Of a stretch of 64,000 nucleotides of DNA, positions 1-64,000 are shown in pieces (within the stretch, counting starts at the first letter, position 1; every line of letters begins with the position of its first letter). Source of the stretch: Hydractinia symbiolongicarpus. Taxonomy: Eukaryota. Position numbers and translations under genes: made by a program. The notes under the pieces are model-generated. The model saw only the letters and a list, made by a program, of their open reading frames with translations, ran no database searches and had not been told where the DNA came from. The stretch is taken from NCBI RefSeq assembly GCF_029227915.1, contig NC_079879.1, forward strand, positions 12,196,720-12,260,719. The letters run 5' to 3'.

Positions 1-43
1 TAACGAGGTTGGGTCAAGAAAATCTTGAAAGCAAGGCTACCAT

Positions 44-320
44 AAGTCAGTTGATTGAAGGACAGACAAATAAATTGGTTTTAGTAAAAATATGTTCAAT
101 ACTTGATTGAGTGTCGTAGATGTAGTTTGTAAAAGGTGCTCCAACGCATTCAGTATCAGTTGATTTGTTGCAGGATTTAAAGTCATTCCCAATGCACTTA
201 GTGGACGGACCGTCACGAAAATATCTTTCGGATGGTCCAGACCAACATTCACCATAAAACTGCAATCCAAAATACCTGAATCCTTTCTCCTTGGCCAAAC
301 TGTAGCATTTACAGGCCAAC
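44..320 (-). CDS. WSC-domain secreted protein, exon 3 (C-terminal half of WSC: GFRYFGLQFYGECWSG...C...C, through the stop)
   Basis: Acceptor is ttatttaccag|G. The sequence carries the WSC consensus GYxYAGxxYGxECWCG with conserved Cys spacing. The stop codon is at 44-46. Confidence 0.6.
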
Positions 321-766
321 CTGGTAAATAAAATCTGTTGCTGGTTATGTTTTAATAAATACTACAAACAAGTAAAATAACCATACCTTATTATGTCTGT
401 GAGCAAAAATGGTAACCCGAGTATGGGTGCGTCACGTTAAGAACAGAGTTGTGTTTATTATAAACTTCATAATAAAATATTATTGTTTAACAATGTAACT
501 TTTGCTGACTAGAGCTGTCATCGCTCACTATAAAGGCTAAATTGAAGTGAGAACAAGGTTAATACCAAGTGTGCCATGTCTCAAAAAGCAAAAAAGAATC
601 ACAATGTAAAATTACTGAATAAAATAAAGAAGCAATGATTTTACTGTAAGATGGCTAGGAAGGCTTTTTATAAAAATTTAATTTTACGTGACAAAGCCGG
701 TGTTTAAGGAATGATCTGACGTTGAAAATTTGTCCATTATCCCAAGCCGAGAACAATTTAACCTAC

Positions 767-944
767 GCATGCAGAGATGCAGACCATTCCTTCCAATCAA
801 GTAAATGCGAATCCCAGTTCGGATTTATCGGATCACGGTGATTAACAAGTTCGTAGGGGTAGGGTCGATCAGGAATAATTCTGTCATGAAAGCATCCAAT
901 TTTTTTCCATGTTCTTTCACATTTTTCTGGTGGTGCTCTACCAG
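767..944 (-). CDS. WSC-domain secreted protein, exon 2 (N-terminal half of the WSC domain, KIGCFHDRIIPDRPYP...)
   Basis: Acceptor is ttttag|CTGG and donor is CATGC|gtaggt. The YxGCFxD-type WSC start motif is present. The reading frame is continuous with exon 1 (phase 1) and exon 3 (phase 2). Confidence 0.55.
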
Positions 945-1353
945 CTAAAATAATACATGTCCTTAATCCAAGCATTATTTTATTGTCCGAGAAACATATT
1001 ATTCAAACAAAGATGTGTTGTACGTCATAAATTACCATCTCGTCTCCTTGACTTTAAACATTTTTTATATAGACCTGCCGATGTCGAAAACATAAAAACC
1101 CCTGAACTGTGGTTGTCATAAAACACGTAATTATGAGATAGCGGAAAAGAATATGAAATATACCTCTAGGCGTTTTTGTGTGTTTCTTTTGGACGCAGCA
1201 ATACAGTCACGTTGTCGGAAAATAACAAAAAAATCCAACGGACAAGGTTTCTTTTTTTGAATTTTGATCACGATAAATTATTAAAATTTATTGCATACAT
1301 TACAGGGGTGTACAAACGTGTAGCGTAAAATAATAAAATTGACGAAATCTTAC

Positions 1354-1402
1354 CCGCCAATCCACAGAGAAAAAAAATCACGATTCCAAGCGGTTTATTC
1401 AT
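1354..1402 (-). CDS. WSC-domain secreted protein, exon 1 (signal peptide MNKPLGIVIFFLCGLA)
   Basis: The ATG is the complement of 1400-1402, followed by a hydrophobic stretch. A GGCGG|gtaag donor sits at the complement of 1352-1353. The exon ends in phase 1, which joins exon 2 in frame. Confidence 0.55.
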
Positions 1403-1879
1403 GCCTCTATGAGCTCCAGTTAGAAAATGGGATTTGAATTTGAAAAGCTGTCTAATATCTCTAGTGGATGTTTGCCGTACATATTAGTCCCTTTTGAATA
1501 CATCTCTAGGTCGTATTTCTTCAGATAAAGTGTTGCATTTCCGAAGTTAGAAAAAATAAGTGAATTATATTTATTTACTGAAAATTAATTTCATTAATTT
1601 TAATTTTAATTTTTAAAAAGAATCTGTTACTCTTTAGTTTACATGCGCTCAACATGAAACAGAAAAAAATATGTTATTTAGACAGATACTTCCTTACTTC
1701 ATACTTTTTTTTAACTATAAGCAGCTGGTCGATCGAAATCAATTTTTAATTTTGTTATCATTATTTACCTAAGATAACCTAATAACAAATAGTGGGTACG
1801 GCGAAGAGGGGAGAATTTGATTGTGTTTTATTCGAGATATTAACCCGTTGCATTTATTGTGGAGAACTTGTAACTCTGA

Positions 1880-2790
1880 TTAAGATGATGGATAGGATCA
1901 TGCTTTCGACGAACTGTTAAGGAGATACAAGAGTTTAAAAAAATCGCCAACATAATTGTGTCAATACACAATCTTTTTTTCAGAAATTTGTTTACCCGAT
2001 GTTTCTATTTTGTAAAGCTTGAAACCCTGATCAAGAAAATGTATAGAATCAGATGCTTCTGACGAATGGTTGTAGAGATACTGGGGTTTAAATGTTTTTG
2101 ATGATGTCATCAAACTATTGGTTTTGAGACTGGTGGGTTGACTAAGCGTTTGGAAATTGGTCTAATTTTGGTCTCAAGTGACCCCTAGTTACCCACGCGG
2201 AAGATGACGTCAATTATTTTCACCTGTTTCCAAGTTATTTGGCATCAAACTTAAAAGTACATTGGAATGGCTTCACTAATTTCATTTTATGTATTGATGA
2301 ATCAAACTAATATATTAAAGTCAACCCTGAGCTAAAGTCACAGGCAAACGGTAGTAGCCGATTATTATAACAGACTAGCCGATCACTCTGTGGAAAACCC
2401 ACTTAGGGAGGAAAACAGTGCAAAAATATTGGTTGTTTTAGGAATTTTGATGCCTATACAATTTTTTTTTTTAAAAAAAATTGTTTGCCCGTTACCTTGT
2501 GAAGAGCTTTCAGCGCTGATCAAAAATTCGTATACTTTCGTATACTTTCAACGAACAATTAAGGAGAAATAAGGATTTCAAAATCGGAATCGGATGGGTT
2601 GATTCAGCTTTCGGAAGTTAGTCCTACTTTAGCCCCAGGTGACCTCTAGTTACCCACGCAGGAGATAACCTTAGTTATCCCATCCGCTCCAAAGTTATTT
2701 AGCCTTAAACTTAAAATGCAATGCAATGGCTTCACTGATCTTATTTGATGAGGCATCACACTAAATGCATTGACAACGTGCTGTAACGTC
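1880..2790. repeat. Local tandem or dispersed duplication: two ~170-bp copies, 2150-2330 and 2620-2790, sharing ...gacc(c/t)ctagttacccacgc(g/a)gaga...cttaaaa(g/t)...aatggcttcact...
   Basis: I aligned the two copies directly by eye. No coding signal is present. Confidence 0.5.
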
Positions 2791-5700
2791 TGGCCAGTTA
2801 AGAAATAAGAATTAACAAACAAGTTTTTAATTACATCAAAGAAAAATGAACACATCTACTTTGCCCGTCATAGACAGAGAGACACATAGTTTCCATGTTA
2901 TTATAAGAGATTAAACGTGTTCGTTTATTCCGTTGAAACATTTGAAATAGGCGTTTAAAAACGAAAATGTTGCCCAATATGTCGATGGTCATAGAAAGCC
3001 GTGCCGAATTGTAAACCTCGCCAACATCGTGTGCTAACATTTTGAAATAATTTTTTTCTTTATCAACATGTTGGTGGCAAGAGCAAACCACTGGGGGTAC
3101 ATGATAGCCAACAACATCATACGACAATATATTTTTTTTTGGAATGCTACCTAAAGAATAAAAATTTTATAACAAGTTAACCTGCTCTACTTTTTTTGAG
3201 TGTTTTTTAATAATGTATTTTACATTGTTATGGCGTTATAAGATTTTAGTGCATATTATGTGAATTGAAGATTTAGAAAATATTGACAATTTTGCTTTCA
3301 CAATGAACCTTGTACTACTAATGGACTTTCATTTCTTTCTTCGTCAAAATAAAAGGAACAAACCTTGAAGATAAGTAATAAAATGAACGAATAAGTAAAG
3401 ATTCCCAGCATGTCTTCCTCCAGGTAAGTTGTGTGACGTTCAGGTAATACATTGGTTGTCAACTGATAAAGGCCATGGCCTTATAAATGGGTGGTGACTT
3501 TATATGCAACGGAATAGCTGCCGCTTGCTAACTACAAGGTGCTAGGGAACTCATTTAATCTAAAAAAAGTGCAGTCATCTTTGTCGATACATGATGTGGT
3601 GGTGTAAGAATGAACGTTGAGTTAAGAATACAAAAAGTATATTTTATAGGTACTTTGAATGCAGTTTAAGCGAGTGAAGTAAAAAAAGATAATTAAAAAA
3701 CAAACAAACGCTACCCCAAAATTTCGTACATAGTTGTAAAATCCTGTATTTAATATTATACTTTTTCATGATAAAAAAAAAACCAACAAAAAAGAAACTC
3801 TAATATTTCTGTTTTTAGGGTTTTTATTCTAATTATTCGTAATTTATAATAAAGCGCATATACAAGGTGCAATTAATTTATCAACAAAGCTAGATACAAA
3901 ATTTCATACAAAATGAGATAGTAACAAAACATGCTTCAAAACGTCACATGACAACAATAAAACTACAAAAAAATCAATTATAATACATGGAAAGAGAATG
4001 CGGAGCTTGGAGCTGAATTCATGAAACACTGTGTGCATTTGACGCCTGTGATATTTCTGTTTTTAAAAATCTCTTAAAAACTAAATATTGAAAAAAAATG
4101 TTACTTTATGAATAACTACTATGAAGTTTTACGCGTGAATTTTTTTTGATCACTTACATTAGCGTTCTACCAAGAGAATAAAGCCGGATTCTCACTCAAA
4201 AATGATAAGCGTGTCGCACCGAAATCAGTTGATTTGACAAGCTTGATCTATTGATTGATATGAAAGAAGGTTTAGTTTAATTCAACTTTTTTTTGTAGTA
4301 GGCGTTTCAAAAATTAAACAAACAAAAGAATAATCAAGAATAATTATCTTTTGAACCAATCAGTGAAACCAAAATTTGGCTTAAGAAGTAAACCAAGCCG
4401 GCTCACCTTCATGTCAACCACCTCTAAAAAGACAAATTATTTAAATATAAAATGTTTAAATCGTTTAAAAAGGTCTGGCACTATCACGTGTGGCACCAGA
4501 TCACAAAAAAGGAAATAATTGGGGTAATTATAGTAAACTTGTAAGTAAAAAAATAGAAAAAATAGATTTAAAAAAAAAATGTTTAACAAACGCGTTCATT
4601 ATTAATTTTTTTTATTGAAAGTCATTAAAATCAAGGAATTGTAACAGATTTGCGATAAATTTCCAACACCATCTCATCAAAACTATACCCCATATGACAG
4701 CTTGTGTACATCGAAGGAAACTTCTTATCTGCTTGTAAAATAAATTGCATAGCAGATAGAAAAATCTTCTTTATGTTTAAGAATTTTATAGGCAAAGACA
4801 GTTGACTGGCTTGTCGAATGTAGAGTGGGTGTGACCAAGGATATTGTAAGTGTGAACTTGCAGCACTTCTGTCCATGCTGCAAATCATGCCTTTAAGAAG
4901 AATGCATATAATGATGGTTAATATGTAGTCCTCCACTTCTGTAATAAATTTCGAGTCTGAAAAAGAAGTGAAAACAGTGAGATATCCCGAAGGTAATAAT
5001 CGACGCGATGGGATAAAATTTATAATTCTTTGACACCTGATAACGTTTTTAATCAAAATTTGTTCAAAAATAAATTTTCTGTTGATGACTAATAATAGAA
5101 CATTATGATAATAAAAATTATGTTCTTGCACCTGCTATCATTTTAATAGAATTGGTCCCAAAAGAAAAATCTCTATTTGCAACAAAAAAATTGAACAGTA
5201 AACATAAAAAGCACTCCTAATATGATAATGACGTCACATCTAGTACTTCTTTAAACTGTGGAACACAGTTCAGGACTTCGTCGGAATGTCGTCCTGGCTG
5301 GGACAATTTTTCAAATTATTTCGTATTTTTTTACATGCGCAGTTGGTTGGGTTTTAATTTTTTCTGGTCGTTTTTCAGTCCTCCATTTCTTTCCGTGTAA
5401 CCATTCAAAGACCAGATAAATGTTAGATTTAACTTTTCTCAGTTCTTATTAATTGTTCGCGTAATATAGAAATGTTTCCTTTCTACACAAATTCGATAAA
5501 AGCCATTACTCTTTATTTTGCTAGACGATGTTTCTTATTATAGCCGTTCCGCAGCTCCTCAGCCCCTAGCCTACTTATGTTTTACGTAGAGCCACAAATT
5601 ACAATTCACCCTTTTCGATTGGCATTTAGAAGTCCGAAATCTTTGTCTAAGAAAGTATTTTTTATTTTGCGAAAATTAAATTCCGTCAAAAAATTTTTTT

Positions 5701-5924
5701 TTGACCAAATCGAACATATTTTCGTGCAAAGAATATCAAAATAGTACCTGCGTAGGGTAGTCCTATTTGAGAACATAACTTTTTAAAGCGGATTGTTTCA
5801 TCTTCAGTTAGTACATTGGAAGTTTGCCAAGAGCCATTCTAAACGAGAAATTATCAACATCACGGTTCATAGCAGTTACTAGAAAATAGTTCGCTGACTT
5901 CCCTGGCCATCTATTTATATTATA

Positions 5925-6035
5925 ATACCCGTATACGTCTGTCTGTCTGTCTGTCAGGAAAAATGGTACCGCAAGTAGTGGGAGGCACACAATGGAAAAA
6001 AAGAACGGGCGAAGCCGTTGGTTTTCCACGGGCCA
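5925..6035 (+). mobile_element. Solo short copy of the 'TAATA(G/C)CCGTAT(T/A)CGTCTGTCTGTC' repeat family (head plus 3' hairpin CCGTTGG-TTTT-CCACGG, ending ...CTAG)
   Basis: The head motif and 3' palindrome are shared with the copies at 35575-35700, 37736, 39163 and 41043. Confidence 0.5.
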
Positions 6036-9000
6036 CCAACTAGTTTTACATACAAAGGGCACTATTTCCTTGACCAGTAGACCTTGAAAGATACTATTTT
6101 CCCTAACTTTACAGATTTTTTCCCTGATATTCCTTATCTCCCCTGCATTTAAGACGCGATAGAACCTGTAAAATCTCTGACATTTTTACCTATGCAAACA
6201 TAAATGCATATCTTAGGGGAGCCAGCGGGTTAAAAGTGAACAATAAAAGGGAAAATTAATTTTCCTTCTAATATGTTTCAAAGACCATGAATTTACTAAA
6301 ATTAAACGTTTTCCATAAAATATTTACAGATATAATACTTTTAGTTTTTTTTGTTAAATTCTGTCTGTAAATTAGACGAAAAATAGCCAAGTGGTGGAGG
6401 TATTTTTTTTACTGTATTGGGTTTGAAATTTAGAAAAAAATAAAATTCATCTAAGATATGTAAAGTGAGAAAACATGCCAATTGTATAAAACCAATTACT
6501 CAATTTAGGTTTACACCAAGGTGGCTTTAAATTTTAAAATATTGAGAAAGTTGCCTATTTTCCACCTTTTACCTTCACCATAGATTTGACTACCTTATTC
6601 CGTGAAATTAACGAGTCAAAGATTAACACGAATTAAATTAACGGTCATGAAATTAACGCGGTTCAATAAAAATGAAATTATTTTGAAAAGGGTATTTAAT
6701 TAACGCGGTTGAGCCAGTTTTTTTTTGCGTCAAAATATGCGTCAAAATTATTTGAGCCAACCTGACTTTTAATCTTAAATTTATCCAAAATTGATATTTT
6801 TTTAAGATCTGGCATTTTTTTGTATATGTACAGGTTTTTACTGATGTTATCAAAAACCCATCACAGTAAAAAAAAAGATTAGGGGGGTTTTTAGGGAGTT
6901 ATTAGGGAGAAAATAGAAAAATATTATCAAATTTCACATCAAACATACACATTCAAAATGCCAAAAATAGGCATAAGGATATCTAATCAAAGAAAAACTT
7001 TTTAACAATTTCAACCATTATTCAGACAGTAGGACATTTTACCTACTTTACTCACTTGGTTAATTTTTTTCAAAATTATTTTGCCCCTTCGATAGTTAAT
7101 TCGATTGTTGAATCCTAATCCCCCTATTAAAAGGGGTAAAGTTTTGTGGTTCTAATCAAATCGACCGTGATAAAGACACTAAAGATCTTCTTTATGCTAT
7201 TTATCTGCTATACAGAATTCCCTTCTTCTCTAACTAAAATTGTTTTACTGTTCTCTTTCCATCAAATTCGAAAATATATTAGAATTGTGTATTAAATCCC
7301 CGCGAATGTCCTTGAAACTTAAAGGGAATCAAACGTAAAAAACAAACAAACAAACACAAATAAATACACACCCAAACAAACAAACATCCAACATTAAAAC
7401 ATAGCTAGGTACCTTTTCCTGTTTTTTAGCCACAGACTTCATGTATTCATAACACAGATCATCTTTAGAATAAGTGAAAACCATATCATGCAAATCCACA
7501 TATGGCCTGTTGAAGTTTATACCATGTAGGAAATCCGAAAGTACTAGACGAATCAAAATAAAATTAATTCCAGGCGTACGAATAAAAGCCTACTTAACAG
7601 AAACTTTTGTATTGGCGGGATTGCAAAACAAGGAATTGATAAAGGAATACAGGAACTGCAGTAACTCGTAAATAAAATTTATATAAATATGCAAAAAATA
7701 GGACTGCTGATAAATTCTTAGGTATTAGATACGAATAAAGATAAAAATAAATGTTGCCAAGAGAAACACAGATGGGACTAAGGGGAAAATGGTAGATGAA
7801 ATAGGTTCAATTACCACCACCATCGCCAACGCTACTTAAGTAGGAAACACAATATTTCCATTTTATAATCCTCTAGAGTAACGTTTCCTCTCTACTTAAA
7901 CTTTCAGAAAATATAAGTACCTGAAAAAAAATTCTGGTTTTTCTTGCCCAATATTCGTTCTTGCATTTCAATTTCAGATAAACCTAAATTAACAAATTTA
8001 AAACCAACAAACATAATAAAATAGAAGTCGCAGCAACTTTTATATATTATTGGCCATTTCTGTTCCAAAACAAATCCTCAAAGCCAAAACCCTTCTTTCT
8101 ATGAACTATGAAAAAAATATTTTTAAAACTGAAAATGAGGGATTTAGGCTGGGTGATCCTATTCCTCACCCCAAATCAAAATCGGTAAACGGTTAATTGG
8201 GACAAAACATTGTTACCATAACAGTGTTTTAATTTATCTCTTGCTCCCTCATACCACAGTACAAGCAAAAAAATGTCTTACAAATTTGTAATTGAGAATC
8301 GATGGAAAATAAATCGTGATAACAAAATGTTTTCAATAACACGAGGTTCTAAGCTTAAAATCAAAATCAATAATTGTTTAAGAAACCTGAAAACTTTTAA
8401 ATACGGGAATTGACAAAATTTACACCTCTTGTTCAGTCAGAACTGATTTCAGTGCTCTGTTTTAGAGGGTGTTTGTTAAACGGAATATTCAGAAACGAGG
8501 TTCTTAAACCCAAACGCTAATCGATGTGTACACCAAGATAACTCGAAAAGAGACAAACTATATGTGGTGAAAGAGCATTGTCAGTCGACATGAAAGTTTT
8601 TTGTTGATTAGTGATATTATATTATTCGGTCATACATCTTGTATATGTTTACAAAGTAAATACATATATGTTTCTTAACCACGCCCTCCCCTACCTCCTT
8701 AAGAAAAAAAAAGAAAGAAATAACTCGGTTAAAACACTTACATTTCCTTTGAAGCTTACTTAAAAAAACAAAAGCAATTAAACGTTTTTGTTGTAAATTA
8801 CATACATAAATTTTTCGAAGTTTATAATGGTACATTTTATATATGCATATCTAAATTCCATCACTTAATGTTCTTTCATTACAGTTGAGATTCAACATTT
8901 TTCAAATTACATTTTGATTCACATGATTAGAGTAAAAATACGTCATGTTTAGTTCAAACTGCTACACAGAATTTTTTTATTAACAGCCAACTTCTTAGTT

Positions 9001-10559
9001 TTCAGGTCCTTTTTGCGTTCTCTTTACAGAGCTTCTATTAAAAAATTACACGTGCTTGTTTTGCAAACATGAATACACCACAAATAAATAGGAAAAAGCT
9101 TCACAAAATCGAAAATAATAAGGCTTATGACAGCGTTGAAGTGTATAAATAAGAGCTTGGAATCTCTCGTTTTATCTTTTCCTACAAATACCAACCGATC
9201 GAGCGAAAGACCAACAAATAAAGAAATAAAAAAGTGGGGTCATTTGAATGCGAATCATTTTGGAATGGTCTCACGAAATTACCAAACACCCCTCATCCCC
9301 TATTTTTAAAATGTTTTCCATTCTTACCATCGTATAGTTACGTTCTTATCAAAACATCGTATGCTTGCTGACTGTGGAAAAATCAACTTAAGCAAAGGAA
9401 CAATTGGATTTTCAAAGGGATTTCTGCAATGAAAAAAATAATTTTGATGTTAAAGAGGATAAAATATTCTTTATCAAGTTTATAAAAAAATTTTATTTTC
9501 GTTCTTAAAATATTCAGCTTCAAAGATTTCTATGTGACCTTATGACATTATCATTGATAATGTCATAAGGTAGTAAGCTTAAATTATTACTTGAGATATC
9601 TTGCAAATTTACTTAATATTAAAACTTTTACGCAGTGTTAACTGAAGCTCTTGATGATAGTTTAAGAATGATTGCATCTTTAACTACAGGCAGAAATGTA
9701 ACGTCAGCATTTTTTAAAAATTTACATGACATAAGTTCCGGATTATAAATATTTAAATTTCTTGAATTACTTGAGAACAACAAAGGATTTAAAAAAACAA
9801 TTTTTTATTTTTCACAACATATAAAAATATCATTTTTAAAGCAGGAATCCTTTTTTTAATAAAATCAGCAACGATCATCTTATACAATTTTTTAAAAATA
9901 TGTTTGCACATTGATTCTATTGTGTATGTTTAAAACGCTGCTCAGAAAAAAATATAGAATATAGTTTTTTGACGATGTCATTAAATTACTAAGATGGTGT
10001 GAAATGCTATGCTAAAACATACAAGTTTTAAAACATCAAAGTTCTAGCGTTCCAAATGAAAAGGCTTATTTTGATAAAAAACTTTAGTTGATAAAATTTT
10101 TACTCCTTCTACAAAACAACAAACCCAACAACATCAAAACAACAATAAACAAGCGAAACTTCAATGGGATTACCTGGATGTAAAACATCAAAAAACTATT
10201 AAATCAATCCACAGAAAAGTTCGAAAATCCGTTCTTTTGAGTTGCTTGACTCATTTTGCCCACAAATCCGCCATTATTGGGCAAGATTTTTTTTTTAGAA
10301 AACCGATTTCGTCACATGCGTGAGTCTATTGTTCCCGGTAATTGTGCAAAACATTAGAGAAAACTAATAATCCAATCCTAAGAAATGTCGTAAGACCGTA
10401 TTTTTGGACCGTTTAGCCTATTTTGCGCATAATTCGACGTTTTTGAGCCGATAAGATTTTTTCTAAAAAAACTGAGCCGGTAACGAACGAACAGACACAG
10501 GTGATTTTATAGAATCTCACCTGGACCAGCTAGGTCAAAAAAGGCTCACTTATACAACT

Positions 10560-11100
10560 GAATCGGATATAAATGTAAAACAGTTAAACTATATAGGTTT
10601 GTCTGGTTCAGTGACAAAAAATAATTAAAACTTGCAACTTCCTTTTTCTTAAATTCAACTGAAACATGATCTGAAGAACACGCATCTTTTATATTGAAAA
10701 ATGCTATTCCAATATCTGAATTTAAAGTTTTGTAATTTGTAAGAATACAAATAAACACGGCTGCAACAAAGAATATACAAAGGTAACTTGTCACATAGAC
10801 ACAGTTCAACATGTGCAAATGTTGTAGATACATCAATGTCTTTAAGTTTATACTAGCACAAGCATTTGTAAAAGAGCAATACAACTAACCAAATACAGGT
10901 ACTGACTTCAGAGCACACTTCTTCTTTTTCTTCAACAATGTCTGTTCCTGTACTACCACTAAAAAAAAAATTAAAAAAGAGCTCACAAGATCTGTTAGAT
11001 ATAAAAACAACGTAGACAACTAATAGGTTATTTACCTTCGTCCATGATTGCTGGTGAATCTGAAAAGAAAATAGAATGTCAGACGTACACATCAAACCAT
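10560..11100 (-). repeat. Exon-less paralog of the polyproline-gene intron unit (homologous to 16447-16990 and 19130-19350)
   Basis: I observed a long collinear match, e.g. 'aaattcaactgaaacatga(t/c)ctgaagaa(c/t)ac(g/a)catcttttatattgaaaaat(g/c)ctatt' and 'acagttcaacatgtgcaaatgttg(t/c)agatac'. Confidence 0.55.
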
Positions 11101-11132
11101 GTACCCTTGATTTTTTTGTACTTTTATTAAGG

Positions 11133-11300
11133 ACTTTGCTGACATCAGCAAAGTTTTTAAACCCTTATATCTCATTAACCGCTCATCAAAAGCACATGAT
11201 CGTGTACATTTTCTTGATCAGCGCATTAAGCTCTACACAATTGAGGCAAAGTAAAAAACAGGTTCTAATTTTTTTTGCAGATGGGTTTCTGACATCATCA
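11133..11300. mobile_element. MITE-like element with terminal inverted repeats (..TGCTGACATCAGCA.. / ..TCTGACATCATCA..), a homolog of the 29772-30016 element
   Basis: About 170 bp of internal similarity to 29790-29990 (..ccgctcatcaaaagcacatgatcgtgtacatttt.. vs ..ccgttcgtcaaaagtacacaatcctacacatttt..). Both copies are bounded by TGAC(G)TCA-containing inverted ends. Confidence 0.4.
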
Positions 11301-13599
11301 AAATTCAAATGACGCTTCCTTTATCTTGCCTCAGTGGATTTTTCCAATGGCACTGTCGACTAGTTTTATGAATAATAAATAACCTAGTTTCCCTCACAAA
11401 AGTGCAGGAAATGTTTTAAAAAAAGTTTTCGATCTAACATCTAAAACAACAAAAATCAGTTCTTTCGGTATTCATAAAATTTTACACAAAATGTCAAAAA
11501 ACACCATTTGGAACGCGCACCAAATTTAGACGTTTCAGTATCTAGCGTGCAGTCCACCCCCATAAGAGTTTGTACAAATTATGAATAGCAGAACTTAGAA
11601 AATCTAATCAATGATGACCTATTTTTTCTTGTTTAGCGCTTCCTCTACAGTGCAAATTATATCGAATTGCACTGTGCGGAGTGCAAATATTTCTTAATTG
11701 CACTCTAGAATCTTAACTGCACTCTTTAAGGAGCGTCGATAATTTAAATATTTATTTTCTCGCGTTTTATGATAAGTCAAAAAAAAGATATCTCCACAAT
11801 GAATCCAACTAATTATAAATCGGGTAATAAAAAAATCAAAACATTGAAATTGACTTCCTGTGCTACTCTAACAAAAAAAGTTCATTGTGTGATTAGCTCG
11901 TAATCGAACGTTTGTTCGTGCAATTGGAAATAATCGAACTTGTAATTTTTTTGCTTTTTAAATTTATCCTCGTCCTAACGGACTCGGAAAATTAAAAGCA
12001 AAAAAAAAAATACTCGTTCGATTATTTTTAATTGCACTCATAAAAGTGGGATTACATATACTAATTTTACAAAAATAGTTTTTTCGTTATATTGCATATG
12101 GTTTTTTCTCAAAAAGGTGCAACATAAAATGAAAAAAAAAACTTTCAATTATATCATCTAAAACAAAAAAATCATTTCTTTTAATATATTTTTCTTACTG
12201 AAAAAAACCTTAATCCGTGAAATTAAATTATTTTGATTTGTTCTGACAAAACGTTTGAACAAAATATAAAAATTAATTGGTTAAAAAAAAACAAAATAAA
12301 AATTTGCAAATTTCAATTATTTCCTTATTTTTTTAAGTGAAGTTTGATCAAAAATGTCAAAAATGATAGTTGCGAGGAGTCAATTCTAAATAAAAAAAAG
12401 ATCAGTTATTTTAACAATCTGGATTTAGCCAAAACGGGTTTTCAGGCATTCTGATTGGCTTAGCACTCTTGAAGACGGGTCAATATGGAGCGGTATTGCC
12501 CGTCGTTAAGAAAAATGGCAGTGTAAAATGCAAACAAAAACGAAAAAACAAATTTCAAATAAAAAAATAAAATTTTAAATAATAAAAATAGCTAAAAAGA
12601 GGAATAACAACATAAACAGAGTGACAACAAAAATTGTTTCAAGGAGAAGAGGATTTTAAAGGGTTTTGTGCTAAATTTAGAGGTCTGTCACTTTCTCATG
12701 CTAAGAATTAAAAAAAAAAAAAAAATTAAAATAAAGCTTTTGATGAGGGACGTTTTCCTAACAAGAAAATCTCTGTAACGTAATAGTGAAACTATCGAAC
12801 TATTATCAGTGTACCTGAAAAAATAGAGATGTTTAGGAGGAGATTTAGTCATATTTTCAACTTTTTAGAGGACAATAGAGGACTTTATGGCTTTTTAAAA
12901 AAGAAGATTTTAAAGAAGGCGTGGCCACCCTGATAAATAGTTTGCTAGCTAACTGGGTATACTCGATCTTTACTTTAAAGTTAACTTTAAAGTAAAGTTA
13001 GTAAAAGTTAGTAAACAGATAACCAGTAAACTAAATATAAAGTGTAGACTTTTCTACTTCCTAGCTAGTTGTTGGATTTTATACTGCCTCCTTTCTGCAT
13101 CATCAACGCTGAAAAAGCACAAAAACACAACTTGTGTTTTAGTGTATGTTTGTATGCACGCTCTTGTAATGTTTTTATAAAAAATTATTTTGAAGGAATG
13201 AGTAAAAAAATGCAAAAAGAACAACGAAAAACGCACTAAAAAATAATTTTTTCAAATTTATCGGCAACAAATTTACAAATTATTAAAAAAACCTTTATAT
13301 AAAAAGCCTGTGTATTTTTAAAAACGATATCAGCTATATATATATGCCTATATATAGGTATATTGCTATATGGATACTTATATTTTAAATAGCCGCGCCT
13401 ACAAAGCTAAAATGTATATGTGTTTTATTAAGTACTGACCAAACTTCAACTTTGCTAAAATTAAGTGCCAAGCCCCGCTTTGAGGGAGCAATGTGACGGG
13501 GATTTTGTGCCTTGGACAACCATACTCACTCACACTAGGGAATTAATATATGACAATTCCTTCATATAATCCCAGACAAACAAGAATTCACTAAGCAGG

Positions 13600-14050
13600 A
13601 TATCTCTGAGTACTGGTAATCCTGTAAATTTTTCCACAGGCTGACGAATAGTATATAGATATTCGTGGAAGTTAAAAATTTAACCAATTATCAATTCTCC
13701 TTGTTTGTTTTTTGTTGTATACAAGAGTTTTTAAAACTGGTTTTAACTCCATATATTTAAAAGATTTTGGATGTAATTTTACAACAAGGACCATTGTTAT
13801 TAGCAACGCTTTTTCTTGACAGGGGCTTCCTTGCTAATGGCTGCTAGCTACCTATTTTGCCTTCTTGTTGTTCTTTGCAACTGTGGCAGTAATATTTTAA
13901 CAACTTCTGTAAAGATTTTTTAGAGTGGTCTGATATAAAACTATTTCTCTCCCCATATTGAAACACTAGGTATATGTCCTCCACTTCAGAATCAAAATAC
14001 ATACAAAATACATAAATTAGGACCTTCCAGAACACATTGGCCCAAAGAAA
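13600..14050. repeat. Intronic repeat, paralog of 15590-15990, same orientation
   Basis: The copies share '...cacaggctgac(g/a)aa(t/c)agtata(t/c)a(g/a)ata...ggttttaactccat...ctaggtatatgtcctcc...cagaatcaaa(a/t)tacat'. Each lies at the same position relative to the neighbouring FH1-like exon, which indicates a tandem exon-intron unit duplication. Confidence 0.6.
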
Positions 14051-14548
14051 ATATGATGCAGTGATAGCTACAACAAAAAAATTTCTCGTTGATCTCAACC
14101 TCCCTTTTCATAGTAAAAAAAGATTATTCTTGCGACATTCCTTATACCTTTTGGTACAAAAAGCAGTATTTTCTGTCAAAACAACAATGTGAAAATATTT
14201 TGTTACTAGGTATGTGTTTTCTTTGGTTTGATTGGTCAAATAAATTTGAACCTTATCAACTGACACATTGTTCTTCATACAATAGGTTACAGTTAACTTC
14301 AAGGTTTTAATTATATATTTTCTAAGTACGGGTATGAGTATTTAAATTAACTATGAAAAATTTATTAACCAAAAATGAGGCACATCAATTTTTGCGTAAG
14401 ATTATAACGCTGCAGATAAATCTAACTTTCATTACCTAAAACTGATGAGTGTTAACTGAGAAACTGTCTGTAAACGAGGTGAATTTCTTACAATGTTCAA
14501 TACAAGTAACACTGTCCCGTTGAATTTTACAAAATAATATCCTACTAC

Positions 14549-14959
14549 CTTTTGGAGGTGGAGGTGGTGGTGGTGGAGGTAATACTGTCTCAGGAAGTGG
14601 TGGTGATGGAAGTAATCCAGCTCCAGGAGGTGGTGGTGGTGGAGGTAATCCAGCTCTAGGAGGTAGTGGTGGTGGAGGTAATCCAGCTCCAGGAGGAGGA
14701 GGTGATGGTGGTGGAGGCAATCCAGCTCCAGGAGGTGGTGGTGGTGGAGGTAATCCAGCTCCAGGAGGTGGTGGTGGTGGAGGTAATCCAGCTCTAGGAG
14801 GTAGTGGTGGTGGAGGTAATCCAGCTCCAGGAGGTGGTGGTAGAGGAGGTAACCTAGCTCTAGGAGGTGGTGGTGGTGGAGTTAAATTAGCTCTAGGAGG
14901 TGGTGGTGAAGGGAATCTAGCTGCATAAAGTGTAAGTTCAGGTAGAAGATCACCATCAC
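14549..14959 (-). CDS. Polyproline (FH1-like) repeat exon P6: ...[43 protein letters not shown]...[11 protein letters not shown]
   Basis: Acceptor is cctaaag|GTGATGG and donor is CCAAAAG|gtagtagg. Length is 411 nt, phase 1 to 1. It contains seven or more GAGLPPPP(P/L)PP repeats, which are profilin-binding-like motifs. Confidence 0.65.
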
Positions 14960-16130
14960 CTTTAGGTAAAATAAAACGATTTTAAATGAAATAGTATCAA
15001 AAAAGATTTTTTTACTTCAAAAACGTATTTAAACCACACTTGACAAATAAGTACTAAGAATCACACTGGTTATACACTGTTTACACTGTATACAAGCCTC
15101 CATAATAATTACTGAATATACTTTTAAGATGCTGGGCTTTAAACATAACACTGTGTACGAGGTTGTTAAAGCTTCAGATATATTAAAATCTCCTTGATGA
15201 TCTTTAAGATTCCAGGGCGGACTTTATAAATTATAAACAAATTTATATAGATTTTATATACAACCTCTACTTTATAGCGTTTTAGAGGTTTTTGAAAAGT
15301 ATATAAAAAAAACCCGAGGTTTTTTAATTTGCCCTTAGGGTGCATTGAAAAAAAGCCTAGTGGTTTGTGGAAAAACCCTTTTAAAACAGAATTGTTTTAA
15401 ACATCTCATCATCTAAACATCATACAATTAAAATGTGGTAAATATTAAAACGTGATATACCTATTACGGGAGAAAGAACGCAATACACTTGCCTTTTAGG
15501 AGTCTTTTTAGTAATAATTCTGTCCTAATTCAATTACTTCATGCTAACAGGGAAACAAGAATGCACAAAACACTGGAAAATCTATGAATTTTTCACAGGC
15601 TGACAAACAGTATACAAATACTTTTGAAAGTTGCAGGTTTTACCTTCTTTCAGTTGTGACATACATAATTGTTTGAAACTGGTTTTAACTCCATGTTTTA
15701 AGAGATTTTAGACTAAAATGTAATTTTACAGCAGTGGCATTTGCTACAAATAATGCTTTTTTTTGCTGGTGGCTACCAGATACCTTTTTTCCTCTTGTTG
15801 TTATTAGCAACTCTGGCAGTAATGGTCTTAAATTTTCCAAAAAAGGATTTTTTTAATGGGGTCTTGTGTAAAACCTTTCTAGCCCCATATTTCAATACTA
15901 GGTATATGTCCTCCTTCTCAGAATCAAATTACATTAGGCTATCCTTAGGGTTTTCAGAACCCATTGGTCCTAAGAAAATATGAATTAGCGATAAGTATAT
16001 CCAAAATTTCCTTAAATTTGATATCACACCTCCTGTTTTGATAGTTAAATAAGTGTATATGTTAAAACGTTCTACACAAGTATTTTACATGTTTTGTAAC
16101 TTTACATTTTACAAATTAATATCCAATTAC

Positions 16131-16268
16131 CTTCTAGAAGTGGGGGTGGTGGAGGTAATCCAGTTCCAGGAGGTGCTGGTGGAGGTAATCTAGCTGCAGG
16201 AGGTGGTGGTGGAGCCATTTTAGCTGCTAAAAGTTGTGGTGCAGGGAGACCATATTCTGCAGCTGTGC
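16131..16268 (-). CDS. Polyproline repeat exon P5 (GTAAEYGLPAPQLLAAKMAPPPPPAARLPPPAPPGTGLPPPPPLLEG)
   Basis: Acceptor is ttttataaag|GCACAGC and donor is CTAGAAG|gtaattgg. Length is 138 nt, phase 1 to 1. Confidence 0.6.
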
Positions 16269-18217
16269 CTTTATAAAATAACTAAATTTACATTAACATG
16301 CCAGGTTTAGCATCTAAACTTTCAAATATCAAAATTCTAGCATTTTAATAATTCCATAACAACAAACTTAGCAACAACAACAAAAAATTACTTCTATAAC
16401 TGGACCCCATATGAATACAAAATAGATAGTTAAATTATACAGTTTTGTTCGTCTCAGTAAAAAAAAAAAAAATCAAACTTCCAACTTCCTGATTCTTAAA
16501 TTCAACTGAAACATGACCTGAAGAATACACATCTTTTATATTGAAAAATCCTATTCTTTGGATTTAAAGTTTTGTAATTTGTGAAAATACAAATAAATAC
16601 GACTAAAATAAGGAGTATGCAAAGGTCACATGATACAGTTCAACATGTGCAAATGTTGCAGATACAACAATGTGTTTAAGTTTATACTAGCAGAAGCATT
16701 CATTAAAATGCAACACAACTAACCGATCATAGGTTCAGGCATGTCGAAACACAGTGAATGCTTTGTAGAACTTGACATATACCGTGACTTGAACATTTTT
16801 AGGGATCTCCAAATCCGTGCTACATTAAATTAAAAATAAAGTTCACAGGGTCAGTCAAATAAAAAAAATAACGTAGAGAAATGAAAAGTTATTTATCTTA
16901 AAAGATTGGCAGTGAATCTAAAAAGGAAACAAAATGCCAGATATACATATCAAACCATATGACCTTGCTTTAAATCGACGAAATATATACAGCGTGACTC
17001 ATATTCAGCTGAATTCTGCTTGTTCTGAATAACCCAACAGTTAACCCAACAGTTATATATACTGAATAACCCAAAAGTTATATTAAGTACATTTTGAAAG
17101 TAAATGAAACAGTTTTCGAATTATTAAAGACAGGTAGATTCAGGAAATTAAACAAGTTCATAAGCTTAGCTAAAAAAGAGCTTAAAAAATACGTAGAATT
17201 TTAATATATATAGTCTTAATAAAAAGGATACATCAAGCAGGGACATGTTTGGATTTCTACGATTTGATCATAGGTGCTTCGTTTTTCTAATGTGTTTTGA
17301 TTACTGCATTTGTGAAACCCTGAGTACAAGGTTGTTAAAACTTTCTAAGTAGATTAAAATCTCCTTAAGGATTCGCGAAATTCAGGGTGGTAAATTTTTT
17401 GTACAAGCTCTGCCTTTAAGGGCATATGTTAGAAGAATACTGTTGGGTTATTCAGAACTTGCAGAATTCAGCTGAATATCAGTCACGCTGTTGTTCAAGC
17501 ATTTGTGAGAGAAAAAAATACTGAATTTAGGGATAGGAGAATTTGCATAGATGGAGTACCCAACCAACAGTGGGAAAAATTATCTTATATAATATATGAT
17601 ATGGAATTTGTTTCACATATTTGTAATGTAGTGCACAGCTTAATTGTAAAGAAGATGGAAAAGAGTAAAGAAGCTGACAGTGTATCATTGTCTGAGAATG
17701 GTTAGAAGATTTTATAGTACTTTTGTCTGAAAAAATTGTTCTCTTACAGGTAAATGATTCACTGTAATAGAATTTTAAGATAATAAGATTTTAAATTGGA
17801 AGCATAATTGGCAAAATCTTGACCTATTTGAAAAATTTAGTGATAGCAATAATATCAGATGATTAAAAAAGTAATTAAATCCAATATTTTAGGTTGGTTT
17901 ATAGTTGCGTCCTAAAAAAAAGCCTAGTGTTTTGTGGCACTGGGAGATGTTTAAAAGGTTAAAAAAAAAAGCAAAACTTAAAATATACAATTTAAAATTG
18001 GTAAATATTTTAAGTAGTTACTAATAGTTTTAAGTAAATCAAACTTCAAAATCAAAACACATTAGACCATCCGTAACCTTTTCCAGAACCCATTTTGTTG
18101 TAAGAGATGTAGCAACAAGTGTAACCAAAATTCACTCCTCTTCATTTTTACAGTAAAAAAAAGGGTTAACATTTTTCACACAAGTATCACATTTTTTGTA
18201 TTTTAATATCGAACTAC

Positions 18218-18322
18218 CTTTTATATGTGAGGGTGGTGGAGGCAATCCAGTTCCAGGAGGTGGTGGTGGTGGAGGCAATCTAGCTTCTTGAAATTGTGGT
18301 GCAGGTAGACCATCACGTTCAG
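18218..18322 (-). CDS. Polyproline repeat exon P4 ([36 protein letters not shown])
   Basis: Acceptor is tattttag|CTGAACG and donor is ATAAAAG|gtagttcg. Length is 105 nt, phase 1 to 1. It is a paralog of P5. Confidence 0.6.
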
Positions 18323-18601
18323 CTAAAATAAAACGATTAACAATGAAAAGGTAAATAGGTCGAAAATTAAACAGGTTAATCCAAATTATTCATGGTGTTA
18401 ATTGGAGTAGGCCTTAAAACCATATATAAACTAGGGACAGTTCTGGATTTTGTTACTAGGTCTTCTTCTATGATTTGATGATGGTATTTGTTATATTCAT
18501 CTTATTAACACATGTCTATGGTTTTGTTAATTAATTCTCATTGCAACTATGGTTTTGTTGAATAAATTCCATTGCAAATCGAGTAAGGATGTATCACTTG
18601 C

Positions 18602-18667
18602 CTTCTTCAGGTGGTGGTGGAGAAAATCGGGCATCTAGAAGCGGTGATGATAAACGGTTTATTGCAC
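18602..18667 (-). CDS. Polyproline-gene exon P3 (GAINRLSSPLLDARFSPPPPEEG), which has a GC-AG intron
   Basis: Acceptor is gttttag|GTGCAAT and donor is GAAGAAG|gcaagt. A stop codon follows immediately if the exon is read through, so the GC donor is needed to keep the frame. Phase 1 to 1. Confidence 0.5.
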
Positions 18668-20261
18668 CTAAAACAAAACGGTTTAAAATAAAATATAATA
18701 TTATACAAATTCTTAAGTCACACTTTACAAGTAAATACTATTAAAGTTGTGACATTTTGATGACATATGGTATGACCCATTTATATAAAAAACATTTTCA
18801 AAACGTTTTGGTATCTATTGATTGTATTGTGTAGAGTATGAAACACTGATCAAAATGATTACATAATCATGTCCTTTCGAAACATGATTAGAGATATGCA
18901 AGCTTTTGATGACATCATTAGAACATTGGTTTAATTATTTTAATTCAAGCAAGAATTAATAGAAAACAAAGAAGCGTTTATCCGTGACTTTTTTATCAGG
19001 AATTTGATGCTGGTCAATTACTTTTTATTTAAGTTCAGTGGATAAAAGTGTACATCAAAAGACTTCTTATGCTGTGCATTTTAACACTCAACAACAACAA
19101 AACAACTACACAAAACTACTTTTATAACTGAATCCAAAAGAGATAAAAAATAAATAGTTAAATTATACAACTTTGTCTGTTTCATTGACTAAAACCATTT
19201 TGTGCATTGCAAACTTGAACATTTCATTTTTTTTAAATTTAAATCAAACATGAAATTAAATGAGTACAATAGTATACTTATTTGTCACAGAGTAATGGTT
19301 CAATGTGTGCATGTGATGCAAATTTATAGCACAGACGTTGGTAAACACAACTAACTGTATATTGGTTTACATTCATATTCAACTTCATTATATGGTGACT
19401 GTTGTAGAGAACTTGATATAGAACCCAACTTTGTATTAGTTTGTTTAAAGGAACATAACGATTCCTGTTTTAGTGCTAACTTATTAGGACAGTGTAGACA
19501 CTTTACGAAAATTTGTCTGTTCGTAAACGTTTTCCTTGAGAATATTGTAAAGAATAAAGCTGTTTTGGACATTATCCTTACTATTACTAAAGTCCAACAG
19601 CCGACAGAAAACCACAAAAGCTTATCTCCACTGAAAATACTTTTATAGGATTGTATTTATTTATTTATTTTTTTAACGAACTGTTCTGATTTATGTGTGC
19701 ATGATAAAATAGGTTTAAAAAGAGGAGGTACATTCAAGCAATGTTTATTTAAATTTTATCAAAGTTATATTGTTTATGTGCTCATTTAAAGCCCATCTAT
19801 TGTGCTGCTTTTGTTGTATTTTTGCATGTCTAGAGTTAGACAAGTGTTTTAACGAGAAAACAGGAAAAACGTTTTAATATTTTCCAAACCTAAACTTTTA
19901 AAAAATATTACTGCAGTAGGGGGTACATATAAATAGATAATTCTTTCTCCAAAGTTAATGAATTTTCAGCACAAAATCAGTGTTTGGTGGCTATTGTTTC
20001 TTTCATAGAACAAAAGAGAATATTATAATTATTTATTCCTATCTTTAATTACGGGTTATTTGTTAAGTAATTTCCTTTTATTTCCTTACATTGCTTTTTC
20101 GTCTATATTTTACCATAATTCCAAAAAGTACACCTTACATTAAGCTAATGTTCCTTATTTTCTACATATTCCACCAGAAACAATCAACTTCAAAACAAAA
20201 GAGTTTTTACCGCTAGAAAAATAATTTATAATGAGAAGAATAAGAAACTGCGGAGACGCAC

Positions 20262-20429
20262 CTCCTACTCTTTTTAAACTTAGGTTGGATGTAGCTAAAG
20301 TTTTTTGAGGTAGGGGTTGTAGAGGTAATCTAACTTGTAGAGGTAGTGGTGAATGCTGATCGTCTTTAGGTGGTGGTAAAGGTAATGGAGCTTTAAGACC
20401 CAGTGGTGAAGGTAGACGATTTCTTGTAG
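20262..20429 (-). CDS. Polyproline-gene exon P2 (ATRNRLPSPLGLKAPLPLPPPKDDQHSPLPLQVRLPLQPLPQKTLATSNLSLKRVGG)
   Basis: Acceptor is tattttag|CTACAAG and donor is GTAGGAG|gtgcgtc. Length is 168 nt, phase 1 to 1. Confidence 0.55.
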
Positions 20430-21239
20430 CTAAAATAAAACGATTTAAAATAAAATTGTATTATCCAATTTTTTAAAAAACATTCCATTTTTATAAAAAG
20501 AACGTCACGCTTTACAAGTATATGCTAATAAAGTTGTGACATTTTTATAGCATTAGGTACCACTCATTTATATTAAAACATTATAAAAACTTCTTGTTTA
20601 TCTTTTGATTATATTGTGTAGAGATTGGAACACTGATCGAGATGATGCACAGGACTAATTTTGTTTCCATGTGGTCTCTAGTTACTGATGGAGAATATGA
20701 TCTCACCTATTTTTAACCGTTCCTAAATTATATGACCCTAAGTTAAAGGGTAATTTAATGACCTCACAAATGATTTTGACACCCATCCATTTTAATTTGT
20801 TGACATTAAAATAATACATCAGATCAAACAGGTTTTCTGCAACTATTCCTACCCTGCTGCTTCCGTTTGTAATAACGAAGGCAATATTAAGTATTCTGAT
20901 AAAGCTATCAACTTCTAGCTTTAAAAGTGGGTGTGTTGACCAAGTTTTCAAAATCGCACTAATTTTTGGTTCAAGGTCCTAGCTAGGCAATCATGAAGAA
21001 TTGTTTGTTTGTCGTGGGGAATTTCATGAAATTCTGTCTGCCTCTAAAATTATTGGCTTGAAAATATTATACAAGATTTAGCCTTGTAGCTGTCCAATGT
21101 CTTTAAATAAAGATATTGGCCCATGAGCACTTCTCCAAAACCTAACAAATGAAGGGATATGAAATATAACCGAATAATGTAAAATCCTAAATCTACTGTA
21201 AACATTGGCCAACTGTAATTTGACAAGTGTGTGTAGTAC

Positions 21240-22165
21240 TTACATAGAAACATCATTCATCATCATTTTCAGCTTAACATATGTTCTTCATGCTCATATG
21301 GGTTGGACAGGTACATCAATGACATTCTGATCTAGACTGTATGAGCTATCTAGACTGTTTAAACCCAAATTTACCTACATCAAGTCTATCCTTTTTAACT
21401 CCTGGCAAATCTTTTTCATTCTACTTATGAGCTTATCCCAGGAAATGTCTTTAGATTATTCAGTTATCGTACTTTTCCAAGTGCCTCAACCTTCTTCCCT
21501 CGATAACCTCTCTAACACTACGAATACTTGCTCCTTATCTCATCTGAACTCTCTGTCTTCCAGACTGGTGTTACATAGCCATGTAATTATTCTTATAATA
21601 CCACGTTATAAACAGCCAAGATCTTCCTTCTTCATTGCCCATGTCTTACTATCACACATCATAAATAACCTACCTGTCACCTCAACGGACACGACTCTTA
21701 TGGTTAACAAAAAAAGTAACTCTCTGAACTTGGTCTAAGCAGAACCTATTCTGCAAGTAACACTTTTATTAAAACCCTTTCACTAACCAACATATTACCT
21801 AAGTAACAGAAATTCTTAATCATCTCCAACAAGTCACTGTTGCACATCCTCACAGCTGAAAATTCTCTTTTGTCTCTAATCTCACCCTTGCAACGGTTAC
21901 ATACAAACTGAATGTGAGCAACCCCTTTTCTCCAAACTCCACAAGAGCACTTTCCAATCACAAGTTCAAACTTAGCTTCAATGCTTCCAATCATGTCTTT
22001 AGACTTTTCTGCGTTCACTTTCAAGCCTTTCTCTTCTAGTTTGCTTCCACTGCTTAAAATTTTCCACAAATTCTTCCATAGTCTTAACTTTGCATCTAAA
22101 AACTTCAATGAAAACCCCCTCATAAACTTCATTGACAGCGCTTTTAAGACAACACAAAACAACAA
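21240..22165 (-). mobile_element. Non-LTR retrotransposon (LINE) 3' fragment: RT C-terminal end plus Cys-rich tail (..GLKVNAEKSK..CSCG..C..C..NFCYLGNMLV..) and 3' region
   Basis: The minus-strand ORF 21746-22165 carries the LINE RT terminal 'GLKVNxxKTK' motif followed by a 'FCYLGxML' block. The downstream ~350 bp (21240-21600) recurs at 28140-28500 and 63880-63960. Confidence 0.45.
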
Positions 22166-24008
22166 TGGACTAAGTACAGATGTACGCCAACATTTATGCT
22201 AAAATCATCACTAAGTGAATTGTAAGTTCTGACACGAATTCTAATTTTACTGTACATAGACTGTACCATAATTTTCTCTATGTGACCCAGGAAATTTTTC
22301 GAAATCTACAAAGACATGCTTTCTCTTTCCTTAATACTTATACTTAAGTTTTCTTAGTAAGTATAATACAGCTGTAGTTTTGCGCCCTGGAAAAAATTCA
22401 AATTTCATCCTATCTATATCAATTCTTTTACTTAGTAACCTCTCAATCAGTCTTTTAATATATTTTATTACTTTATAACCAACTTCAACCCTCTGTAGTT
22501 ACCAATGTTTTCGGCATTACCCTGCCCTTGAAATAACTTACTATTACACTTGACTGCTAGTCACTCAGAATAACACTATCCCTATCTCATTGGCAAAACT
22601 TGTAATAAACTCAACTCCAGTATATCAAAACACTTTTACAATCTTCGCAACAATACCTGCAGCCTTGCCAATTTTTATTTTCCCAATTGCCCCACCTACC
22701 TGTTCTGTTATGTCCTGGCCTGCATAGTCATGCAATTATGCTCATTTCACTTAAATTCTTTGTCAAGTGAACTTTGTACGAACCAAGAGAATATCATCAT
22801 TACTTATACACTTGTCACCTACAACATTAATCTACATTTGCTTGCTATGTTAAAACGTCTTTACCAAGCGCTTTTGGTTAGAAACTTCAAGTTCTATCCT
22901 GCGTTTTATCACTATTAAGGTTATGGGTTGTAGGTATTTATACAAAATAATTTTTATTAATCTTAATAATCAATTCAGTTTTTTTCATTATAAAGTTTAT
23001 TCATTATTCGTTTTGTGAGCACCCTAGTTTTCAATTGAGGAAAAAAAACTTTCTCTAAGTTTAATTGCACCCTACTAAATTGATTTTTTTGTTTATTCAG
23101 GTATTTAAATATGCTGGCTTGCATTTTAGTAAAACTTTTCACGCTTTTTTTAATTGATAGGCAACTGCAAATATGAGTTAAACTTTCACATTTGAGGGTG
23201 TATTCTCTATCTTTGTGCAACAAATCCAGAAAAACTAATGATCCAATTCTGAAAAAGTTGGTTATGAATGCATAGATGGATTGAGTAAGGTCAATTTATA
23301 GGCCCTCACTTGTGCCAAGTAGATCTAAAAATGCATTTTTTTGTCTCTCAGTAAATTTGATGTTATTTATCAATACAGTGCCATAGCGAAAACGTTGCAT
23401 TCATAAAGGTAGATTAGAAAAAAAGCTAGTTAACTGATCACTTTACAACCAAGAGACTGCTGGTGAAATTTGTCAGCATTCTTTTATAATATCTATCTTT
23501 TGACTCCTAGCTAATTGACTGTGATAAACTTCTTGAAATATTAATACAATGAAAAAGAACATAGACGTTTCGGATTAAAAGGTGGCTGAAATTTTGAATT
23601 AATATTGTAAAGTAGTTCACATTACATAAAAAAAAAGTAAATTTTACCAAGGCCTAGACAATGCTTAGTGATAGTTTTACTAAGAATTTGTAACTGCATA
23701 AGATATGATGCTGCTTATTATTTTTAGGAGGATTAGTAAATTTAATTTTTATATACTTACGTTCACGCAGTCAGGTTTTGCATTGCCAAAACTTAAATAG
23801 TAGAAGATATTTAATTCTCCAAAATTATATACTCAATATTCCTACATCTTTTTTGCATTGTATCTCAAAGATCATCCTGATTTTTGATTAAGTTGACTCA
23901 CAGGTCATTATATGAGTATTTAACGGTCATAGCACCATTGTTTATAAATTACTTCATAATTGTCTAATTAGAAAACAGAAGTAAACAGTGAACTAAGGAA
24001 TGCGTTAC

Positions 24009-24203
24009 CTGATAATGCTGCAGCAGGACGAGATTTTAGAGGTTGTGGTAGAGACTTTTTAGCTTTCGCAAACCGTGATCGAAGCAGGCCCTCTCCTCCA
24101 AGTGGTGTTGGATGACAACCATATTTTGTAGTAAGTGGTGGAGGTAATCCAGGTGGTGGTGGTGAATATGTAAGATCTTTCTCAGGTGGTAGTTTGGTAT
24201 TGG
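24009..24203 (-). CDS. Polyproline-gene exon P1 (ANTKLPPEKDLTYSPPPPGLPPPLTTKYGCHPTPLGGEGLLRSRFAKAKKSLPQPLKSRPAAALS)
   Basis: Acceptor is attttag|CCAATACC and donor is TTATCAG|gtaacgca. Length is 195 nt, phase 1 to 1. It joins in frame with P2 through P6. Confidence 0.55.
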
Positions 24204-26289
24204 CTAAAATAAAAATTTTTAAACTTCTGATCCATTTGAAACTGCCTTCCAAGTCACACTTTCTAAATAACTGATAGCATAGATGTGATTCATTACAGAG
24301 GGATAGATGTCTAAAAGGATATTTGTAACAAGCAACAAAATTACCAAATCATTGAGAGATGACTTTAACAAAATTACCAAATCATTGAGGGATTACTTTA
24401 ACAATATTACCACTTATCAGTTCAGTTACAGTCATTGTTTCGAATGTGATTGAAATCATTTTTGGCTATTTATTGGTCGAGGAGATAATTAGAGGATCGA
24501 AGTGCAAAAATGATATTTTTAGAAGTTGATAGGAAATAGTATTGATAAAGGTTTCTCTATTTATAGTATGTATAGTTTCTTTCACTCTTCCTGCTATCCC
24601 ACAGAACTTCTGTGATATTTTTATTGTCGAAGTCAATAATATGATAATTCTGTAGTTGTCAAAACGTAGCCTAGTATAAATTTTCTTTTTTATTATAATA
24701 ACTATATTATTCGAAGATATGTGGTAATATTTGTAAAGTTATTAAACAGCAATATGGTTGATGTGAGATTGTTAATAAAAACTAGATTAAAAATTGTAAG
24801 ATATTCCACATTACAAAGTCAAACCGGGGAGAAGTCAGAAAATACTACTTGGTGCAAGTCCCCAATTGTTGCATAAGCAGATTCATCTTATATTCATGTG
24901 ATGAGAAATAATATATTGATTAAGATGACTGGAATTGACCAGAATAAAAATACAATACTGTCAGGTATATTATAATAATTTATTAAACACAACATTCTTA
25001 TGTATGTTGTCATGGCAACAATGGGGCGCCACTTTTAGACCTTAAAAATCTTGAAAATGATAAAAAATATAAAAAATTACACAGCTTATATTGAATTTGT
25101 AATGAAAAATTGAAGCTGAAATTTGTTTACGTACATATCTTCTATACCATAATTTGGTACAAAATAAGGTAAACTGCTAAAAATAATTGTGCAGAACTCT
25201 AAAGCAGGGTTTACTGGATTTAAATAAAAGTTGATGCTAATATCAGCCGCAAAAATCTAAAAAATCTTAAGACAAAGCCACATTTTTGTCAAACTACCTA
25301 AATTACAAATTATGCGACGTTGTCCTTGATATTCTTTAGTGCTGAAACTTGTGAGAACTACATCTGAACTCTGCACAGTTGGAAGCTAGGGAATCATGAC
25401 TGGGAACTGAGAACAATGCAAGGAAATAACATCAGTAGTGCAAGTAAAAGAAGAGGAAGTTTTTACTAATTTTTCAATTGGATTTTGAGGCACCCTACAA
25501 TAAAAATTAAATATGATGTCTGATGCTGGGGAATGGTCTCATCTAGATAATATTTATTTTGAGATTTTAAGCCATCTAGTAACATGCCAGCACTGCAGAG
25601 GCACGTTTGTTTTTAGTGGCTATATACATTTTGCTATCTACAAGTAGCTATATACATTTTTTATGTAGCTAGCTAGCTAGCTACCTACCAGGGTTTACAA
25701 AGAAATTCTGTCATTTTAAATAAGGAATTTTGATATTTTCTGTTACTACCTTTCTATGACAGTAAACAGTCAAGACTTAAGTTTAAGCTATATAAGGTAA
25801 ACTGTGTCATACGTATGGTGAGTATGTGTCACATATGCAGTGGAGCGTTTACAGCATAACATCTTTTTGAAAACTAACATTCGCAGCAGTTATGATGAAA
25901 CCTATTTTTACTTTGGAAAAGCAAATACAGTTGTTTAGCATTTTATTTGCAGAATACGTTTTTGTGGATGTATAAAAAATAATTGTGAGTGGAACTAGGT
26001 TAAGCTATTAGTACAGATAAACTAAGATGCAGATTCGGGTGGATACAAAAAAAAACTCTCTGAAAACTGTGAAGATTTGGCACTGTGCTGTCCAAATTCC
26101 TATTTTCTCTGTGCTACCTAAACTTAGGGCATTTAATGTTTTCTGCACAGGTCTAAAATTACTGACGACAGAAAATGTCAAAATTTTATTCTTCATTTAT
26201 GACATCATAATTTATGCAGCATTAAAATGTGAATATCTTGGAAACGAAAATAGCTTAATCTTATGTTAACGTTATGTTTGTCCTACTTA

Positions 26290-26408
26290 CCTTTGCCAAT
26301 TTCTTTTCTCATTATTGAGAATGGACTTGACATTGTGAGTATACCCCTTTTTGATTTAGCCTCGTCACCTACATAAGAATCCTTCTGGCCCATTCCAACC
26401 ATCACACC
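26290..26408 (-). CDS. Actin-derived exon A3 ([39 protein letters not shown], matching actin residues ~42-80)
   Basis: Acceptor is ttcttag|GGTGTGATGG and donor is GGCAAAG|gtaagtagg. The '[17 protein letters not shown]' DNase-I-loop block is identical to actin. The distal part diverges but aligns residue for residue, with the W of ..VTNWDD retained. The exon ends in phase 2. Confidence 0.6.
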
Positions 26409-26499
26409 CTAAGAAATCAAGAAGCAAAACATAGGAATAGAAAAAAAAACTTAGCAAAAACTCAACGAAGTAATTGATGTAATGTTGTGTCATAGTCAC

Positions 26500-26568
26500 C
26501 TGATGTCTAGGTCTTCCAACTAATGTTGGCATAACAACGCGTGGTTTTTTCTCCCCAGAAAAACCAGC
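26500..26568 (-). CDS. Actin-derived exon A2 (AGFSGEKKPRVVMPTLVGRPRHQ, matching actin '[23 protein letters not shown]')
   Basis: Acceptor is ttttatag|GCTGG and donor is CATCAG|gtgacta. The exon ends exactly at the conserved actin codon 41/42 intron position. Confidence 0.65.
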
Positions 26569-27559
26569 CTATAAAATACCAGATATGCTTTAATATAATG
26601 CTTTATATCTTAGACTTTATTAACATAAATAAATACAACTTTATTCATTACTTCACTAAACAGCATTTTTAAATTGATAAAGAATTAAATTGTTTGAAAA
26701 TCATTTTCGAAAATGTTTAACTGGTAAAAAGACATTTTGAAAAACACCAACCTGCCTTCAAAAAAATGACCTTTTTTACAAAACTACTTTAAAATGACTA
26801 CTTTTACTAAATTACCACTGTTCCAAACTCTTTCATGAAACAGATTTAAAATGTAATACCAAACTCGAGTGTGATTTTAAATTTTATGACTGACGTAGCT
26901 GTGCACTAAACGGCAATTATAGCAGTAGGCATTTATGTACTATAACAACATCTCTGGGAGATTTACTCATAATTTTGATTGTATCTTTGTATTAATCTGA
27001 CAAGCTTAAAAGTTGATTTAAAAAGCAAGAATCTGAAAAGTTGATCCAAGAGTCGAAAATCTGATCTGAGAAGCTGAAAGGCTGATCTGTAAAATTAATA
27101 GTTTTAATTGTTGATTGGCCACAAAGGTACTGCCATCATATCATAGAAATGAAAGATAGCCACAGCCTTAGATAGAGCCTTGTGGCATTATTTTTTTTAG
27201 ATATTGCTTTAAAAAGGTTTGGCGACTGACAAAAAAAGAAAATATTAGGATTTCTCCATCATCTGCATTTTTTAATTGAATTCAGAAGATTTTGAGGCAC
27301 CCTACATTAAAAACTAAATATGATGTCTGATGCTGGGGGATGGTCTTAAAATATTTTTTTTGCATACTTTGCTCTTCTTTAACATTTATTTACATGTGAC
27401 ATGCTTCTACATTATACAGAATTGTCATTAGGCCACAGAAACAAAAAATACAACACATTCTGAACAATTTTTGGTCATGTATTATAAAACAAACCTTCCT
27501 GAAAGCAATATCAACTGTTTTAAAATTTGAATTCTTATTTAAAAACAAAAGGTACCTCA

Positions 27560-27586
27560 CCTTCATTTCATGCATACCAGTATCCA
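27560..27586 (-). CDS. Actin-derived exon A1 (MDTGMHEMK, matching actin 'DNGSGMCK'), possibly extending to 27604 (VKGAVI...)
   Basis: An in-frame ATG sits at the complement of 27584-27586. The donor is GAAATGAAG|gtgagg. A possible upstream acceptor is tttcctag|GTTAAAGG at 27604. Confidence 0.45.
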
Positions 27587-28139
27587 TTATTACAGCTCCT
27601 TTAACCTAGGAAACATAACTGATTTTGAATTTGATACGAAAAATATAATGATATAATGATTCTTGAAAGAAACTTTTACTTCCTAATGAAATTAAAATAT
27701 TTAATTCTTTTCAACTGACTTTATAGCCATTTGATTTTGTCAGGCCAGGAAATTATGGTGGGGAAGGATGTTCATTTAACCGAATTTAACCGAGGGTTCA
27801 CTAGGGTACGGTTCATTGAAACCATTTCGTTGTTAGGATAACAATGGGGTAACAATGTACAAACAGGGTAACAATTACTGAAAATACAGTAGAAAATTTC
27901 TGTAGAAAATGACTGACACAAGTAAATCCTAAAAAAATATTCATAAAATGGTTAAATTTTATTGATTTTTTTTTTTTTTTTGCTTTAGCCTTATATTATA
28001 GCATAATTATTTTTATTTATTTTTATTAAGTCCAGTGTTAATCCGTTGCTATTTTTGTTCTTTAGAGTGACAAATATAATTAGCTTGTGCTTCATTCTAT
28101 TAGGTAAGTGACAAAGAGAGATCATACTGGTAAGCGTTC

Positions 28140-28500
28140 TATTTATTTACATCATAATCATCATCATCATTCTCGGCTTAACGTCCGTTTTCCATGCTAG
28201 CATGGGTTGGATGGGGTATATTAAAGACCCTCTTCCAATCTGATCTAGACTGTGTTAGATCTAAACTCAACTTCCTCTGTATAAGTCTGTCCTTATAACC
28301 TCCTTCCAAGTCTTTCTCGGTCTGCCTCTGGGCTTTGCCCCAGGAACTATCACGTCTCTACACTTTTTTACCCAATTATCCCCCTCCATTCTTTCAAAGT
28401 GCCCCAGCCAATTCAATCTTCTTATCTGGATAACATCTTTAATTCTATGGATACTTAGCCTGCTTCTTAGCTCATCTGAACTCTTTCTGTCTCTCTTACA
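28140..28500 (-). mobile_element. 5'-truncated LINE 3' end, same family as 21240-21600, lying in the PARP4-like 3' flank or intron
   Basis: Collinear match 'catcatcatcattctcggcttaacgtccgttttccatgctagcatgggttgga...' vs 21240 'catcattcatcatcattttcagcttaacatatgttcttcatgctcatatgggttgga...'. An (ATG)n-like tail sits at the minus-strand 3' end. Confidence 0.45.
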
Positions 28501-28566
28501 AATAGAGAAAAATTATTTCAATTTTTTACACAAAATAAAATTTTAATCTGACCTCCACCTTATCCA

Positions 28567-28790
28567 TTAGATTATTTTTTTCTTCTACCAAAAATGATGC
28601 ATCCAGATCTTCACAATTATCATCTACCAAAAATGATGCATCCCTATCTTCAGAATTATCATCCCAGTCAACAGAACCATAAGAGACACTATCAGAGTCA
28701 GAGTCACTAACTGGGACAGAGCCACAAAATTGATAATAATTTCCTTCTTTTTCTTCTTCTTCTTCAACCTATTAAAAAATTTAGATAAAA
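28567..28790 (-). CDS. Unassigned acidic candidate exon (VEEEEEKEGNYYQFCGSVPVSDSDSDSVSYGSVDWDDNSEDRDASFLVDDNCEDLDASFLVEEKNNLMDK) with an internal ~36-nt tandem repeat
   Basis: An open frame is flanked by an ag|GTTGAAG acceptor and a GATAAG|gtggag donor, both phase 0. I cannot tell whether it belongs to the PARP4-like 3' end, the actin-like gene, or the polyproline gene. Confidence 0.25.
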
Positions 28791-29771
28791 CTAAAAATGC
28801 ATGCCTCAAATGCTGATCGAAAAATTAAACGTGACAATGTCAACAACATTAATTTAAGGTAGGAGTAACCCTTTTTAGCTGTTCAACAATCTGTTGTTAT
28901 CTATACAAATTTCCTTTGTTATTTCCCGAAAATTTAGTCCTTTGGGCACAGAAACAATTTTGTTTAATTTTTTAATTTGCTGCATCAGCAAATATAGTCA
29001 GTTATAGACATACAACATAAAAAGAAAAGAAATAGCTTTTACGACTTCCAAAGTTTTACGGAAAACTTTTATATTTTAAAAATTTTTTACAATAGCCTTT
29101 TGTTTGTTTTGAAAGAAATCTCATCAGCATACTGCATCTAGGTGCTGTCAAAAGACAATATTTAAAATCAAAAAAAATTTCCACACACCTTTTTAAAGCT
29201 GTATGATTTAAAAAGCTTGTGTTAAAATTTTAAAGAGAAACGAAAATGCTATCAGCGTTTTCAGAGTTTATTGTTACTTAATGCACCATCTTTGCTGTTA
29301 ATAATGTTTCTCTTTATTAATTAATTCATTCATAATTTCTCAAGTGTGTAGCTCTAAAGCTATATTTGACAGAATTAATTAGTTATTTACAGCCGAGAAT
29401 GATGAATGATGATGATGATGACAGAATTGTTGAAGCTAAATATTTTTTATGAAAGATAAGTATTACAGCTATAAACTTATGAAAAGTGTGTGATAACAGA
29501 AAAAATATGGATATATAGTCTGAAAATAACCTTTTGTAACTAATTACGTGAAAAAATATTTCTGATTTTTAAAAGGGTTACCGCCACCTTAATGTTAATA
29601 CCTTAATTCAAATTAACAATTACAATGTACTTTTAGCTTTGAGACCAAATAACTTGAAAATTAGTGGAAAAAACATACGTCATCTACTGCATGGTTAACT
29701 AGAGACAACCTGAGACTACAACTAGGCCAATTTTCTAAACCTTGGTACTCCAGTCTGTTTAAAAAAGGACA

Positions 29772-30016
29772 GGTTGATGACGTCATCAGAAGATGTTCAA
29801 ACTCCAATACCTTTGTAACCGTTCGTCAAAAGTACACAATCCTACACATTTTTTAGCAGCGTTTCAAACTCTACACATAGGAGCAACGGTTCTAAATATG
29901 CTAAGGCATATTTTGCTCCCACATGTGCATTATTTTGTACTTAAGAGCTGCTCTGGAGTTCAGGGACAAAGTAAAATTTACTTTATTTTTCACCAATGAT
30001 GTTTAGTGACATCATA
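29772..30016. mobile_element. MITE-like element (homolog of 11133-11300) with termini containing the CRE-like palindrome TGATGACGTCATCA
   Basis: Left end is 'gttgatgacgtcatcag' and right end is 'tagtgacatcat'. Internal similarity to the 11.1-kb copy. Confidence 0.4.
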
Positions 30017-30232
30017 TCTATAGCATGTTGAAGGATTTTTGTGTTTAATTTGATTGTTTAACTTAATTTCAACTAATTTGTATGATATTTTTCACTGTGT
30101 GATAACTACTACATATAATAAGTCCATAAATTTTGATAACATATTTGATAGACAATTTTCTTTGTTTGCCTCGTTCTATACACTTGTACAAGCATCAAGT
30201 TTGTATAGGTGAAAATATAACAGTATTTTTAA

Positions 30233-30409
30233 TTAACTCACAATTTCTGACTCGACTTCGAATGCCATGTAGGATAAGATATCTATGTTTTCCATCGCAA
30301 CAAGTTCATCTATTGTTGGTGCTGTGTCATCTTTACTTTCAACCCTCTGAATAAAAAAACTACCTTCTTCATCTTGTTCGAAAATGAATCTACTAGAATA
30401 CTCTAAATG
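30233..30409 (-). CDS. PARP4: PARP4-like terminal coding exon (HLEYSSRFIFEQDEEGSFFIQRVESKDDTAPTIDELVAMENIDILSYMAFEVESEIVS*)
   Basis: A NAGNAG-type acceptor ttagag|CAT is required to stay in frame. The continuous ORF ends at TAA, the complement of 30233-30235. An alternative GAAATT|gtgagt donor at 30242 could extend the CDS. Confidence 0.5.
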   Translation of the reverse strand, partial: HLEYSSRFIFEQDEEGSFFIQRVESKDDTAPTIDELVAMENIDILSYMAFEVESEIVS

Positions 30410-33400
30410 CTCTAATAAACATTTCAGGTGTTTATTTAATTTCCAAGATTTTTAGGGTTGTTTATTGAAGGTTAGTATTAAATAGACACTGGGTGTTTAT
30501 TAAAAAAAATAAGAAATTTGAATATTTATTTTTGGACGTTTATTAAAAATAGGAAATCCAAATATTCATTTTAAATATCTTAGGCATTCTCATCACAACT
30601 TCAAATTAATAATTCCTTGAGGGAAACTCTAATAAACTAAGAGGAAGGGCACGTTTAGGGACAGGTGTTGATTAGAGCATTATTATTATAAGAATTGTTA
30701 CATCTAATAACGTATACCTCTCTTTCTTCGATGGCTACAAAGCTTGTAAATTTAGTTACAATTGAGAATTCAATACTCATATCAATAATTTGCTTTTTCA
30801 TTTGCTGTTTTATCATCTAAATATATTTAAGGGAAATATAATTGTGATAAAATTTGAATGCTTGGATAAATGTTTTTAATATTTTTGAAAATAAGAAAGC
30901 AAAAAAAAGACTCCATTTTTTGTTTTTAATTTGTATATTTCTAATAATTTTATTTTTGCTGAATTTTAAGAAAGCTTTTTTTCCTTTTTTAAATATAAAA
31001 TTATATTTAAAATGATAATACTTGTTCACTATAAAACCAAAATTGGGATTTTATCATCGAAAAAAGAAAAAGGAAAGAAAATGCAGGATTTTAGGGGGAA
31101 AAAATATAACACACCTCATGTTGTATTTGGTCCTCATTCAACATTCCATTTTCCCAATCTTCAATAACTGCCTTGGCAGCAAGACGATGTATAGACTAAA
31201 ACAATAGTTTATTTATGTTTTTGTATTCAGCATGCATATTTTACTAGAATTGCTCCAATTTTAGTAATAAATTAAAGTAAACATTTTACCAAGCCAGTTA
31301 ATGTGCTTAGTTCAGATGTAGAGACAAGCGTGGACATTTGCTTTCCATTTACAGAAGCTGTTAATGTTGCCTAAACAATGTAAATTTAGAATAACAGTCA
31401 AACCTTATTTTTTTTTTAAGTTTTAAATAGTAGTTGACAAACAACATACCATAGTGCAATGTGGGACAAAGCCATACACTACCAATCGCGAGCCATTAAA
31501 CAATGCTGTAATTTTATTCGGTGCCTAAAAAAGATTAATCCGTACCAGAACCTTTGTTAACGCAACAGAACCTCTTTTTCGAAGATTAACATCTATTTGA
31601 AAATTGTTCAAGGTGGTCTTTACAGATTATAAAACAGTTTCTCACACCTGTAAAGGTTTTGGAGCATCATAATCATTTTGTACCCAATGAACTTTAACAT
31701 CTGTCAGAACAGGTTGTTGAGACTTCTCGATTTGCATTTTCACCTACAAAATGTAATACATAAGCATTATAAAACTCGTGGACATGGTTTGAATTTATAT
31801 GGTTATTAAATGGAGCTGATGAAAATTCCATTTTAAACATTTATTAATTTACATACTTTTTTCTCCCATTTCGATTTAAAACTATTATCAAAATATTCAA
31901 ACCAACCACTTCCAAGGTCTGCAATTCTTCTTAACACATGTTTATTAACTGTTGAACTAAAAGAGTAATGTTAATGAGAACAATGATTTTATTTATTAGT
32001 AGTATCCAGAACAGAAAGAAAACCAATATTGCACTGACCTTAGTCCAAACGTAAACATCCGGATGTTCTTGTTGTTGCTTTTTATTGATGCTAGTGTTGT
32101 TTCTTCATCTGATATATGTCCATCAGAAAACAAAAACACATTCTTAGGTGACAGTTCTGATCCTAAATGCTGCAGTATAGATAATGGTTTCCAAAGGTGT
32201 GTTCCTCCAAGCGATGGTTTCAAAACCTTAACAAGAAAACCATCTATTTTAACACTCTTCCCAAATATAATGTACATATTTTTAGGAAGGATGCAAGGAA
32301 AATGCTTAAGTGAAGACAAACTAATAAACAATCACTTTCAAAAAGAAGTTAAATTAGAATCGTAATTTTAAGGACTACATATAAAATCTTAAAACTGCAA
32401 GTGGTGGAGAACCTGCAACCCATAAAATAGTAATTCAAAAAAAAAGATGTTTTAAAACATACATTGCATAAAAAAACTTTTTGAATTTCGTTTTGCAATT
32501 TTTTAACTCCCAGAGAAAATATTGCAACGAAATATCTTACAAAAAACTTTTCTAGCTTTGCGTTGCTTTAAAAATTTGACAACACTGGTAAATAAAAAAA
32601 ATCATTGCATGGGAAATGATTAACTCAATACATTGATCTGTACATGGACAATTCAATAACACAATTATGGTTTGCTTTGTACACTGTTCTTTAGTCGTAG
32701 TTTTGAATAATAGTTTAACATAAAAAGTGCTCACCTTTAAGAAAGATAATACAGACTTGTGAGTTTTTTGGGTTTTTGATTTAGGAGCTAAAAACAACTC
32801 TTGCTGTTCTAAAAGTAATACAAAATGTCTGTAACCCTGTTTTACTTACTGTATGGATAGACAAAACTATGAATAAATTAAAACAACATACTTTCACCAA
32901 ACTTGACGATATTAAAAATGGTTCCTTCTGGTAGATTAGTATAAGTTAGATAAACAAGTTTTTGCAGTTCTTTCTCAAGACCCTTAAAATAATAGGACAT
33001 GTTTATTCAATTTTAGACAAACATAAAAATTCTAATAAATTAACCTAAATCAGTATAATTTTGATCGCCTTTTTTTAATTTAAGAAAAGTGTCATGCAAA
33101 TGATAAAAAACAATAGCTTAAAAAATGAGCAGAATAAAAAATCAAGCAAGGAACTTCTAAACTTTACCTTCATTGAGTTAGACAAATCAATCAAAAACAC
33201 AACATCCAACACATCTGTTGACTCACTTTCGAATTCAGGGAAAAATGTCAACATGCAGGCCTTAAAATATAACAGAAATGAAAATAAATACAAAAGCATA
33301 ATTTTAAGACAAATAGAGCCTCATTTTGATCTTGCCTGTGTAGATGCCAGAATATGAAGTTTTTATTTTATTTAGTCACCAATGCGCACTTCTCTTCTAT

Positions 33401-36400
33401 TCAGTCAAACAGACGTGTGACTCAAAGCCTTTGACAATAAAGTTTTACTTTAACCTTTTATATTTTAAATATTTTAAATAAATTGTAATTATTTTTAATG
33501 AATAAATATATTTATATATAAAAAAATAGAGCCCCATAAAATTATTAAAGTACCTTTTATTAGATATTAAAAACATACTTGTTTGTTTGAATCAGTAGGA
33601 TGACGTTGAGCAATCATTCGAGGGACATGAATTTCAGCAAGATCGATTAACAATTGAAATGAGTCACCAAGTGCTTTATCCATAAGATGAACAACAGATT
33701 TTGTAGCAGTTTTCTAAAAAAGTAAATAATGTTCTACTTAAAAAATAAAGTAAATGAAGAAGCCACATATTTTTTACCAAAATATTACTTACCTTAATTT
33801 TTACTGAATGTGTGGGCGAGAAAATTTTTCTGATCTCATACGGCATATCCACGGATAACTGCAGTGAGAATTCTCTAAATCACATTTTGAAGTGCAAACA
33901 TGTAGTGAGTAAATAAAGTTGACAATGCTTGTTAATAAAATGTGTATACAAATATACATCACTGACACACCTTTTTTAACTTGCATTGTTGTTTAAGAAA
34001 GGGAATGGTGTAAAGCAGTTCTTAATACAGTACTTAATTAAAAGGAGTGCTCATTAAAACTACTTTCTATTGTAGACATTAGAAAAGGACACGTACTTAA
34101 GGGCATTCTAGCTGAAGAATGGGGTGATATAGGGGGGTTTATTTGATAAATTCACAATAATAAAAAATTAATGTGTGATACCCCAGTGCTTTATCGTCAT
34201 CAACATTAACTGTAGCAACATCATCCTAAAAAAATAGGTATAAATAGGATTGTTGGTCTCTTTTGAGGTACAAATAAAACCCAATACATATGTCACCAAA
34301 ATCTTACTTGAATTTGAGTAGCCAAAGCAGTTTTCTTGGTCCATGGTGCAACACATCTAGGCAGCACGAAACTAATTTGTTCTCCTTCTAACTGAAGTTC
34401 TGCTACGTATGTAATTTTTATTAAGACGTCAGCATGCGGTGGGAGATTCCCAACACTTACAGTGAAAACATCCTGCAGAGACCAATCATAAAATAATGTT
34501 TTTTCTTTTAAAAATATAGTACGAGATTCTGATCTTAGATTCATTTTGACTAAATAGGTAACTTAATACCGTATTGTTACATAATACAACAAAAAATGGT
34601 AAAAATCCTGATAAATATCTTACAGCCTGTTCTTCTTGTTCTTCCATAAGATAAGCACCATGACCTTTGCTGATGGCTTCCTTGTATTCTTTTCGTGCTT
34701 GTTCTTTTTCTTTTACGTGACCGATTATGTGTTTACCATTAATAAACGCTTCAAAACCACACACTACAGGATAAAACAATAAGTTAAAACATCCATTAAT
34801 TAATACGCAAATAAAAACACTGTTTTAATTATTATTTTTTAAAATTGGAAAATTTTTTAAAACAATTTTTTTAATTACACATACCTGCTGCCATACTGTC
34901 TAAAGGAAACACATATTTCGCTTCGATAGCTACGGTACTTTCATTGGTGTAAGCTTGAAGAACCACAACCTTCAAGAATGATATTGGTTTCATAATATGT
35001 TAACAAAAAATAAATGTTAATGCAGCAAAGTCTGAAGTCATAATTAGTAGCATTGAAGCTAAGTGTAACCTTGTAATGTATAAGTGGCCTTGTGAAGTGT
35101 GCAGGAAAGGGGTTGGTAGTAACTCAATTTTTTGTCAGACTTGTAAGCATTGGGTACATAGAAGTGCAGTAGTAGAGAAAGGTTAGCAGTTGACATTCAG
35201 TTTATATGCAAACATTGCAAAGGTGAGATTATAGAAAAAGTCGTATTTTCAGCTTTAATAGTGTACAACGGTGGCTCATTGTTATGCTTCTGTTATTTAG
35301 ATGGTATGTTCCCTAAGTAGATAGGTAGTGAAGGGGGTGTTATAAGAAGTGTTATTTGCTGGACAGATTTTGCTTTGAAATAATGTGATTTTGTTACAAC
35401 AAAAATTTCCTTTGTAGATAATATTTCATACCTCAGAAGCTAAGTCTTGTAACTTTGCTCTAACATGAACTGCAGTCAGAGGTATTTTTGAATCACCTGT
35501 ACTTTGCAAACCAGCAGCAACTTTGTTTAAAGGATTCTCAACATTTTGAACATCATCCAAATTGAAATCTATTATATAATCTATATTATAATACCCGTAT
35601 ACGTCTGTCTGTCACGCAAAATGGTACCGCAAGCAGTGAGACGCACACAATGCAGTATAAAAAAACGGGCTAACCCTTGGATTTTTCCATGGGCCATAGA
35701 CTAGTATGTAAAGTTTCTGTTGAAACAACATAACAGGTCTGTATTGATTGTTTACAGTTAGATGTTTCACTACCCTTTCTGGATTTCTTCCAATATGACC
35801 TTTACCACCCAACACATCATAAAAACTAAAAAAACTTTGTTGTCTCTAATCTTATCTTTGCAACACACAGCTGTTGGCAACTCTTAACCTTCCGCAATAC
35901 CTAGTGGTAGTGTTATCAATGAGAATCTTGCAAAGGGGGGTCTAGAGCATTTAAAGCTTCCATTTGAGCTACAGAAGGTGTGTAAGTACAACAACCACTC
36001 TGCTATACCACTGCCCAAGATATCAATCTTATTCTCATGTTTATGTTTACGAGAACAGTGATTCACACTTTTATAATCTGTAGCATGACTCAGTCGAAAT
36101 TGAACTCACACCCTTTTGCACTGGAGGAGGCAATCAGTCGGCAAAGAGTCAGACGAAAAATTGAGTTGTTACCAATCACTTTCCTGCAAACTCCATATGG
36201 CTGCAGTCCAACTATAAGATCAAACTTTGCTTCAATGCTGCTAATCATGGCTTTAGAGACTCTGCTACATTCACTCTTAACCTTTTTCTTTTAAGCATTT
36301 CTTCTACTTCTCAAGCTTTTTAACTAATTCTGCCATTGATTCTGCTACGGAAACTAAATCATCTGCCTGCAATAAACTCAATGGATACTCTGTTCTGAAC

Positions 36401-39400
36401 TCCATCAACAAACCACAAAGGATTGATTACAGAACCCTGATTTACACCAACTGTTATTATGCTAAATTCATTCAGCACTGAAGTATTACACTTGTGGGAC
36501 AAAATGTGTTATGCAAACACAACCTGTTATCTAGTTTTTTGAATTCACAACTCTCTCAAGAGATTCCAATGAAGAACTTGAAGCATAGTCCCTCAAGGTA
36601 CATTCACATGAAGTATGGAATAAAACAGTCCATAAATTTAGTTTTAAAAACTTCTCCTAATAAACTACAAAACTGCAGCAAAGAACCTCAAAGGAGAGTG
36701 AAACCTTGGCAAACACTCCTTGGAAGAGATTAAATTATTAAGCAAAGGAGTAGGCAGAGAACAAAACTAATAGGCTGGATAATAAAAATAACACACTGCC
36801 TTTACACAAAATATTAGTTTTGGACATACATGATTTTCACATCGACAAATTCTTCTTATGCCTGTGCTGAACAGCCGAAGTTTAAATCTGACCCTGCTTT
36901 TTAACAAAATTTAATATGTTACTCGTATTATTCAACTATGGAATGTTTTAATACACCTGCCATAACTAGATAGCCACTAAAGCTAAACCGATTGGGGTTT
37001 TGTTTATCTTTTACACTAACTGATTAACTAAATGTGATACAAATGCAAATATATTTTGTTAAAAGGGCAATGACAGATAGAATTGGTGCATAAAACTAGC
37101 ATAAACAAATTATATCAACCACTGTTTATTATTTACCTTCTTCTGACTGTTCCATGTCCGATTCGATACCTTCATCTTCAGATAGTTCAGGATTAAACTT
37201 ATGTACAAGAAGGGTGTCTTTTGGCGTTTTAAATTCAACAATATGCCTAAAGTAAAAATTAATACATTTTAACAGTAGATTTACATAGGTGGTGTATGCA
37301 TTAAATTTAAAAATATAACACTTACGTAACTTGCAGCCTTGAAACATCATAAATACAATATTCATCATCCTGTATAACAAAAAAAGGTTGCACTGATATT
37401 CTTAAACTTCAGAGAATTTAGTAACTAAGGGATGTTTATTGGTTTTGATTATGTACTATGACACATAAAAAGTGAGGTCAACTCCTTAAAACAGGCCTTT
37501 GTTTTTACAGTAAAGGATTAAAACTAGTTAGTTTTTTGCCCCATTGCCTGGTCTGTAAAATAATCGCTCTATGTGAAGTTGTAATAAAGCATAGTTTTGT
37601 TAATTTTTTTTGAAGAAGTATTGACATTGAAATGAAAGTATTGATAAATTTTTCAGTCAGTACAGGCAGATAACTTTTTATATTTTTAAACTTCTCTACG
37701 TATGAATAGTTAAGTTGAAAATTAATGTCTCTATTATAATAGCCGTATTCCGTCTGTCTGTCTCTGCGCGGAACCCCCGCTGAGTTAGAAAATTATGTTA
37801 CGGAAACACGAATATCAAATGCGATATATTTTTATTGACTTTGTTTTGACCGCTCGCGCGTGGAACACCATTCACAACGCCTGATTCTTTAAAAAAAAAC
37901 CAAGATTTTCGCGACCAGAAAGAATCCAAGATCTTCGCGGAACGAAGGCCATTTTGATAATGGTCGTGTTTGTGGTCAGTGTGTGAGGTTTGTAGGCCTG
38001 TTTGACTTTTTTATCTTCTAAAAGCCTTATATATTTGTAATATTTGTTTTCTGTTTGTTTTCAATGTTAGGATAAATATATTGTCACGTTTTTTAGCCAC
38101 GTACAGATCTAAACGCACCAGTTTTAGGATGTTTGGCTAGGAACGAAGATTAGCTAGCTATAGCTACTAGCTAGCTAGAGCCCCACTTATTGCTATTATG
38201 TATGGTATAAGAGCTTTTTATCCTAGCCAACATTTATTTTTATGTTGAGGCTGTGGCTATTTAGCTAGCTCCTTAAAAAGTGAAAGTATAAAAATGCAGT
38301 TTGGCTACAACAATATTCTTAAGCAATATATAATTTTTATGCTAAATGCAGTTAGCTAGCTAGGTATAGCTACATATTTTATAATTTTTCTGCAAACTTT
38401 TTCTGCAAATGAAATGGCTGAGCGATTGTTTTGGCTGGACGAGTAACGACAGGCTGTTCCCTGTGTTTTTATTTAAACCGAAGTTGCAATGAACATTTTT
38501 GGAAAAGGGTAATACGCCTTATGCGCCTGTTCAATTGTGTTTAACTGTACTAAGCGGTTAGCCCAGTGTTAAAAACAGACTGTTTTTTGTAAAAGGCTGT
38601 TACGCCTATGGGCATGTGCAACACCGTTTACCTGTATATACTAAGGTCAGCCCACCACTGTGACAATTAATTTTTAAACTTTCTTGGGAATCACGCCTGG
38701 ACTAACCGCTCAGCCCTGTGTCTGCGAGAAAGTTTTTTTCAAAAGGGTATTATTCCTATACGCTGTGCAACACGGTTTAACTGTACTAAGCGCTCAGCCC
38801 AGTGTCACGATTAATTTTTTAACTTGCTCAAAAAGTTATTCTGCAAAATGAAATAAAATTGACGATTGTTTTTGCTATGATGGAGTAACAACACTTTGTA
38901 AACTCTGTTTTTATATCAGTTATCGTTGCGGGAAAGTTATTTTTTGAAAAATATGTTACAGTCGCACACTATAATGGTGTATGCGCTTCAAAAGATTAAC
39001 GACATACTGTATACCTGTACTAAAGCGCTCCACCTGATCGTGTGGGACAGTTTACGGCTCTTATTAAGCGCTCCACAGAGTGTTCAATGCCGGATCACAC
39101 CTTTACTTGTGGCTTAACCCAGCGTTTCGACGCCGGGTTTCCCGGCTATCTCTTTAATAATAGCCGTATTCCGTCTGTCTGTCTCTGCGCAACATGGCGG
39201 AGCAAGTAGCGAGACCCGTCGAAAATCCCCGCGGCCCTGCAGCTTTACTTCGAATCCCCGGCAGACCCCGTTGTTTTACCGGCCTTGCTTTGCCGCTCAT
39301 TGTAATAAACCAATCACGAGGCTCTATTTTCACTAATGACCAATCCAAGTGCTTCGCGGCCTCAACATGCCGACAGGAGGAAACATGCTACCCCTACGAA

Positions 39401-42400
39401 GGCCATTTTGGTTTGGAAGTGATGGTGTGAAGTTTGTAGGTTTCCTTTCAATCCTCCTTATTTCTTCTGAGTACTTTTTATCCTATAGGATTGTTTAGTT
39501 TGTTTTCACATGTTAAGGTGAATATTTCATCACGTTTTCTAGCTACGTATAAATCTTAAACAAACCAATTTTAAGTTTTTGGCTAGCTACAAAACGTACA
39601 TTTTGAGGCAGCTAGCTAAAGCTATCTTTATTTATTCCTATTCTTTTAAAGTTTTTATTCAGTTTGGTATATTATTATTTATTTTTATGTTGAAGTTGGG
39701 TCTACCTAGCTAGCTCCTCTTTTAGCTACATCCTGCTAAAAAGTGAAAGTAGCCAAATGCAGTTTGGCTGCAACACAATTTATAACAATTCTTATGCTAA
39801 ATGCAGTTGGCAGCGGCCACTTTTATTACTGATTTAAAAATTTAGTATGCAAAATAAAATTGCTGAGTAATTTTTTAAACTAAACCGGGTTAATGCCAGG
39901 CTGTTCACTGATTTCTTTTAAAACCGAAGCGATAAGGATTTTTGGAAAATGGTATTACCCCTATGCTCATGTATGACACGATTCACCTGTTAAGCGCTCA
40001 GCCTGGTGTTAACGACTGGCTGTTTCCTGTGTTTTTATTTGAACCGTTGTGATAAATTTTATTTGGAAAATTTTATTACGCCTGTTACTCATGTATGACA
40101 CAATTTACATGTTAAGTGTTCAGCCTGGTGTTAATGACGGGCTTTTTTTCGTGTTTTTATTTAATCCGTTGTGATAAAGTTTTTTTACCTGCAATAAACA
40201 TTCAACCTGGTGTTAACAACAGGGTGTTTTGTGTTTTTTTTATTTAAATTGAAGTTGCGATAAGTTTTTTTGGGAAAAGGCTATTATGGCTATAACGCAT
40301 GTGTGACACCATTTACATGTACTAAGTGCTCAGTCCGGTGTCATGATTAATTTGTTAAGGTTTACTGAAACGTACTCCACAAAATAAAATAATATTGACT
40401 ATTTTCTTTTCTTATGACTGGGTAACAACAGGTTGTAAACTGTGTTTTTATTTCGGTTAAAGTTGCAGTAAAGTTATATATATACATATATTTTAAAAAG
40501 TACATTACAACCGAAACACTATAATGTTGTGTGAGCTTTACTCAATTCACGACATATTCTGCATACCTGTACTAGAGCACTCCAAGGAGTTTTTTTAGTT
40601 TTTTTATGGGGTAACGACTGGATTTTTCCTGTGTTTTAAGTTAAACCGAAATTGCAGTAAAGTTTTTTATGAAAAGGGTATTATGCGTTCTCGGCCCACT
40701 GTCATGATTAAGTTTTGAACTTTTACGGCAACTTATTCCGCAAAATAAAATAATATTGCCCGATTGTTTTTGCTATGGCGGAGTAACAACGGTTTGTAAA
40801 CTGTTTTAATTCAGCTTTTGTTGCGGGAAATTTTTTTTTTTAAATATCTTACAGTCGCAACACTGCAATGGTGTGTGCCCTCCACTTGATTTACGACATA
40901 CTGCATACCCGTACTAAAGCGCTCCACCTCACCGGGTCGCACAGTTTGCGGTTCTTATTAAGCGCTCCTCAAGGCGTTCAACAACAGTTACTTATGGCTT
41001 AACCCGGCGTTTCCACGCCGGGTCTCCCGGCTATCTTTAATAATAGCCGTATTCCGTCTGTCTGTCTCTGCGCGGACCCCCGCTGAGTTAGAAAATGATG
41101 TTACGGAAACACGAATATCAAATGCGATATATCTTTATCCACTTTGTTGCGACGGGTAAAGTTGAAGGACGGGCGACCCCGTGGATTTTTCCACGGGCTA
41201 ACGGCTTATATATATAATAATCAAATCAAAAATTTAAACTTAAATCCATTCAAAATGATCAGAATGCAAATGAACAAAAATGACATGGCACATAGATTTT
41301 TCAACTTTTCTATGTTTTCAAATAAAGCTGTACTCTTTTTTCTTGATCTTCGCAACAAAATACAATTTCGAAACTTATTCAAGATGTCTTGGAGCCTTTA
41401 GGTGGTTGCCCTAGTAATATTTAAAATACTAAAATATGTTTTCGTACAATATCTTTAACATAGAATTATCCCAGCCTCTTCACTAGAAGAAACATGACAA
41501 GGTATTTCTATTTACATTGCATACACAACCGTTCATATACAAGATGGTTTAATTCTATTTTATGTGTGCTTTTATTCCTTTGCTTTAAAAAACTTTCAAT
41601 ATCCCTAACGCATATGTTATGAAGATTTCTGATCAAAAACTTGGAGTGACAACTTCAACAATGGTTACTTCTAAATATAACCTTTAAATATATATATATA
41701 TATATAGAAAAGGTGTATTTAGAAATACACCATGCAATAAAAAAACATACCTTGAATTCTGAAGGCACTTTACTTGTACTTTTAACACCATGTGTGCTGT
41801 CAAAACCATTTGGAGGACCAACTAAACTCTGATTAAACTTAAAATAATCCTAAAGTAAATAAAAAAACCTAGTACCTCATGAGAAGACTTTGTGCCAAAT
41901 TACATTTTTTTAATCCATCCATAATTTTAGATAGTTGCAATTCGTGAACATTTATAGATTCTAAGTATAACCTCCTAATGAATGCTTATTAGATTGTAAA
42001 AATATATTTTTTTAAAAACCATCCAAGTTCAAAAATTAATACTGATGGAATATTGAAATTGCAAATTCTAATTACCTCAAAATACAATTTTAGAGCAAAA
42101 CACTAAACAAACTATTTTACCTTAGTTTTTCCTAATGATAATTGACATGCTAACATGAATCGGCTACCAGTTAGTGAAGATGGCTTTGAATATTTTATGC
42201 AAGTTCTATAAATTACAAAGACTTTTTTTTTTGCTTGTTTTAGAAGGTTGGTAGTATTTAATGGAGACATTAAAGGATTATGATAGGTTATAAAGTTAAA
42301 AAAGTCCTTAGTATATGACAACTTTCTTGCTGCTAGGGGCCTGTTTATTTTTATTTGAAGAAACCTTGAAAAACATCTGCATCAAAGGTAATCTGGTATA

Positions 42401-45400
42401 TTACTACACTTATTTTGTCTATTAAAATGGCTTCACACAGTTTGATTTCTGATCTGCAGATGCTGACAGATGAAACTATCTGAAATGGTAGCACACTGCT
42501 TACAGACGAACAAAGATGACGACAGATGCAGGAAATATCTGTGCTTGAATCCCCTCATAGAGTTGTATGTCACAAAACATTCGTCAACTTAAATGAATAA
42601 AACTTGGAAAATATGTATATGAGGAATGTATCTACTGTCTGTACCAAATTTTATTATAGAATCTAATGACTTACGTTGGACAGGTTGCAAAATATATTCC
42701 ATTCCCAAGCATTCCAGCATCTGTACGGCTTCCACCATAATCATCCACCACAATTTTTGGCAACAGTAATCCCCTAAAATAATAATGAACAATTTTGTTA
42801 TCAAAACCACTGTAAACAATAACCAGGATCTTTTTTCAAGTGTGCTACAATCCCAAAAGAGTAAAAAATGACCCAGTTACCAATAACTCATTTTGCATTT
42901 TTAAGATTTCTAATGTAATACAGAACACTAACAACATTTTTTTCTTCTTCTTTTTTTTCACACACTTAAGTGTTTGAACAGTATGTTGCAATACCACAAA
43001 ATTATAAATGATAAATTGGCATGTATTTTACCTTGATAATATTCCAACAAAATTTTTTGCCTAGAACGGTAAAATAATACAATCTGTTAGTAAAATTGAA
43101 TATTACCAAAATAAGAGTTGCATATTCAAATCAAATTATTCAAAGACCTAGAACAAGCAAACAAATACAATAACAATGTATTATTAATGTTAGGAGTTTT
43201 GACAGTTAGGATAGCTGATGATTTGATTATTTAGTTAATTAAAAAAAAAATCGATTTTCTCTGAACGATCTTTGCTTTTTATGTTCAGAAAATGTCCTAT
43301 AAATTAAATCCCTGAAATTCAAATTTGGAAGAAAAAAATATTTTTCCCCAGGATATTATTATTTCCTCGTTAATTTTACACATGAAGAAATGAATTAAAA
43401 AAAAACTTAAGTAACTCTGGTTTTGGTTTCATCCATATTCTGATTTTATGAATTAAGAAAATAAGTCGATGAAAGCAATTAATAAAATAATACAATTCAT
43501 TATCAACAACAAAAACAAAAATAGATAAATTGAAGTAGTACCTCAGAAGCATGGAAAAATGGTCCCGACTTGTCACAATGCAATTTCGGTTCTGAGCAGC
43601 GATCCAATTCAAATATATTTAAAACTTCAATTTTTTCTTCACTGTGTAGAAAGAAATTATCATTATTATACCAACGCAAAGATTATTCCATATCTTCTCA
43701 ACACCTCAGAAACAAAAGCAAACATCAGCAGTAAAACAATTTTTTGAATTTCGTTGAAGTGTAATTGCAGTTTTAACTAACAACCTTTTCAGTAAAAAAA
43801 ATATTAGAAGCACAAATAATACCTATTAATAGCATTTATAATATCTTTATGCACTTCCTTGTACCTTTCACCATGCAGTTTTTCGATATGGCAGCCTAAA
43901 GCTTTATACTTTGCTTCAGCGCTGGTTTTAGTTTGCCAATTGGTAGATTCATTGATGCTTGCAAAATCTTTCATAAGCTTATTAAAAAAAATGATTTGTG
44001 AACAAAAAATACATGTAAAAACTTGAACACGAAACTTAGACAAGATACAAGAAATACAGATCATATACCTGACATAAATCTGACTTTTGAGAAATTATTT
44101 TCATGCTGTCAATCATGATCCTTTGATTATGGCGATGTTGAATGACATCATAAAATTCATCACTTAAATCTTCAACTGCCTGTTTATTCACAACACAATC
44201 TTTAAGACGTAGTAAAATCCCTTCAGCTTTCGTTACATGAGCCATATTGTATGATTTAATTGGATTTGCTAAAACTTCATTGAGTTTACCATGAGCTTCT
44301 GTCCAAAATGTATCAATTAGTGCAGAAACCTCAGAGGAAAGCTCATTTATACTTTCAAATGTGCGATTCGGCCACTAAAAGGATGCAAAATTAGAAAATA
44401 CACGCCATGTAAGGTAAAAAACAATAAACGTTTTTTATGTATAATACAGTTAAAAAAGGTATACCATATATAAATATTCGGTCCCAATAAGCAATGATTT
44501 TGATAGATTTGTTTGAACAGTAGTCATAGCAAATGAATCACTCCATAAACCCAACACTTCTTCACTTTCTCTTCCAGTAGATGTCACACGATACTCAGAT
44601 TTGACATCAAGAGGATTCTACAGTAACAAAATTTTGAGAGATTCCATAAAGAACGGAATTAATCACTCTAAAAATCACCTTTCATCTCTACACATGGAGC
44701 AAAAGCATTTGCAAACAAGAAAAATGCAAGATTATCTCTCTTAGACATCAACATGTTGTGTTGGATTTGTAAGCCTTTGTGGATTACAAAATGAAAAAGT
44801 GTGGTGCAGATAAACAAATCATAGAAACCTTGCAATACAGGTGATCTCCATATTGATGCCATACTCTGTACTTCTTATTGTTTTGTTCATCAACTTGCAC
44901 ATGCAACTCGAATAAATGAAAAGGAATTTTTTCTTGTTTCTTAGATTCCTAAGTAAAATCACATGCTAACAGTAACAGGGCTATCTTTAAAGTAAAAAAA
45001 TATAAATTTATTGTAGTCTGGACTCCTAAAGTTACCTTTAAAAGGACATATTTTGGAACTTCAAAAGGAGTATTTTTCCAAGGTCCATCTACCTTGTCTG
45101 ACCAGATTCTAAAACACAAATTACAAGACATTGGCATTAATGAGGGATACCTCATAATTTGTATTGTATACAAGTTTTGCTCAGATATTTATTTTCAGAT
45201 AGCTTCTGTTTGCTTTCTCTTAGACATCATTGATTTTTAATCTTCCTCCTTGTCTTGTATTTAGGAAACATTTTGTCATTTTGTTCACTGGGAATAGCCT
45301 TTTGATCTTTCTATATTAAATCTCTCATGACGCTGCAAATATAAAATTGGTGTGCAAATATGGGGTGGGTCCTAACAGAAGGATGACAAATAAAAAATGG

Positions 45401-47707
45401 GAGCTTAGAAATGGCTTCACACTATGTTATATATATGTAAAAATTATGAAATATGGTGCTGGCACACAATAAAGCAAAAATTGAAAGTAAACAAAAAAAA
45501 CCTGCTCGTTTTACACACTCTGCCTTAAAATGAAAGATTTGTTGGTCAACACTTGGTCAACCAACAATCCAGCACTGGCATGCATGCACTTTCTATTTTA
45601 ATTAACCCTGCACAAGGATACAGGGTCAGGCCTCTCTCCCTTCCCCCAGATTTAAAGAAATTTATTGGACTGTCTTAAGTTGCTATTCTAAGCAATATAA
45701 CAAGCTTAAATTGCAAATGAGTCAATAGGAAAATCAAGTCATAGAAATATTCAATTAAGGTATGTTACTTTGTTTATGATATATTTAGACCCAACATGAG
45801 CTCACACCTCTCTTTTTTAAAAATTTGTTGAATCACATACAATAATATTCATCAGTCTTCTTATCAAAAGATCTTGAAAAATTTACATTACACATGTTTA
45901 AAGATACACAATAGACAATATCCCTAACGTTATAAGAACATAAAACAAAAATGAAAGCTGGGCGGCTCTGTGTGAAACAACTACAACACTAAATCATAAC
46001 CTTGTCATCTCTTCCAGTGTAGTCAAATAATGAAAAATTACAAGCTTTAAAGGAAACTCACCTGAAGAACAACAACATAAGGTCTTAATTAGAAGCATGC
46101 ATTAAAAATGTCCTCAAAACATTACATAACAAAAACAAACAAATGTGTTCACTATTTCAACAACCAGAAAAAAATAATTAGAGGACAAGAATTCTTCTAA
46201 GGAAGTATAATTTTTTTTAGGAAAAATGACATAAAATACTAACTTTAGGCTAGCTAGATTAACCTCTCTTTTTCTCAGTTTCTTGTCATTACTGTGCGCT
46301 AAAAAGAAACAAAACAAGTTTATTATTTCACACTTTTTATTCTAATACTTGACCAAAGAGACATAATGAACTTAGAAAAAAAGATCAGATGAGCAGTTTA
46401 TAAAAAAGAAGAGTATTATGTCAGACAAAATCCCTAACAACCTCTATTTTTATTTCACTCGAAGCAAAAAGTGTATTTCACAACAAAATCTTTTTAATTT
46501 TCGCAGTTATGTTCTTTCTAAAATATAAAATGTTGGGAATCTAGTAAAAAGGAATATTCATCAAAGTTCTAGCTATTTTGGGTCGACTTAATTTTATTTG
46601 ATTACAGCAAAACACCATAACTTAAGCTATAACTTGATTTTCATTTAATTCTGCATCTTTTAATTTTTATCAAATTCGCAAGTGGAATCTGAGACAATGA
46701 CTAACATGTAATACTGGGTCTTAAGTATAAAGAAACACACTATATAGCTTGATAAAACACAAACATACTTATTACAATCTTTCCTGTCTTTAATTCATTG
46801 CTCTCCAACTTTTTGAAGACTAAATAGGGCTCCAAATCAACCAGCTTTTGTGACAGCAAACAATTTTTAAGAAAGTCAGAAGTAATCACAGGGATGTTGT
46901 ATGTTCTTGCTCGTTCACATCGAAATGAGGATTTTGCATATTCTGCTGTTGACACAATCACATGAGTTGTCTAAACATTTAAGTCAAACGCAAATTATAA
47001 AAAATTTGTGTTTCATTCAAGAAAAGTAAGAAAAAGTCATTTTAACAACAGTTTCTTCTCTGGATAGGCTGTGTTGTGAAAAACTACAGTGTGCATATAC
47101 ACAGTCCTTTTACACCTGAAAATACATAAAGATAATCTAAGCAGTGGAAATAAATAGAAACAATCACATAGTCTTTGCGTGGTGCAACATCGAATTTCAT
47201 TACATTATGCAACAACTGCCTAGAAATTAACACACACAAGATGTCTACAAATAATAAAATGTTATAGTCTTTTGATATTTTAAGAACAATATACAACAGT
47301 GATATTTACACTTTGCAAAAAAGCTTTTAAGCAGTTTTATAATTATCATTAGACTATACAGTTAATAATAACAATGATGTTTCAAAAAAGGTTATGATGT
47401 TTAAACTAAATGTTTAGAAAATTGCAACAGTTAAAACAGAATCGTGATACTTTCCAAAGACATTTATATTTCAAATTTTGTTCATTATCAAGCAGGTCCT
47501 TTGCCAGTGATATTGCTTATTTTGACTGGATAAAAATTTGATAGGCTATAAAATGATGACGACTCCAGTTTGCTATTTACTTACTTTCTTTGTAACAATA
47601 TAACTGATAACACCATTATTTTTGGTGACAATCTGACGTAGATTTTGCCTGTCTTTGAGTGAGGCTGTAATTCCTATGTCCAGCGTAAAAACACAGTTTG
47701 AAAACAT
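30233..47707 (-). CDS. PARP4: Vault poly(ADP-ribose) polymerase (PARP4)-like gene, whole CDS span of ~30 exons: BRCT, PARP regulatory/catalytic, VIT, vWA
   Basis: Exons read across splice sites. N-terminus MFSNCVFTLDIGITASLKDRQNLRQIVTKNNG matches human PARP4 'GIFANCIFCLKVKYLPQQQKKKLQTDIKENGG'. BRCT block is HVIVSTAEYAKSSFRCERARTYNIPVITSDFL. Catalytic blocks are PFFHASEAKNFVGILSRGLLLPKIVVDDYGGSRTDAGMLGNGIYFA, SRFMLACQLSLGKTK, FDSTHGV and DDEYCIYDVSRLQV, which match the PARP H-G-S / Y / E signature context of PARP4. VIT block is CGFEAFINGKHIIGHVKEKEQARKEYKEAISKGHGAYLMEEQ...DVFTVSVGNLPPHADVLIKITYVAEL. vWA block is VVFLIDLSNSM..GGTHLWKPL..VFLFSDGHISDE..FTFGL. The stop codon is at 30233-30235. Confidence 0.8.
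31118..33250 (-). CDS. PARP4: PARP4-like vWA-domain exon cluster (~8 exons, including ~33157-33250 'VVFLIDLSNSMK', ~32055-32290, ~31850-31955)
   Basis: It carries the vWA MIDAS-type 'DxSxS' block (FLIDLSNSM), 'GGTHLWKPL', 'VFLFSDGHISDE' and 'RMFTFGL'. Exon boundaries are approximate. Confidence 0.65.
34330..35568 (-). CDS. PARP4: PARP4-like VIT-domain exon cluster (4 exons, ~35432-35568, ~34900-34984, ~34640-34777, ~34330-34487)
   Basis: ..PLTAVHVRAKLQDLASE | VVVLQAYTNESTVAIEAKYVFPLDSMAA | VCGFEAFINGKHIIGHVKEKEQARKEYKEAISKGHGAYLMEEQEEQ | DVFTVSVGNLPPHADVLIKITYVAELQLEGEQISFVLPRCVAPW. This matches the VIT consensus of VWA5A, ITIH and PARP4. The acceptor of the first exon (aatag|ATTTCAAT, 35568) directly abuts a solo repeat copy. 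Confidence 0.7.
35575..35700 (+). mobile_element. Solo short copy of the same repeat family (head TATAATACCCGTATACGTCTGTCTGTC plus hairpin CCCTTGG-ATTTTT-CCATGGG, ending CTAG)
   Basis: It is collinear with 5925-6035 and with the 41043-41210 short copy. Confidence 0.5.
37326..37369 (-). CDS. PARP4: PARP4-like catalytic exon with the catalytic Glu region (DDEYCIYDVSRLQVT, matching PARP4 'DDEFVVYKTNQVKMK')
   Basis: Acceptor is tacag|GATGATGAATAT and donor is GTTAC|gtaagtg. Length is 44 nt, phase 0 to 2, joining in frame to 37137-37246 (HIVEFKTPKDTLLVHKFNPELSEDEGIESDMEQSEEG). Confidence 0.65.
37736..41210 (+). repeat. Head-to-tail tandem array inside a PARP4-like intron: 2 full units (~37736-39162, ~39163-41042) plus a 165-bp third copy, all of the TAATAGCCGTATTCCGTCTGTCTGTCTCTGCGC-headed element
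   Basis: Identical 33-nt heads sit at 37736, 39163 and 41043. Each unit ends ...GCCGGGT(T/C)TCCCGGCTATCT(C)TTTAA (a perfect palindrome) immediately before the next head. Each unit holds ~150-bp internal subrepeats (...actgtactaagcgctcagcc(c/t)(a/g)gtgt...). Units 1 and 2 are collinear over more than 1 kb. Confidence 0.7.
41751..41849 (-). CDS. PARP4: PARP4-like catalytic exon (DYFKFNQSLVGPPNGFDSTHGVKSTSKVPSEFK)
   Basis: It matches PARP4 'DLHEKDFSLTEAPPGYDSVHGVSQTASVTTDFE'. Acceptor is ctttag|GATTATTTTAAG and donor is TTCAAG|gtatgtt. It is the last exon before the 4.4-kb intron that holds the tandem array. Confidence 0.7.
42675..42773 (-). CDS. PARP4: PARP4-like catalytic exon carrying the nicotinamide-pocket 'G(x)3GIYFA' motif
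   Basis: GLLLPKIVVDDYGGSRTDAGMLGNGIYFA matches human PARP4 'GLLLPKVVEDRGVQRTDVGNLGSGIYFS'. Acceptor is ttttag|GGGATTACTG and donor is CCAAC|gtaagtcat. Confidence 0.75.
43542..43641 (-). CDS. PARP4: PARP4-like catalytic exon (EEKIEVLNIFELDRCSEPKLHCDKSGPFFHASE, the H-G-S motif region)
   Basis: Acceptor is ctacacag|TGAAG and donor is TCTGAG|gtactac. It joins in frame to the 29-nt exon at 43032-43060 (AKNFVGILSR) and to 42675-42773 (GLLLPKIVVDDYGGSRTDAGMLGNGIYFATCPT). Confidence 0.7.
44069..44374 (-). CDS. PARP4: PARP4-like exon (PARP alpha-helical regulatory domain; ..LSDEFYDVIQHRHNQ.. matches PARP1 'LSNRFYTLIPHDFG')
   Basis: Acceptor is cttttag|TGGCCGAATCG and donor is TTATGTCAG|gtatatgat. 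Length is 306 nt, phase 0 to 0. Confidence 0.65.
46769..46970 (-). CDS. PARP4: PARP4-like exon 2 (BRCT domain core, TTHVIVSTAEYAKSSFRCERARTYNIPVITSDFLKNCLLSQKLVDLEPYLV...)
   Basis: Acceptor is ttag|ACAACTCATG and donor is GTAATAA|gtatgtttg. A BRCT-like hydrophobic core is present. The phase join to the next catalogued exon is unresolved, so intervening exons may be missed. Confidence 0.6.
47585..47707 (-). CDS. PARP4: PARP4-like exon 1 (start codon, N-terminal part of the BRCT region)
   Basis: The ATG is the complement of 47705-47707. The donor is AAAGAAAG|gtaagtaaat at the complement of 47583-47584. Length is 41 codons, phase 0. Confidence 0.65.
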
Positions 47708-48455
47708 CTCTTGATCTGTTTAGTAATGCATTTAATTAACTCTAAATAAAATCAAGTTATTAAGCTGGCAACACAATTTGAAATTGTATAATTTTTGTGT
47801 ATATAATTCTAATTAATGAACAAATAAGTTTGTATTAAGAGAAGCTGAAATCATTGGAATTTGCTTTTCTCAACTATACTTTGTTAGAGGAATGCGATTG
47901 CATATGCACGCGCCCTGCACACATATACATTTGTTCAAGTGTGTGATGTGTAAGTCTTTGTTTTCTTAGCTCTTTGAATACTTTCCCAAATATTATCAAA
48001 ATTGTGAAAATGTGAAATATAAACTCAGAGATCTATTTATTAAGAAGGCTTTGCAGCACTTATTGTTAACTTAATCCTTTTTTCAGAAGCCTATTTAATT
48101 GACTTGTTTTTACTTGTGGCTGCACTTTTACTATAAATATCAGGGTTGGAATTAGAAAAGTAAAATCGGTTCGCAAAAATTTCGTTTAAACTTGTGAACC
48201 CCATGTTAACATGTATTTATTGTCATATAAAACAAAGAGTGAGACAATATCAATGACCCCGTAAATATAGCTAAGGTGTTGGGTTATACAATAAAGATTG
48301 CATTATGAGTATTGGATGAAAGTATTATTGAGCAAGGAAGATTATTAGAAAGCAAGAGAAGCTGTTGGATTCCATCAAAAAGATTATAGACTATCAGAAC
48401 AAAAGATTACTGAGAAAGAAGAATATTAGAAAGTCTTATAGAAGACAAAAGGTTA

Positions 48456-48958
48456 GTGGTATTATTAATTATCAATGGTAGCAGAATTGGAACGATCTAT
48501 ATTATGACCTCAAAAAGTTACAAAAATCCACCAGTGTTAAAAGATGGGTCCAATTATATTGATTGGAAAAAGGAGTTAGAAGTGTGGCAAGCACTTACAG
48601 ATTTAACTGATGAGAAGAAAGCTTTAGCTGTATTTGCTTCTTTAGATGGTAAGGCAAAAAGACTGCCTTACAGCTTGACATTCAAGATTTAAAAACTGTA
48701 GATGGTATTACAAAACTTACAGGCAAATTGGACAAGATATTTCTTAAAGATGTAAAGCATCGTGCATATGAAACATATGAAACATTTGAGCAATTTAAAA
48801 GGAAGAAGGACATGTTGTTACAGGATTATACCAGTGAGTTTGAAGACCTTTACTATAATTTGAAAAAGTATGATATTGATTTACCAGATGCTGTTACAGC
48901 TTATCGATATTTACAGTACCGCTTGAATGTAACTTTACATGTATGTGATGATAGATAG
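48456..48958 (+). mobile_element. LTR-retrotransposon gag remnant (two ORFs, frame-shifted)
   Basis: 'LKDGSNYIDWKKELEVWQALTDL..KKALAV' resembles the N-terminal gag motif of copia/gypsy elements (xFDGxNYxxWK). No pol follows, so the element is truncated. Confidence 0.4.
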
Positions 48959-49679
48959 ATAGATGTGCATATTTGACATGGCTAGCCTCACAAATATCGA
49001 GGGATATACCCTGTCTATTATTTCCAGAAGGGGCCATGGCTTAGATGGAGAGTCCATGGCTTAGATGGAGAGTATTTATTGCTCATTTTGAGCTACGCAG
49101 ACCCAATTAGGACCCACACTCTACTAGACAACTCCAGGCAACATCCAACGGCCCACACAGTGTGCCATCTTCCCAATTTCCCTCACATGGCTTGGGTTAA
49201 CCCGGGGCTATTGTTTCACACGAGTCTTTTAGTAAAATGCTGTTTACAGTACTGTCCAGATGTAAGCGTGCGCGTACACTCAACTCGCAAATATAATTGC
49301 TTTTATTCAAAAAAATATATATTCGATTCACAATTTTATCATTTTCTTTGCAAAGTGATTCACAAAAATGGCATTTTCGATTCGCAAATAGCAAATTGTG
49401 AACTGCTAATTTGAACCCTGAATATTATTAAAGGAATACGTCAATATTTATTTGTTCCGTTCCGAACCACTTTTGTGATTTTATAAAAATAGTAATATAT
49501 AATAAAAAAAACATTGACAATAAGGGAATATTATTTTAAGTAATAATTTTCCTGCTCCATCATCAGTTAAAAAATCAGATATATTATGGGTCCAGAATTT
49601 AAAGAATGATTCCTCTTAATGAAACAAAGTTGTATAAGTCTGTCTTGTAAAAAAAAGCAGTAGCTAGCTAGGGGAAGAA

Positions 49680-49697
49680 GGGGGGGGGGGGGGGGGT
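49680..49697 (+). repeat. G18 homopolymer tract
   Basis: I counted the run directly in the sequence (gaag + g17 + tcggcccc). Confidence 0.9.
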
Positions 49698-52600
49698 CGG
49701 CCCCTCTGACTAAATAGGATTCCTGGCCGTTAATATTGATGAAACTTGCTCTTTATATGTTATCCACCACAACACAGTAGTGCCTGTGTAGTGAAAGTGA
49801 CGTGGGTAGCTAAAGTAATTTTATTACTACTTTTTCCTCTTGAAAATTTAATCTTTTAGGATTGCATGCGAAAATTGTTGTCTAATAGCTAGCTATCTAA
49901 ATAAACATTTTGCTAAGCAAACAAGATGCATGATTAAACATGATTTCTTTTCTAACGTTCAGTCCTAGCAGAAGATTTTTCCTTCTTAAAGTACACCCAC
50001 TTCGTTTTATAAAAAGTTAGCTGTGCCTTCGTAAAAAAATTATTAAAAATCAGCCCGGCCTTCGCTTCCTGATTCCTCCCGTTTCGTTTTCGTTTTTTTG
50101 TTTTGAACTGGCCACCCGAAGTCAGGCGATTGTGAAATCGCCCCATGCTCACTATAAAAAAATATCGTTGACTTACGGTTGGGCGGTGAAGAATATTTTT
50201 TACTCCAAAAGGCTCTGGCTCCCCTTCTTTTTTTCAATATACCTTTTACACTCCAGATTTACGCAGTAAAATGATTGCCAATAAAATAGCGATGAAAAAG
50301 CTACAATGTTTAAATCAAATCATTAAGGGCAGAAATTTCTGCCCGGTAAGAAATTCAACCTGAAATTCGCGAAATTTATTTTCGCGAAAAATCAATTTTT
50401 TTAAAAAATTGCGAAAGTTTTTTCCAAGTTTTAAAAGCCGAAAACTCTTTAATAACGAGGGCTCTCCGAGAGGGACATGGGTAAAAATAATAGAAACACA
50501 ACAACAAAAATCAGTCCGAAAAATGGCTTTTTAAAACTCAATCTCTCGTTCCCAGGGCATTTTGCCTTGTTGATGAAGTTGATAGCGTTGGCCACTCCGT
50601 AATAACGACTCAGATGGGACACAAAACCCTGGGGACGAGGTTGTTTAAAACTCTAAACTTTAATAATGGCTTCAAAGCCCGACTCAATGTTTGAAGGCAG
50701 CTAAATATCGAAAAACAGAAGGGTTTGAATATCTTCGTATCAGAAATTTCAAGACAAAAACGAAGAGAAGAGTGAGACAATAATTTGGTGATTTTTTTCT
50801 TATTTGATTGATTCATTGTCATTCGCGAAAGTTTGTGTTCCCGAAAATGAAGATTTTGGAAAATTCGCGACAGTTTTTTCTGTAAAATTTCTTCCAGAAG
50901 CAGAATTCGCACAAATTAACTTCGCGAAATTTTGCAAAAAATTCTACCCGTATTAAAATTAAATAACTTATCTTCTTGCGAAAAAGTTTGGCGGGTGGGG
51001 AGTGGAGTATCTCTACGCAGTTTCAGCCCCAGGGGACTTTATTACATTCTTTCCTTCAAAAACCTGGTAACCAGTTAGGAGAAAGTCACCGATTTTTTGG
51101 AGAGCGAACTGATAGCATTTTAAACTGTTGTTGTCTACACGCTTAGGGCATCATATGGTTAGAGTGCTTGTGATTTCTGCGATTACTGACTCAAGTATAC
51201 ATACAATTATAAATCATCCATGAATTAACACAAATCTAGCTATGTAAGCATATATGCAGTTTGGCTATTGACAACATATTTTACATGATCAAAATGGGAA
51301 CGCTGTTCTCTCGGGCAAAAAAAAACGTTTACAGCGTTGATTTTTATTGATATTTCATCTATTTTGGTTACGCAGTTGGGTTTTAATAGAGAAAAATAAA
51401 ATACGTTCCAAAGACAATTTCGCACTCGCCGTTAGCGTTTACCAGTTCTTGAATCACCACACACGACAAGTATAGTTCCCGCCCTTTGGGCGCTTTGTGA
51501 GCAAACCCTTCTAACCATATACGGAGCAATGCTTTCGCCCGACTTTGTCGGAAACAATATCGTCTGAAGGTCATTGCGTGAGTACCTAAAATGGCTGTAT
51601 TTTGTTGATGGAGAGTGCGATTGATTTGATGTGATTGATCAACCCAACCCAGTGTTAGCATACTTTTCTTATTTGATTTTTGGAAGTCCACCAGTTAGAG
51701 AATGGGTAAGGATTAAAACTCTTTCCTAATTTTATTTCAGAACACCCAAAACGAATTCGCTTGCATAATAAAGAGAGACATTCTCTTTTCAACATTTATA
51801 GATGAAAAAGGTATCGAATAAAAAACATTAACTCGTTATCTATACCTTTACATAGCTGTACCAATCAGCCTAAAAAGTCCCAGTAAAGGATGTTGATAAA
51901 TTGCAATGAAAAATCCAAGGCGGAATTGTCTAATGCAACTGCAAACACATAGTTTTGGGGTCCAAAAGCATTTAAGATTGCTGTTTAGGTATATCTTTGT
52001 GCTGGTCTTCTTGCATTTTTTTATCACCTTTATGTCCAGCTCACTAAAAGGTACAAAACTAGGGACAGTTAGGTCGCTGTAGCAGGCATATAGCTACAGT
52101 TTTAGGCTCAACCTACCTACAAAACAGGGATACTGTGTTTACAGACATCAATCATATCCCTGAACCAGGGATATTGGGATTTTTGCTCTTGTTGGCACAT
52201 GTGCTTCTTAATAACAGATCTTTGTTTTACTTTTGTACCAGCTAAAGTACCTTCACAGATCTACAGACCGCTATCAGGAAGCCTAACATTGTGATTGTGT
52301 TTAATGCTTCACACCCACAATCCACGACCTTATCATGTCAGTGATTATAAACATATTATATAGCAGATCGTCGACCTATTGTAAAGATCATCCTCATCGT
52401 GATTCTGAGTTGTTTAGATTTTTGAAGGCGTATTGTGTGTTGTTTTTTTTTGTTAGAAAAACAAAAAAATCAAACTGGTAAAAAAAATAAAAAACAATTA
52501 CGCAAAAATAAAAAAAAATGCACAATAATTATTACGCAAAGAGCTGCTAGTAAGTCTTTTTAGAGCAAGATGTAATAAAATGAAAGAAAAAAAAACATTA

Positions 52601-55600
52601 TAGAGTTCGATCATGTTTCTTATAAAAAAATGCGAAATGCCATAAGCTAGAATATTATATGCAAAAAATAAGAATTAAAATCATACCAATAAAAAAATAA
52701 TGCATACCTGATACTTCGTCACAAAACTTGTTCCTTGGATATATGCCTGGATTGCAATTTTTGCTGTCCCTTTTATCGTAGAACAATTTTGTATATCCTT
52801 TTTAAATTTGACACAGATCTTACACCACACAAAATTTTGCGCCGTTTTTTTTTTTTTTTTTCAATGGTTTTATAGCCAATTACATCTGACACGTTATAAT
52901 TTAAAAAGGCTTTTAAGGCCAAACAATTTCCCTTTTCAGTTGCCATCTCTCCACGCTACTTGCAATTCTGTACTCTAAAGAAATTTATTTCTGGTTCTTT
53001 TTCTTTTGAAAGAAGTTTTACCGTTTTTACCTTTTTATTCAAAAAAATGATCAATGGGTTTACCTGTTCATTCAAAAAGTGATCAATAAGTTTTCCCTAT
53101 TTACTTTCGAACACGCAAATTTTTTTCTTCTTTAATATTCTAGACATTGCTTGACCTTATTTAAAAGAAAAATTTTGCAGTCTCGCATTTTTTTTCTTTG
53201 TTCTTTCCGCAGTGTGATTTCTAAGAATGGTTACTCGCTACAGTTTTATTTAGGAGCGTGATTGTTCACGCACCTAAGAAATGAATTGATATTTTAGGCG
53301 ACTTATTTTTCCTTTGTCTAACACATTTTAGGAGCGTGCCAAGGTGCGCGCGCGCGATCACGCACCTAATATGACGCAGCCTGCTCCCCAGTCATAGTAT
53401 GTTCAAAAAAAAACCTTGACCAATAGGGTTAACAGTATTTTAAGGTTTTAATAGCCATCCTTTAACAATAATTAACAATAACAATAGAATATTTTTTTAA
53501 GTAATGATTTTCATGATCAATCGCTAGTGTTGTTACCGTATTTTCTGGTATTTAACCCACAGGTTATAAGTTGATTTTTATGACTTCCACTGTGGGTGCG
53601 GGTTATAATGTGGTGCAGGTTATGTGATAAGTTTTATATTTTCTGTCATTTATTGTGAAATTTAAAGTTTTACATTCAATGAAGAAAATAGTACAAGTGG
53701 GATAAAATGGTAGATTAATATAAATGCATGCGCAATCCTATATCTACGTAATTTTACTTCAACTAGGTGATTTAATTACGAGCTCTTTAAACACAATTCT
53801 GGAGATCATTTTTCTTTTGTGTTGAATGTAATTCTAATCTATATATATCTTTGCAATCACATTGAGCACATTAAAATGATTTGCTTCTGGTAATAGAGCA
53901 ATATGGCAGGTATCATTTTTAGGTTTAATTGACACTTATTTCACAACCTAGTGCCCAGGACTTAATTATTAATTCCTGTTAAAAATATTAAATAATGTTA
54001 AAATTAAAGTATAGATAATAATTTTCTTTTTTTATCTTCGCTACCTTTGAGCATCAGGTGGCCACTGAAAATATCAAAAATAAATATAAAATACAATTGA
54101 TAAGACACACGCAACTATCTCCTGCTCATTGCCGCCATTTATTTTATCATGCACACTGTGATTGCTGAGATATAAAAGAAAACACTTGAAATTAAAAAAA
54201 AATCTAAAGAAGTTGATTTTAACATTTTTCATTAATTTTAAAAAGTTTTTTATTTTTATTTTACTTTATCTATATATCTACTATATCTTCTATATGCAAC
54301 TGTATCAGAAGAGATGCTATAGTTAAACTTGTGGATATAATTTTGTTATTAATAACATTTTTAATAATTATAATTGCCTTTCTTGGTTGACTTTTGTACT
54401 CACAAATTAAAAAATATCACTTCGGATTATCATATGCAAAGTTAGCAAAATTAATGTTTAATCCTGGGATGAGCAATCTCATCCAGTAACTTGATTATAA
54501 GGCATTTTTTAAAACAACTTTGCAAAAATGTTTGTGAATAAGGCGGGTGTTTGCGCAGGGTCAAGCAAAAAAGAATCATCCTAGTTTCGTGACTATGTCC
54601 TAATTCTGTGATTATGTCTAAATTTTGTGATGTTGTTTTTCTAATTATGAGATCCACTGGGATTATTTCTAAAACCAAATTAGGATTAAAATGGTTGCAA
54701 TAATTGTGGACATGTCTCAGATGTATCTAGTGGATGCTTTAAACATGCCAATGTGTCTTGTTCTATTGCTTAAACTTGGTGAAGCAAATTAACAAAGAGT
54801 ATCTGTGGAAGAGAGCACACTGACAAATTTTTTTTTAAAAAATATTCTCCAGCCTGTCTAGCTTCATAATAATATAGTTTTTTTAGTATTTTATAAATGA
54901 TTTCAAAGATAACAATAATGTCATACCCCAATTCATTAGTGAGCTACCACAGTAATGTTTAGGCTGTTTGTTCTGTAAAATGCACAAGTTTTTAGTACCA
55001 GCGAAATAAGTAATACGGTAGTTCGTAGATGTAAGGCTTAATATATGTCAGATTTTTGTAATATTGCACATGAGACGGCATCTGTATCGGTAAAGTGATC
55101 TTCAAATTACAACAAAAGTTCAAATTCAGGATGAAATTTGCAACCCAAAATAAGAAGCATATCTACGAATTTTGTGTTATTGTATGTTTTCATTTTATTT
55201 ATTTGTTATATGGTACGAACGAAACTTGAGGACTGGCTCTAAAAAACATTTTAAGAATGCTAATTTGCATGTGTTTGAAAATTTATAAGTGAAAATCCCA
55301 CTTTAAAAAAAGTAATCAATTGGTGTTATTATAAAAATATTCTGTCATATATGTTTTCAGGGTGTATTTCCGAAATGCAAATTGAGGGCCACTAATTTCC
55401 AAATAGGAATTTCATTAAGGTGGTTTTTAGTATTATTAAAATTTGATTATGGAAGCCAAAGTAATAATAATAATAAAGTAATAGCTTTGTTACCAACCAT
55501 GGGCATTTTTTTGCTATTTTGATGCTCTGGAGACAAGGTTTGCTCTTCTCGTAGTGTAAGTGTAGAAATTGTATACCGTCAGCATAAATCAGCATGACCA

Positions 55601-56993
55601 TGTGAAAATAAAACACAAAGGACAAACACAAGGTAAAGCATCTGGTCAAAGCTATGTCATGGTTGGAGTGTATTTTTACAAAATTTATGTAACCTGGCAT
55701 AGGTGACACATAAAACAAAATAAAAAATTAATACACAGTACTGTAAAATCTTAACATCAACGATCACGTATCGTATAACATACCAACACCCAAGACAAAA
55801 GAAAAAAAATGCTCTCCAGGATTGTGTTGTTCAGGGAGTGTGAAAATATATTTCACCGTGCAAAAAAGAACTGAAATAAAAAAATTACATATTTTTCAAT
55901 ATTGATTATGAAGGATAAATTAAACTTTTAGCTTCAATTTTTTGGTCCATGTGATAAAAACATTCACTTGAAAGTAAATGTTACATAAATAGCTGATATC
56001 TAGACTCTTCATAAAAACAGATAATGCTAAGATGTGCAAATAGCTTTACATTGCAGCAAGTGATCACGGATTATGTGATTGGCATGTGCAGTTAGAATAT
56101 ACGCGACAAATGCCTGCGCAATACATTTTTTTTTCCTATGAGGTTTTAGACACAATGAGATGCGAAGAAGTTAAATAAAATCCCATGTAGGCAATTTTTT
56201 GCTTAGATTGGAAGGTTGTAATGATGCTGATGGCAATAAATAATTTTGTGATGTGAATAATTTGTGTTTGCTTCATAGACTTGCGCTACAAAAATGTTTA
56301 ATTTTATTCACGCAGGAATTTTTAATCGATTTTTTAATATTTAGTCAATCCCAGGACAAAAAACATTGAGTTTTCTGGACCATATTAACTTTTGTAGTGA
56401 TTTTGTTAGGAAAATTTTGTTACATTTCGGTATATCACTGCCTTAAATCAACTAGTGGTCAAAATACAATTAGATGATACAGTAACAAGGCACATGCAAC
56501 CATCAGGGGCTAATACAGGTCGATAAAGATACTGTTATACTGATTTTGGGGACATTCAATATGTGCATCTTAAATAGGGAGATGGAAACTGTGTTAGTTT
56601 TTGTAATGATTGATAGGGAAAAATATGTTGGAAAAGATTCTAGATCTGTTTTATAGAAAAAAACCAGCCAACCTAAACAAAGATTTTCTAGTGGAAATGT
56701 TTTTTTAAGAAATATTTTCAACATTACTATTGCAGTAGTAAGAATTTCCATACCTATGTGAAGTTCTCTTTTCATTATGAAAAAAACATTACAATGGTAT
56801 TATAAATCTTTCATGCAAAGTTTGATGAGAAACGAGCAGACTAAGTACTGTGTGCTGTTTTTTTATACCTATAAAACGACATTCAGCAGTTAAATATGTT
56901 TTGTTTAAACTTGGACCTCCACAAAGTTTTTTAAGAAAGCAGACAAACCTTTTCTCTCATCATACTAATTCAGTTCAATCTTCTTTTTTTCAG

Positions 56994-57440
56994 CCACAGT
57001 GAAAGTTCTGTTTGAGTATGAAGCAGAGCAGGAAGACGAATTAAATTTAAAAGTAGGAGATATTGTGAAAAATGTTGATGTTCAAGATGGTGGCTGGTGG
57101 GAAGGTGAGATCGGCGGCAAACGTGGAGTGTTTCCTGAAAATTTTGTTGAACTTATCAAGCCAGATGAAAATAAAGCACCACCACCTACTGCTGCTACTG
57201 CTGCTGAAAGTAAAAAACAAGCCAAAGTTACTTTTCAATATGAACCAGAACAGGATGATGAATTAGCACTTGAAGTAGGAGAAATAGTTGAAGTTTTAGA
57301 AGATGATGATGAGGGTTGGTGGAAGGGAAGTTTAAATGGAAAGATTGGAATGTTTCCTTCAAACTTTGTCGAAAGGATAAAAACTAGTGTTGTCAAAGAA
57401 GAACAAAAGCCTCCTTTACCAGAAGCCACTGAAGAAGCAG
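56994..57440 (+). CDS. CD2AP/CIN85-family adaptor, exon carrying SH3 domains 1 and 2
   Basis: Acceptor is tttttttcag|CCACAGTG at 56992-93; the exon starts in phase 1, so an upstream ATG exon was not found. Two SH3 domains are present: ..VKVLFEYEAEQEDELNLKVGDIVKNV..GGWWEGEIGGKRGVFPENFVELI and AKVTFQYEPEQDDELALEVGEIVEVLE..EGWWKGSLNGKIGMFPSNFVERI. The donor is GAAGCAG|gtatgt. Confidence 0.8.
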
Positions 57441-58346
57441 GTATGTTCAGATGTTCTTCATGGTTTAATGTTTTTGTTTTTTAATCAACATAATTTACAA
57501 AGTAATTAACCCCTCTTGCATTTCCTGACAGCTATAATATGCTCTTTTGAGATAAGTCATACATATAGTTGTTTCATTCAATATAGTGGTGTCCACATAT
57601 TAATAATACATTAATATAAATTTGTGTATAATTAATAAGGAATTCACTGTTGCCTGCTCATTGATTTTTTTTTTCAGAGAAGTTTATAATATTTTTTAAA
57701 GTATTCTTTTAAAAAAAACATGGTATGGTTAGTAGCATTTGTTTAAGCTGTATAAATTATTAGATTTGCAGTGCGACTGTTTTTTTATTAAAATGTATTT
57801 GCTTATGTCACTAAGAAAGATTTTCGCAGATTTTTTAATTTCGTAAAAATAACTAAACTTCAACTAACTTTCAAGTGGAACTTGCAGTTTGAATTTCCTT
57901 GATTTTTTTTGAAAGGGGATTTTTTTATATTTGCAAATTCGAAGTGTTAATCAAAATATAATGTAGAAATGAAAATGAAAAATATTTCTCTGGTAAAAGG
58001 CAAAATAGTTCTGGTAAGTTAATGGTTAAAATATAATTGTTAAAGCAAGTAAAGAATTAAAATAAAAAAAAATTCACACTTCTATTTTATTTTTCATGTT
58101 TTACAGAAATAATATGATTTGTAACTATTATTTTGGCAAAACCAGCTGATATACTTAATATTGTGGATTTTCTACCTTTATTAAGGTTCTCTTTTTTGTT
58201 TAATCATTTTAATCTAGCAACCAGCTGATAATTCAAAATATTAGCCTGTATTGCTCTTGCTCAATGTTTTGTCTCAGTATACAGCTGTAAACCTGATGCT
58301 TTCTTAATATCTAATATTATATAATTTTTATTTTCATTTTCTTAAG

Positions 58347-58495
58347 ATGTTAAACCAAGACCAAAATCCCAAATGGGATTTGGTTTAAAACTAGAAGATC
58401 TGTCAAGAAATAAACTCAAAAAAGTCGACAAGGGAGGAGAACAAAAGCCTGTACAGATGGTCCAACCAATGGACCATGCAAAGGAGCCAGAAAAG
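58347..58495 (+). CDS. CD2AP/CIN85-like linker exon (DVKPRPKSQMGFGLKLEDLSRNKLKKVDKGGEQKPVQMVQPMDHAKEPEK)
   Basis: Acceptor is cttaag| and donor is GAAAAG|gtgcgtg. Phase is consistent with the flanking exons. Confidence 0.65.
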
Positions 58496-58801
58496 GTGCG
58501 TGATTCCAGTTGTAGTTGTTTTTATAAAACCCATGTAAAAGAAATTGTTTTTGCTTGTTTTTCTTCTTTGAAGACAATCATTCTCTTTCTCCTGAATTCT
58601 AGCTAATGATATTAACTTGTTTCAAGAGAATCGAGAGAAAATACTGTATTTTTCAACGATTTATACTTTCAGATCACATAACAGGTCACGTTTAATTTTC
58701 ACAGAAGCTCTAAATATCTTTCTGTATACATATATTTTTCTTATGTGAAATATATTTTGTTTTTTCAAATTGTATCCTTTTCTTGTTTTAATGTATTTTA
58801 G

Positions 58802-58829
58802 AAAGTGCCAGCTTCACCTCCTGTCTCTG
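58802..58829 (+). CDS. CD2AP/CIN85-like 28-nt micro-exon (KVPASPPVS)
   Basis: It has a perfect ttttag| acceptor and a |gtaagt donor, and it keeps the frame into the SH3-3 exon. Confidence 0.55.
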
Positions 58830-58992
58830 GTAAGTTCTATAACCGTGACAATATATGGTACATTGTTTCAGCTTAGTCAAAAGCCGTTAGGTTCAGGTAC
58901 AAAGAGAAAAAAAGTCAGCACCTCCTGTCTTTAGATGGGGAGTAACTTACTCAAATTTTTTATCGCATTCGCATTGAATCTTTTTTTTATAG

Positions 58993-59324
58993 CACAACCA
59001 ACAACCAAGCCTGTTCAAAAAGCTAAAGTCACATTTGCATATGACCCAGAACAAGAAGATGAATTAAAGCTTAACATAGGTGATGTAGTGATAGTAACAA
59101 ACAAAAACGTTTTTGAGGGATGGATGGAAGGTGTATTAAATGGAAAAAAGGGTTTATTTCCTGATAATTTTGTCGAAATGTTACCTATGGAGCACGTCAA
59201 AACTGAGCCTGATTTACCAGCACCGCATAATATAAATGGACAAAAGTCTGTTAAACGAGCTGCTAAGCAAGACCCTATTGCTGAACCTGAAAAGGTGGAT
59301 CATACAGAAAAGCTAAAGCATATG
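58993..59324 (+). CDS. CD2AP/CIN85-like exon carrying SH3 domain 3
   Basis: AKVTFAYDPEQEDELKLNIGDVVIVTNKNVFEGWMEGVLNGKKGLFPDNFVEM is an SH3 fold with the ALYDY-like, W and PxNF motifs. Acceptor is ttttttatag| and donor is CATATG|gtatgg. Confidence 0.75.
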
Positions 59325-60043
59325 GTATGGGATATCTTTTCTTCGTGTTTTGTTTTTGTAATGCGCAAGGAAATGGCAGGGTTTCTATACCCCCTCATAA
59401 CTCCTCAAATCTCATCAAATGTCCCCAATGGAAGTTAAGGTTTTCTACTCAAATCTCCTCAAAAATATTTGATTACTTTTTATATATGTTATTTTTTATA
59501 TTATTTGTTTCGAATCGCCAAAAATTGTGGTTGCTGTGGCCTGCAAACATTCCTTTTTTTGTTCTTAGTTATCTTTTGTAAGAAAATATTGAGATGCCAG
59601 TCTGTGTGTTTCTTCATTTTTACAAGTGCAAGTTTTTCTTTTCAAATCTCTTCAATTTTGTTAACCTCCTCAAAAATCACAAAAATCTCCTCAAAAGTCC
59701 TCAAATCTTCTTAAATTTTTTTTTGAAAAAAGAGTGGAAACCCCAAATAGATTTATCCTATGATGTATACGAGGTTAGTTGCGCACTACATAATAAATTT
59801 ACGATACGTTCGTCCACGTAAACATGTCGCCCTGCTATCTTGCTCATGACGGAAAAAGGGTACTTGGCCTTTATGAAATGAGCTTCTTGTTATACTTGTC
59901 TAGGATATTAGAGGCTGTGCATGTTATTTCGTATATTTTTTAGGCTGCATGTTGGGTGCACGCTTGTTACCGTGCAAACAATTCATAAAGCTCTGGTTCA
60001 AATGATATGATAATTAAATTCTTTTTTATATTTCCAACCATAG

Positions 60044-60083
60044 GGAATACCAATGATGCCTCATGGAAATAACTTAAAGCAAG
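60044..60083 (+). CDS. CD2AP/CIN85-like 40-nt exon (GIPMMPHGNNLKQ), required to restore the frame
   Basis: It lies between ccatag| and AAGCAAG|gtacttt. Without it, the SH3-3 exon (phase 0 end) cannot join the Pro-rich exon (phase 1 start). Confidence 0.45.
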
Positions 60084-60167
60084 GTACTTTCATGCTACTT
60101 TTATTTTTCACCAGTTAATGATTTTCATAAATATTTATGTTTTTCTTATTATATTAAATTTATTTAG

Positions 60168-60533
60168 AATTAGAAAAAAAGATGTCACAACCACCCCCGG
60201 CATCAAAACCTCCACTTCCGGAAACAAAAAAGCCAGCCAGCAAAGGCCCTGCGCCACCACCTCCAGCCTCAAAAAAGCCGAAACCAGCCTTACCACAACA
60301 GCCGAAACCACCGAAACCACAAGTTCCTGCTGCTCCTAAAAAAGAGGAAATCCATCCTTCTTCTCCAACGAAACTATTAAGCGAAGCGCCAAGATCAGCT
60401 TCCATATCTGTGGGATCAGTCGGTAACAAGTACGGTCCTCATCCACGATCAAATTCTGAATCTTTCAAACGAAATAATCCTCCGGCTGCTGCTGCTGCTC
60501 CTACTAAGAATCAAAGTGGTGTAACACACCAAG
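60168..60533 (+). CDS. CD2AP/CIN85-like Pro-rich exon (ELEKKMSQPPPASKPPLPETKKPASKGPAPPPPASKKPKPALPQQPKPPKPQVPAAPKK...), carrying PxxP / PxxxPR-type SH3-ligand motifs
   Basis: Acceptor is tatttag| and donor is CACCAAG|gttcat. This is the typical CD2AP/CIN85 proline-rich middle region. Confidence 0.7.
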
Positions 60534-60637
60534 GTTCATTTATTCCATATGCATGTTCTTTTTGTTAATCTAAGAGATGTTTTTAATTATGCGTGAATAG
60601 TCGCTGTTAATCGTTATTTTTATTCTCCTTTTTTTAG

Positions 60638-60732
60638 GATCAATAGATTTGGATATTATAAAGTCGACCGAACCACTTAGTCACGTACAGAGGGCCAAGG
60701 CTCCAGCAAAGAATCCACCCTCAAAGTTTAAG
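60638..60732 (+). CDS. CD2AP/CIN85-like exon (GSIDLDIIKSTEPLSHVQRAKAPAKNPPSKFK)
   Basis: Acceptor is tttttag|GATC and donor is TTTAAG|gtacca. Phase 1 to 0. Confidence 0.55.
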
Positions 60733-61314
60733 GTACCATTGTGAATTGCATGAACAGCATAGGCGCGATCTTTGTAGCGAGAGCTTGGGTATGAATATAA
60801 CTGTATTTGTGATTGCAGTATGAAATAGAGTGAACAGCGTCCTAGATGGCTCAAATGTATAAATAATAACAGAAAAGATGGTTTAAAACTGAGAGAAGAG
60901 GAATTAGAAAACTATAGAAATGTTTAAAAAAAGTTTGTCAGAAGGTTTATTGCCGCAGGCTTCTACATCTTGGTTTCCTCTGACAATAATTAGTATCTGT
61001 TTGTTACTCTTTTATAACTAACCCTGTTGCTATGGGCCTAGGCCACAAGTTAAGCCAAAAAAAAGCAAGCTGCTTAACAACTTTCCCTGTCTAGTTGGCC
61101 TTATCAGGAGCTTATCCATTATGGACTTATCGATCAACATCACAAACACAGTCCAAGCGGTGTGAGGAAATTGTATGAAAAAATGCCTCAAAAACCTTTT
61201 AAATTACAAAGTATAAAATCACGAATTATAAATGCATTCCTGCACATTTTTCCTCTATTCTCTGTACAATTTCTTTTATGATTGAATGAGAGTAGAAGGT
61301 TTTTGTATTTGTAG

Positions 61315-61350
61315 AAAGCACACGAAACAACAGAAGAAACAGACAAAGAG
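61315..61350 (+). CDS. CD2AP/CIN85-like 36-nt micro-exon (KAHETTEETDKE)
   Basis: Acceptor is gtag| and donor is AAAGAG|gtaaca. Phase 0 to 0. Confidence 0.45.
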
Positions 61351-61616
61351 GTAACAGAAAAGATTTTGTTCATGTTTGTTATGTAAAGAGCAGACTGTGG
61401 TGTTAGCTATCTATATGGCAATAAAGAGTTTTAAATCATTAAAAGCTGTGTCTATTTTCTACTTTCATCTTGCTCTTTATATATTCCCGCTTAAATGAAA
61501 TAAGCAGCAAATTATTTTTTCGCAAAAAATAAAGTGCTGAAATTTATCAATTTTATGTACCTTAAGATGGATTAAACTGTTATTGGTATTTTTCTCTCAT
61601 TTTTACCACAATTTAG

Positions 61617-61847
61617 GACGACAAGCCGATTATGGAAAACAACAGGGAGAATAATTCAAAAGAAGTTGACCAGCTAAAGTCTCAAGTGAATGATATACAA
61701 AATAAGATGAATGAAATGGAGAAAAAATTTAAAAAGTTAATGTTACAGGTCACAGATGATTTGGACAATGAGCGAAAAATACGATTAAATCAACAGGTTG
61801 AAATAGATAGATTAAAGAAGCAGCTTGATATTTTAGGTGAGAAATAA
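61617..61847 (+). CDS. CD2AP/CIN85-like terminal exon: C-terminal coiled coil (..EVDQLKSQVNDIQNKMNEMEKKFKKLMLQVTDDLDNERKIRLNQQVEIDRLKKQLDILGEK*)
   Basis: Acceptor is caatttag|GACGAC. It shows heptad periodicity, and the stop TAA is at 61845-61847. This matches the C-terminal coiled coil of CD2AP, CIN85 and cindr. Confidence 0.75.
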   Translation, partial: DDKPIMENNRENNSKEVDQLKSQVNDIQNKMNEMEKKFKKLMLQVTDDLDNERKIRLNQQVEIDRLKKQLDILGEK

Positions 61848-63359
61848 ACCAATATGCAGTAACAGTCACCGCAATTGGTGTTCATTTGCGATTTATTGAA
61901 AAAGATATGGAGTTTAATTCTGTCGTAAATTTTGCTATTTTGTCGCATATTTTGAACTTTATCGTAAATTTCAAACAATTTTGTCGTAATATTATGAACT
62001 GGAAATATTTTATATGTGCATCCTTCTTTATACTGAATGGTAATGAAATAAAAGCAGTAGTGTACATATTTCGAAACTGTTACGACGTTCCTTCCTCGTA
62101 ACTCGCGCGTAATACCAGTGTTACTACATTTCACGCTTTTTGTTTTATAAGAACACCAGCCTCGAATGTTATCGAGAAAATGAGAAAATCATGAGCAGAC
62201 CCTAACGATTATTTTTAAGCCTAAGAACAACTCAAATCTGAGTTTTGCCATAAAATCAGAACAACCCAGGATGTGACATCTCGTACAATTCTTACTATTT
62301 AGAAAACAAAAAGAAATTAGGCTACATAATGCTCAAATAATAAGAACAGCAAGGTTGTTGCTGATTTTTATAAAATATCGTGTAGTGCTTTTCTCTGTAA
62401 CGTACAGGTTTTCGTTCAAGGAAAAGATTTTTTTGTGATTTACTAAATGTTGTAATTACCTTTGTGTGTGTACAATTAGATGTTTGATTTTTAAATCACG
62501 CGATTGTTAATAATTGTTTTTGTATGTAAAAAATAGCGAACTTGAATCTAGATATATGGCTTTTTTATTCATGTTTGTGATTTTCGCAAATATTCCACAC
62601 TTGTTGGAACTCAAAAAACATTTCAACATGAATAGCTAAGTGCTAAAATATATAATACTTCTTTTAAAAAGTGAGGTTGCAGTGCTTTTGAAAGTAAAAA
62701 AAATATGTATTCATTTATAGAGTTATAGATATGGAAAAATTTGTTTGCAGATATACGATAATTTCATAGTTAATCTATTTACTTTTATTTACGCATATAA
62801 CTCTTTATACTTCGGGAAAAAACTCTCGCTGTGATAAGTGAAATAATTCGTTAACGCGTGTTTTTTATACACGCAATCATAACAAGTATCTGCGTATTAT
62901 ATATAAAATCATATATTGTAAATTTGTGAGCGCTGCACCCAATTTTTAGCTGTCTGTCTTTCTACTTTTAAGAAAGACGACTTTCCCGTACACAATTGGA
63001 GATCTCTTCTAATTCTCGAATGCTTAAAGACGGGTTGCTATATCCCCTACTATGTTATGGGTCTGTATCTAATGAAGTTTTTTGTGCATAGATTTCTTCA
63101 TCACGCTTAATGAAACACATGACTAACTTTTGAATAGAATAGAAGATAGAAGATATTGATAGAATTGTGTAGGTATGCGAAATTGTATATTATAGAGAAA
63201 TAGAAAGAAACGCAGGATAATTTTTATACCCTTTTTTCTCGAATTTAATTTGTTTTAGTTAAAATTGTAAATTAATAATTGAAAAAATATATTTCCTTCA
63301 ACTTGCAGTGTTTTAAAGTACAAAATTCCTAACCACCGAACTCAAGCATTGCTGGAAAC

Positions 63360-63672
63360 AGCACTGGAAACTAAGTAGTCATGCTGCACGTTGTTTTTAT
63401 GGTCGGTTATTTTTTTCTGTAATTGAGAATTCATGGTTCTTCGCAGCCAATATCATCCCCAAAGCTTCTTCGCTTAGCGCTAGTCACGTACCAGAAAGTT
63501 AAAAGAGCCCAGGAAACGAGATTGCCTCCAATCCTATTCTCATGCTGAGCGCTAAGCAGAAAGGGTAGATTTACACTTTTTTAGTCTCTGGCATGACTCG
63601 GCCGGGGTTTGAACCCAAGGCCTCCCGCACTAGAAAGAAGCGAACGCTCTACCATAAGACTACCAGTCATTT
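63360..63672 (-). mobile_element. tRNA-derived SINE-like element (tRNA-like head 63591-63672 on the minus strand, followed by a ~230-bp body)
   Basis: The minus-strand head 'ATGACTGGTAGTCTTATGGTAGAGCG...GGGTTCAAACCCC...GAGTCAT' has D-arm and T-arm boxes that match the A and B boxes. The acceptor stem has a mismatch, and the anticodon and T stems are imperfect, so this is not a functional tRNA. Confidence 0.35.
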
Positions 63673-63879
63673 ATGACTATTCAACAATAAAATAACATCA
63701 ATTTTTCGATGGCAGCTGTAGAGCAAAGCAACATTAGCATCAAAATTGCTGTGAACCGAATGGTGGTAAAATTGGAAAGTGGCAACATAAAAAGGCTAGT
63801 CAACATTTTAAGCATATTTTAACCATACTTTTAGACCAGAATAAAAGTTCTTATGAGCATACTAAGGCTGAGAGTTAGT

Positions 63880-63960
63880 CCTCGTCATCCTCATTTTCGG
63901 CCTAAAGTCCGTTTTCCTTGCCAAAATATGGATATTAATGACTTCCGTTTTAGGTGTTGT
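63880..63960 (-). mobile_element. Short LINE 3'-end fragment (same family as 21240 and 28140)
   Basis: 'cctcgtcatcctcattttcggcctaaagtccgttttccttgcc' aligns to 28150 'catcatcatcattctcggcttaacgtccgttttccatgc'. Confidence 0.35.
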
Positions 63961-64000
63961 TTCAAATTACTCTGCGACAAGCCTGTCTTGTAAAGTCTTC

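Follow-up and report, generated by a model that had tools for sequence, protein, structure and literature searches.

Polyproline exons of Hydractinia symbiolongicarpus in an annotated PARP4-like gene

Six polyproline exons on the minus strand of a 64,000-nucleotide stretch of the Hydractinia symbiolongicarpus genome (hereafter the window) are, by the match of their translation to a predicted protein, internal constitutive and cassette coding exons of an annotated PARP4-like (vault-type mono-ADP-ribosyltransferase) gene. The original prediction had left their gene formin-like, WASP/WIP-like, or lineage-specific and proline-rich; the exons belong instead to the PARP4-like gene in the same window, and the locus question is settled in an ordinary way, with no new actin regulator. 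Very probably, three elements together explain the array: linker exons of a PARP4-like gene, local exon-intron duplication, and an inferred proline docking platform.

The PARP4-like gene and its domains

The six-exon translation occurs verbatim in P0194 (XP_057306534.1; RefSeq "protein mono-ADP-ribosyltransferase PARP4-like isoform X3", Hydractinia symbiolongicarpus, 1984 aa), which the full-length query retrieved at 3044 bits. All P0194 exons lie at 100% identity on the minus strand of the window (47707 -> 4634). For neighbouring exon pairs between 30816 and 4634, a single GT/GC...AG junction each reproduces P0194, so the polyproline exon boundaries are exactly those first proposed. The start codon is at 47707, and the final sense codon ends at 4634, followed by a stop codon. 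All seven RefSeq isoforms connect the polyproline exons to PARP4 exons on either side, transcript support here being RefSeq predicted (XP_) models (Table 1).

Table 1. Features of the PARP4-like gene in the window (positions numbered within the window)
Feature	Position	Strand	Evidence
Whole PARP4-like gene, isoforms X1-X7	4631..47707	-	Exon-by-exon 100% identity to P0194; unique GT/GC-AG junctions
N-terminal and central exons (BRCT, PARP, VIT, vWA)	30242..47707	-	Pfam on P0194; human PARP4 PDB match
BRCT exons	47707-46770	-	Pfam BRCT_2 and BRCT, P0194 residues 2-90
PARP regulatory and catalytic exons	44374-41751	-	Pfam PARP_reg 280-360, PARP 382-554
VIT exons	35569-34308	-	Pfam VIT 615-727, 125 bits
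vWA and remainder of ITIH-like region	33260-30242	-	Pfam VWA 866-1021
Acidic exon (VEEEEEKEGNYY...NNLMDKVE), phase 0-0	28553..28768	-	Unique junctions
Actin N-terminal fragment, three exons (27605-27561, 26568-26500, 26408-26291)	26291..27605	-	Pfam, tblastn
Exon 1, 195 nt, phase 1-1	24009..24203	-	P0194 mapping, unique junctions
Exon 2, 168 nt, phase 1-1, skipped in isoform X4	20262..20429	-	Unique junctions
Exon 3, 66 nt, phase 1-1, GC donor (gcaagt) after 18602	18602..18667	-	Unique junctions
Exon 4, 105 nt, phase 1-1, 2 LPPPP motifs	18218..18322	-	Unique junctions
Dead paralogue of 24-nt exon 11059-11036	16897..16917	-	Pairwise alignment; donor GT -> AT
Extra exon between exons 4 and 5, 96 nt, phase 1-1, ARIWRSLKMFKSRYMSSSTKHSLCFDMPEPMI	16724..16819	-	All seven isoforms
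Exon 5, 138 nt, phase 1-1	16131..16268	-	Unique junctions
Exon 6, 411 nt, phase 1-1, 53% proline, 8 LPPPP motifs	14549..14959	-	Unique junctions
Segment downstream of exon 6, paralogous to 15572-16053 downstream of exon 5	13612..14122	.	blastn
Four further phase 1-1 exons	7921..11059	-	P0194 mapping, unique junctions
Symmetric exon, 24 nt, phase 1-1	11059-11036	-	P0194 mapping
Symmetric exon, 69 nt, phase 1-1	10958-10890	-	P0194 mapping
Intron segment paralogous to 16381-16724	10536..10890	.	blastn; each copy begins at its exon's donor
Micro-exon, 18 nt, phase 1-1, optional	8759-8742	-	P0194 mapping
Symmetric exon, 63 nt, phase 1-1	7983-7921	-	P0194 mapping
C-terminal exons (7543-7413, 5838-5748, 4956-4631), MVP-interaction-like (MVPID/MINT) domain	4631..7543	-	hhalign, family profile

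P0194 alone carries Pfam matches to BRCT, PARP, VIT, VWA and Actin. The BRCT matches (BRCT_2 and BRCT) are N-terminal, and a PARP regulatory/catalytic region lies mid-protein, where PARP scores 66 bits and PARP_reg 24.5 bits, slightly below its 26.8-bit cut-off. The H-Y-E triad was assigned by eye to the motifs FFHASE, GIYFAT and DDEYCIY. VIT and vWA follow the catalytic domain, and the human PARP4 chain 11jf_P (PDB) matches the upstream region with E=6e-67. The original prediction reported no FH2, WH2, EVH1 or catalytic domain around the array; the first three are indeed absent, but BRCT, PARP_reg, PARP, VIT and vWA are encoded upstream (47707-30242).

Nor is the downstream sequence empty of domains, as had been thought. 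The 3' end, for which a link to FH2 had been considered, instead encodes an MVP-interaction-like domain at 7543-4634, recognised by hhalign against a profile of nine other PARP4 C-termini (95.8%, E=7.5e-9). A family profile matches human PARP4 residues 1574-1706 (E=1.6e-29), and a single-sequence phmmer search gave no matches. The position of human PARP4 Arg1689 is Ser in Hydractinia, and the MVP residues that contact PARP4 are conserved in vertebrates only (PMC12280208). Vault residence of invertebrate PARP4 is putative, as are vault association and ADP-ribosyltransferase activity of the Hydractinia protein.

Structure and growth of the array

Between the ITIH-like region and the C-terminal vault-binding (MVP-interaction-like) domain, the array forms a disordered linker, and the polyproline exons encode most of this intrinsically disordered stretch from VIT-vWA onward. 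The six exons first described, of 66-411 nt and spliced in frame in phase 1-1, stand to the nucleotide; their lengths are multiples of 3, their acceptors are AG throughout, and their donors are GT save that of exon 3, whose GC had been noticed from the outset. The count of six was too low, since exon 16819-16724 had been overlooked, as had four small ones beyond exon 6. Eleven consecutive symmetric phase 1-1 exons run from 24203 to 7921, and the chance that 11/11 lengths are divisible by 3 is ~ (1/3)^11 = 6e-6. Because all are phase 1-1, duplication, loss or skipping of any array exon leaves the frame intact. Whole symmetric exons distinguish the seven RefSeq isoforms, whose lengths vary by 56 or 137 residues; exon 6 is absent from X5 and X6 by an in-frame skip, and with the loss of exon 2 elsewhere the modular, FH1-like description of the array holds. 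Isoform X7 reads through the donor of exon 16819-16724 and then terminates, and isoform X2 uses an alternative donor of the acidic exon, 6 nt upstream.

The six peptides contain 22-53% proline and carry the repeated (G/R)[10 protein letters not shown] tracts originally described. The polyproline tracts hold 11 LPPPP motifs, [FLWY]PPPP occurs 11 times in P0194, and a conserved LP.P..L.A(R/K) element opens each polyproline exon. Within exon 6, a 33-nt tandem repeat spans 14560-14908 (10.4 copies, 85% match).

The proposed tandem duplication of units with paralogous flanking introns is borne out by blastn at 68-79% identity. Segment 10536-10890 resembles 16381-16724 (79% over 360 nt, E=2e-84), and pairwise alignment continues through the exons; 13612-14122 pairs with 15572-16053 (68% over 528 nt, E=2e-40), 16340-16456 with 19076-19184 (74%), and 18604-18859 with 20363-20646 (72% over 285 nt). 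Local duplication fits these segments because blastn finds no further copies of them elsewhere within the window. The unit at 10560-11100, thought to be exonless, has no polyproline exon but does contain two coding exons, 11059-11036 and 10958-10890. Local exon-plus-intron duplication, together with slippage of the 33-nt unit inside exon 6, enlarged the array.

Upstream of the array, the actin fragment corresponds to actin residues ~8-70, D-loop included, and its last exon (26408-26291) runs from phase 0 to phase 1. Pfam Actin scores 48.8 bits (cut-off 27) over profile positions 5-65 of 410, and actin residues 42-70 are 86% identical to the Hydractinia fragment (tblastn). The fragment is kept in PARP4 across many phyla, its D-loop stretch near-invariant from sponges to echinoderms and its nucleotide-binding loop decayed.

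Linker function and PARP4 in other animals

Vertebrate PARP4/vPARP (human Q9UKK3; PDB 9bw6, 9bw7, 11jf) has the same domain order as the Hydractinia protein: BRCT, helical and ART catalytic (H-Y-E) domains, VIT-vWA, a long disordered linker, and an MVP-interaction domain. In both, the part that varies and evolves fast is the linker. The human linker is encoded by one large exon (exon 30) and is Ser/Pro-rich without polyproline runs, whereas that of Hydractinia comprises at least 11 symmetric phase-1 exons with an actin fragment, the FH1-like (G/R)-initial repeats, and alternative splicing. In mammalian PARP4 the position of the array is taken by the exon 30 region, which is disordered and positively selected. 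That mammalian linker, of more than 300 aa, shows recurrent positive selection and was proposed to be a host-pathogen interface (PMC4038475); it joins the ITIH-like region to the MVPID, and viral cleavage has been suggested (PMC10450202).

Hydra, Rhopilema, mussels, oysters, a crinoid, a nemertean, sea stars, and Xenopus also have polyproline runs at this place in the linker of their PARP4. The repeat units differ between these lineages, which points to repeated lineage-specific expansion. Most other PARP4 linkers lack [FLWY]PPPP (0-3 per protein), so a conserved function, if any, may not need that motif. Among 68 PARP4 homologues, precomputed Pfam annotation places an actin profile (2-66) in 26, ubiquitin in 10, HSP70 in nine, 14-3-3 in four, synaptobrevin and EF-hand pairs in three each, and Snf7 and a ribosomal P-stalk tail in two each. 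Pfam on nine selected PARP4 proteins shows that the 14-3-3 match is the C-terminal half, the HSP70 match the substrate-binding part, and the synaptobrevin match the SNARE motif. A published description of such protein fragments (actin, ubiquitin, 14-3-3, HSP70, synaptobrevin) in invertebrate PARP4 linkers was not found in the literature.

The tracts would adopt the polyproline-II helix and present 11 [L]PPPP motifs, which could act as a multivalent docking platform for profilin, Ena/VASP EVH1, SH3, and WW domains. Together with the adjacent actin D-loop fragment, these docking tracts might set which partners reach the PARP domain or the vault interior, and the number of docking sites would be adjusted through splicing and duplication. 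Binding of profilin, EVH1 or SH3 by the tract is putative, suggested by motif resemblance. In pull-downs with the VASP EVH1 domain, mouse Parp4 and Mvp were recovered, and both were lost with an inhibitor of the FPPPP-binding site, a result that its authors flagged as unverified (PMC9581539).

A compatible special case of the docking platform, though a doubtful one, is that the FH1 look-alike tract and actin fragment serve as bait, luring pathogen effectors or toxins to PARP4 or the vault, with the linker as the part of an innate immune sensor that does the recognising and evolves fast. In many invertebrates the same linker position holds incomplete copies of conserved hub proteins, the actin D-loop is near-invariant while the nucleotide-binding loop has decayed, and the positive selection and proposed host-pathogen interface in mammals (PMC4038475; PMC10450202) fit such a role. 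Any tie of the cassettes to a pathogen factor, however, is putative, the low-complexity polyproline does not require a formin origin, whole domains (ubiquitin, EF-hands, Snf7) could equally recruit host partners, and some gene models may be fusion artefacts. By analogy, plant NLR integrated decoys and the NLRP1/CARD8 'tripwire' also place a variable disordered or inserted host-mimicking segment in a conserved immune or enzymatic scaffold; they share no homology with PARP4, the likeness is one of mechanism, and recognition of PARP4 cassettes by pathogen factors is putative.

Extended to other animals, an equally tentative proposal is that integrated mimics of conserved host proteins form a swappable array in the non-vertebrate PARP4 linker, as baits or recognition modules that would bring pathogen effectors, or defined host partners, to the ADP-ribosyltransferase or vault. 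The cassettes observed are the actin D-loop fragment, FH1-like polyproline, ubiquitin, the 14-3-3 C-terminal half, the HSP70 substrate-binding part, the SNARE motif of synaptobrevin, EF-hands of calmodulin-like type, Snf7, the P-stalk tail of the ribosome, and FG repeats. The Hydractinia polyproline exons could conceivably be one such cassette, evolvable via symmetric phase-1 exons, tandem duplication, and skipping. PARP4 and vault function has been open for decades, and positive selection on the mammalian disordered linker has so far been the sole evolutionary clue. The homologous linker here is an exon-modular array, and invertebrate linkers hold actin, ubiquitin, 14-3-3, HSP70, SNARE, calmodulin-like, and polyproline pieces. 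Should these be recognition cassettes, they would point to specific PARP4 partners that can be tested, and would make Hydractinia, Hydra, and oysters tractable models for the purpose of the enzyme and vault.

The linker is unlikely to be a passive spacer, that is, a tether, stiff, extended and resistant to proteases, that would hold the catalytic/ITIH-like body at a set distance from the C-terminal anchor and have no specific partners. Linker length and repeat unit vary widely by lineage at a constant position, the isoform differences of 56 or 137 residues suit a tether, and human cryo-EM shows long disordered regions bridging PARP4 domains (PMC12280208). A defined repeat motif is nevertheless kept at 85% DNA identity, the conserved LP.P..L.A(R/K) element starts each exon, and a pure spacer would have no need of a neighbouring conserved actin fragment.

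Pseudo-exon and actin-regulator alternatives

It is very improbable that the exons are pseudo-exons or an over-extended prediction, their open frame a by-product of low-complexity CCN repeats. Other reading frames of exon 6 are open too and the gene models are computational (XP_ accessions), but eleven consecutive exons keep phase with good splice sites, and the MVPID-like domain is reachable in frame only via these exons or whole symmetric-exon skips. Pro-rich repeats occur at the corresponding place in orthologues from Hydra and other animals.

An independent formin-like or WASP/WIP-like actin-regulator gene, suggested by the FH1-like tract and by a relative's locus (L003, 19240-20472) where Pro-rich repeats precede WH2/C/A-like motifs, is scarcely credible and already refuted as far as annotation goes, since seven of seven RefSeq isoforms tie the exons to PARP4 exons on both sides and the phase chain across exons is unbroken. 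Pfam detects no FH2, WH2 or WH1 in minus-strand ORFs of at least 30 aa at 1-14548 or in P0194, and none of the WASP/WAVE/WIP hallmarks WH2-C-A, WH1/EVH1 or SHD. Neither tblastn with the VCA-like peptide of L003 nor a regex motif scan of six frames found a VCA region. A formin was rejected: FH2 is absent, and what follows the tract is the C-terminus of PARP4. In composition and motif the tract is similar to FH1, and it matches no Pfam family at E<=10, Drf_FH1 included, its low complexity preventing a homology test.

As in WASP/WAVE/WIP proteins, a proline-rich region adjoins actin-related sequence; unlike them, the window lacks WH1, WH2, C and A, and its actin element is a copy of actin rather than an actin-binding motif. 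Compared with formin FH1 regions such as that of mDia1, the Hydractinia tract stands without FH2, GBD/DID or DAD, inside an ADP-ribosyltransferase. It resembles mDia1 in its repeated G-x-G-(L/I)-P(5-9) tracts, which are alike in length and spacing, and in its predicted ligands, profilin, SH3 and EVH1.

A PARP4-like gene on the minus strand

The polyproline exons lie within an annotated PARP4-like gene, not the formin-like, WASP/WIP-like or lineage-specific gene left open in the original prediction. In a stop-to-stop ORF scan, exons of PARP4 type (BRCT, PARP regulatory and catalytic, VIT and vWA) appear upstream of the array in the same orientation, where no catalytic domain had been reported. 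A composite of these upstream exons matches proteins named PARP4 in a homology search and, in the PDB, the full-length human PARP4 chain (E=6e-67). With a human PARP4 query taken as a lead only, tblastn aligns residues 37-1216 colinearly across 47.0-30.2 kb; no match in the window extends past residue 1216, which is attributed to divergence because profile methods do detect the C-terminal domain. The DNA at 30.9-24.2 kb is a phase-compatible chain of exons, running from the last PARP4-type exons (phase 0) through an acidic exon and three actin exons to polyproline exon 1. The third actin exon ends in phase 1, the phase in which polyproline exon 1 begins.

The decisive homology search used a 1515-aa approximate gene model as query. 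Its best match, at 3044 bits, is XP_057306534.1 (P0194, 1984 aa), named 'protein mono-ADP-ribosyltransferase PARP4-like isoform X3 [Hydractinia symbiolongicarpus]'. P0194 maps to the minus strand of the window at 47707-4634 with 100% identity, and every intron tested in the 3' half (30816-4634) has a single GT/GC-AG solution. The mapping and the unique junctions together make the six polyproline exons internal, with the tabulated boundaries and the GC donor included. A terminal acceptor near 10012, giving Ala-stop, is ruled out, as the annotated gene runs on to 4634.

Pfam assigns BRCT, PARP_reg, PARP, VIT, VWA and Actin domains to P0194. The earlier failure to find FH2 or WH2 holds, in that FH2, WH2 and WH1 occur nowhere in the downstream ORFs, P0194 or the tract. 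The observation first made on the window is accurate yet incomplete. The exon-modular, FH1-like linker bearing an actin fragment is a hitherto undescribed form of the disordered linker known from PARP4.

Several neighbouring features were also recorded. Among all downstream minus-strand ORFs of at least 30 aa, Pfam returns just a weak WSC match, which probably belongs to another gene. Two WSC-domain-like ORFs lie at 1002-766 and 361-50 on the minus strand (E=3e-4, under cut-off); being downstream of the PARP4-like stop codon, they probably represent another gene running off the window. A separate plus-strand gene at 56969-61844 encodes three SH3 domains (Pfam), a Pro-rich exon (60158-60565) and a coiled-coil exon, an architecture resembling CD2AP/SH3KBP1. 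Retroelement debris, including mutually similar RT-tail-like ORFs and a weak copia-type gag match, occupies introns and upstream sequence of the PARP4-like gene (28512-28181, 22198-21252, 35000-36340, 48414-48955).

Exon array, duplication and isoforms

The window is AT-rich (~32% GC), intron-bearing eukaryotic DNA. The minus-strand sequence of 14400-24400, with the proposed exons translated, bears out all six at the coordinates originally claimed. Their symmetric 1-1 phase is likewise confirmed, every length being divisible by three with a two-base reading offset. All acceptors are polypyrimidine-AG, and the predicted GC donor is present (gcaagt after 18602), the remaining donors being GT. 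The joined frame is open, with 37% Pro overall and 53% in exon 6, where a 33-nt unit is repeated in tandem 10.4 times.

Exons of the polyproline array and the actin fragment in the PARP4-like gene
Feature	Coordinates	Strand	Length	Remark
Actin exons (three)	27605-27561, 26568-26500, 26408-26291	minus		actin N-terminal fragment, within the PARP4-like protein
Exon 1	24203-24009	minus	195 nt	
Exon 2	20429-20262	minus	168 nt	
Exon 3	18667-18602	minus	66 nt	
Exon 4	18322-18218	minus	105 nt	
Extra symmetric exon	16819-16724	minus	96 nt	between exons 4 and 5
Exon 5	16268-16131	minus	138 nt	
Exon 6	14959-14549	minus	411 nt	
Extra symmetric exon	11059-11036	minus	24 nt	
Extra symmetric exon	10958-10890	minus	69 nt	
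Micro-exon, symmetric	8759-8742	minus	18 nt	optional
Extra symmetric exon	7983-7921	minus	63 nt	

Five further exons bring the array to eleven consecutive phase 1-1 exons. Comparison of 9-25 kb with the whole window (blastn) reproduces the paralogous intron segments and shows them to be local. The unit at 10.5-11.1 kb, thought to lack an exon, contains two coding exons, and its alignment with the unit at 16.7-17.0 kb continues across exons. In the same alignment the 24-nt exon has a dead copy, 16917-16897, whose donor has changed from GT to AT. Since the units align through their exons and one exon copy is dead, the duplication involved a unit of several exons, whose copies then diverged and were partly lost. 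Tandem duplication of exon-intron units is thus supported, with an exon content different from that first proposed.

RefSeq models seven isoforms of the gene. Exon 2 is absent from X4, exon 6 from X5 and X6, and the micro-exon from X3 and X6, and in X2 the donor of the acidic exon lies 6 nt further upstream. In-frame cassette splicing thus exploits the symmetric phase, at least in the models. In isoform X7 (P0347) the donor after 16724 is read through, giving a protein that ends ...EPMIVIL. Exons 5 and 6 and all later sequence, including the MVP-interaction-like domain, are missing, so X7 is a predicted non-anchored form. The micro-exon encodes KLQRKC and is included in isoforms X1, X2, X4 and X5. 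Canonical sites in the window sequence cannot splice it; the acceptor would have to be AA, or the donor of the exon before it TT.

The actin fragment and the C-terminal domain

The Pfam Actin match in P0194 spans 61 positions (profile 5-65 of 410; 48.8 bits). Phase continuity, four related loci and the RefSeq protein together rule out reading the actin-like exons as a pseudogene or an intronic nested gene. The four loci (L001-L004), metagenome-derived and fetched via VIT-vWA fragments, each have an actin-like ORF following the PARP4 ORFs in the same orientation. L001-L003, the three read in detail, have two such ORFs, and in L001 and L002 the first of them continues from an acidic region. PARP4 proteins of sponges, cnidarians, a hemichordate, echinoderms and molluscs have this module in the corresponding position. 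From sponges to echinoderms, a 23-residue stretch spanning the actin D-loop and flanking residues hardly changes, and the DNGSG nucleotide-binding loop is decayed. The actin D-loop is a target of bacterial factors: the proteases protealysin and grimelysin cut it between Gly42 and Val43, and ACD toxins cross-link Lys50. The best match of an earlier homology search, P0074, was set aside as a duplicated-actin artefact.

The C-terminal 150 residues of P0194 (exons 7543-4634) align with other PARP4 C-termini. Against a profile of PARP4 C-termini from which hydrozoan sequences were left out, hhalign gives 95.8% probability (E=7.5e-9), and the family profile matches human PARP4 at residues 1574-1706, the MVP-interaction domain (E=1.6e-29). 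An Hcp1 match to the C-terminus (phmmer, E=0.002) is regarded as chance. At the position of human Arg1689 (in PRLELG), a conserved arginine of the domain, Hydra has Arg (HTRLGLGY) and both Hydractinia paralogues have Ser (YTSCHMGY; window 4956-4634), a substitution hinting that MVP binding may be altered in Hydractinia.

The PARP4 linker across animals

The array fills the stretch that follows the ITIH-like region and precedes the MVP-interaction domain. The mammalian counterpart is a disordered segment of more than 300 aa, encoded by a single exon and under recurrent positive selection, which has been put forward as a host-pathogen interface (PMC4038475) and as a target for cleavage or modification by viruses (PMC10450202). 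Polyproline runs are found in the PARP4 linker of Hydra, Rhopilema, Mytilus, oysters, Anneissia, Lineus, Patiria, Diadema and Xenopus. Their units are not alike: Xenopus, for instance, has PFSFAPPPPPPPL, Lineus has AGFAGASRGGQLMADSPPPPPP and a EukProt sequence has MQSFGAPPPPP. The same segment bearing different units indicates that Pro-rich repeats are a recurrent, independently expanded feature of the linker. The Hydractinia linker is the richest in LPPPP motifs, with 11 against 0-3 elsewhere.

P0195, a PARP4-like paralogue on the same 35-Mb contig with N- and C-terminal domains ~85% identical, has FG-like repeats (GFCFGNVAPQIASSGTVSK)n replacing the actin fragment and polyproline exons. L003 encodes a 411-aa ORF (19240-20472, plus strand) 3.5 kb after its actin-like exons, in which Pro-rich repeats and a P20 run precede WH2-like (DLLSITFSTLKLLKTP), connector-like (FILARRVAV) and acidic-tryptophan (NEEWSDDEEW) motifs, a set resembling the WAVE/WASP VCA region. 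A comparable WH2-C-A region was looked for in the window and not found.

The tracts would form polyproline-II segments to which several profilin, EVH1, SH3 or WW modules could dock at once, and splicing and duplication would tune how many such sites there are. Experimentally, docking is hinted at by a single proteomic screen, in which mouse Parp4 and Mvp are inhibitor-sensitive VASP-EVH1 interactors, described by its authors as unverified (PMC9581539). The tracts could instead serve purely as spacers.

Precomputed Pfam hits place the truncated actin module in 26 of 68 PARP4 homologues. Linkers of PARP4 homologues from other invertebrates (P0198-P0245) hold copies, partial or complete, of ubiquitin (10), HSP70 (9), 14-3-3 (4), synaptobrevin (3), EF-hand pairs (3), Snf7 (2) or the ribosomal P-stalk tail (2). 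For nine proteins selected from the set, further Pfam runs locate the cassettes in the linker and define the part copied in each, including the C-terminal half of 14-3-3, the substrate-binding region of HSP70 and the SNARE motif of synaptobrevin. Fused predictions may underlie some of the cassette-bearing gene models. No description of PARP4 linker cassettes was found in the literature searched. The cassette pattern hints at a linker with a variable role in recognition or as bait, though it is no proof and the reading is rather unlikely.

A further locus on a eukaryotic contig, L005 (GCA_029980185.1, JARPMW010000227.1), has no PARP domain within 10 kb. Ubiquitin-like ORFs lie upstream of its actin-like ORF, which is followed by an 826-aa ORF (9950-12895 for the pair, plus strand) containing two histone-H3-tail-like peptides (KAPRKQLATKAARQSAPATGGV), a P-stalk-tail-like SDDDMGYGLID, FG repeats and polyproline.

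Follow-up and report, generated by a model that had tools for sequence, protein, structure and literature searches.

An ancient actin-derived module probably encoded by three internal exons of a cnidarian PARP4 gene

The three short exons described here (A1 to A3) are very probably genuine, and likely constitutive, exons of a PARP4 (vault PARP) gene that encode an ancient module derived from actin (approximately residues 8-70). The module would consist of the first beta-hairpin of subdomain 1 and of subdomain 2 with the loop to which DNase I binds (D-loop). It would be seated in the long linker that connects the VIT/VWA region to the predicted vault-binding domain at the C-terminus, with an acidic stretch before it and polyproline repeats after it. 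To our knowledge, vaults and PARP4 have been without a settled function for decades. In the cnidarians, bivalves and flatworm that bear the module, the element of PARP4 that is conserved most strongly appears to be a 17-residue copy of the actin D-loop, rather than the catalytic site or the domain that binds vaults. This copy has apparently kept its identity to actin from a time that predates the split of cnidarians from bilaterians, within a disordered linker and beside polyproline repeats. It offers a testable handle, i.e., binding of the module to actin, to an actin-binding protein or to an actin-modifying enzyme. The module also looks like a clean case of ancient exon capture, in which a binding surface was retained and the fold was not.

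The host gene and its reading frame

The window, i.e., the whole stretch of 64,000 nucleotides that was analysed, carries a PARP4 orthologue on the minus strand (4652..47707), identified by its colinearity with Hydra vulgaris PARP4 and by the Pfam domains of the reconstructed protein. All features given below are on this strand. Residues 1-1916 of the Hydra protein (XP_065649889.1), the best colinear match, which goes against a molluscan or cephalopod origin of the window, align in 27 ordered HSPs running from 47.7 to 4.65 kb, and the PARP4 proteins of Nematostella, Mytilus and Magallana give 17-21 ordered HSPs each. The reconstructed protein scores above the Pfam thresholds for BRCT, PARP, VIT, VWA_3 and Actin. 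At its N-terminus are the BRCT exons (47707-46776, ~47.7-46.8 kb, located by homology to PARP4 proteins), where BRCT_2 scores 43.3 bits (cut-off 27.3) and BRCT 31.1 bits. The PARP regulatory and catalytic exons follow (~44.6-41.7 kb); PARP scores 33.8 bits (cut-off 26.7), PARP_reg stays under its cut-off at 21.8 bits, and the catalytic exons are 52-79% identical to those of Hydra PARP4. The VIT exons (~35.0-34.3 kb; 119.5 bits) and the VWA exons (~33.3-31.9 kb; VWA_3 39.9 bits) come next along the gene, and the two domains form the inter-alpha-trypsin-like region of the PARP4 architecture (PMC2169495, PMC2964712). The order is completed by post-VWA exons, an acidic exon, the actin module, proline-rich exons and a C-terminal exon.

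The last conserved host exons before the module are found by tblastn with Hydra, Nematostella and Mytilus PARP4 at 31370-31290, 31195-31115, 30813-30718 and 30349-30239; as read from splice sites and phases, post1 to post3 of the host are phase 0-0. The exon at 31370-31290 is also kept in a related contig (L002), and the three related contigs (L001, L002 and L003) all stop short of the module position. Directly upstream of A1 is a 210-nt segment (28559..28768, phase 0-0) that encodes VEEEEEKEG...SVDWDDNSEDRDASFLVDDNCEDLDASFLVEEKNNLMDK between the splice sites aatag/GTT and AAG/gtggag and is probably an exon of the host gene. All homologues likewise have acidic sequence before the module, as in ...SDWGSDEFYEDNIDDE... 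of Nematostella. A LINE tail is present at 28140-28520.

A1 (27561..27605) has 45 nt, is phase 0-0 and encodes VKGAVIMDTGMHEMK, corresponding to actin residues ~4-18, with the boundaries tatgtttcctag/GTT...AAG/gtgagg. A GT..AG intron of 992 nt at actin codon 18/19 (26569..27560, splice sites read) separates it from A2 (26500..26568; 69 nt, phase 0-0, ttttatag/GCT...CAG/gtgact), which encodes AGFSGEKKPRVVMPTLVGRPRHQ, actin residues 19-41. After a phase-0 intron of only 91 nt at codon 41/42, a classical actin position (26409..26499; CAG/gtgact...cttag/GGT), A3 (26291..26408; 118 nt, phase 0 to 1, tttcttag/GGT...AAAG/gtaagt) contributes 25 residues that match actin 42-66 and a 14-residue tail unlike actin, and ends in a consensus donor (AAG/GTAAGT). 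The D-loop block (17 residues, actin 35-51) is coded within 26379..26520, in two parts (26520-26500 and 26408-26379) on either side of the 41/42 intron. All 77 codons of A1-A3 are open and all six splice sites are canonical. The phases fit the host exons on both sides, and the acidic exon (0-0), A1 (0-0), A2 (0-0), A3 (0-1) and the proline-rich exons (1-1) make up a single reading frame. From these phases, the splice sites and the conservation across PARP4 homologues, we infer that A1-A3 are spliced into the PARP4 mRNA of this species. When the read-through ORFs of A1 and A2 were looked up by exact sequence, nothing was on record, and scanning metagenomes for DNA that encodes FSGEKKPRVVMP yielded no matches.

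The proline-rich exons form an array (14549..24203) that lines up with Hydra PARP4's units of polyproline repeat. Each exon is phase 1-1 and has a length that is a multiple of 3: P1 (24203-~24120, its end being tentative), P2 (20429-20262), P2b (18667-18602, with a GC donor), P3 (18322-18218), P4 (16268-16131) and P5 (14959-14549), which contains a 33-nt (11-residue) repeat. They match Hydra residues ~1510-1680, a weak homology within low-complexity sequence. In Nematostella, the last exon of the module continues straight into PTPPLQDRPPPP repeats. The C-terminal exon (4652..4966) matches Hydra PARP4 residues 1825-1916 by tblastn (E=1.8e-11) and has no Pfam model match; its place is that of the MVP-interacting domain in human PARP4 (PMC10450202, PMC2169495). 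A Pfam scan of the downstream minus-strand ORFs gave nothing except an unrelated WSC gene.

The original prediction, made from this DNA alone, had proposed three actin-derived exons, and these are borne out, with its coordinates one base off at either end. It also held that A3 ends in phase 2 and does not join P1. This was a counting error, since A3 has 118 nt, ends in phase 1 and joins the phase 1-1 exons in frame. The same join, together with an in-frame ATG of reasonable context in A1 (ataATGG), could suggest that A1-A3 and the polyproline exons are a separate short gene, nested in or downstream of PARP4. We regard this as extremely unlikely. The homology to the Hydra module reaches upstream of this ATG, the acidic and post-VWA exons further upstream are in phase, and the module is internal to full-length PARP4 in five species, with the C-terminal domain mapping downstream in the window too. 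Thus, of the proposal that these exons are the 5' end of a gene for an actin subdomain-2 mimic beside polyproline tracts, the mimic stands in essence and the separate gene does not: the exons would be internal to PARP4, in the linker from VIT/VWA to the C-terminus.

Extent and limits of the actin likeness

The module matches Pfam PF00022 (Actin) with E=1.2e-13, module residues 3-68 being aligned to profile positions 5-65 of 410, and its score of 51 bits is well above the gathering threshold of 27. A tblastn search of the window with canonical actin recovers it at 8.5e-17 and finds no other actin-like exons anywhere in the 64 kb, as had been claimed for the downstream side. At residues 35-58 (actin numbering), the module is essentially identical to actin, a member of the actin/Hsp70/hexokinase ATPase fold, and the two also have the Q41/G42 intron in common. 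The predicted extent to residue ~80 is too long, as detectable homology stops at about residue 66-70.

Both edges of the module deserve comment. On its own, A1 is only marginally actin-like (p~0.07 at the protein level; p~0.006-0.014 at the DNA level against an actin back-translation), and we take it as real because of its conservation with Hydra PARP4 (VIMDTGMHEMK in the window and IILDTGMAETK in Hydra). In this in-frame reading, phosphate-binding loop 1 has diverged as predicted, from DNGSG in actin to DTGMH in the window, DTGMA in Hydra and D.GS[LH] in other homologues. Compensating -1/+1 frameshifts in A1 that would restore DNGSGM (..AT AAT GGA T(A)CT GGT ATG) are ruled out, since the in-frame DTGM.E.K is conserved in Hydra PARP4. 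The tail of A3 has no actin likeness at the protein level, with frameshifts allowed, or at the DNA level; a degenerate actin MEKIWH with a deletion fits it no better than chance in either comparison. Its earlier translation involved a frame slip. Read in one frame, the tail is conserved in Hydra (GILTLSSPF), with SSPF kept.

Two other origins for the fragment were considered. For a LINE 3' transduction of the 5' end of actin, there is no sign of a tail or target-site duplication, and the module's deep conservation overtakes the idea. Insertion of an actin fragment into a polyproline-type exon unit is unsupported: nhmmer profiles of the polyproline-unit flanks miss the edges of A1 and A3, and pairwise flank similarity between the module and these units (p~0.005-0.015) is confined to the acceptor side.

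A complete actin fold has ~375 residues in four subdomains. The module keeps only ~15% of it; the remainder of subdomain 1 is missing, as are subdomains 3 and 4. Since the ATP-binding loop and the flanks have been free to change and selection has acted on the D-loop itself, the module, judged by its sequence, cannot work as an actin in nucleotide binding or polymerisation.

Conservation in other PARP4 proteins

An Actin match cut short in the same way (profile ~2-65 of 410) comes after the VWA domain in the PARP4 proteins of Hydra vulgaris (XP_065649889.1), Nematostella vectensis (XP_032219397.2), Mytilus edulis (CAG2205451.1) and Magallana gigas (K1PUC2), and BLAST and a module HMM add Macrostomum lignano (A0A1I8HY60). 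Besides the window, the carriers are thus two cnidarians, two bivalves and one flatworm. All full-length Hydra and Nematostella isoforms contain the module. These module-bearing PARP4 (vPARP, clade 5) proteins have in common with the window gene the series BRCT-PARP-VIT-VWA, acidic stretch, truncated actin module, Pro-rich linker and C-terminal domain, with equal module boundaries. The window gene is 45-78% identical to Hydra PARP4 per exon and differs in its tandemly expanded polyproline exon array and in an extra intron at actin codon 18/19. The Hydra module is 72% identical to that of the window and 65% to actin, and the modules have derived residues in common against actin, namely T33, the loss of G15 and a Pro before LVxD.

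The introns bear on the origin of the module. In Nematostella, a phase-0 intron is again found at Q41/G42 (CAG/gtaaac...tgcag/GGC), though it has ~780 nt as opposed to 91 nt in the window and its sequence also differs. Since this intron is common to both modules, the captured piece would have come from genomic DNA. We propose capture from an intron-containing actin gene before the cnidarian/bilaterian split, with the Q41/G42 intron still carried and the module kept in cnidarians, some bivalves and one flatworm. The codon 18/19 intron is absent from the Nematostella module and, on this comparison of gene structures, is specific to the window lineage relative to Nematostella. Among genomic actin ORF fragments checked for intron positions, the best matches were biased to intron-less stretches. 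The earlier claim of two ancestral intron positions is supported for 41/42, and these data give no ground for calling 18/19 ancestral; a genomic rather than retrocopied origin is upheld, and a recent duplication is not, since the event predates the cnidarian-bilaterian split.

The distribution of the module is patchy. It is carried by 5 of 149 PARP4-like clusters and is absent from the examined sponge, echinoderm, chordate, gastropod and nemertean gene models of PARP4 and from those of other bivalves (unionid mussel, Saccostrea oyster and scallop); PARP4 of human and other vertebrates is also without it. Because most PARP4-like representatives do without the module, it is, as far as these gene models can be read, dispensable for core PARP4 function.

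Where it is present, its D-loop block is strongly constrained. The 17 residues are identical to actin, as predicted for the window, and invariant in the window and the five homologues. In a four-species alignment of full-length PARP4, the block forms the longest stretch without variation and ranks first among the 17-mers (17/17), as opposed to 15/17 for the runner-up in the ITIH-like region and 12/17 for the best window of the catalytic domain. Changes relative to actin affect 8 of 16 positions in residues 19-34 of the window and 1 of 32 in residues 35-66 (Fisher p=2.5e-4). Over the core, the window and Nematostella agree at 23 of 24 amino acids and at only 11 of 24 codons, in a comparison of these two modules with each other. 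Invariant residues with diverged synonymous sites indicate selection on the D-loop block at the level of the protein.

This evidence effectively refutes the original suggestion of a decaying partial actin duplicate, which would be a non-functional fragment in an intron of the host gene. Such a relic would fit the survival of only ~60-70 actin residues with no more actin exons in 64 kb, the destroyed ATP-binding loop and heavily diverged flanks, and the finding that, in a collection of 5.8 billion clusters, identity of any protein to the fragment does not exceed 71%. We nevertheless see virtually no chance of it. Five distantly related species carry an equally truncated module at the corresponding point of PARP4, derived residues and an intron being shared, and the frame is open, with six intact splice sites and phases that fit the host exons on either side. 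Divergence is strongly non-uniform, and the core is invariant across phyla despite synonymous turnover; a neutral relic could not last for more than 600 million years.

It is also conceivable that the exons are genuine, with the D-loop kept invariant by recurrent gene conversion from multicopy actin genes and the module being a tolerated passenger in a disordered linker. In support of this, the paralogous actins of molluscs seem to evolve in concert within a genome (PMC5440852), the invariant block matches actin exactly, and the module has been lost many times. However, conversion would need equal tract boundaries of ~50-70 nt to arise independently in at least five lineages, and adjacent derived residues have never been overwritten (T33, two codons upstream, and A52 in three lineages). 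The block also spans an intron that differs in length and sequence between the window and Nematostella, and a functionless passenger would not stay the most conserved segment of PARP4. We therefore consider conversion very improbable, and favor protein-level selection on a genuine PARP4 module.

Possible roles of the D-loop copy

We tentatively suggest that the module, largely unfolded itself, may mimic the surface of actin and tether PARP4 or vaults to actin monomers or filament ends; this is possible rather than probable. Its partners would be actin or actin-binding proteins, and the adjoining polyproline tracts could bring in profilin or SH3/EVH1/WW proteins. A monomer AlphaFold2 model of the module, based on only six sequences, is of low confidence overall, with pLDDT below 50 over most of the D-loop block and only isolated residues at 50 or above. 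It does not predict independent folding of the module, and low pLDDT in the D-loop block would suit a motif that becomes ordered once bound. In human PARP4, this linker is disordered (PMC10450202). Actin filament tips are a place where vaults have been observed (PMC2150576); in the mammals that yielded such vault-actin observations, PARP4 is without the module.

A more specific version, which we think rather doubtful, is that the D-loop copy in invertebrate PARP4 acts as a self-mimic ligand for the barbed-face hydrophobic cleft of actin or an Arp, in the manner of a neighbouring filament subunit. If this were true, the copy, the acidic N-terminal-like stretch and the polyproline would give the vault PARP a built-in arm for docking to actin or engaging barbed ends. 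Such an arm would represent a type of actin-binding element not characterised before, and it would couple vaults and ADP-ribosylation physically to the actin cytoskeleton.

Alternatively, the module could be an integrated decoy or tripwire, in which pathogen effectors or host enzymes whose target for recognition, cleavage or modification is the actin D-loop would, through the copy, act on PARP4 or vaults too. D-loop-specific proteases or MICAL-type oxidation of M44 and M47 could in this way couple an attack on actin to ADP-ribosylation or a vault response. A decoy must match an invariant model, which fits the 17/17 invariance, and the structure prediction has the module unfolded and open to access. 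MICAL does target M44 and M47 of the D-loop (PMC5736627), and the linker is under positive selection in primates, where cleavage or modification by viruses has been proposed for it, vaults being implicated in innate immunity (PMC10450202). However, the proposal is purely inferential, with no effector known in cnidarians or molluscs, and a decoy of the D-loop only leaves the conserved N-terminal hairpin and the acidic stretch unexplained. The repeated loss of the module in many animal lineages fits either function equally. We consider the decoy unlikely, and prefer the tethering mimic as a working model.

The Actin match in PARP4 is already registered by domain databases, and a survey of PARPs mentions the actin domain of PARP4-like proteins in one line and links it to the cytoskeleton (Perina et al. 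2014, PMC4245714). Beyond this mention, the anatomy and conservation of the module appear to be undescribed. For annotation, there is a warning: short "truncated actin" matches in PARP4 loci are probably real exons and not pseudogenes.

The tethering mimic can be set beside known systems. WH2/beta-thymosin, RPEL and the G-actin-binding site of Ena/VASP are short motifs for the barbed-face cleft of actin, and formin FH1 is a polyproline region. By analogy with WH2, RPEL and Ena/VASP, the module would be a short, probably unfolded and putatively actin-directed element next to profilin/SH3-type polyproline in a disordered region. It has no sequence similarity to WH2 or RPEL, in which an amphipathic helix enters the cleft, whereas a copy of the actin D-loop is predicted to do so here. 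In the POTE-actin of primates, a full-length actin retrocopy was recently added at the C-terminus. There too, actin coding sequence is joined to an unrelated protein, but the PARP4 module is an intron-containing fragment of ~60 residues, apparently captured more than 600 million years ago, with constraint only on the D-loop region.

Actin-derived exons within the PARP4 gene

The window is AT-rich, intron-rich animal DNA (~32% GC), in which three minus-strand exons with canonical splice sites make up an actin-derived module. These are A1 (27605..27561; translation VKGAVIMDTGMHEMK; phase 0-0), A2 (26568..26500; AGFSGEKKPRVVMPTLVGRPRHQ; phase 0-0) and A3 (26408..26291; 39 residues plus one base; phase 0-1). 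Module residues 3-68 match positions 5-65 of the Pfam Actin profile (E=1.2e-13), and tblastn with canonical actin against the 64-kb window recovers the module at 8.5e-17. The kinship to actin is far beyond chance, and the three-exon fragment of the original prediction is real. On its own, A1 resembles actin only marginally (protein-level p~0.07, DNA-level p~0.01). Apart from the module exons, the tblastn search found no actin-like exon in the entire 64 kb. The homology had been extended to residue ~80, but it is detectable only to about residue 66-70. The 18-residue tail first read for A3 was a frame slip, and the final ~40 nt of this exon are no more similar to actin than shuffled DNA is, whether compared as DNA or as protein with frameshifts permitted.

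Upstream of the module, on the same strand, are the BRCT, PARP regulatory, VIT and VWA signature exons of PARP4 (vault PARP) at 46.9-31.9 kb, an architecture as described in the literature (PMC2169495, PMC2964712). More conserved phase 0-0 host exons continue down to 30.24 kb, and an acidic exon (28768..28559, minus strand, phase 0-0) lies between them and A1. Downstream are proline-rich exon-like units (the P exons; 24.2-14.5 kb, minus strand), each in phase 1-1 and a multiple of three in length, which are members of a tandemly duplicated ~2 kb unit. A single unbroken reading frame runs through the host exons (phase 0), the acidic exon (0-0), A1 (0-0), A2 (0-0), A3 (0-1) and the P exons (1-1). 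A3 had been thought to end in phase 2, with no in-frame join to P1; it ends in phase 1 and joins the P exons in frame. Hydra vulgaris PARP4 is colinear with the window from 47707 to 4652, A2 and A3 included; the match covers the C-terminal exon at 4966-4652, and the polyproline repeat units of Hydra align with the P exons. On this evidence the likeliest source of the window is a cnidarian akin to Hydra but not Hydra itself; a molluscan origin is rejected. In Pfam, the reconstructed window protein reads BRCT-PARP-VIT-VWA followed by a truncated Actin match (profile ~2-65 of 410), and the same order is found in four homologues.

We are highly confident that the module exons are coding, internal exons of PARP4. 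A decaying duplicate or pseudogene, one of the two readings proposed originally, is refuted, since the frame is continuous with the host exons and the same module occurs in five PARP4 homologues. The other reading, an actin subdomain-2 mimic beside polyproline, was essentially right in its idea, though not as the 5' end of a separate gene.

Within exon P5, a 33-nt tandem repeat of about 10 copies (14560-14908) encodes an 11-residue unit and is also seen at 16147-16227 and 18232-18301. More small exons, for example DSEVEDIYLVFQYGER, may be present in other conserved pieces of the ~2 kb unit, e.g., 13630-14079 versus 15589-16006 (70-85% identity).

Distribution and origin of the module

Ordinary actins were all that a word-index search with the fragment recovered, none of them above 71% identity. 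About 60 full-length PARP4-like proteins came from an exhaustive phmmer search that used a VWA-region fragment from the host family as query, and BLAST of the window fragment against this set gave five matches, all lying past the VWA domain. They are the annotated PARP4 proteins of Hydra vulgaris (residues 1256-1324, 72% identity, 5e-33), Nematostella vectensis (1492-1554, 65%, 2e-25), Mytilus edulis (1295-1348, 65%, 4e-20), Magallana gigas (1265-1321, 61%, 3e-19) and Macrostomum lignano (950-1015, 52%, 1e-14). Every full-length Hydra and Nematostella isoform carries the module. It is missing from the gene models of sponge, crinoid, sea urchin, amphioxus, fish, frog, lemur, snail and nemertean (Tubulanus), and from those of unionid mussels, scallop and the oyster Saccostrea (a low-quality model). 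Its absence from so many PARP4 models implies repeated loss or, for some of them, gaps in the annotation.

The Hydra module is closer to the window fragment (72%) than to actin (65%). Compared with actin, the PARP4 modules have in common a Thr at position 33 of actin, replacement of the phosphate-loop Gly15 by a bulky residue, and a Pro preceding the L-V-x-D strand; DTGM.E.K and a non-actin tail, SSPF, are further states common to the window and Hydra. In Nematostella a phase-0 intron falls exactly between Q41 and G42 (CAG/gtaaac ... tgcag/GGC), as in the window, and this is the classical actin intron position. The Nematostella module has no 18/19 intron, and its last exon continues directly into PTPPLQDRPPPP repeats. 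The relative similarity, the derived states and the common intron together argue for a single capture. The parsimonious account is that an actin gene with introns was the source of one capture, which preceded the divergence of cnidarians and bilaterians.

Perina et al. (2014) noted in a single sentence that an extra C-terminal domain, 'e.g. actin', is found in some PARP4-like proteins, and suggested a cytoskeletal link (PMC4245714), and PF00022 is already in the precomputed Pfam list of Nematostella PARP4. Thus, the co-occurrence of PARP4 and actin domains is on record, and the window gene joins the PARP4-like proteins known to bear an actin match. We found no description of a ~60-residue N-terminal actin fragment (not an actin domain) in PARP4, of a retained actin intron in the module, or of the D-loop as the most conserved element of PARP4.

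In the Magallana protein (K1PUC2), residues 1433-1532 are a fragment of the substrate-binding domain of Hsp70 (Pfam HSP70 E=3.6e-12, profile 417-517), which could be a second captured piece or a gene-model fusion. Three low-coverage metagenome-assembly contigs (ENA ERZ25072740, ERZ25072490 and ERZ21830300) hold PARP4 exons, with a VIT exon 93-96% identical to that of the window. The first two have much longer introns and the third has several exons fused; they probably derive from related cnidarians sequenced within host-associated samples.

Conservation of the D-loop block and its possible role

Relative to actin, itself a near-invariant protein, the window module has diverged very unevenly, with changes at 8/16 positions in residues 19-34 and at 1/32 in residues 35-66 (Fisher p=2.5e-4). 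The 17-residue D-loop block (actin 35-51, the D-loop and flanking strand) and YVG.EA are invariant in the window and the five homologues. No other invariant run is as long as this block when full-length PARP4 from Hydra, Nematostella, Mytilus and Magallana is aligned, and it is also the top 17-residue window (17/17), followed by one in the ITIH-like region (15/17); the catalytic domain reaches 12/17 at most. Between the window and Nematostella, the module core shares 23/24 amino acids and only 11/24 codons, so that conservation acts at the protein level. At the DNA level, recurrent gene conversion from actin is a conceivable but unlikely alternative, since it accords poorly with the fixed boundaries and with the derived residues shared next to them. 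With a non-conserved ATP-binding loop and only ~15% of the actin fold, the module cannot act as actin.

The best-supported mechanism is mimicry of the actin surface: the copied D-loop would occupy the docking site of the genuine one, most plausibly actin's barbed-face cleft, or would otherwise engage a D-loop-binding protein; the acidic stretch resembles the acidic N-terminus of actin, and the polyproline repeats might provide profilin or SH3/EVH1/WW sites. We put this specific binding mechanism forward tentatively, at somewhat less than even chances. The D-loop of actin is the contact for DNase I. Its M44 and M47 are MICAL targets (PMC5736627). A serious functional rival is that the module serves as an integrated decoy for D-loop-directed enzymes or effectors. 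AlphaFold2 with the six-sequence module alignment gave a model of low confidence (mean pLDDT 52), with actin-like strands in an N-terminal hairpin and values <50 across most of the D-loop block, where only isolated residues reach at least 50. From so shallow an alignment, the low values are weakly consistent with a motif that may become ordered upon binding. In human PARP4, a long disordered linker joins the ITIH-like part to the MVP-interacting domain at the C-terminus, and this linker is positively selected in primates (PMC10450202). Vaults have been observed at actin filament tips (PMC2150576), but in mammals, whose PARP4 is without the module.

Repeats and neighbouring genes

The PARP4 introns contain non-LTR retrotransposon fragments at 28140-28520 (minus), 21237-21558, 21749-22198 (minus), 35004-35183 (plus) and 36093-36290 (minus). 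One of these is a LINE 3' end (...RLNWLGHFERM...GRPRKTWKEVI...) whose terminal (ATG)n tail lies upstream of A1 by ~540 nt, and which has a 66%-identical copy at 21.2-21.6 kb. A dispersed, probably SINE-like short repeat family (5811-6185, 35429-35845, 37508-37792 and 39157-39387; minus strand; spurious translation ...RDRQTE/DVYGYYN...) occurs within and beyond PARP4. A 122-nt tandem repeat (39941-40186; two copies, 83% identity) is likewise intronic to PARP4 and falls where the window is richest in GC. Directly upstream of the PARP4 5' end, open stretches at 48414-48955 (plus) resemble a retrotransposon Gag-like protein (YKNPPVLKDGSNYIDWKKELEVWQALTDLTDEKKALAV). Downstream of PARP4, an unrelated gene at 40-1002 (minus) has WSC-like domain exons (Pfam WSC E=6e-4, under the gathering threshold). 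At 56969-61844 (plus) lie exons of an adaptor resembling CD2AP/SH3KBP1 (CIN85). A single open stretch encodes two SH3 domains (Pfam SH3_1 E=3e-29), and the exon at ~58.9-59.2 kb is a third SH3-like one; two more exons are proline/lysine-rich (60.16-60.56 kb) and coiled-coil-like (61.6-61.8 kb), respectively.

What the first reader, a model, noticed from the sequence alone, without database searches (positions are those of the whole stretch)
30233..47707. Vault-PARP (PARP4)-like gene with a compact BRCT-PARP-VIT-vWA architecture that ends just after vWA
The exon-by-exon translation gives the full PARP4 domain order: the N-terminus matches the human PARP4 N-terminus, and it is followed by BRCT, the PARP regulatory helices, the catalytic H-G-S/Y/E blocks, VIT and vWA. 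The ORF stops ~60 aa after the vWA-associated region at 30233. There is no ~700-aa vertebrate-type C-terminal MVP-interaction region, unless the acidic exon at 28567-28790 is spliced on. A short vault-PARP in an early-branching animal bears on how the vault-targeting tail evolved. Several exon joins (44.6-46.8 kb) remain phase-inconsistent, so micro-exons are probably missing. One candidate is ttttag|CGCACAGTAATGACAAGAAACTGAGAAAAAGAGAG|gttaat at ~46265-46299.
Basis: partly seen in the sequence, partly recalled or inferred. Interest (0 to 1): 0.6.

Follow-up and report, generated by a model that had tools for sequence, protein, structure and literature searches.

The report
Full-length vault PARP (PARP4) gene
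This is an ordinary full-length PARP4 (vault PARP) gene of a Hydractinia-like hydrozoan: the apparent early stop lies inside an intron, and the gene runs another 25 kb to encode an actin-like fragment, proline-rich repeats and a vertebrate-type vault-docking domain.

Summary
Pfam confirms the order BRCT, PARP regulatory helices, PARP catalytic (His-Tyr-Glu kept), VIT, vWA. A spliced alignment to the closest homologue, Hydractinia symbiolongicarpus PARP4-like (1732 aa, 90.6% identical), gives 33 clean GT-AG exons from 47707 to 30242. This removes every phase problem.

Between the two parts lie phase-compatible exons. These are an acidic cassette, three exons that mimic actin residues ~6-70, and five or six proline-rich cassettes. 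Hydra vulgaris PARP4 (1930 aa) has the same tail order. The predicted protein is 1488-1897 aa. The middle-exon joins are inferred, because no transcripts were available.

Verdict: an ordinary PARP4 orthologue, already annotated in related species. The only notable point is a fast-changing tail built from fragments of host proteins.

The parts
47585..47707 (-). Exon 1 with the start codon (ATG at 47707-47705); start of the BRCT domain
   Evidence: Spliced alignment to P0001. An in-frame stop lies upstream. Pfam BRCT covers aa 2-90.
46769..46970 (-). Exon 2, rest of BRCT
   Evidence: 97% identical to P0001.
46244..46298 (-). 55-nt micro-exon (tHSNDKKLRKREVNLASLk).
   Evidence: ttttag|CGC ... AAA|gttagt; aligns to P0001 aa 109-127.
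44465..45108 (-). Three exons (45108-45036, 44948-44829, 44617-44465) between BRCT and the helical domain. They are WGR-like by position (YRVWHQYG).
   Evidence: The WGR assignment is an inference from the published human PARP4 domain map (PMC10711553); there was no Pfam hit.
43823..44374 (-). Two exons (44374-44069, 43977-43823) encoding the PARP regulatory helical domain
   Evidence: Pfam PARP_reg aa 280-360, 25.7 bits against a cut-off of 26.8.
37137..43641 (-). Seven exons of the ADP-ribosyltransferase domain: 43641-43542 (His, FFHASE), 43060-43032 (29-nt micro-exon), 42773-42675 (Tyr, GIYF), 42205-42121, 41849-41751, then a 4.4-kb repeat-filled intron, 37369-37326 (Glu, DDEYCIY), 37246-37137
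   Evidence: Pfam PARP aa 382-554, E 1.2e-18. H/Y/E align with a human-like PARP4.
34308..35568 (-). Four exons encoding the VIT domain (35568-35432, 34969-34885, 34763-34624, 34472-34308)
   Evidence: Pfam VIT aa 615-727, E 9e-37.
31857..34225 (-). Eight exons: 34225-34182, 33874-33793, 33713-33579, then the vWA domain in 33260-33168, 32982-32892, 32808-32735, 32226-32039, 31956-31857
   Evidence: Pfam VWA/VWA_3 aa 866-1022.
30242..31743 (-). Six post-vWA exons (31743-31648, 31524-31450, 31370-31290, 31195-31115, 30816-30718, 30346-30242); the last is exon 33
   Evidence: 91% identical to P0001 aa 1030-1208.
30233..30241 (-). Consensus 5' splice site GTGAGT (30241-30236) followed at once by TAA (30235-30233).
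   Evidence: Sequence. The downstream 30233-30050 is homologous to a coding exon extension of P0001 but carries three in-frame stops.
28559..28768 (-). Acidic cassette exon candidate (70 aa, phase 0-0), with an internal 39-nt duplication
   Evidence: aatag|GTT ... AAG|gtggag. Tandem repeat at 28584-28663. In frame in the 41- and 46-exon models. Inclusion is inferred only.
27561..27605 (-). Actin-like module, exon 1 (VKGAVIMDTGMHEMK, matching actin aa ~6-18), phase 0-0
   Evidence: tttcctag|GTT ... AAG|gtgagg. Aligns to Hydra PARP4 'RPIILDTGMAETK'.
26500..26568 (-). Actin-like module, exon 2 (AGFSGEKKPRVVMPTLVGRPRHQ, matching actin aa 19-41), phase 0-0. The intron sits after HQ, between actin codons 41 and 42.
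   Evidence: Pfam Actin positions 18-65 of 410, E 3.5e-8.
26291..26408 (-). Actin-like module, exon 3 ([39 protein letters not shown] + 1 nt). It shifts phase 0 to 1, which is needed to reach the MINT exons in frame.
   Evidence: tttcttag|GGT ... AAAG|gtaagt. With the consensus exon-33 donor, skipping the module gives nine stops.
14549..24203 (-). Proline-rich cassette exons, all phase 1-1: 24203-24009, 20429-20262, 18322-18218, 16268-16131, 14959-14549. A sixth copy, 18667-18602, has a GC donor.
   Evidence: Acceptor and donor sit at paralogous positions in each copy of a ~2-kb tandem duplication. A 33-nt repeat array lies at 14560-14908. Hydra PARP4 has PPPPPPP repeats at the same place. Inclusion is inferred.
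7921..7983 (-). Exon (G)LSEIEMQERILGKKNQNFFS, phase 1-1, the lead-in to the C-terminal domain
   Evidence: aligns to P0001 aa ~1530-1550.
4631..7543 (-). Three exons of the MINT-like C-terminal domain (7543-7413, 5838-5748, 4956-4634) and the TGA stop at 4633-4631

Best explanation
The locus is the single-copy PARP4 (vault PARP) orthologue of a hydrozoan closely related to Hydractinia symbiolongicarpus. It is a ~43-kb minus-strand gene (47707 to 4631) of 40 to 46 exons, and it encodes a protein of about 1490-1900 aa.

Shown:
- 33 canonical exons encode BRCT, a WGR-like region, the helical regulatory domain, an ADP-ribosyltransferase domain with an intact His-Tyr-Glu triad, VIT and vWA.
- Four further exons at 7983-4634 encode a helical C-terminal domain homologous to the vertebrate MVP-interaction (MINT) domain.
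- The TAA at 30233 lies immediately after a consensus donor.

Inferred from reading phase, splice signals and the Hydra orthologue:
- The core is joined to the MINT exons through an actin-derived three-exon module (actin residues ~6-70, D-loop fully conserved).
- An acidic cassette and several proline-rich cassettes are optional additions.

Mechanism, by homology with human PARP4 and not tested here:
- The C-terminal domain docks the enzyme on MVP repeats inside the vault.
- The N-terminal PARP1-like region binds NAD+ and ADP-ribosylates targets.
- VIT-vWA and the variable tail recruit partners. Here these would be actin- or profilin-type cytoskeletal proteins.
For: - **Family:** the 120 listed best hits carry PARP4 or poly(ADP-ribose) polymerase names, or that domain set where unnamed. 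The top hit is H. symbiolongicarpus PARP4-like at 1926 bits.
- **Core model:** the spliced alignment gives 33 GT-AG exons with no frame break, 90.6% identity over 1210 aa.
- **Domains:** Pfam finds all of them. H-Y-E aligns with a human-like PARP4.
- **C-terminal exons:** they are found in the window with canonical sites, 82% identity.
- **Intronic stop:** donor ATT|GTGAGT then TAA.
- **Frame:** the 40-, 41- and 46-exon models are all open to the TGA at 4631. Going straight from the core to the MINT exons from the consensus donor gives nine stops.
- **Hydra:** Hydra vulgaris PARP4 isoform X11 has the same order: core, actin fragment, polyproline repeats, C-terminal domain.
Against: - No transcript data exist for the source species, so every join between 30242 and 7983 is inferred.
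- The six RefSeq isoforms of the closest relative contain no actin-like module. They read through the exon-33 donor into a Ser-rich linker and 19-aa FG-type cassettes.
- A weak alternative donor at 30238 (A|GTTAAT, phase 1) could join exon 33 directly to the phase-1 exons.
- Of the three MINT residues that the human structure paper names at the MVP interface, only the Lys aligned with K1618 is kept. S1614 and R1689 are not.
- Foldseek against the PDB and an HMM search of PDB sequences did not find PARP4.
- The AF2 model has a mean pLDDT of only 66.
Confidence: 0.85

Rival explanations
1. One reading: the protein really ends at 30233 (about 1210 aa, BRCT-PARP-VIT-vWA only), produced by intron retention or early polyadenylation, either as the main product or as a substantial isoform.
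For: - The frame does run into TAA at 30235-30233, and an ATTAAA lies just after it.
- The sister species has truncated isoforms X5 and X6 (1371-1390 aa) that lack the C-terminal domain.
Against: - The stop follows a consensus GTGAGT donor.
- Intact, conserved downstream exons, including the MINT-like domain, are kept at 82% identity.
- No listed isoform of either hydrozoan orthologue ends at this point.
- ATTAAA is expected by chance in DNA of 30% GC.
Confidence: 0.08
2. The middle exons are not part of PARP4. On this view the actin-like pieces are an actin pseudogene fragment, the proline-rich units are a tandem repeat or transposon relic in a 22-kb intron, and exon 33 joins the MINT exons by another route, for example the weak phase-1 donor at 30238.
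For: - The H. symbiolongicarpus isoforms lack an actin module.
- The interval contains LINE-like fragments and dispersed repeats.
- ORFs of 80-100 codons are not rare here.
- The donor at 30238 would keep the frame into 7983.
Against: - All three actin-like exons have strong acceptors and donors and open frames. They share derived residues with the Hydra PARP4 module (DTGM.E.K, VV.PTLVGRPRHQ, ILT.SSPF), not with actin.
- PARP4-like proteins of Hydra, Ptychodera, bivalves and a brittle star carry the same fragment.
- All five or six proline-rich copies keep AG and GT at paralogous positions in phase 1-1, matching the phase left by actin-like exon 3 and needed by exon 7983.
Confidence: 0.07

Closest known systems
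Hydractinia symbiolongicarpus PARP4-like, isoforms X1-X6 (XP_057306523-29; P0001 = X2, 1732 aa)
   Same: - Same exon-for-exon core, 90.6% identical over 1210 aa.
- Same C-terminal domain (82%).
- Cassette-type repeats that end in Lys plus a split Gly codon before the C-terminal domain.
   Different: - Its tail is a Ser-rich exon-33 extension plus 19-aa KGFCFGNVAPQIASSGTVS cassettes, with no actin module in any listed isoform.
- In the window that extension carries three stops, and the tail is acidic, actin-like and polyproline instead.
Hydra vulgaris PARP4 isoform X11 (XP_065649889.1; P0127, 1930 aa)
   Same: Same overall order: BRCT-PARP-VIT-vWA, then an actin fragment (Pfam Actin positions 6-65 of 410), PPPPPPP repeats and a helical C-terminal domain. 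The core is 56.5% identical.
   Different: Its linkers are longer and different, and its repeats carry FG as well as polyproline. It keeps the Arg aligned with human R1689, which the window lacks.
Human PARP4 / vault PARP (PDB 9bw6, 9bw7; Lodwick et al. 2025, PMC12280208)
   Same: Same domain order, H-Y-E triad and a homologous MINT-type C-terminal domain. A hypervariable region lies between vWA and MINT, which in mammals is under positive selection (PMC4038475).
   Different: - The core is only 36% identical.
- The vertebrate linker is one large disordered exon without actin-like or polyproline cassettes.
- Two of three named MVP-contact residues differ.
- Vault association is untested in cnidarians.
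PARP4-like proteins with appended actin, 14-3-3 or ubiquitin domains (Perina et al. 2014, PMC4245714)
   Same: A C-terminal appendage derived from actin on a VIT-vWA PARP, already reported for Salpingoeca, Capsaspora and Acanthamoeba. An Acanthamoeba VIT-vWA-actin protein also turned up.
   Different: Here, and in the other animal PARP4-like tails examined, only actin residues ~6-70 are present, split over three small exons and followed by a MINT domain. That paper names no cnidarian case in the passages read.

Membership tests
PARP4 / vault PARP (PARP clade 5) | N-terminal BRCT domain | tested here: met
   Pfam BRCT_2 E 2.9e-11 and BRCT E 2.3e-7, aa 2-90.
PARP4 / vault PARP (PARP clade 5) | PARP catalytic domain with the His-Tyr-Glu triad | tested here: met
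   Pfam PARP E 1.2e-18. FFHAS, GIYF and DDEY align with the human-like HGS, GIYF and DDEF.
PARP4 / vault PARP (PARP clade 5) | Helical regulatory domain before the catalytic domain | tested here: inconclusive
   Pfam PARP_reg 25.7 bits against a curated cut-off of 26.8. The human-like PARP4 itself scores only 25.3.
PARP4 / vault PARP (PARP clade 5) | VIT followed by vWA after the catalytic domain | tested here: met
   VIT E 9e-37 (aa 615-727); VWA_3 E 3e-19 (aa 866-1014).
PARP4 / vault PARP (PARP clade 5) | C-terminal MVP-interaction (MINT) domain | tested here: met
   [not shown]
PARP4 / vault PARP (PARP clade 5) | Physical residence in vault particles through binding to MVP repeats 3-5 | not testable with these tools
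   Only the Lys aligned with human K1618 is conserved; the S1614 and R1689 equivalents are not. An MVP transcript is known from Hydra (PMC2386466). No vault RNA was found in the window.
   A GTGAGT donor precedes the stop. MINT-type exons lie at 7983-4634 on the same strand, in frame through the intermediate exons.
Actin | Complete actin fold (about 375 aa, nucleotide-binding cleft, four subdomains) | tested here: not met
   Only Pfam Actin positions 18-65 of 410 match. tblastn with beta-actin finds nothing beyond residue 70 in the window. It is an actin-derived fragment, not an actin.

The most novel reading that the evidence does not exclude
The region between vWA and MINT in invertebrate PARP4 may be an evolving array of baits copied from abundant host proteins.

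- In this hydrozoan it is the actin N-terminus with its D-loop, plus polyproline profilin/EVH1-type ligands.
- In other phyla it includes a 14-3-3 half, ubiquitin, the ribosomal P-stalk tail, an HSP70 piece, EF-hands, and histone-H3-tail look-alikes with the K4/K9 positions replaced.
- The baits would work either as decoys for pathogen toxins and effectors that target those proteins, or as adaptors that pull their binding partners into the vault.

The turnover of the tail between the window and its 90%-identical relative would then be the invertebrate counterpart of the positive selection seen on mammalian PARP4 exon 30.
Probability: 0.15. Interest if true: 0.7.

Novelty: new member of a known kind. 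Interest (0 to 1): 0.25.

Why it matters
Hydrozoans already have the vertebrate-type arrangement, with a catalytic core, a variable linker and a MINT-type docking domain. So the vault-targeting tail is not a vertebrate invention. It dates at least to the cnidarian-bilaterian ancestor.

The practical value is a corrected 40-46-exon gene model for a species without annotation.

The one point of wider interest is the tail:
- It holds an actin D-loop fragment conserved from cnidarians to deuterostomes.
- It differs sharply between two close relatives.
- This fits earlier evidence that this part of PARP4 is where the protein meets fast-changing partners (PMC4038475, PMC4245714).

Tried and rejected
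- **Orthologue locus:** exact look-ups of P0001 and P0124 for the H. symbiolongicarpus locus found no record. I could not compare introns or check whether that species has the actin-like exons.
- **FG-type cassettes:** tblastn of P0001 aa 1190-1560 found no FG-type cassettes in the window.
- **Pfam on the tail:** the C-terminal domain and the acidic exon gave no Pfam match. My Pfam copy also gave no PF26156 or PF26166 match on a human-like PARP4, although both are in its precomputed list.
- **First profile comparison:** a two-sequence hhalign was inconclusive (E 0.1). It became significant only with eight sequences.
- **PDB searches:** Foldseek against the PDB and an HMM search of PDB sequences missed PARP4. 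The weak Hcp1 hit there (E 0.0024) is taken as chance. The afdb50 library was unavailable.
- **Low-penalty spliced alignment to Hydra:** it produced spurious exons between 22.5 and 8.2 kb. I discarded all except 27605-27561.
- **Tail database search:** a second search with the predicted tail was swamped by actins and gave no transcript-derived fragment of the source species.
- **Coordinate error:** I first mis-set the end of actin-like exon 3 (26297 instead of 26291) and corrected it.
- **RNA genes:** Rfam and ARAGORN found none in the window.
Full report
**What is there.** The window is AT-rich eukaryotic DNA of about 32% GC. Stop-to-stop reading frames on the minus strand between 47.7 and 30.2 kb carry recognisable PARP4 sequence. 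A rough concatenation of these pieces was searched against the protein collection. It returned 158 proteins with E <= 1e-10. The 120 listed carry PARP4 or poly(ADP-ribose) polymerase names, or that domain set where they are unnamed. The best was Hydractinia symbiolongicarpus 'PARP4-like isoform X2' (P0001, XP_057306524.1, 1732 aa, 1926 bits). The next best was a hemichordate protein at 47% identity. The source is therefore a close relative of that species. I cannot name it.

**Gene model of the core.** I wrote a protein-to-genome spliced aligner and aligned P0001 to the minus strand.
- It gave 33 exons from 47707 to 30242, each with AG/GT boundaries and no frame break, 90.6% identical over 1210 residues.
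- Pfam on the assembled 1208 aa finds BRCT (2-90), PARP_reg (280-360; 25.7 bits against a cut-off of 26.8, and a human-like PARP4 scores no better), PARP (382-554), VIT (615-727) and VWA (866-1022).
- The catalytic His (FFHAS), Tyr (GIYF) and Glu (DDEY) align with those of a human-like PARP4.
- The Glu lies in the 44-nt exon beyond the 4.4-kb intron.

**The 'stop' at 30233.** The sequence reads ...GAA ATT|GTGAGT TAA. A consensus donor is followed at once by the stop. Downstream, 30233-30050 is still recognisably homologous to P0001 residues ~1208-1264, where the sister species reads through. In the window this stretch has three in-frame stops. So it is not coding here.

**The C-terminus exists.** P0001 residues 1542-1732 align to four further minus-strand exons: 7983-7921, 7543-7413, 5838-5748 and 4956-4634, followed by TGA. 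All have canonical sites, and identity is 82%.

A full HMMER scan of 1.8 billion representatives with this domain found Hydra vulgaris PARP4 isoform X11 (P0127, XP_065649889.1, 1930 aa) and several short fragments.

Three results tie the domain to the vertebrate MVP-interaction (MINT) domain:
- A profile of these eight sequences, compared with 65 vertebrate PARP4 C-termini, gives hhalign probability 96.8%, E 2.8e-10 over 142 columns. Reversed-sequence controls give E 0.4.
- The same profile hits vertebrate PARP4s only at their extreme C-termini.

Foldseek and a sequence HMM against the PDB missed it. Of the three contact residues named for the human complex (S1614, K1618, R1689; PMC12280208), only the Lys is conserved here. 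Homology is therefore well supported. MVP binding is an inference.

**The middle.** tblastn with all the homologues revealed an actin N-terminal fragment on the same strand. It consists of three small exons with strong splice signals:
- 27605-27561 (VKGAVIMDTGMHEMK)
- 26568-26500 (AGFSGEKKPRVVMPTLVGRPRHQ)
- 26408-26291 ([39 protein letters not shown])

These are shown. Pfam matches Actin positions 18-65 of 410 only, and no more of actin is present. The Hydra PARP4 tail has the same module with the same derived residues. PARP4-like proteins of a hemichordate, four bivalves and a brittle star carry it too, always with [16 protein letters not shown] intact where the model reaches it.

Further on there are five proline-rich units, 24203-24009, 20429-20262, 18322-18218, 16268-16131 and 14959-14549, plus a sixth with a GC donor at 18667-18602.
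- They lie in a ~2-kb tandem duplication.
- Each keeps an acceptor and a donor at the paralogous position.
- All are phase 1-1.
- Phase 1 is exactly what actin-like exon 3 leaves and what exon 7983 requires.

The concatenated models of 40, 41 and 46 exons are open to the TGA at 4631, giving 1488, 1558 and 1897 aa. Joining the consensus exon-33 donor straight to 7983 gives nine stops. A weak donor three bases on (30238, A|GTTAAT) would also keep the frame, so skipping the actin module cannot be excluded. All joins in this interval are inferred, because no transcripts were available.

**How it most likely works.** By homology with human PARP4 (PMC12280208, PMC10711553), the C-terminal domain docks the protein on MVP inside the vault. 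The PARP1-like N-terminal region uses NAD+ to ADP-ribosylate targets. VIT-vWA and the linker bind partners. MVP is expressed in Hydra (PMC2386466), so vaults plausibly exist in hydrozoans. The actin D-loop fragment and the LPPPP/GPPPPP-type repeats suggest cytoskeletal partners. This is speculation, in line with Perina et al. 2014.

**Comparison and novelty.** PARP4 orthologues are annotated in H. symbiolongicarpus and in Hydra. PARP4-like proteins with appended actin, 14-3-3 or ubiquitin domains were described in 2014 (PMC4245714). Hypervariability of the vWA-MINT linker is known from mammals (PMC4038475). This locus is therefore a new member of a known kind.

Two things are mildly new. The MINT-type domain reaches back to cnidarians. 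And the tail composition differs strongly between two relatives whose cores are 90% identical: the window has acidic, actin-like and polyproline segments, while the listed H. symbiolongicarpus isoforms have a Ser-rich linker plus FG-type cassettes.

**Verdict.** The PARP4 identity is supported. The 'compact, tail-less' architecture is refuted. Interest is low (0.25). The most novel reading still open is that invertebrate PARP4 tails are bait arrays of host-protein fragments. I give that about 15%.

Noticed in passing
Related proteins P0002, P0007, P0008, P0010, P0011, P0014-P0019 (not in the window): The tails of invertebrate PARP4-like proteins are mosaics of fragments of abundant host proteins. 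They include actin aa ~2-57, the C-terminal half of 14-3-3 (Pfam positions 124-217 of 223), a whole ubiquitin, the ribosomal P-stalk tail (SDEDMGMGLFD; Ribosomal_60s positions 68-88 of 88), an HSP70 piece (417-517 of 599) and four EF-hands. Gastropods also have histone-H3-tail look-alikes (RTNQTARMSTGGKAP, RTRQTARRSTGGRAPR) in which the K4 and K9 positions are replaced. Some of these could be gene-model artefacts.
   Followed up: partly
window 30050-30233 (minus strand): The sequence just after the exon-33 donor is homologous to a coding exon extension in H. symbiolongicarpus PARP4 (aa ~1208-1264). In the window it carries three in-frame stops. The linker route therefore differs between two close relatives.
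   Followed up: partly
window 37734-37762, 39155-39183, 41038-41066 (minus strand): A dispersed repeat (GACAGACAGACGGAATACGGCTATTAT...) has three near-identical copies inside the 4.4-kb intron that splits the catalytic domain. Diverged copies seem to lie near 35.6 kb and 6.0 kb. It is probably a short interspersed element. No tRNA-like head was found.
   Followed up: partly
window 28181-28512, 21749-22198, 36093-36290 (minus strand): These ORF fragments look like the 3' part of non-LTR retrotransposon ORF2 (e.g. RLNWLGHFERM...RGRPRKTW; CGVWRKGV...). They sit in PARP4 introns, and Pfam gave no hit.
   Followed up: partly
window 56999-60568 (+ strand): The upstream neighbour encodes at least three SH3 domains followed by a proline- and lysine-rich stretch (Pfam SH3_1 E 2.5e-29). 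It resembles CD2AP/CIN85-type adaptors, and it is transcribed divergently from PARP4.
   Followed up: partly
window 50-361 and 766-1002 (minus strand): These ORFs lie downstream of PARP4 and have a weak WSC-domain match (E 3e-4, below the cut-off). They probably belong to the next gene, which is cut by the window edge.
   Followed up: no
[not shown]
   Followed up: no
Proteins P0230, P0231, P0232 (ENA contigs): These unnamed ~720-740-aa proteins combine an actin match with PF26156 (a family otherwise listed only on vertebrate PARP4 here) or with Ribosomal_60s. They may be further PARP4-type tails in unsampled eukaryotes.
   Followed up: no

Follow-up and report, generated by a model that had tools for sequence, protein, structure and literature searches.

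A PARP4-like gene lies on the minus strand of the window (the whole 64-kb stretch of DNA that was analyzed). One of its introns, approximately 4.4 kb in length (roughly 37256-41660), is mostly filled by an array of three repeat units, which is oriented antisense to the gene and adds 3.5 kb of DNA to the intron. This location had been proposed in an earlier note on the same DNA, and it was confirmed by recognition of the BRCT, PARP_reg, VIT, and VWA domains in the exons of the gene.

As the earlier note described, each unit starts with an identical 33-nt head, TAATAGCCGTATTCCGTCTGTCTGTCTCTGCGC. Exactly three occurrences were found, all on the plus strand (37737-37769, 39158-39190, and 41041-41073), with none expected by chance; the first includes a (GTCT)3 microsatellite at 37752-37763. 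Unit 1 (37728-39148, plus strand, 1421 bp) is a complete non-autonomous element, in which TCTCTATT, the head, and (GTCT)3 are followed by a variable spacer, an AGCT-rich region, central tandem repeats, and a right flank with a hairpin. Its central repeats (approximate limits 38430-38830) consist of monomers of ~90-150 bp related to those of unit 2. Unit 2 (39149-41033, plus strand, 1885 bp) is also complete and belongs to a different subfamily. Behind the same head it has a GC-rich spacer of unrelated sequence (39191-39400) and more central repeats than unit 1, with periods of ~120 and ~250 bp (approximate limits 39890-40700). Unit 3 (plus strand, 41034-41208 at least) is a short element whose 3′ limit is uncertain and perhaps extends to ~41251. 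It joins a left flank of the unit 1 type, with three differences in the first ~94 nt, to a 3′ hairpin of the type found in solo copies, and is a short derivative in this sense, whereas units 1 and 2 represent two subfamilies at full length. No coding capacity was found in the array units.

Units 1 and 2 were collinear, as previously claimed, over their whole length, and showed 63-81% identity, with ~80% in the right flanks; both contain internal subrepeats of 120-250 bp, in higher copy number in unit 2, and AGCTAGCT stretches occur within the array units. The similarity of unit 2 to units 1 and 3 falls to noise directly after the head.

The GC-rich palindrome said to close units 1 and 2 about 10 nt before the next head was located at 39132-39146 (GCCGGGTTTCCCGGC, 11 nt before the next TAATAG) and at 41017-41031 (GCCGGGTCTCCCGGC, 9 nt before the next TAATAG), both on the plus strand. 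An alternative 9-bp stem, ACCCGGCG/CGCCGGGT, overlaps the unit 2 hairpin, and the folding energy of this unit end was -12.2 kcal/mol (z = -3.9). The hairpin of unit 3 (41178-41197, plus strand), CCCGTGGATTTTTCCACGGG, is of the solo type and is followed by AACGGCTTA. The last bases are GGCTA in units 1 and 2, only 2 nt past the hairpin, and CTTA in unit 3; none of these is CTRR. The two internal junctions are nearly alike, GGCTATCT(CT)TTAATAATAG, and between their putative termini they read GGCTA/TCT, not CTAG/TC. The heads at both junctions carry TTTAATAATA, and the left-most head and the solo copies carry TATTATAATA.

The ends also contain inverted copies of the head or of its core. Reverse-complementing the head core ATAGCCG gives CGGCTAT, the right arm of the unit 1 hairpin extended by TAT; the core is mirrored as CGGCTAT or ACGGCT at the ends of units 1-3. 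In addition, a subterminal inverted head copy (3′ subTIR) was found in unit 1 at 39046-39064 (plus strand), ~95 nt before the unit end, with 15 of 19 positions matching and 11 of 12 in its core, TACGGCTcTTAT. It was the sole match to the reverse-complemented head in the 64 kb at up to five mismatches, and it is clear only in unit 1: its homologue in unit 2 has seven mismatches, and no subTIR of at least 8 bp was present in unit 3 or the solo copies. At the 5′ end, the inverted repeats beside the head have arms of only 4 bp (AATA-GCCG-TATT; ATAC-CC-GTAT). A 5′ hairpin or inverted repeat of 7-12 bp pairing with the 5′ subTIR was not found, and the head folded no better than shuffled sequences (z = -0.96 and +0.30).

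Solo copies, relics, and CpG content

Two solo copies lie on the plus strand. Solo A (5910-6043) consists of TCTATTT..ATAATACCCGTATAC(GTCT)4, a hairpin, and CTAG; solo B (35580-35704) runs from 5′-TC to CTAG-3′ and is ~80% identical to solo A. On the minus strand, the first VIT exon of the PARP4-like gene has its putative splice acceptor ~10 nt away from the 5′ end of solo B. The short copies thus exist and end in a hairpin and CTAG as reported, but their head is related to that of the array rather than the same (ATAATACCCGTATACGTCTGTCTGTC versus ATAATAGCCGTATTCCGTCTGTCTGTC). The motif ATAATA[G/C]CCGTAT(N1-2)C(GTCT)n is common to all five copies (three units and two solos), all on the plus strand, where none is expected by chance. 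All five have (GTCT)3-4 directly after the head, a left-flank feature like the (GTCY)n of HINE and DINE-1, and all five have a 3′ hairpin, as HINEs do within ~8-35 bp of the 3′ terminus: GCCGGGT(T/C)TCCCGGC in units 1 and 2 and CCCGTGG..CCACGGG or variants of it in unit 3 and the solos.

Both solos read A/TC...hairpin-7 nt-CTAG/T, where the slashes mark the putative element limits. The A and T flanks were thus seen at both solos, and the array is preceded by G instead of A; this comparison covers three independent sites in an AT-rich genome. The 7 nt flanking solo B are similar (TATATAA and TATGTAA), and those of solo A, CTGGCCA and TTTTACA, are dissimilar. Neither a terminal inverted repeat nor a consistent flanking duplication was found in the two solos, and the surroundings of the solos and of the array revealed no pair of terminal inverted repeats and target-site duplications. 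HINEs insert into TT or T-rich sites without a duplication; here each of the five copies has TT just before ATAATA, though these may be the element's own bases, and no duplication is evident.

Two relics were also identified. One, on the plus strand at 13504-13697, is an old, CpG-decayed short element of the unit 3 or solo type, whose hairpin is now CCTGTAAATTTTTCCACAGG. The other, on the minus strand at 25844-26050, is old and decayed and is related to the repeat and right-flank portion of unit 1. Relatives of the array are hence scattered in the window as two solos and two decayed relics on both strands, which argues against the alternative of an uncharacterized satellite that the earlier note had left beside its main proposal.

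The observed/expected CpG ratio was 1.05 in unit 1, 0.99 in unit 2, and 1.6 in unit 3, versus 0.42-0.56 in the flanking intron and 0.3-0.55 in the gene body; the relics gave 0.36-0.49. Units 1 and 2 together contain 120 CpG, compared with 53 expected at the gene-body level (P = 3e-15). From their undepleted CpG, the units are young at their present site, although a local lack of methylation could instead account for the high ratio. Since the ratio is ~1.0 in the units and depleted in the surrounding gene body, the units had diverged before arrival.

Assignment to a transposon class

The array is probably a cluster of three non-autonomous, tandem-repeat-carrying transposons of the Helitron superfamily (DINE-1/pearl/HINE-like), separate members that were placed end-to-end recently; this assignment draws on five copies in one 64-kb window. 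The Helitron-like nature suggested earlier was retained at the superfamily level, on the basis of the 3′ hairpin, the lack of a terminal inverted repeat and target-site duplication pair, the conserved 5′ head, the dispersed solos, the layout, and the TC...CTAG limits of both solos between A and T. The canonical Helitron terminal rules (5′-TC, 3′-CTRR, a hairpin ~10 nt before the 3′ end, and an A/T site) are summarized in PMC3627910. As a published hallmark, the left flanks of DINE-1, HINE, and Cg_HINE carry a (GTCY)n microsatellite close behind the 5′ end (PMC4067079, PMC7492417), and pearl/DTC84 is marked by the reverse-complement microsatellite (ACAG/ACGG) (PMC3879986). The elements are a known type of repeat and form a previously uncatalogued family.

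No Rep/helicase ORF was present among the 95 ORFs of at least 75 aa in the window, nor was a transposase of any kind found there; the link to a Helitron or Helentron transposase is drawn from element structure. Other classes were also considered. Neither the tRNA-like head of a tRNA-derived SINE nor the hammerhead ribozyme of a retrozyme was recognized: ARAGORN gave no result, and Rfam at E <= 1 gave only two chance-level matches. Satellite DNA was rejected: there are only two full units and one short one, they are heterogeneous, and related solos and relics are scattered over both strands.

Origin of the head-to-tail order

The earlier note had read the array as a possible rolling-circle concatemer. 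In its strict form, this explanation makes the block one molecule, produced by read-through past the hairpins of units 1 and 2 or by repeated copying of a circular intermediate. The strict head-to-tail order, the single orientation, and the near identity of the two internal junctions agree with it, and TTTAATAATA at both junction heads, with TATTATAATA elsewhere, suggests a common origin of the two junctions. Tandem Helitron copies, ascribed to rolling-circle replication, are also a documented route to transposon tandems (bioRxiv 10.1101/2021.06.02.446622). However, the units did not come from one template: units 1 and 2 are 63-81% identical, the unit 2 spacer is unrelated, and the 3′ end of unit 3 is foreign. 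Long divergence in situ is excluded by the undepleted CpG, and the junctions are not of the CTAG/TC form. Read-through of a composite would still require an earlier tandem of different members, which moves the question without answering it. We hence abandoned the concatemer as first proposed and regard its strict form as unlikely.

A cut-and-paste, MITE-like element with short terminal inverted repeats, internal repeats, and incidental hairpins is less plausible still. Two observations are compatible with it: the extreme 3′ ends of units 1-3 carry (A)CGGCTAT, a mirror of the head core ATAGCCG(T), and the flanks of solo B are similar. In addition, the original description of pearl/DTC84-type elements was as MITEs with an AA 'TSD' (PMC3879986). 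Against this, the solos have neither terminal inverted repeats nor a consistent duplication, as the flanks of solo A indicate, no transposase was found among the window ORFs, and later work moved the pearl/DINE-1 group to the Helentrons (PMC4067079, PMC7492417). Local tandem duplication (an incipient satellite or higher-order repeat), with divergence in place and a head kept identical by gene conversion, would fit the collinearity of units 1 and 2, the variation of unit length with internal repeat number, and the perfectly identical head between diverged bodies, but it is highly improbable, as a CpG ratio of ~1.0 does not allow for the time that 20-37% divergence in place would have taken, similarity is lost sharply and in a modular manner right after the unit 2 head, the unit 3 end is foreign, and both strands carry related solos or relics at other positions.

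We therefore infer that the array arose neither by in-situ duplication nor by a single round of concatemer synthesis, and return to separate Helitron-type members placed end-to-end. The strand-transfer chemistry would be that of a Rep/helicase (HUH-Y2) transposase, supplied by an autonomous partner elsewhere in the genome, which would mobilize the non-coding elements by recognizing the conserved head and displacing or copying one strand up to the 3′ hairpin terminator. The strand would be integrated into an A/T-rich site without target-site duplication. The head-to-tail order may then reflect recent insertions, one after another, in which different members landed precisely at the end of a copy already in place, the element boundary itself being the putative recognition and nick site of the transposase. 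Alternatively, a composite built by end insertions elsewhere may have been transposed into the PARP4-like intron. Double insertion is also a documented route to transposon tandems (McGurk and Barbash 2018, PMC5932611).

More speculatively, the family may target its own ends, so that the element boundary is a preferred landing site of the transposase and members stack precisely head-to-tail; we consider this doubtful. The junction bases TCT[CT]TTA resemble TCT[CA]TATT, which precedes all independent insertions, and the 3′ end of each unit has the inverted head-core copy (CGGCTAT or ACGGCT) beside its hairpin. If end-targeting were true, it would provide a transposition-driven path by which scattered Helitron-type elements become heterogeneous long-period arrays and, once unequal exchange has acted, satellite DNA. 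Its importance would be greater if genome-wide data showed that family members prefer each other's ends for insertion.

A three-unit array is in itself a matter of routine repeat annotation. The locus indicates that an uncatalogued, probably Helitron-type family recently loaded the intron of a conserved gene. It is a small, clean example of the modular shuffling of ends and repeats in tandem-repeat-carrying elements of this type, and of transposon copies in tandem, the proposed first step in the birth of satellite DNA.

Comparison with known systems

A close likeness in layout is to HINEs (Helentron-associated interspersed elements), which include Cg_HINE/Helitron-N*_CGi of Crassostrea gigas, DINE-1 of Drosophila, and HINE-Mo of a mite (PMC7492417, PMC4067079). 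The modules follow the same order, namely the 5′ end, (GTCY)n, a variable spacer, central repeats of ~120-180 bp in variable number (typical of HINEs but optional), and a right flank that repeats the 5′ end in inverted form and bears a 3′ palindrome. An independent HINE family from metagenome contigs has a like order: a T-run, a 13-bp subTIR with an inverted repeat, and then (GTCY)n. HINEs are likewise non-coding, 0.9-2.6 kb in size, found in introns, and free of target-site duplications, and their flanks and repeats are swapped between members as modules. In contrast, the head here is very compact, with the microsatellite ~25 nt from the end, and the arms of the 5′ inverted repeat are 4 bp, compared with 7-12 bp in HINEs. 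HINEs have a pair of subterminal inverted repeats of 11-15 bp, one near the 5′ terminus and one upstream of the 3′ palindrome. In unit 1, the distance of the 3′ inverted copy from the end is ~95 nt, versus 38-60 nt in mite HINEs; unit 2 has a degenerate version, and the short copies lack it. Moreover, the short copies end in CTAG at an A/T site like canonical Helitrons, and not in T-runs.

The bivalve tandem-repeat-containing 'MITEs' pearl/DTC84 (PMC3879986) share the layout of a flank, core repeats, a tetranucleotide microsatellite, and a second flank, with an inverted motif that lies at the terminus on the side of the microsatellite and in a subterminal position at the opposite end, as in unit 1. 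Their microsatellite abuts the core repeats, whereas here a spacer of ~0.6 kb with an (AGCT)n-rich region lies between. Both solos resemble canonical Helitron1 elements in the 5′-TC, the hairpin a few nt before the 3′-CTAG, and the flanking A and T; the GGCTA ends of units 1-2, the CTTA end of unit 3, and the G at the left flank of the array do not.

Among known tandems, those formed by double insertion (PMC5932611) have distinguishable neighboring units, there by distinct truncations, and the distinguishable units here likewise argue for separate insertion events at one site. Double insertions were recognized by a target-site duplication kept in the junction; the junctions of the array have no such mark because Helitron-type elements make no target-site duplication. 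The Helitron-1_DPe tandems on the Drosophila pseudoobscura Y (10.1101/2021.06.02.446622) are also head-to-tail Helitron arrays, but they consist of repeated copies of one element, whereas the array in the PARP4-like intron consists of different members.

Structure and setting of the array

The window was eukaryotic in character, with a G+C content of 32%; among named organisms, the best matches were to an oyster (43%) and a rotifer (58%). On its minus strand, exons for the BRCT (46.7–47.7 kb), PARP regulatory (44.0–44.4 kb), VIT (34.3–35.6 kb), and VWA (32.0–32.3 kb) domains followed one another in the domain order of PARP4. The array was flanked by a PARP-catalytic-type exon (~41.66–41.76 kb) and an exon at ~37.15–37.25 kb; hence, it lies inside an intron of ~4.4 kb, antisense to the PARP4-like gene.

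Reading of the sequence placed unit 1 at 37728–39148, unit 2 at 39149–41033, and unit 3 at 41034–41208 at least, all on the plus strand. As the earlier note had described, the three units shared one head: the 64-kb window contained exactly three occurrences of the 33-nt TAATAGCCGTATTCCGTCTGTCTGTCTCTGCGC (37737, 39158, and 41041; all plus strand), which had no match in shuffled sequence. The palindrome GCCGGGT(T/C)TCCCGGC formed the 3′ hairpin of unit 1 (39132–39146) and unit 2 (41017–41031), with the next TAATAG following after 11 and 9 nt, respectively; folding of the unit-2 hairpin region gave −12.2 kcal/mol (z = −3.9). The reported collinearity of units 1 and 2, with internal repeats, was also confirmed by an end-to-end alignment, in which the identity was only 63–81%. 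These units matched at 42 of 44 positions over the head and ~9 nt upstream of it, were nearly unalignable in the ~200 nt downstream of the head, showed 60–75% identity in their middle parts, differed in the copy number of a 120–250-bp tandem-repeat block, and reached ~80% identity over the final ~400 nt. The short unit 3 had 3 differences from unit 1 across its first ~94 nt, and its 3′ hairpin, CCCGTGGATTTTTCCACGGG, was of the solo type, unlike those of units 1 and 2. In the comparison of units 1 and 3, support for the head being better conserved than the sequence around it was weak (0/34 versus 9/85 differences, P = 0.04), and the argument is independent of it.

The stretch after the unit-2 head was a GC-rich spacer (39191–39400) without relation to units 1 and 3. 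It carried two CCAAT-box-like motifs, AACCAATCA and GACCAATCC, as well as a 78-aa ORF that starts with ATG and has no homologues; the spacer may be a piece of a host promoter that the element captured.

Other features were observed around the array. ORF fragments at 21749–22198, 28270–28512, and 36093–36290, all on the minus strand, were retroelement-like in look and gave no Pfam matches; those at 21.9 and 36.1 kb have the motif SIEAKF(E/D)L(V/I)IG in common and thus probably represent a single family, in two copies. Tandem repeats of 30–33 nt (66 nt), GGAGGTGGTGGTGGTGGAGGTAATCCAGCTCCA, at 14560–14908, 16147–16227, and 18232–18301 apparently encode Gly-rich repeats in another gene. A CD2AP/SH3KBP1-like gene with several SH3 domains had exons at 56969–57481, 58935–59435, and 60158–60565 (plus strand). 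The Logan assembly of SRR3722386 contained a 97% identical counterpart of one of its exons (P0001), which indicates that this run is from an organism closely related to the source. In a distant relative, positions 1–8400 of contig L002 (ENA ERZ25073822, contig ctg41390_533x_l) contained, beside its SH3-protein gene, a same-strand ORF run including a DJR-like (double jelly-roll) domain, DUF8207, and a weak Rho_N match, which may be an integrated virus-like element.

Dispersed relatives and CpG content

A relaxed search with ATAATA[G/C]CCGTAT(N1–2)CGTCTGTCTGTC recovered the three array heads and two further plus-strand copies, at 5922 and 35588. The latter belong to solo A (5910–6043) and solo B (35580–35704), which are ~80% identical to each other. 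The solos exist as previously proposed and end in a hairpin, 7 nt, and CTAG; their head is related to that of the array, not identical as had been stated. The bases preceding all five heads were similar, TCT[CA]T[AT]T.., both where host DNA and where another unit lay upstream; this is either the true 5′ end (TC...) or a preferred target imitated by the right flank. The 5′ end of solo B (35580) was ~10 nt from the first VIT-domain exon's putative 3′ splice site (AG at 35569–35570, minus strand); the start of this exon was set solely by homology to P0042.

Two decayed relics were also identified, at 13504–13697 (plus strand), where the hairpin CCCGTGG..CCACGGG had changed to CCTGTAA..CCACAGG, and at 25844–26050 (minus strand). 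With two solos and two relics in the window, the array family is dispersed. The exact head, ATAATASCCGTAT N1–2 CGTCTGTCTGTC, had no match across metagenome, prokaryotic genome, and viral collections, and 13 ORF translations from the array, concatenated, had no match at E ≤ 10 in the SRR3722386 assembly. At least 120 metagenome contigs matched the relaxed pattern; none carried the ATAATAsCCGTAT head, and only the (GTCY)n microsatellite was in common with the array. These contigs are members of other HINE-like families, and the members of the array family are new and uncatalogued.

The CpG observed/expected ratio was 0.3–0.5 in the PARP4-like gene body (14–48 kb), 0.42–0.56 in the flanking intron on both sides, and 0.36–0.49 in the two relics. 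The values for units 1, 2, and 3 were 1.05, 0.99, and 1.6, and those of the solos were about 1.0. Units 1 and 2 together contained 120 CpGs, whereas the gene-body level would predict 53 (P = 3e-15). Residence long enough for 20–37% divergence would have depleted CpG, as in the relics; the units are undepleted, and thus their divergence predates their arrival. This is the deciding result: reading high CpG as youth, the divergence between the units is older than their arrival here. Each unit is a distinct member of a family that is, or recently was, active.

In 2-kb bins across the window, the ratio was 0.28–0.58 in most bins of 14000–48000 (the PARP4-like and adjacent genes), 0.88–1.01 in the bins with the array, and ~0.8–1.1 in the outer window (1–12000, 50000–54000, and 62000–64000). 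This mosaic looks like the germline gene-body methylation typical of invertebrates.

Origin of the head-to-tail order

Recombination, rolling-circle concatemers, and double insertion are recognised routes to tandem transposable elements (PMC5932611), and Helitron tandems have been documented (10.1101/2021.06.02.446622). Because neighbouring units are distinguishable, we propose that separate insertion events at one place would have produced the head-to-tail stack; the boundary of a resident copy would itself be a nick site recognised by a HUH-type transposase.

The main rival is a composite or read-through origin of the array. Both internal junctions have TTTAATAATA; the left-most head and the solos have TATTATAATA. 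The rival was kept because this points, tentatively, to a relationship between the junctions. The similarity of unit 2 to units 1 and 3 ends abruptly directly after the head, and unit 3 combines the unit-1 left flank with a solo-type tail; both features are in line with the exchange of flanks and repeats as modules reported for Cg_HINE (PMC7492417). As for the Helitron-like concatemer of the earlier note, the Helitron-type structure held, and the idea of a fresh concatemer was not supported, since the three units were not copied from a single template. A local satellite is contradicted by CpG that is undepleted relative to the relics, by units that are different members, and by the dispersed relatives.

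Helitron-type structure and known elements

No coding capacity with any homologue was detected in the array. The Rep/helicase partner suggested previously was not found within the 64-kb window, where a Pfam scan of all 95 ORFs of at least 75 aa gave no Helitron_like_N, PIF1, or transposase of any kind. SINE, ribozyme, and retrozyme readings were rejected, as Rfam and tRNA scans gave no tRNA-like or ribozyme feature. No TIR/TSD pair was found around the solos; a 7-bp duplication flanking solo B (TATATAA/TATGTAA) was dropped, as solo A was without one. The two solos show the canonical Helitron pattern (PMC3627910), reading A|TC...hairpin...CTAG|T.

The reverse complement of the 19-nt head matched the window once at ≤5 mismatches, at 39046–39064, ~95 nt upstream of the unit-1 end (core 12-mer, 11/12). 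Together with the unit-1 head, this inverted copy forms a pair of inverted repeats, one terminal and one subterminal, a layout known from descriptions of pearl/DTC84 and HINEs. The head core ATAGCCG was also mirrored, as CGGCTAT directly 3′ of the unit-1 and unit-2 hairpins and as ACGGCT at the unit-3 end. The subterminal inverted repeat (subTIR) was clear in one unit only, and the 5′ hairpin expected of Helitron2 was absent on folding of the head. By structure, the array elements fall in the Helitron superfamily, with Helitron1 and Helentron/Helitron2 both candidate subgroups.

An independent family in JGI metagenome contigs with unrelated flanks (L011, L015, L022, L024, L042, L059, L062, L067, and others) had a T-run (TTTTT) followed by AGCGAACGTGAAC-TCAC-GTTCACGTTCGCT, a 13-bp subTIR plus inverted repeat, and then (GTCY)n; it is a textbook HINE.

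The modules of the array elements run from the terminal head through a (GTCT)3–4 microsatellite, a variable spacer, and central tandem repeats to a right flank composed of the inverted head copy and the 3′ palindrome. The same architecture has been published for DINE-1, pearl/DTC84, and HINE/Cg_HINE, of which a (GTCY)n microsatellite is a hallmark (PMC4067079, PMC7492417, PMC3879986); the ACGG/ACAG microsatellite of pearl/DTC84 is its other-strand form. The likeness to Cg_HINE is one of architecture, by published description. Assignment to the Helitron superfamily is well supported by element structure. The array is genuine and belongs to a known kind: tandem-repeat-carrying Helitron-type elements, three deep in an intron.
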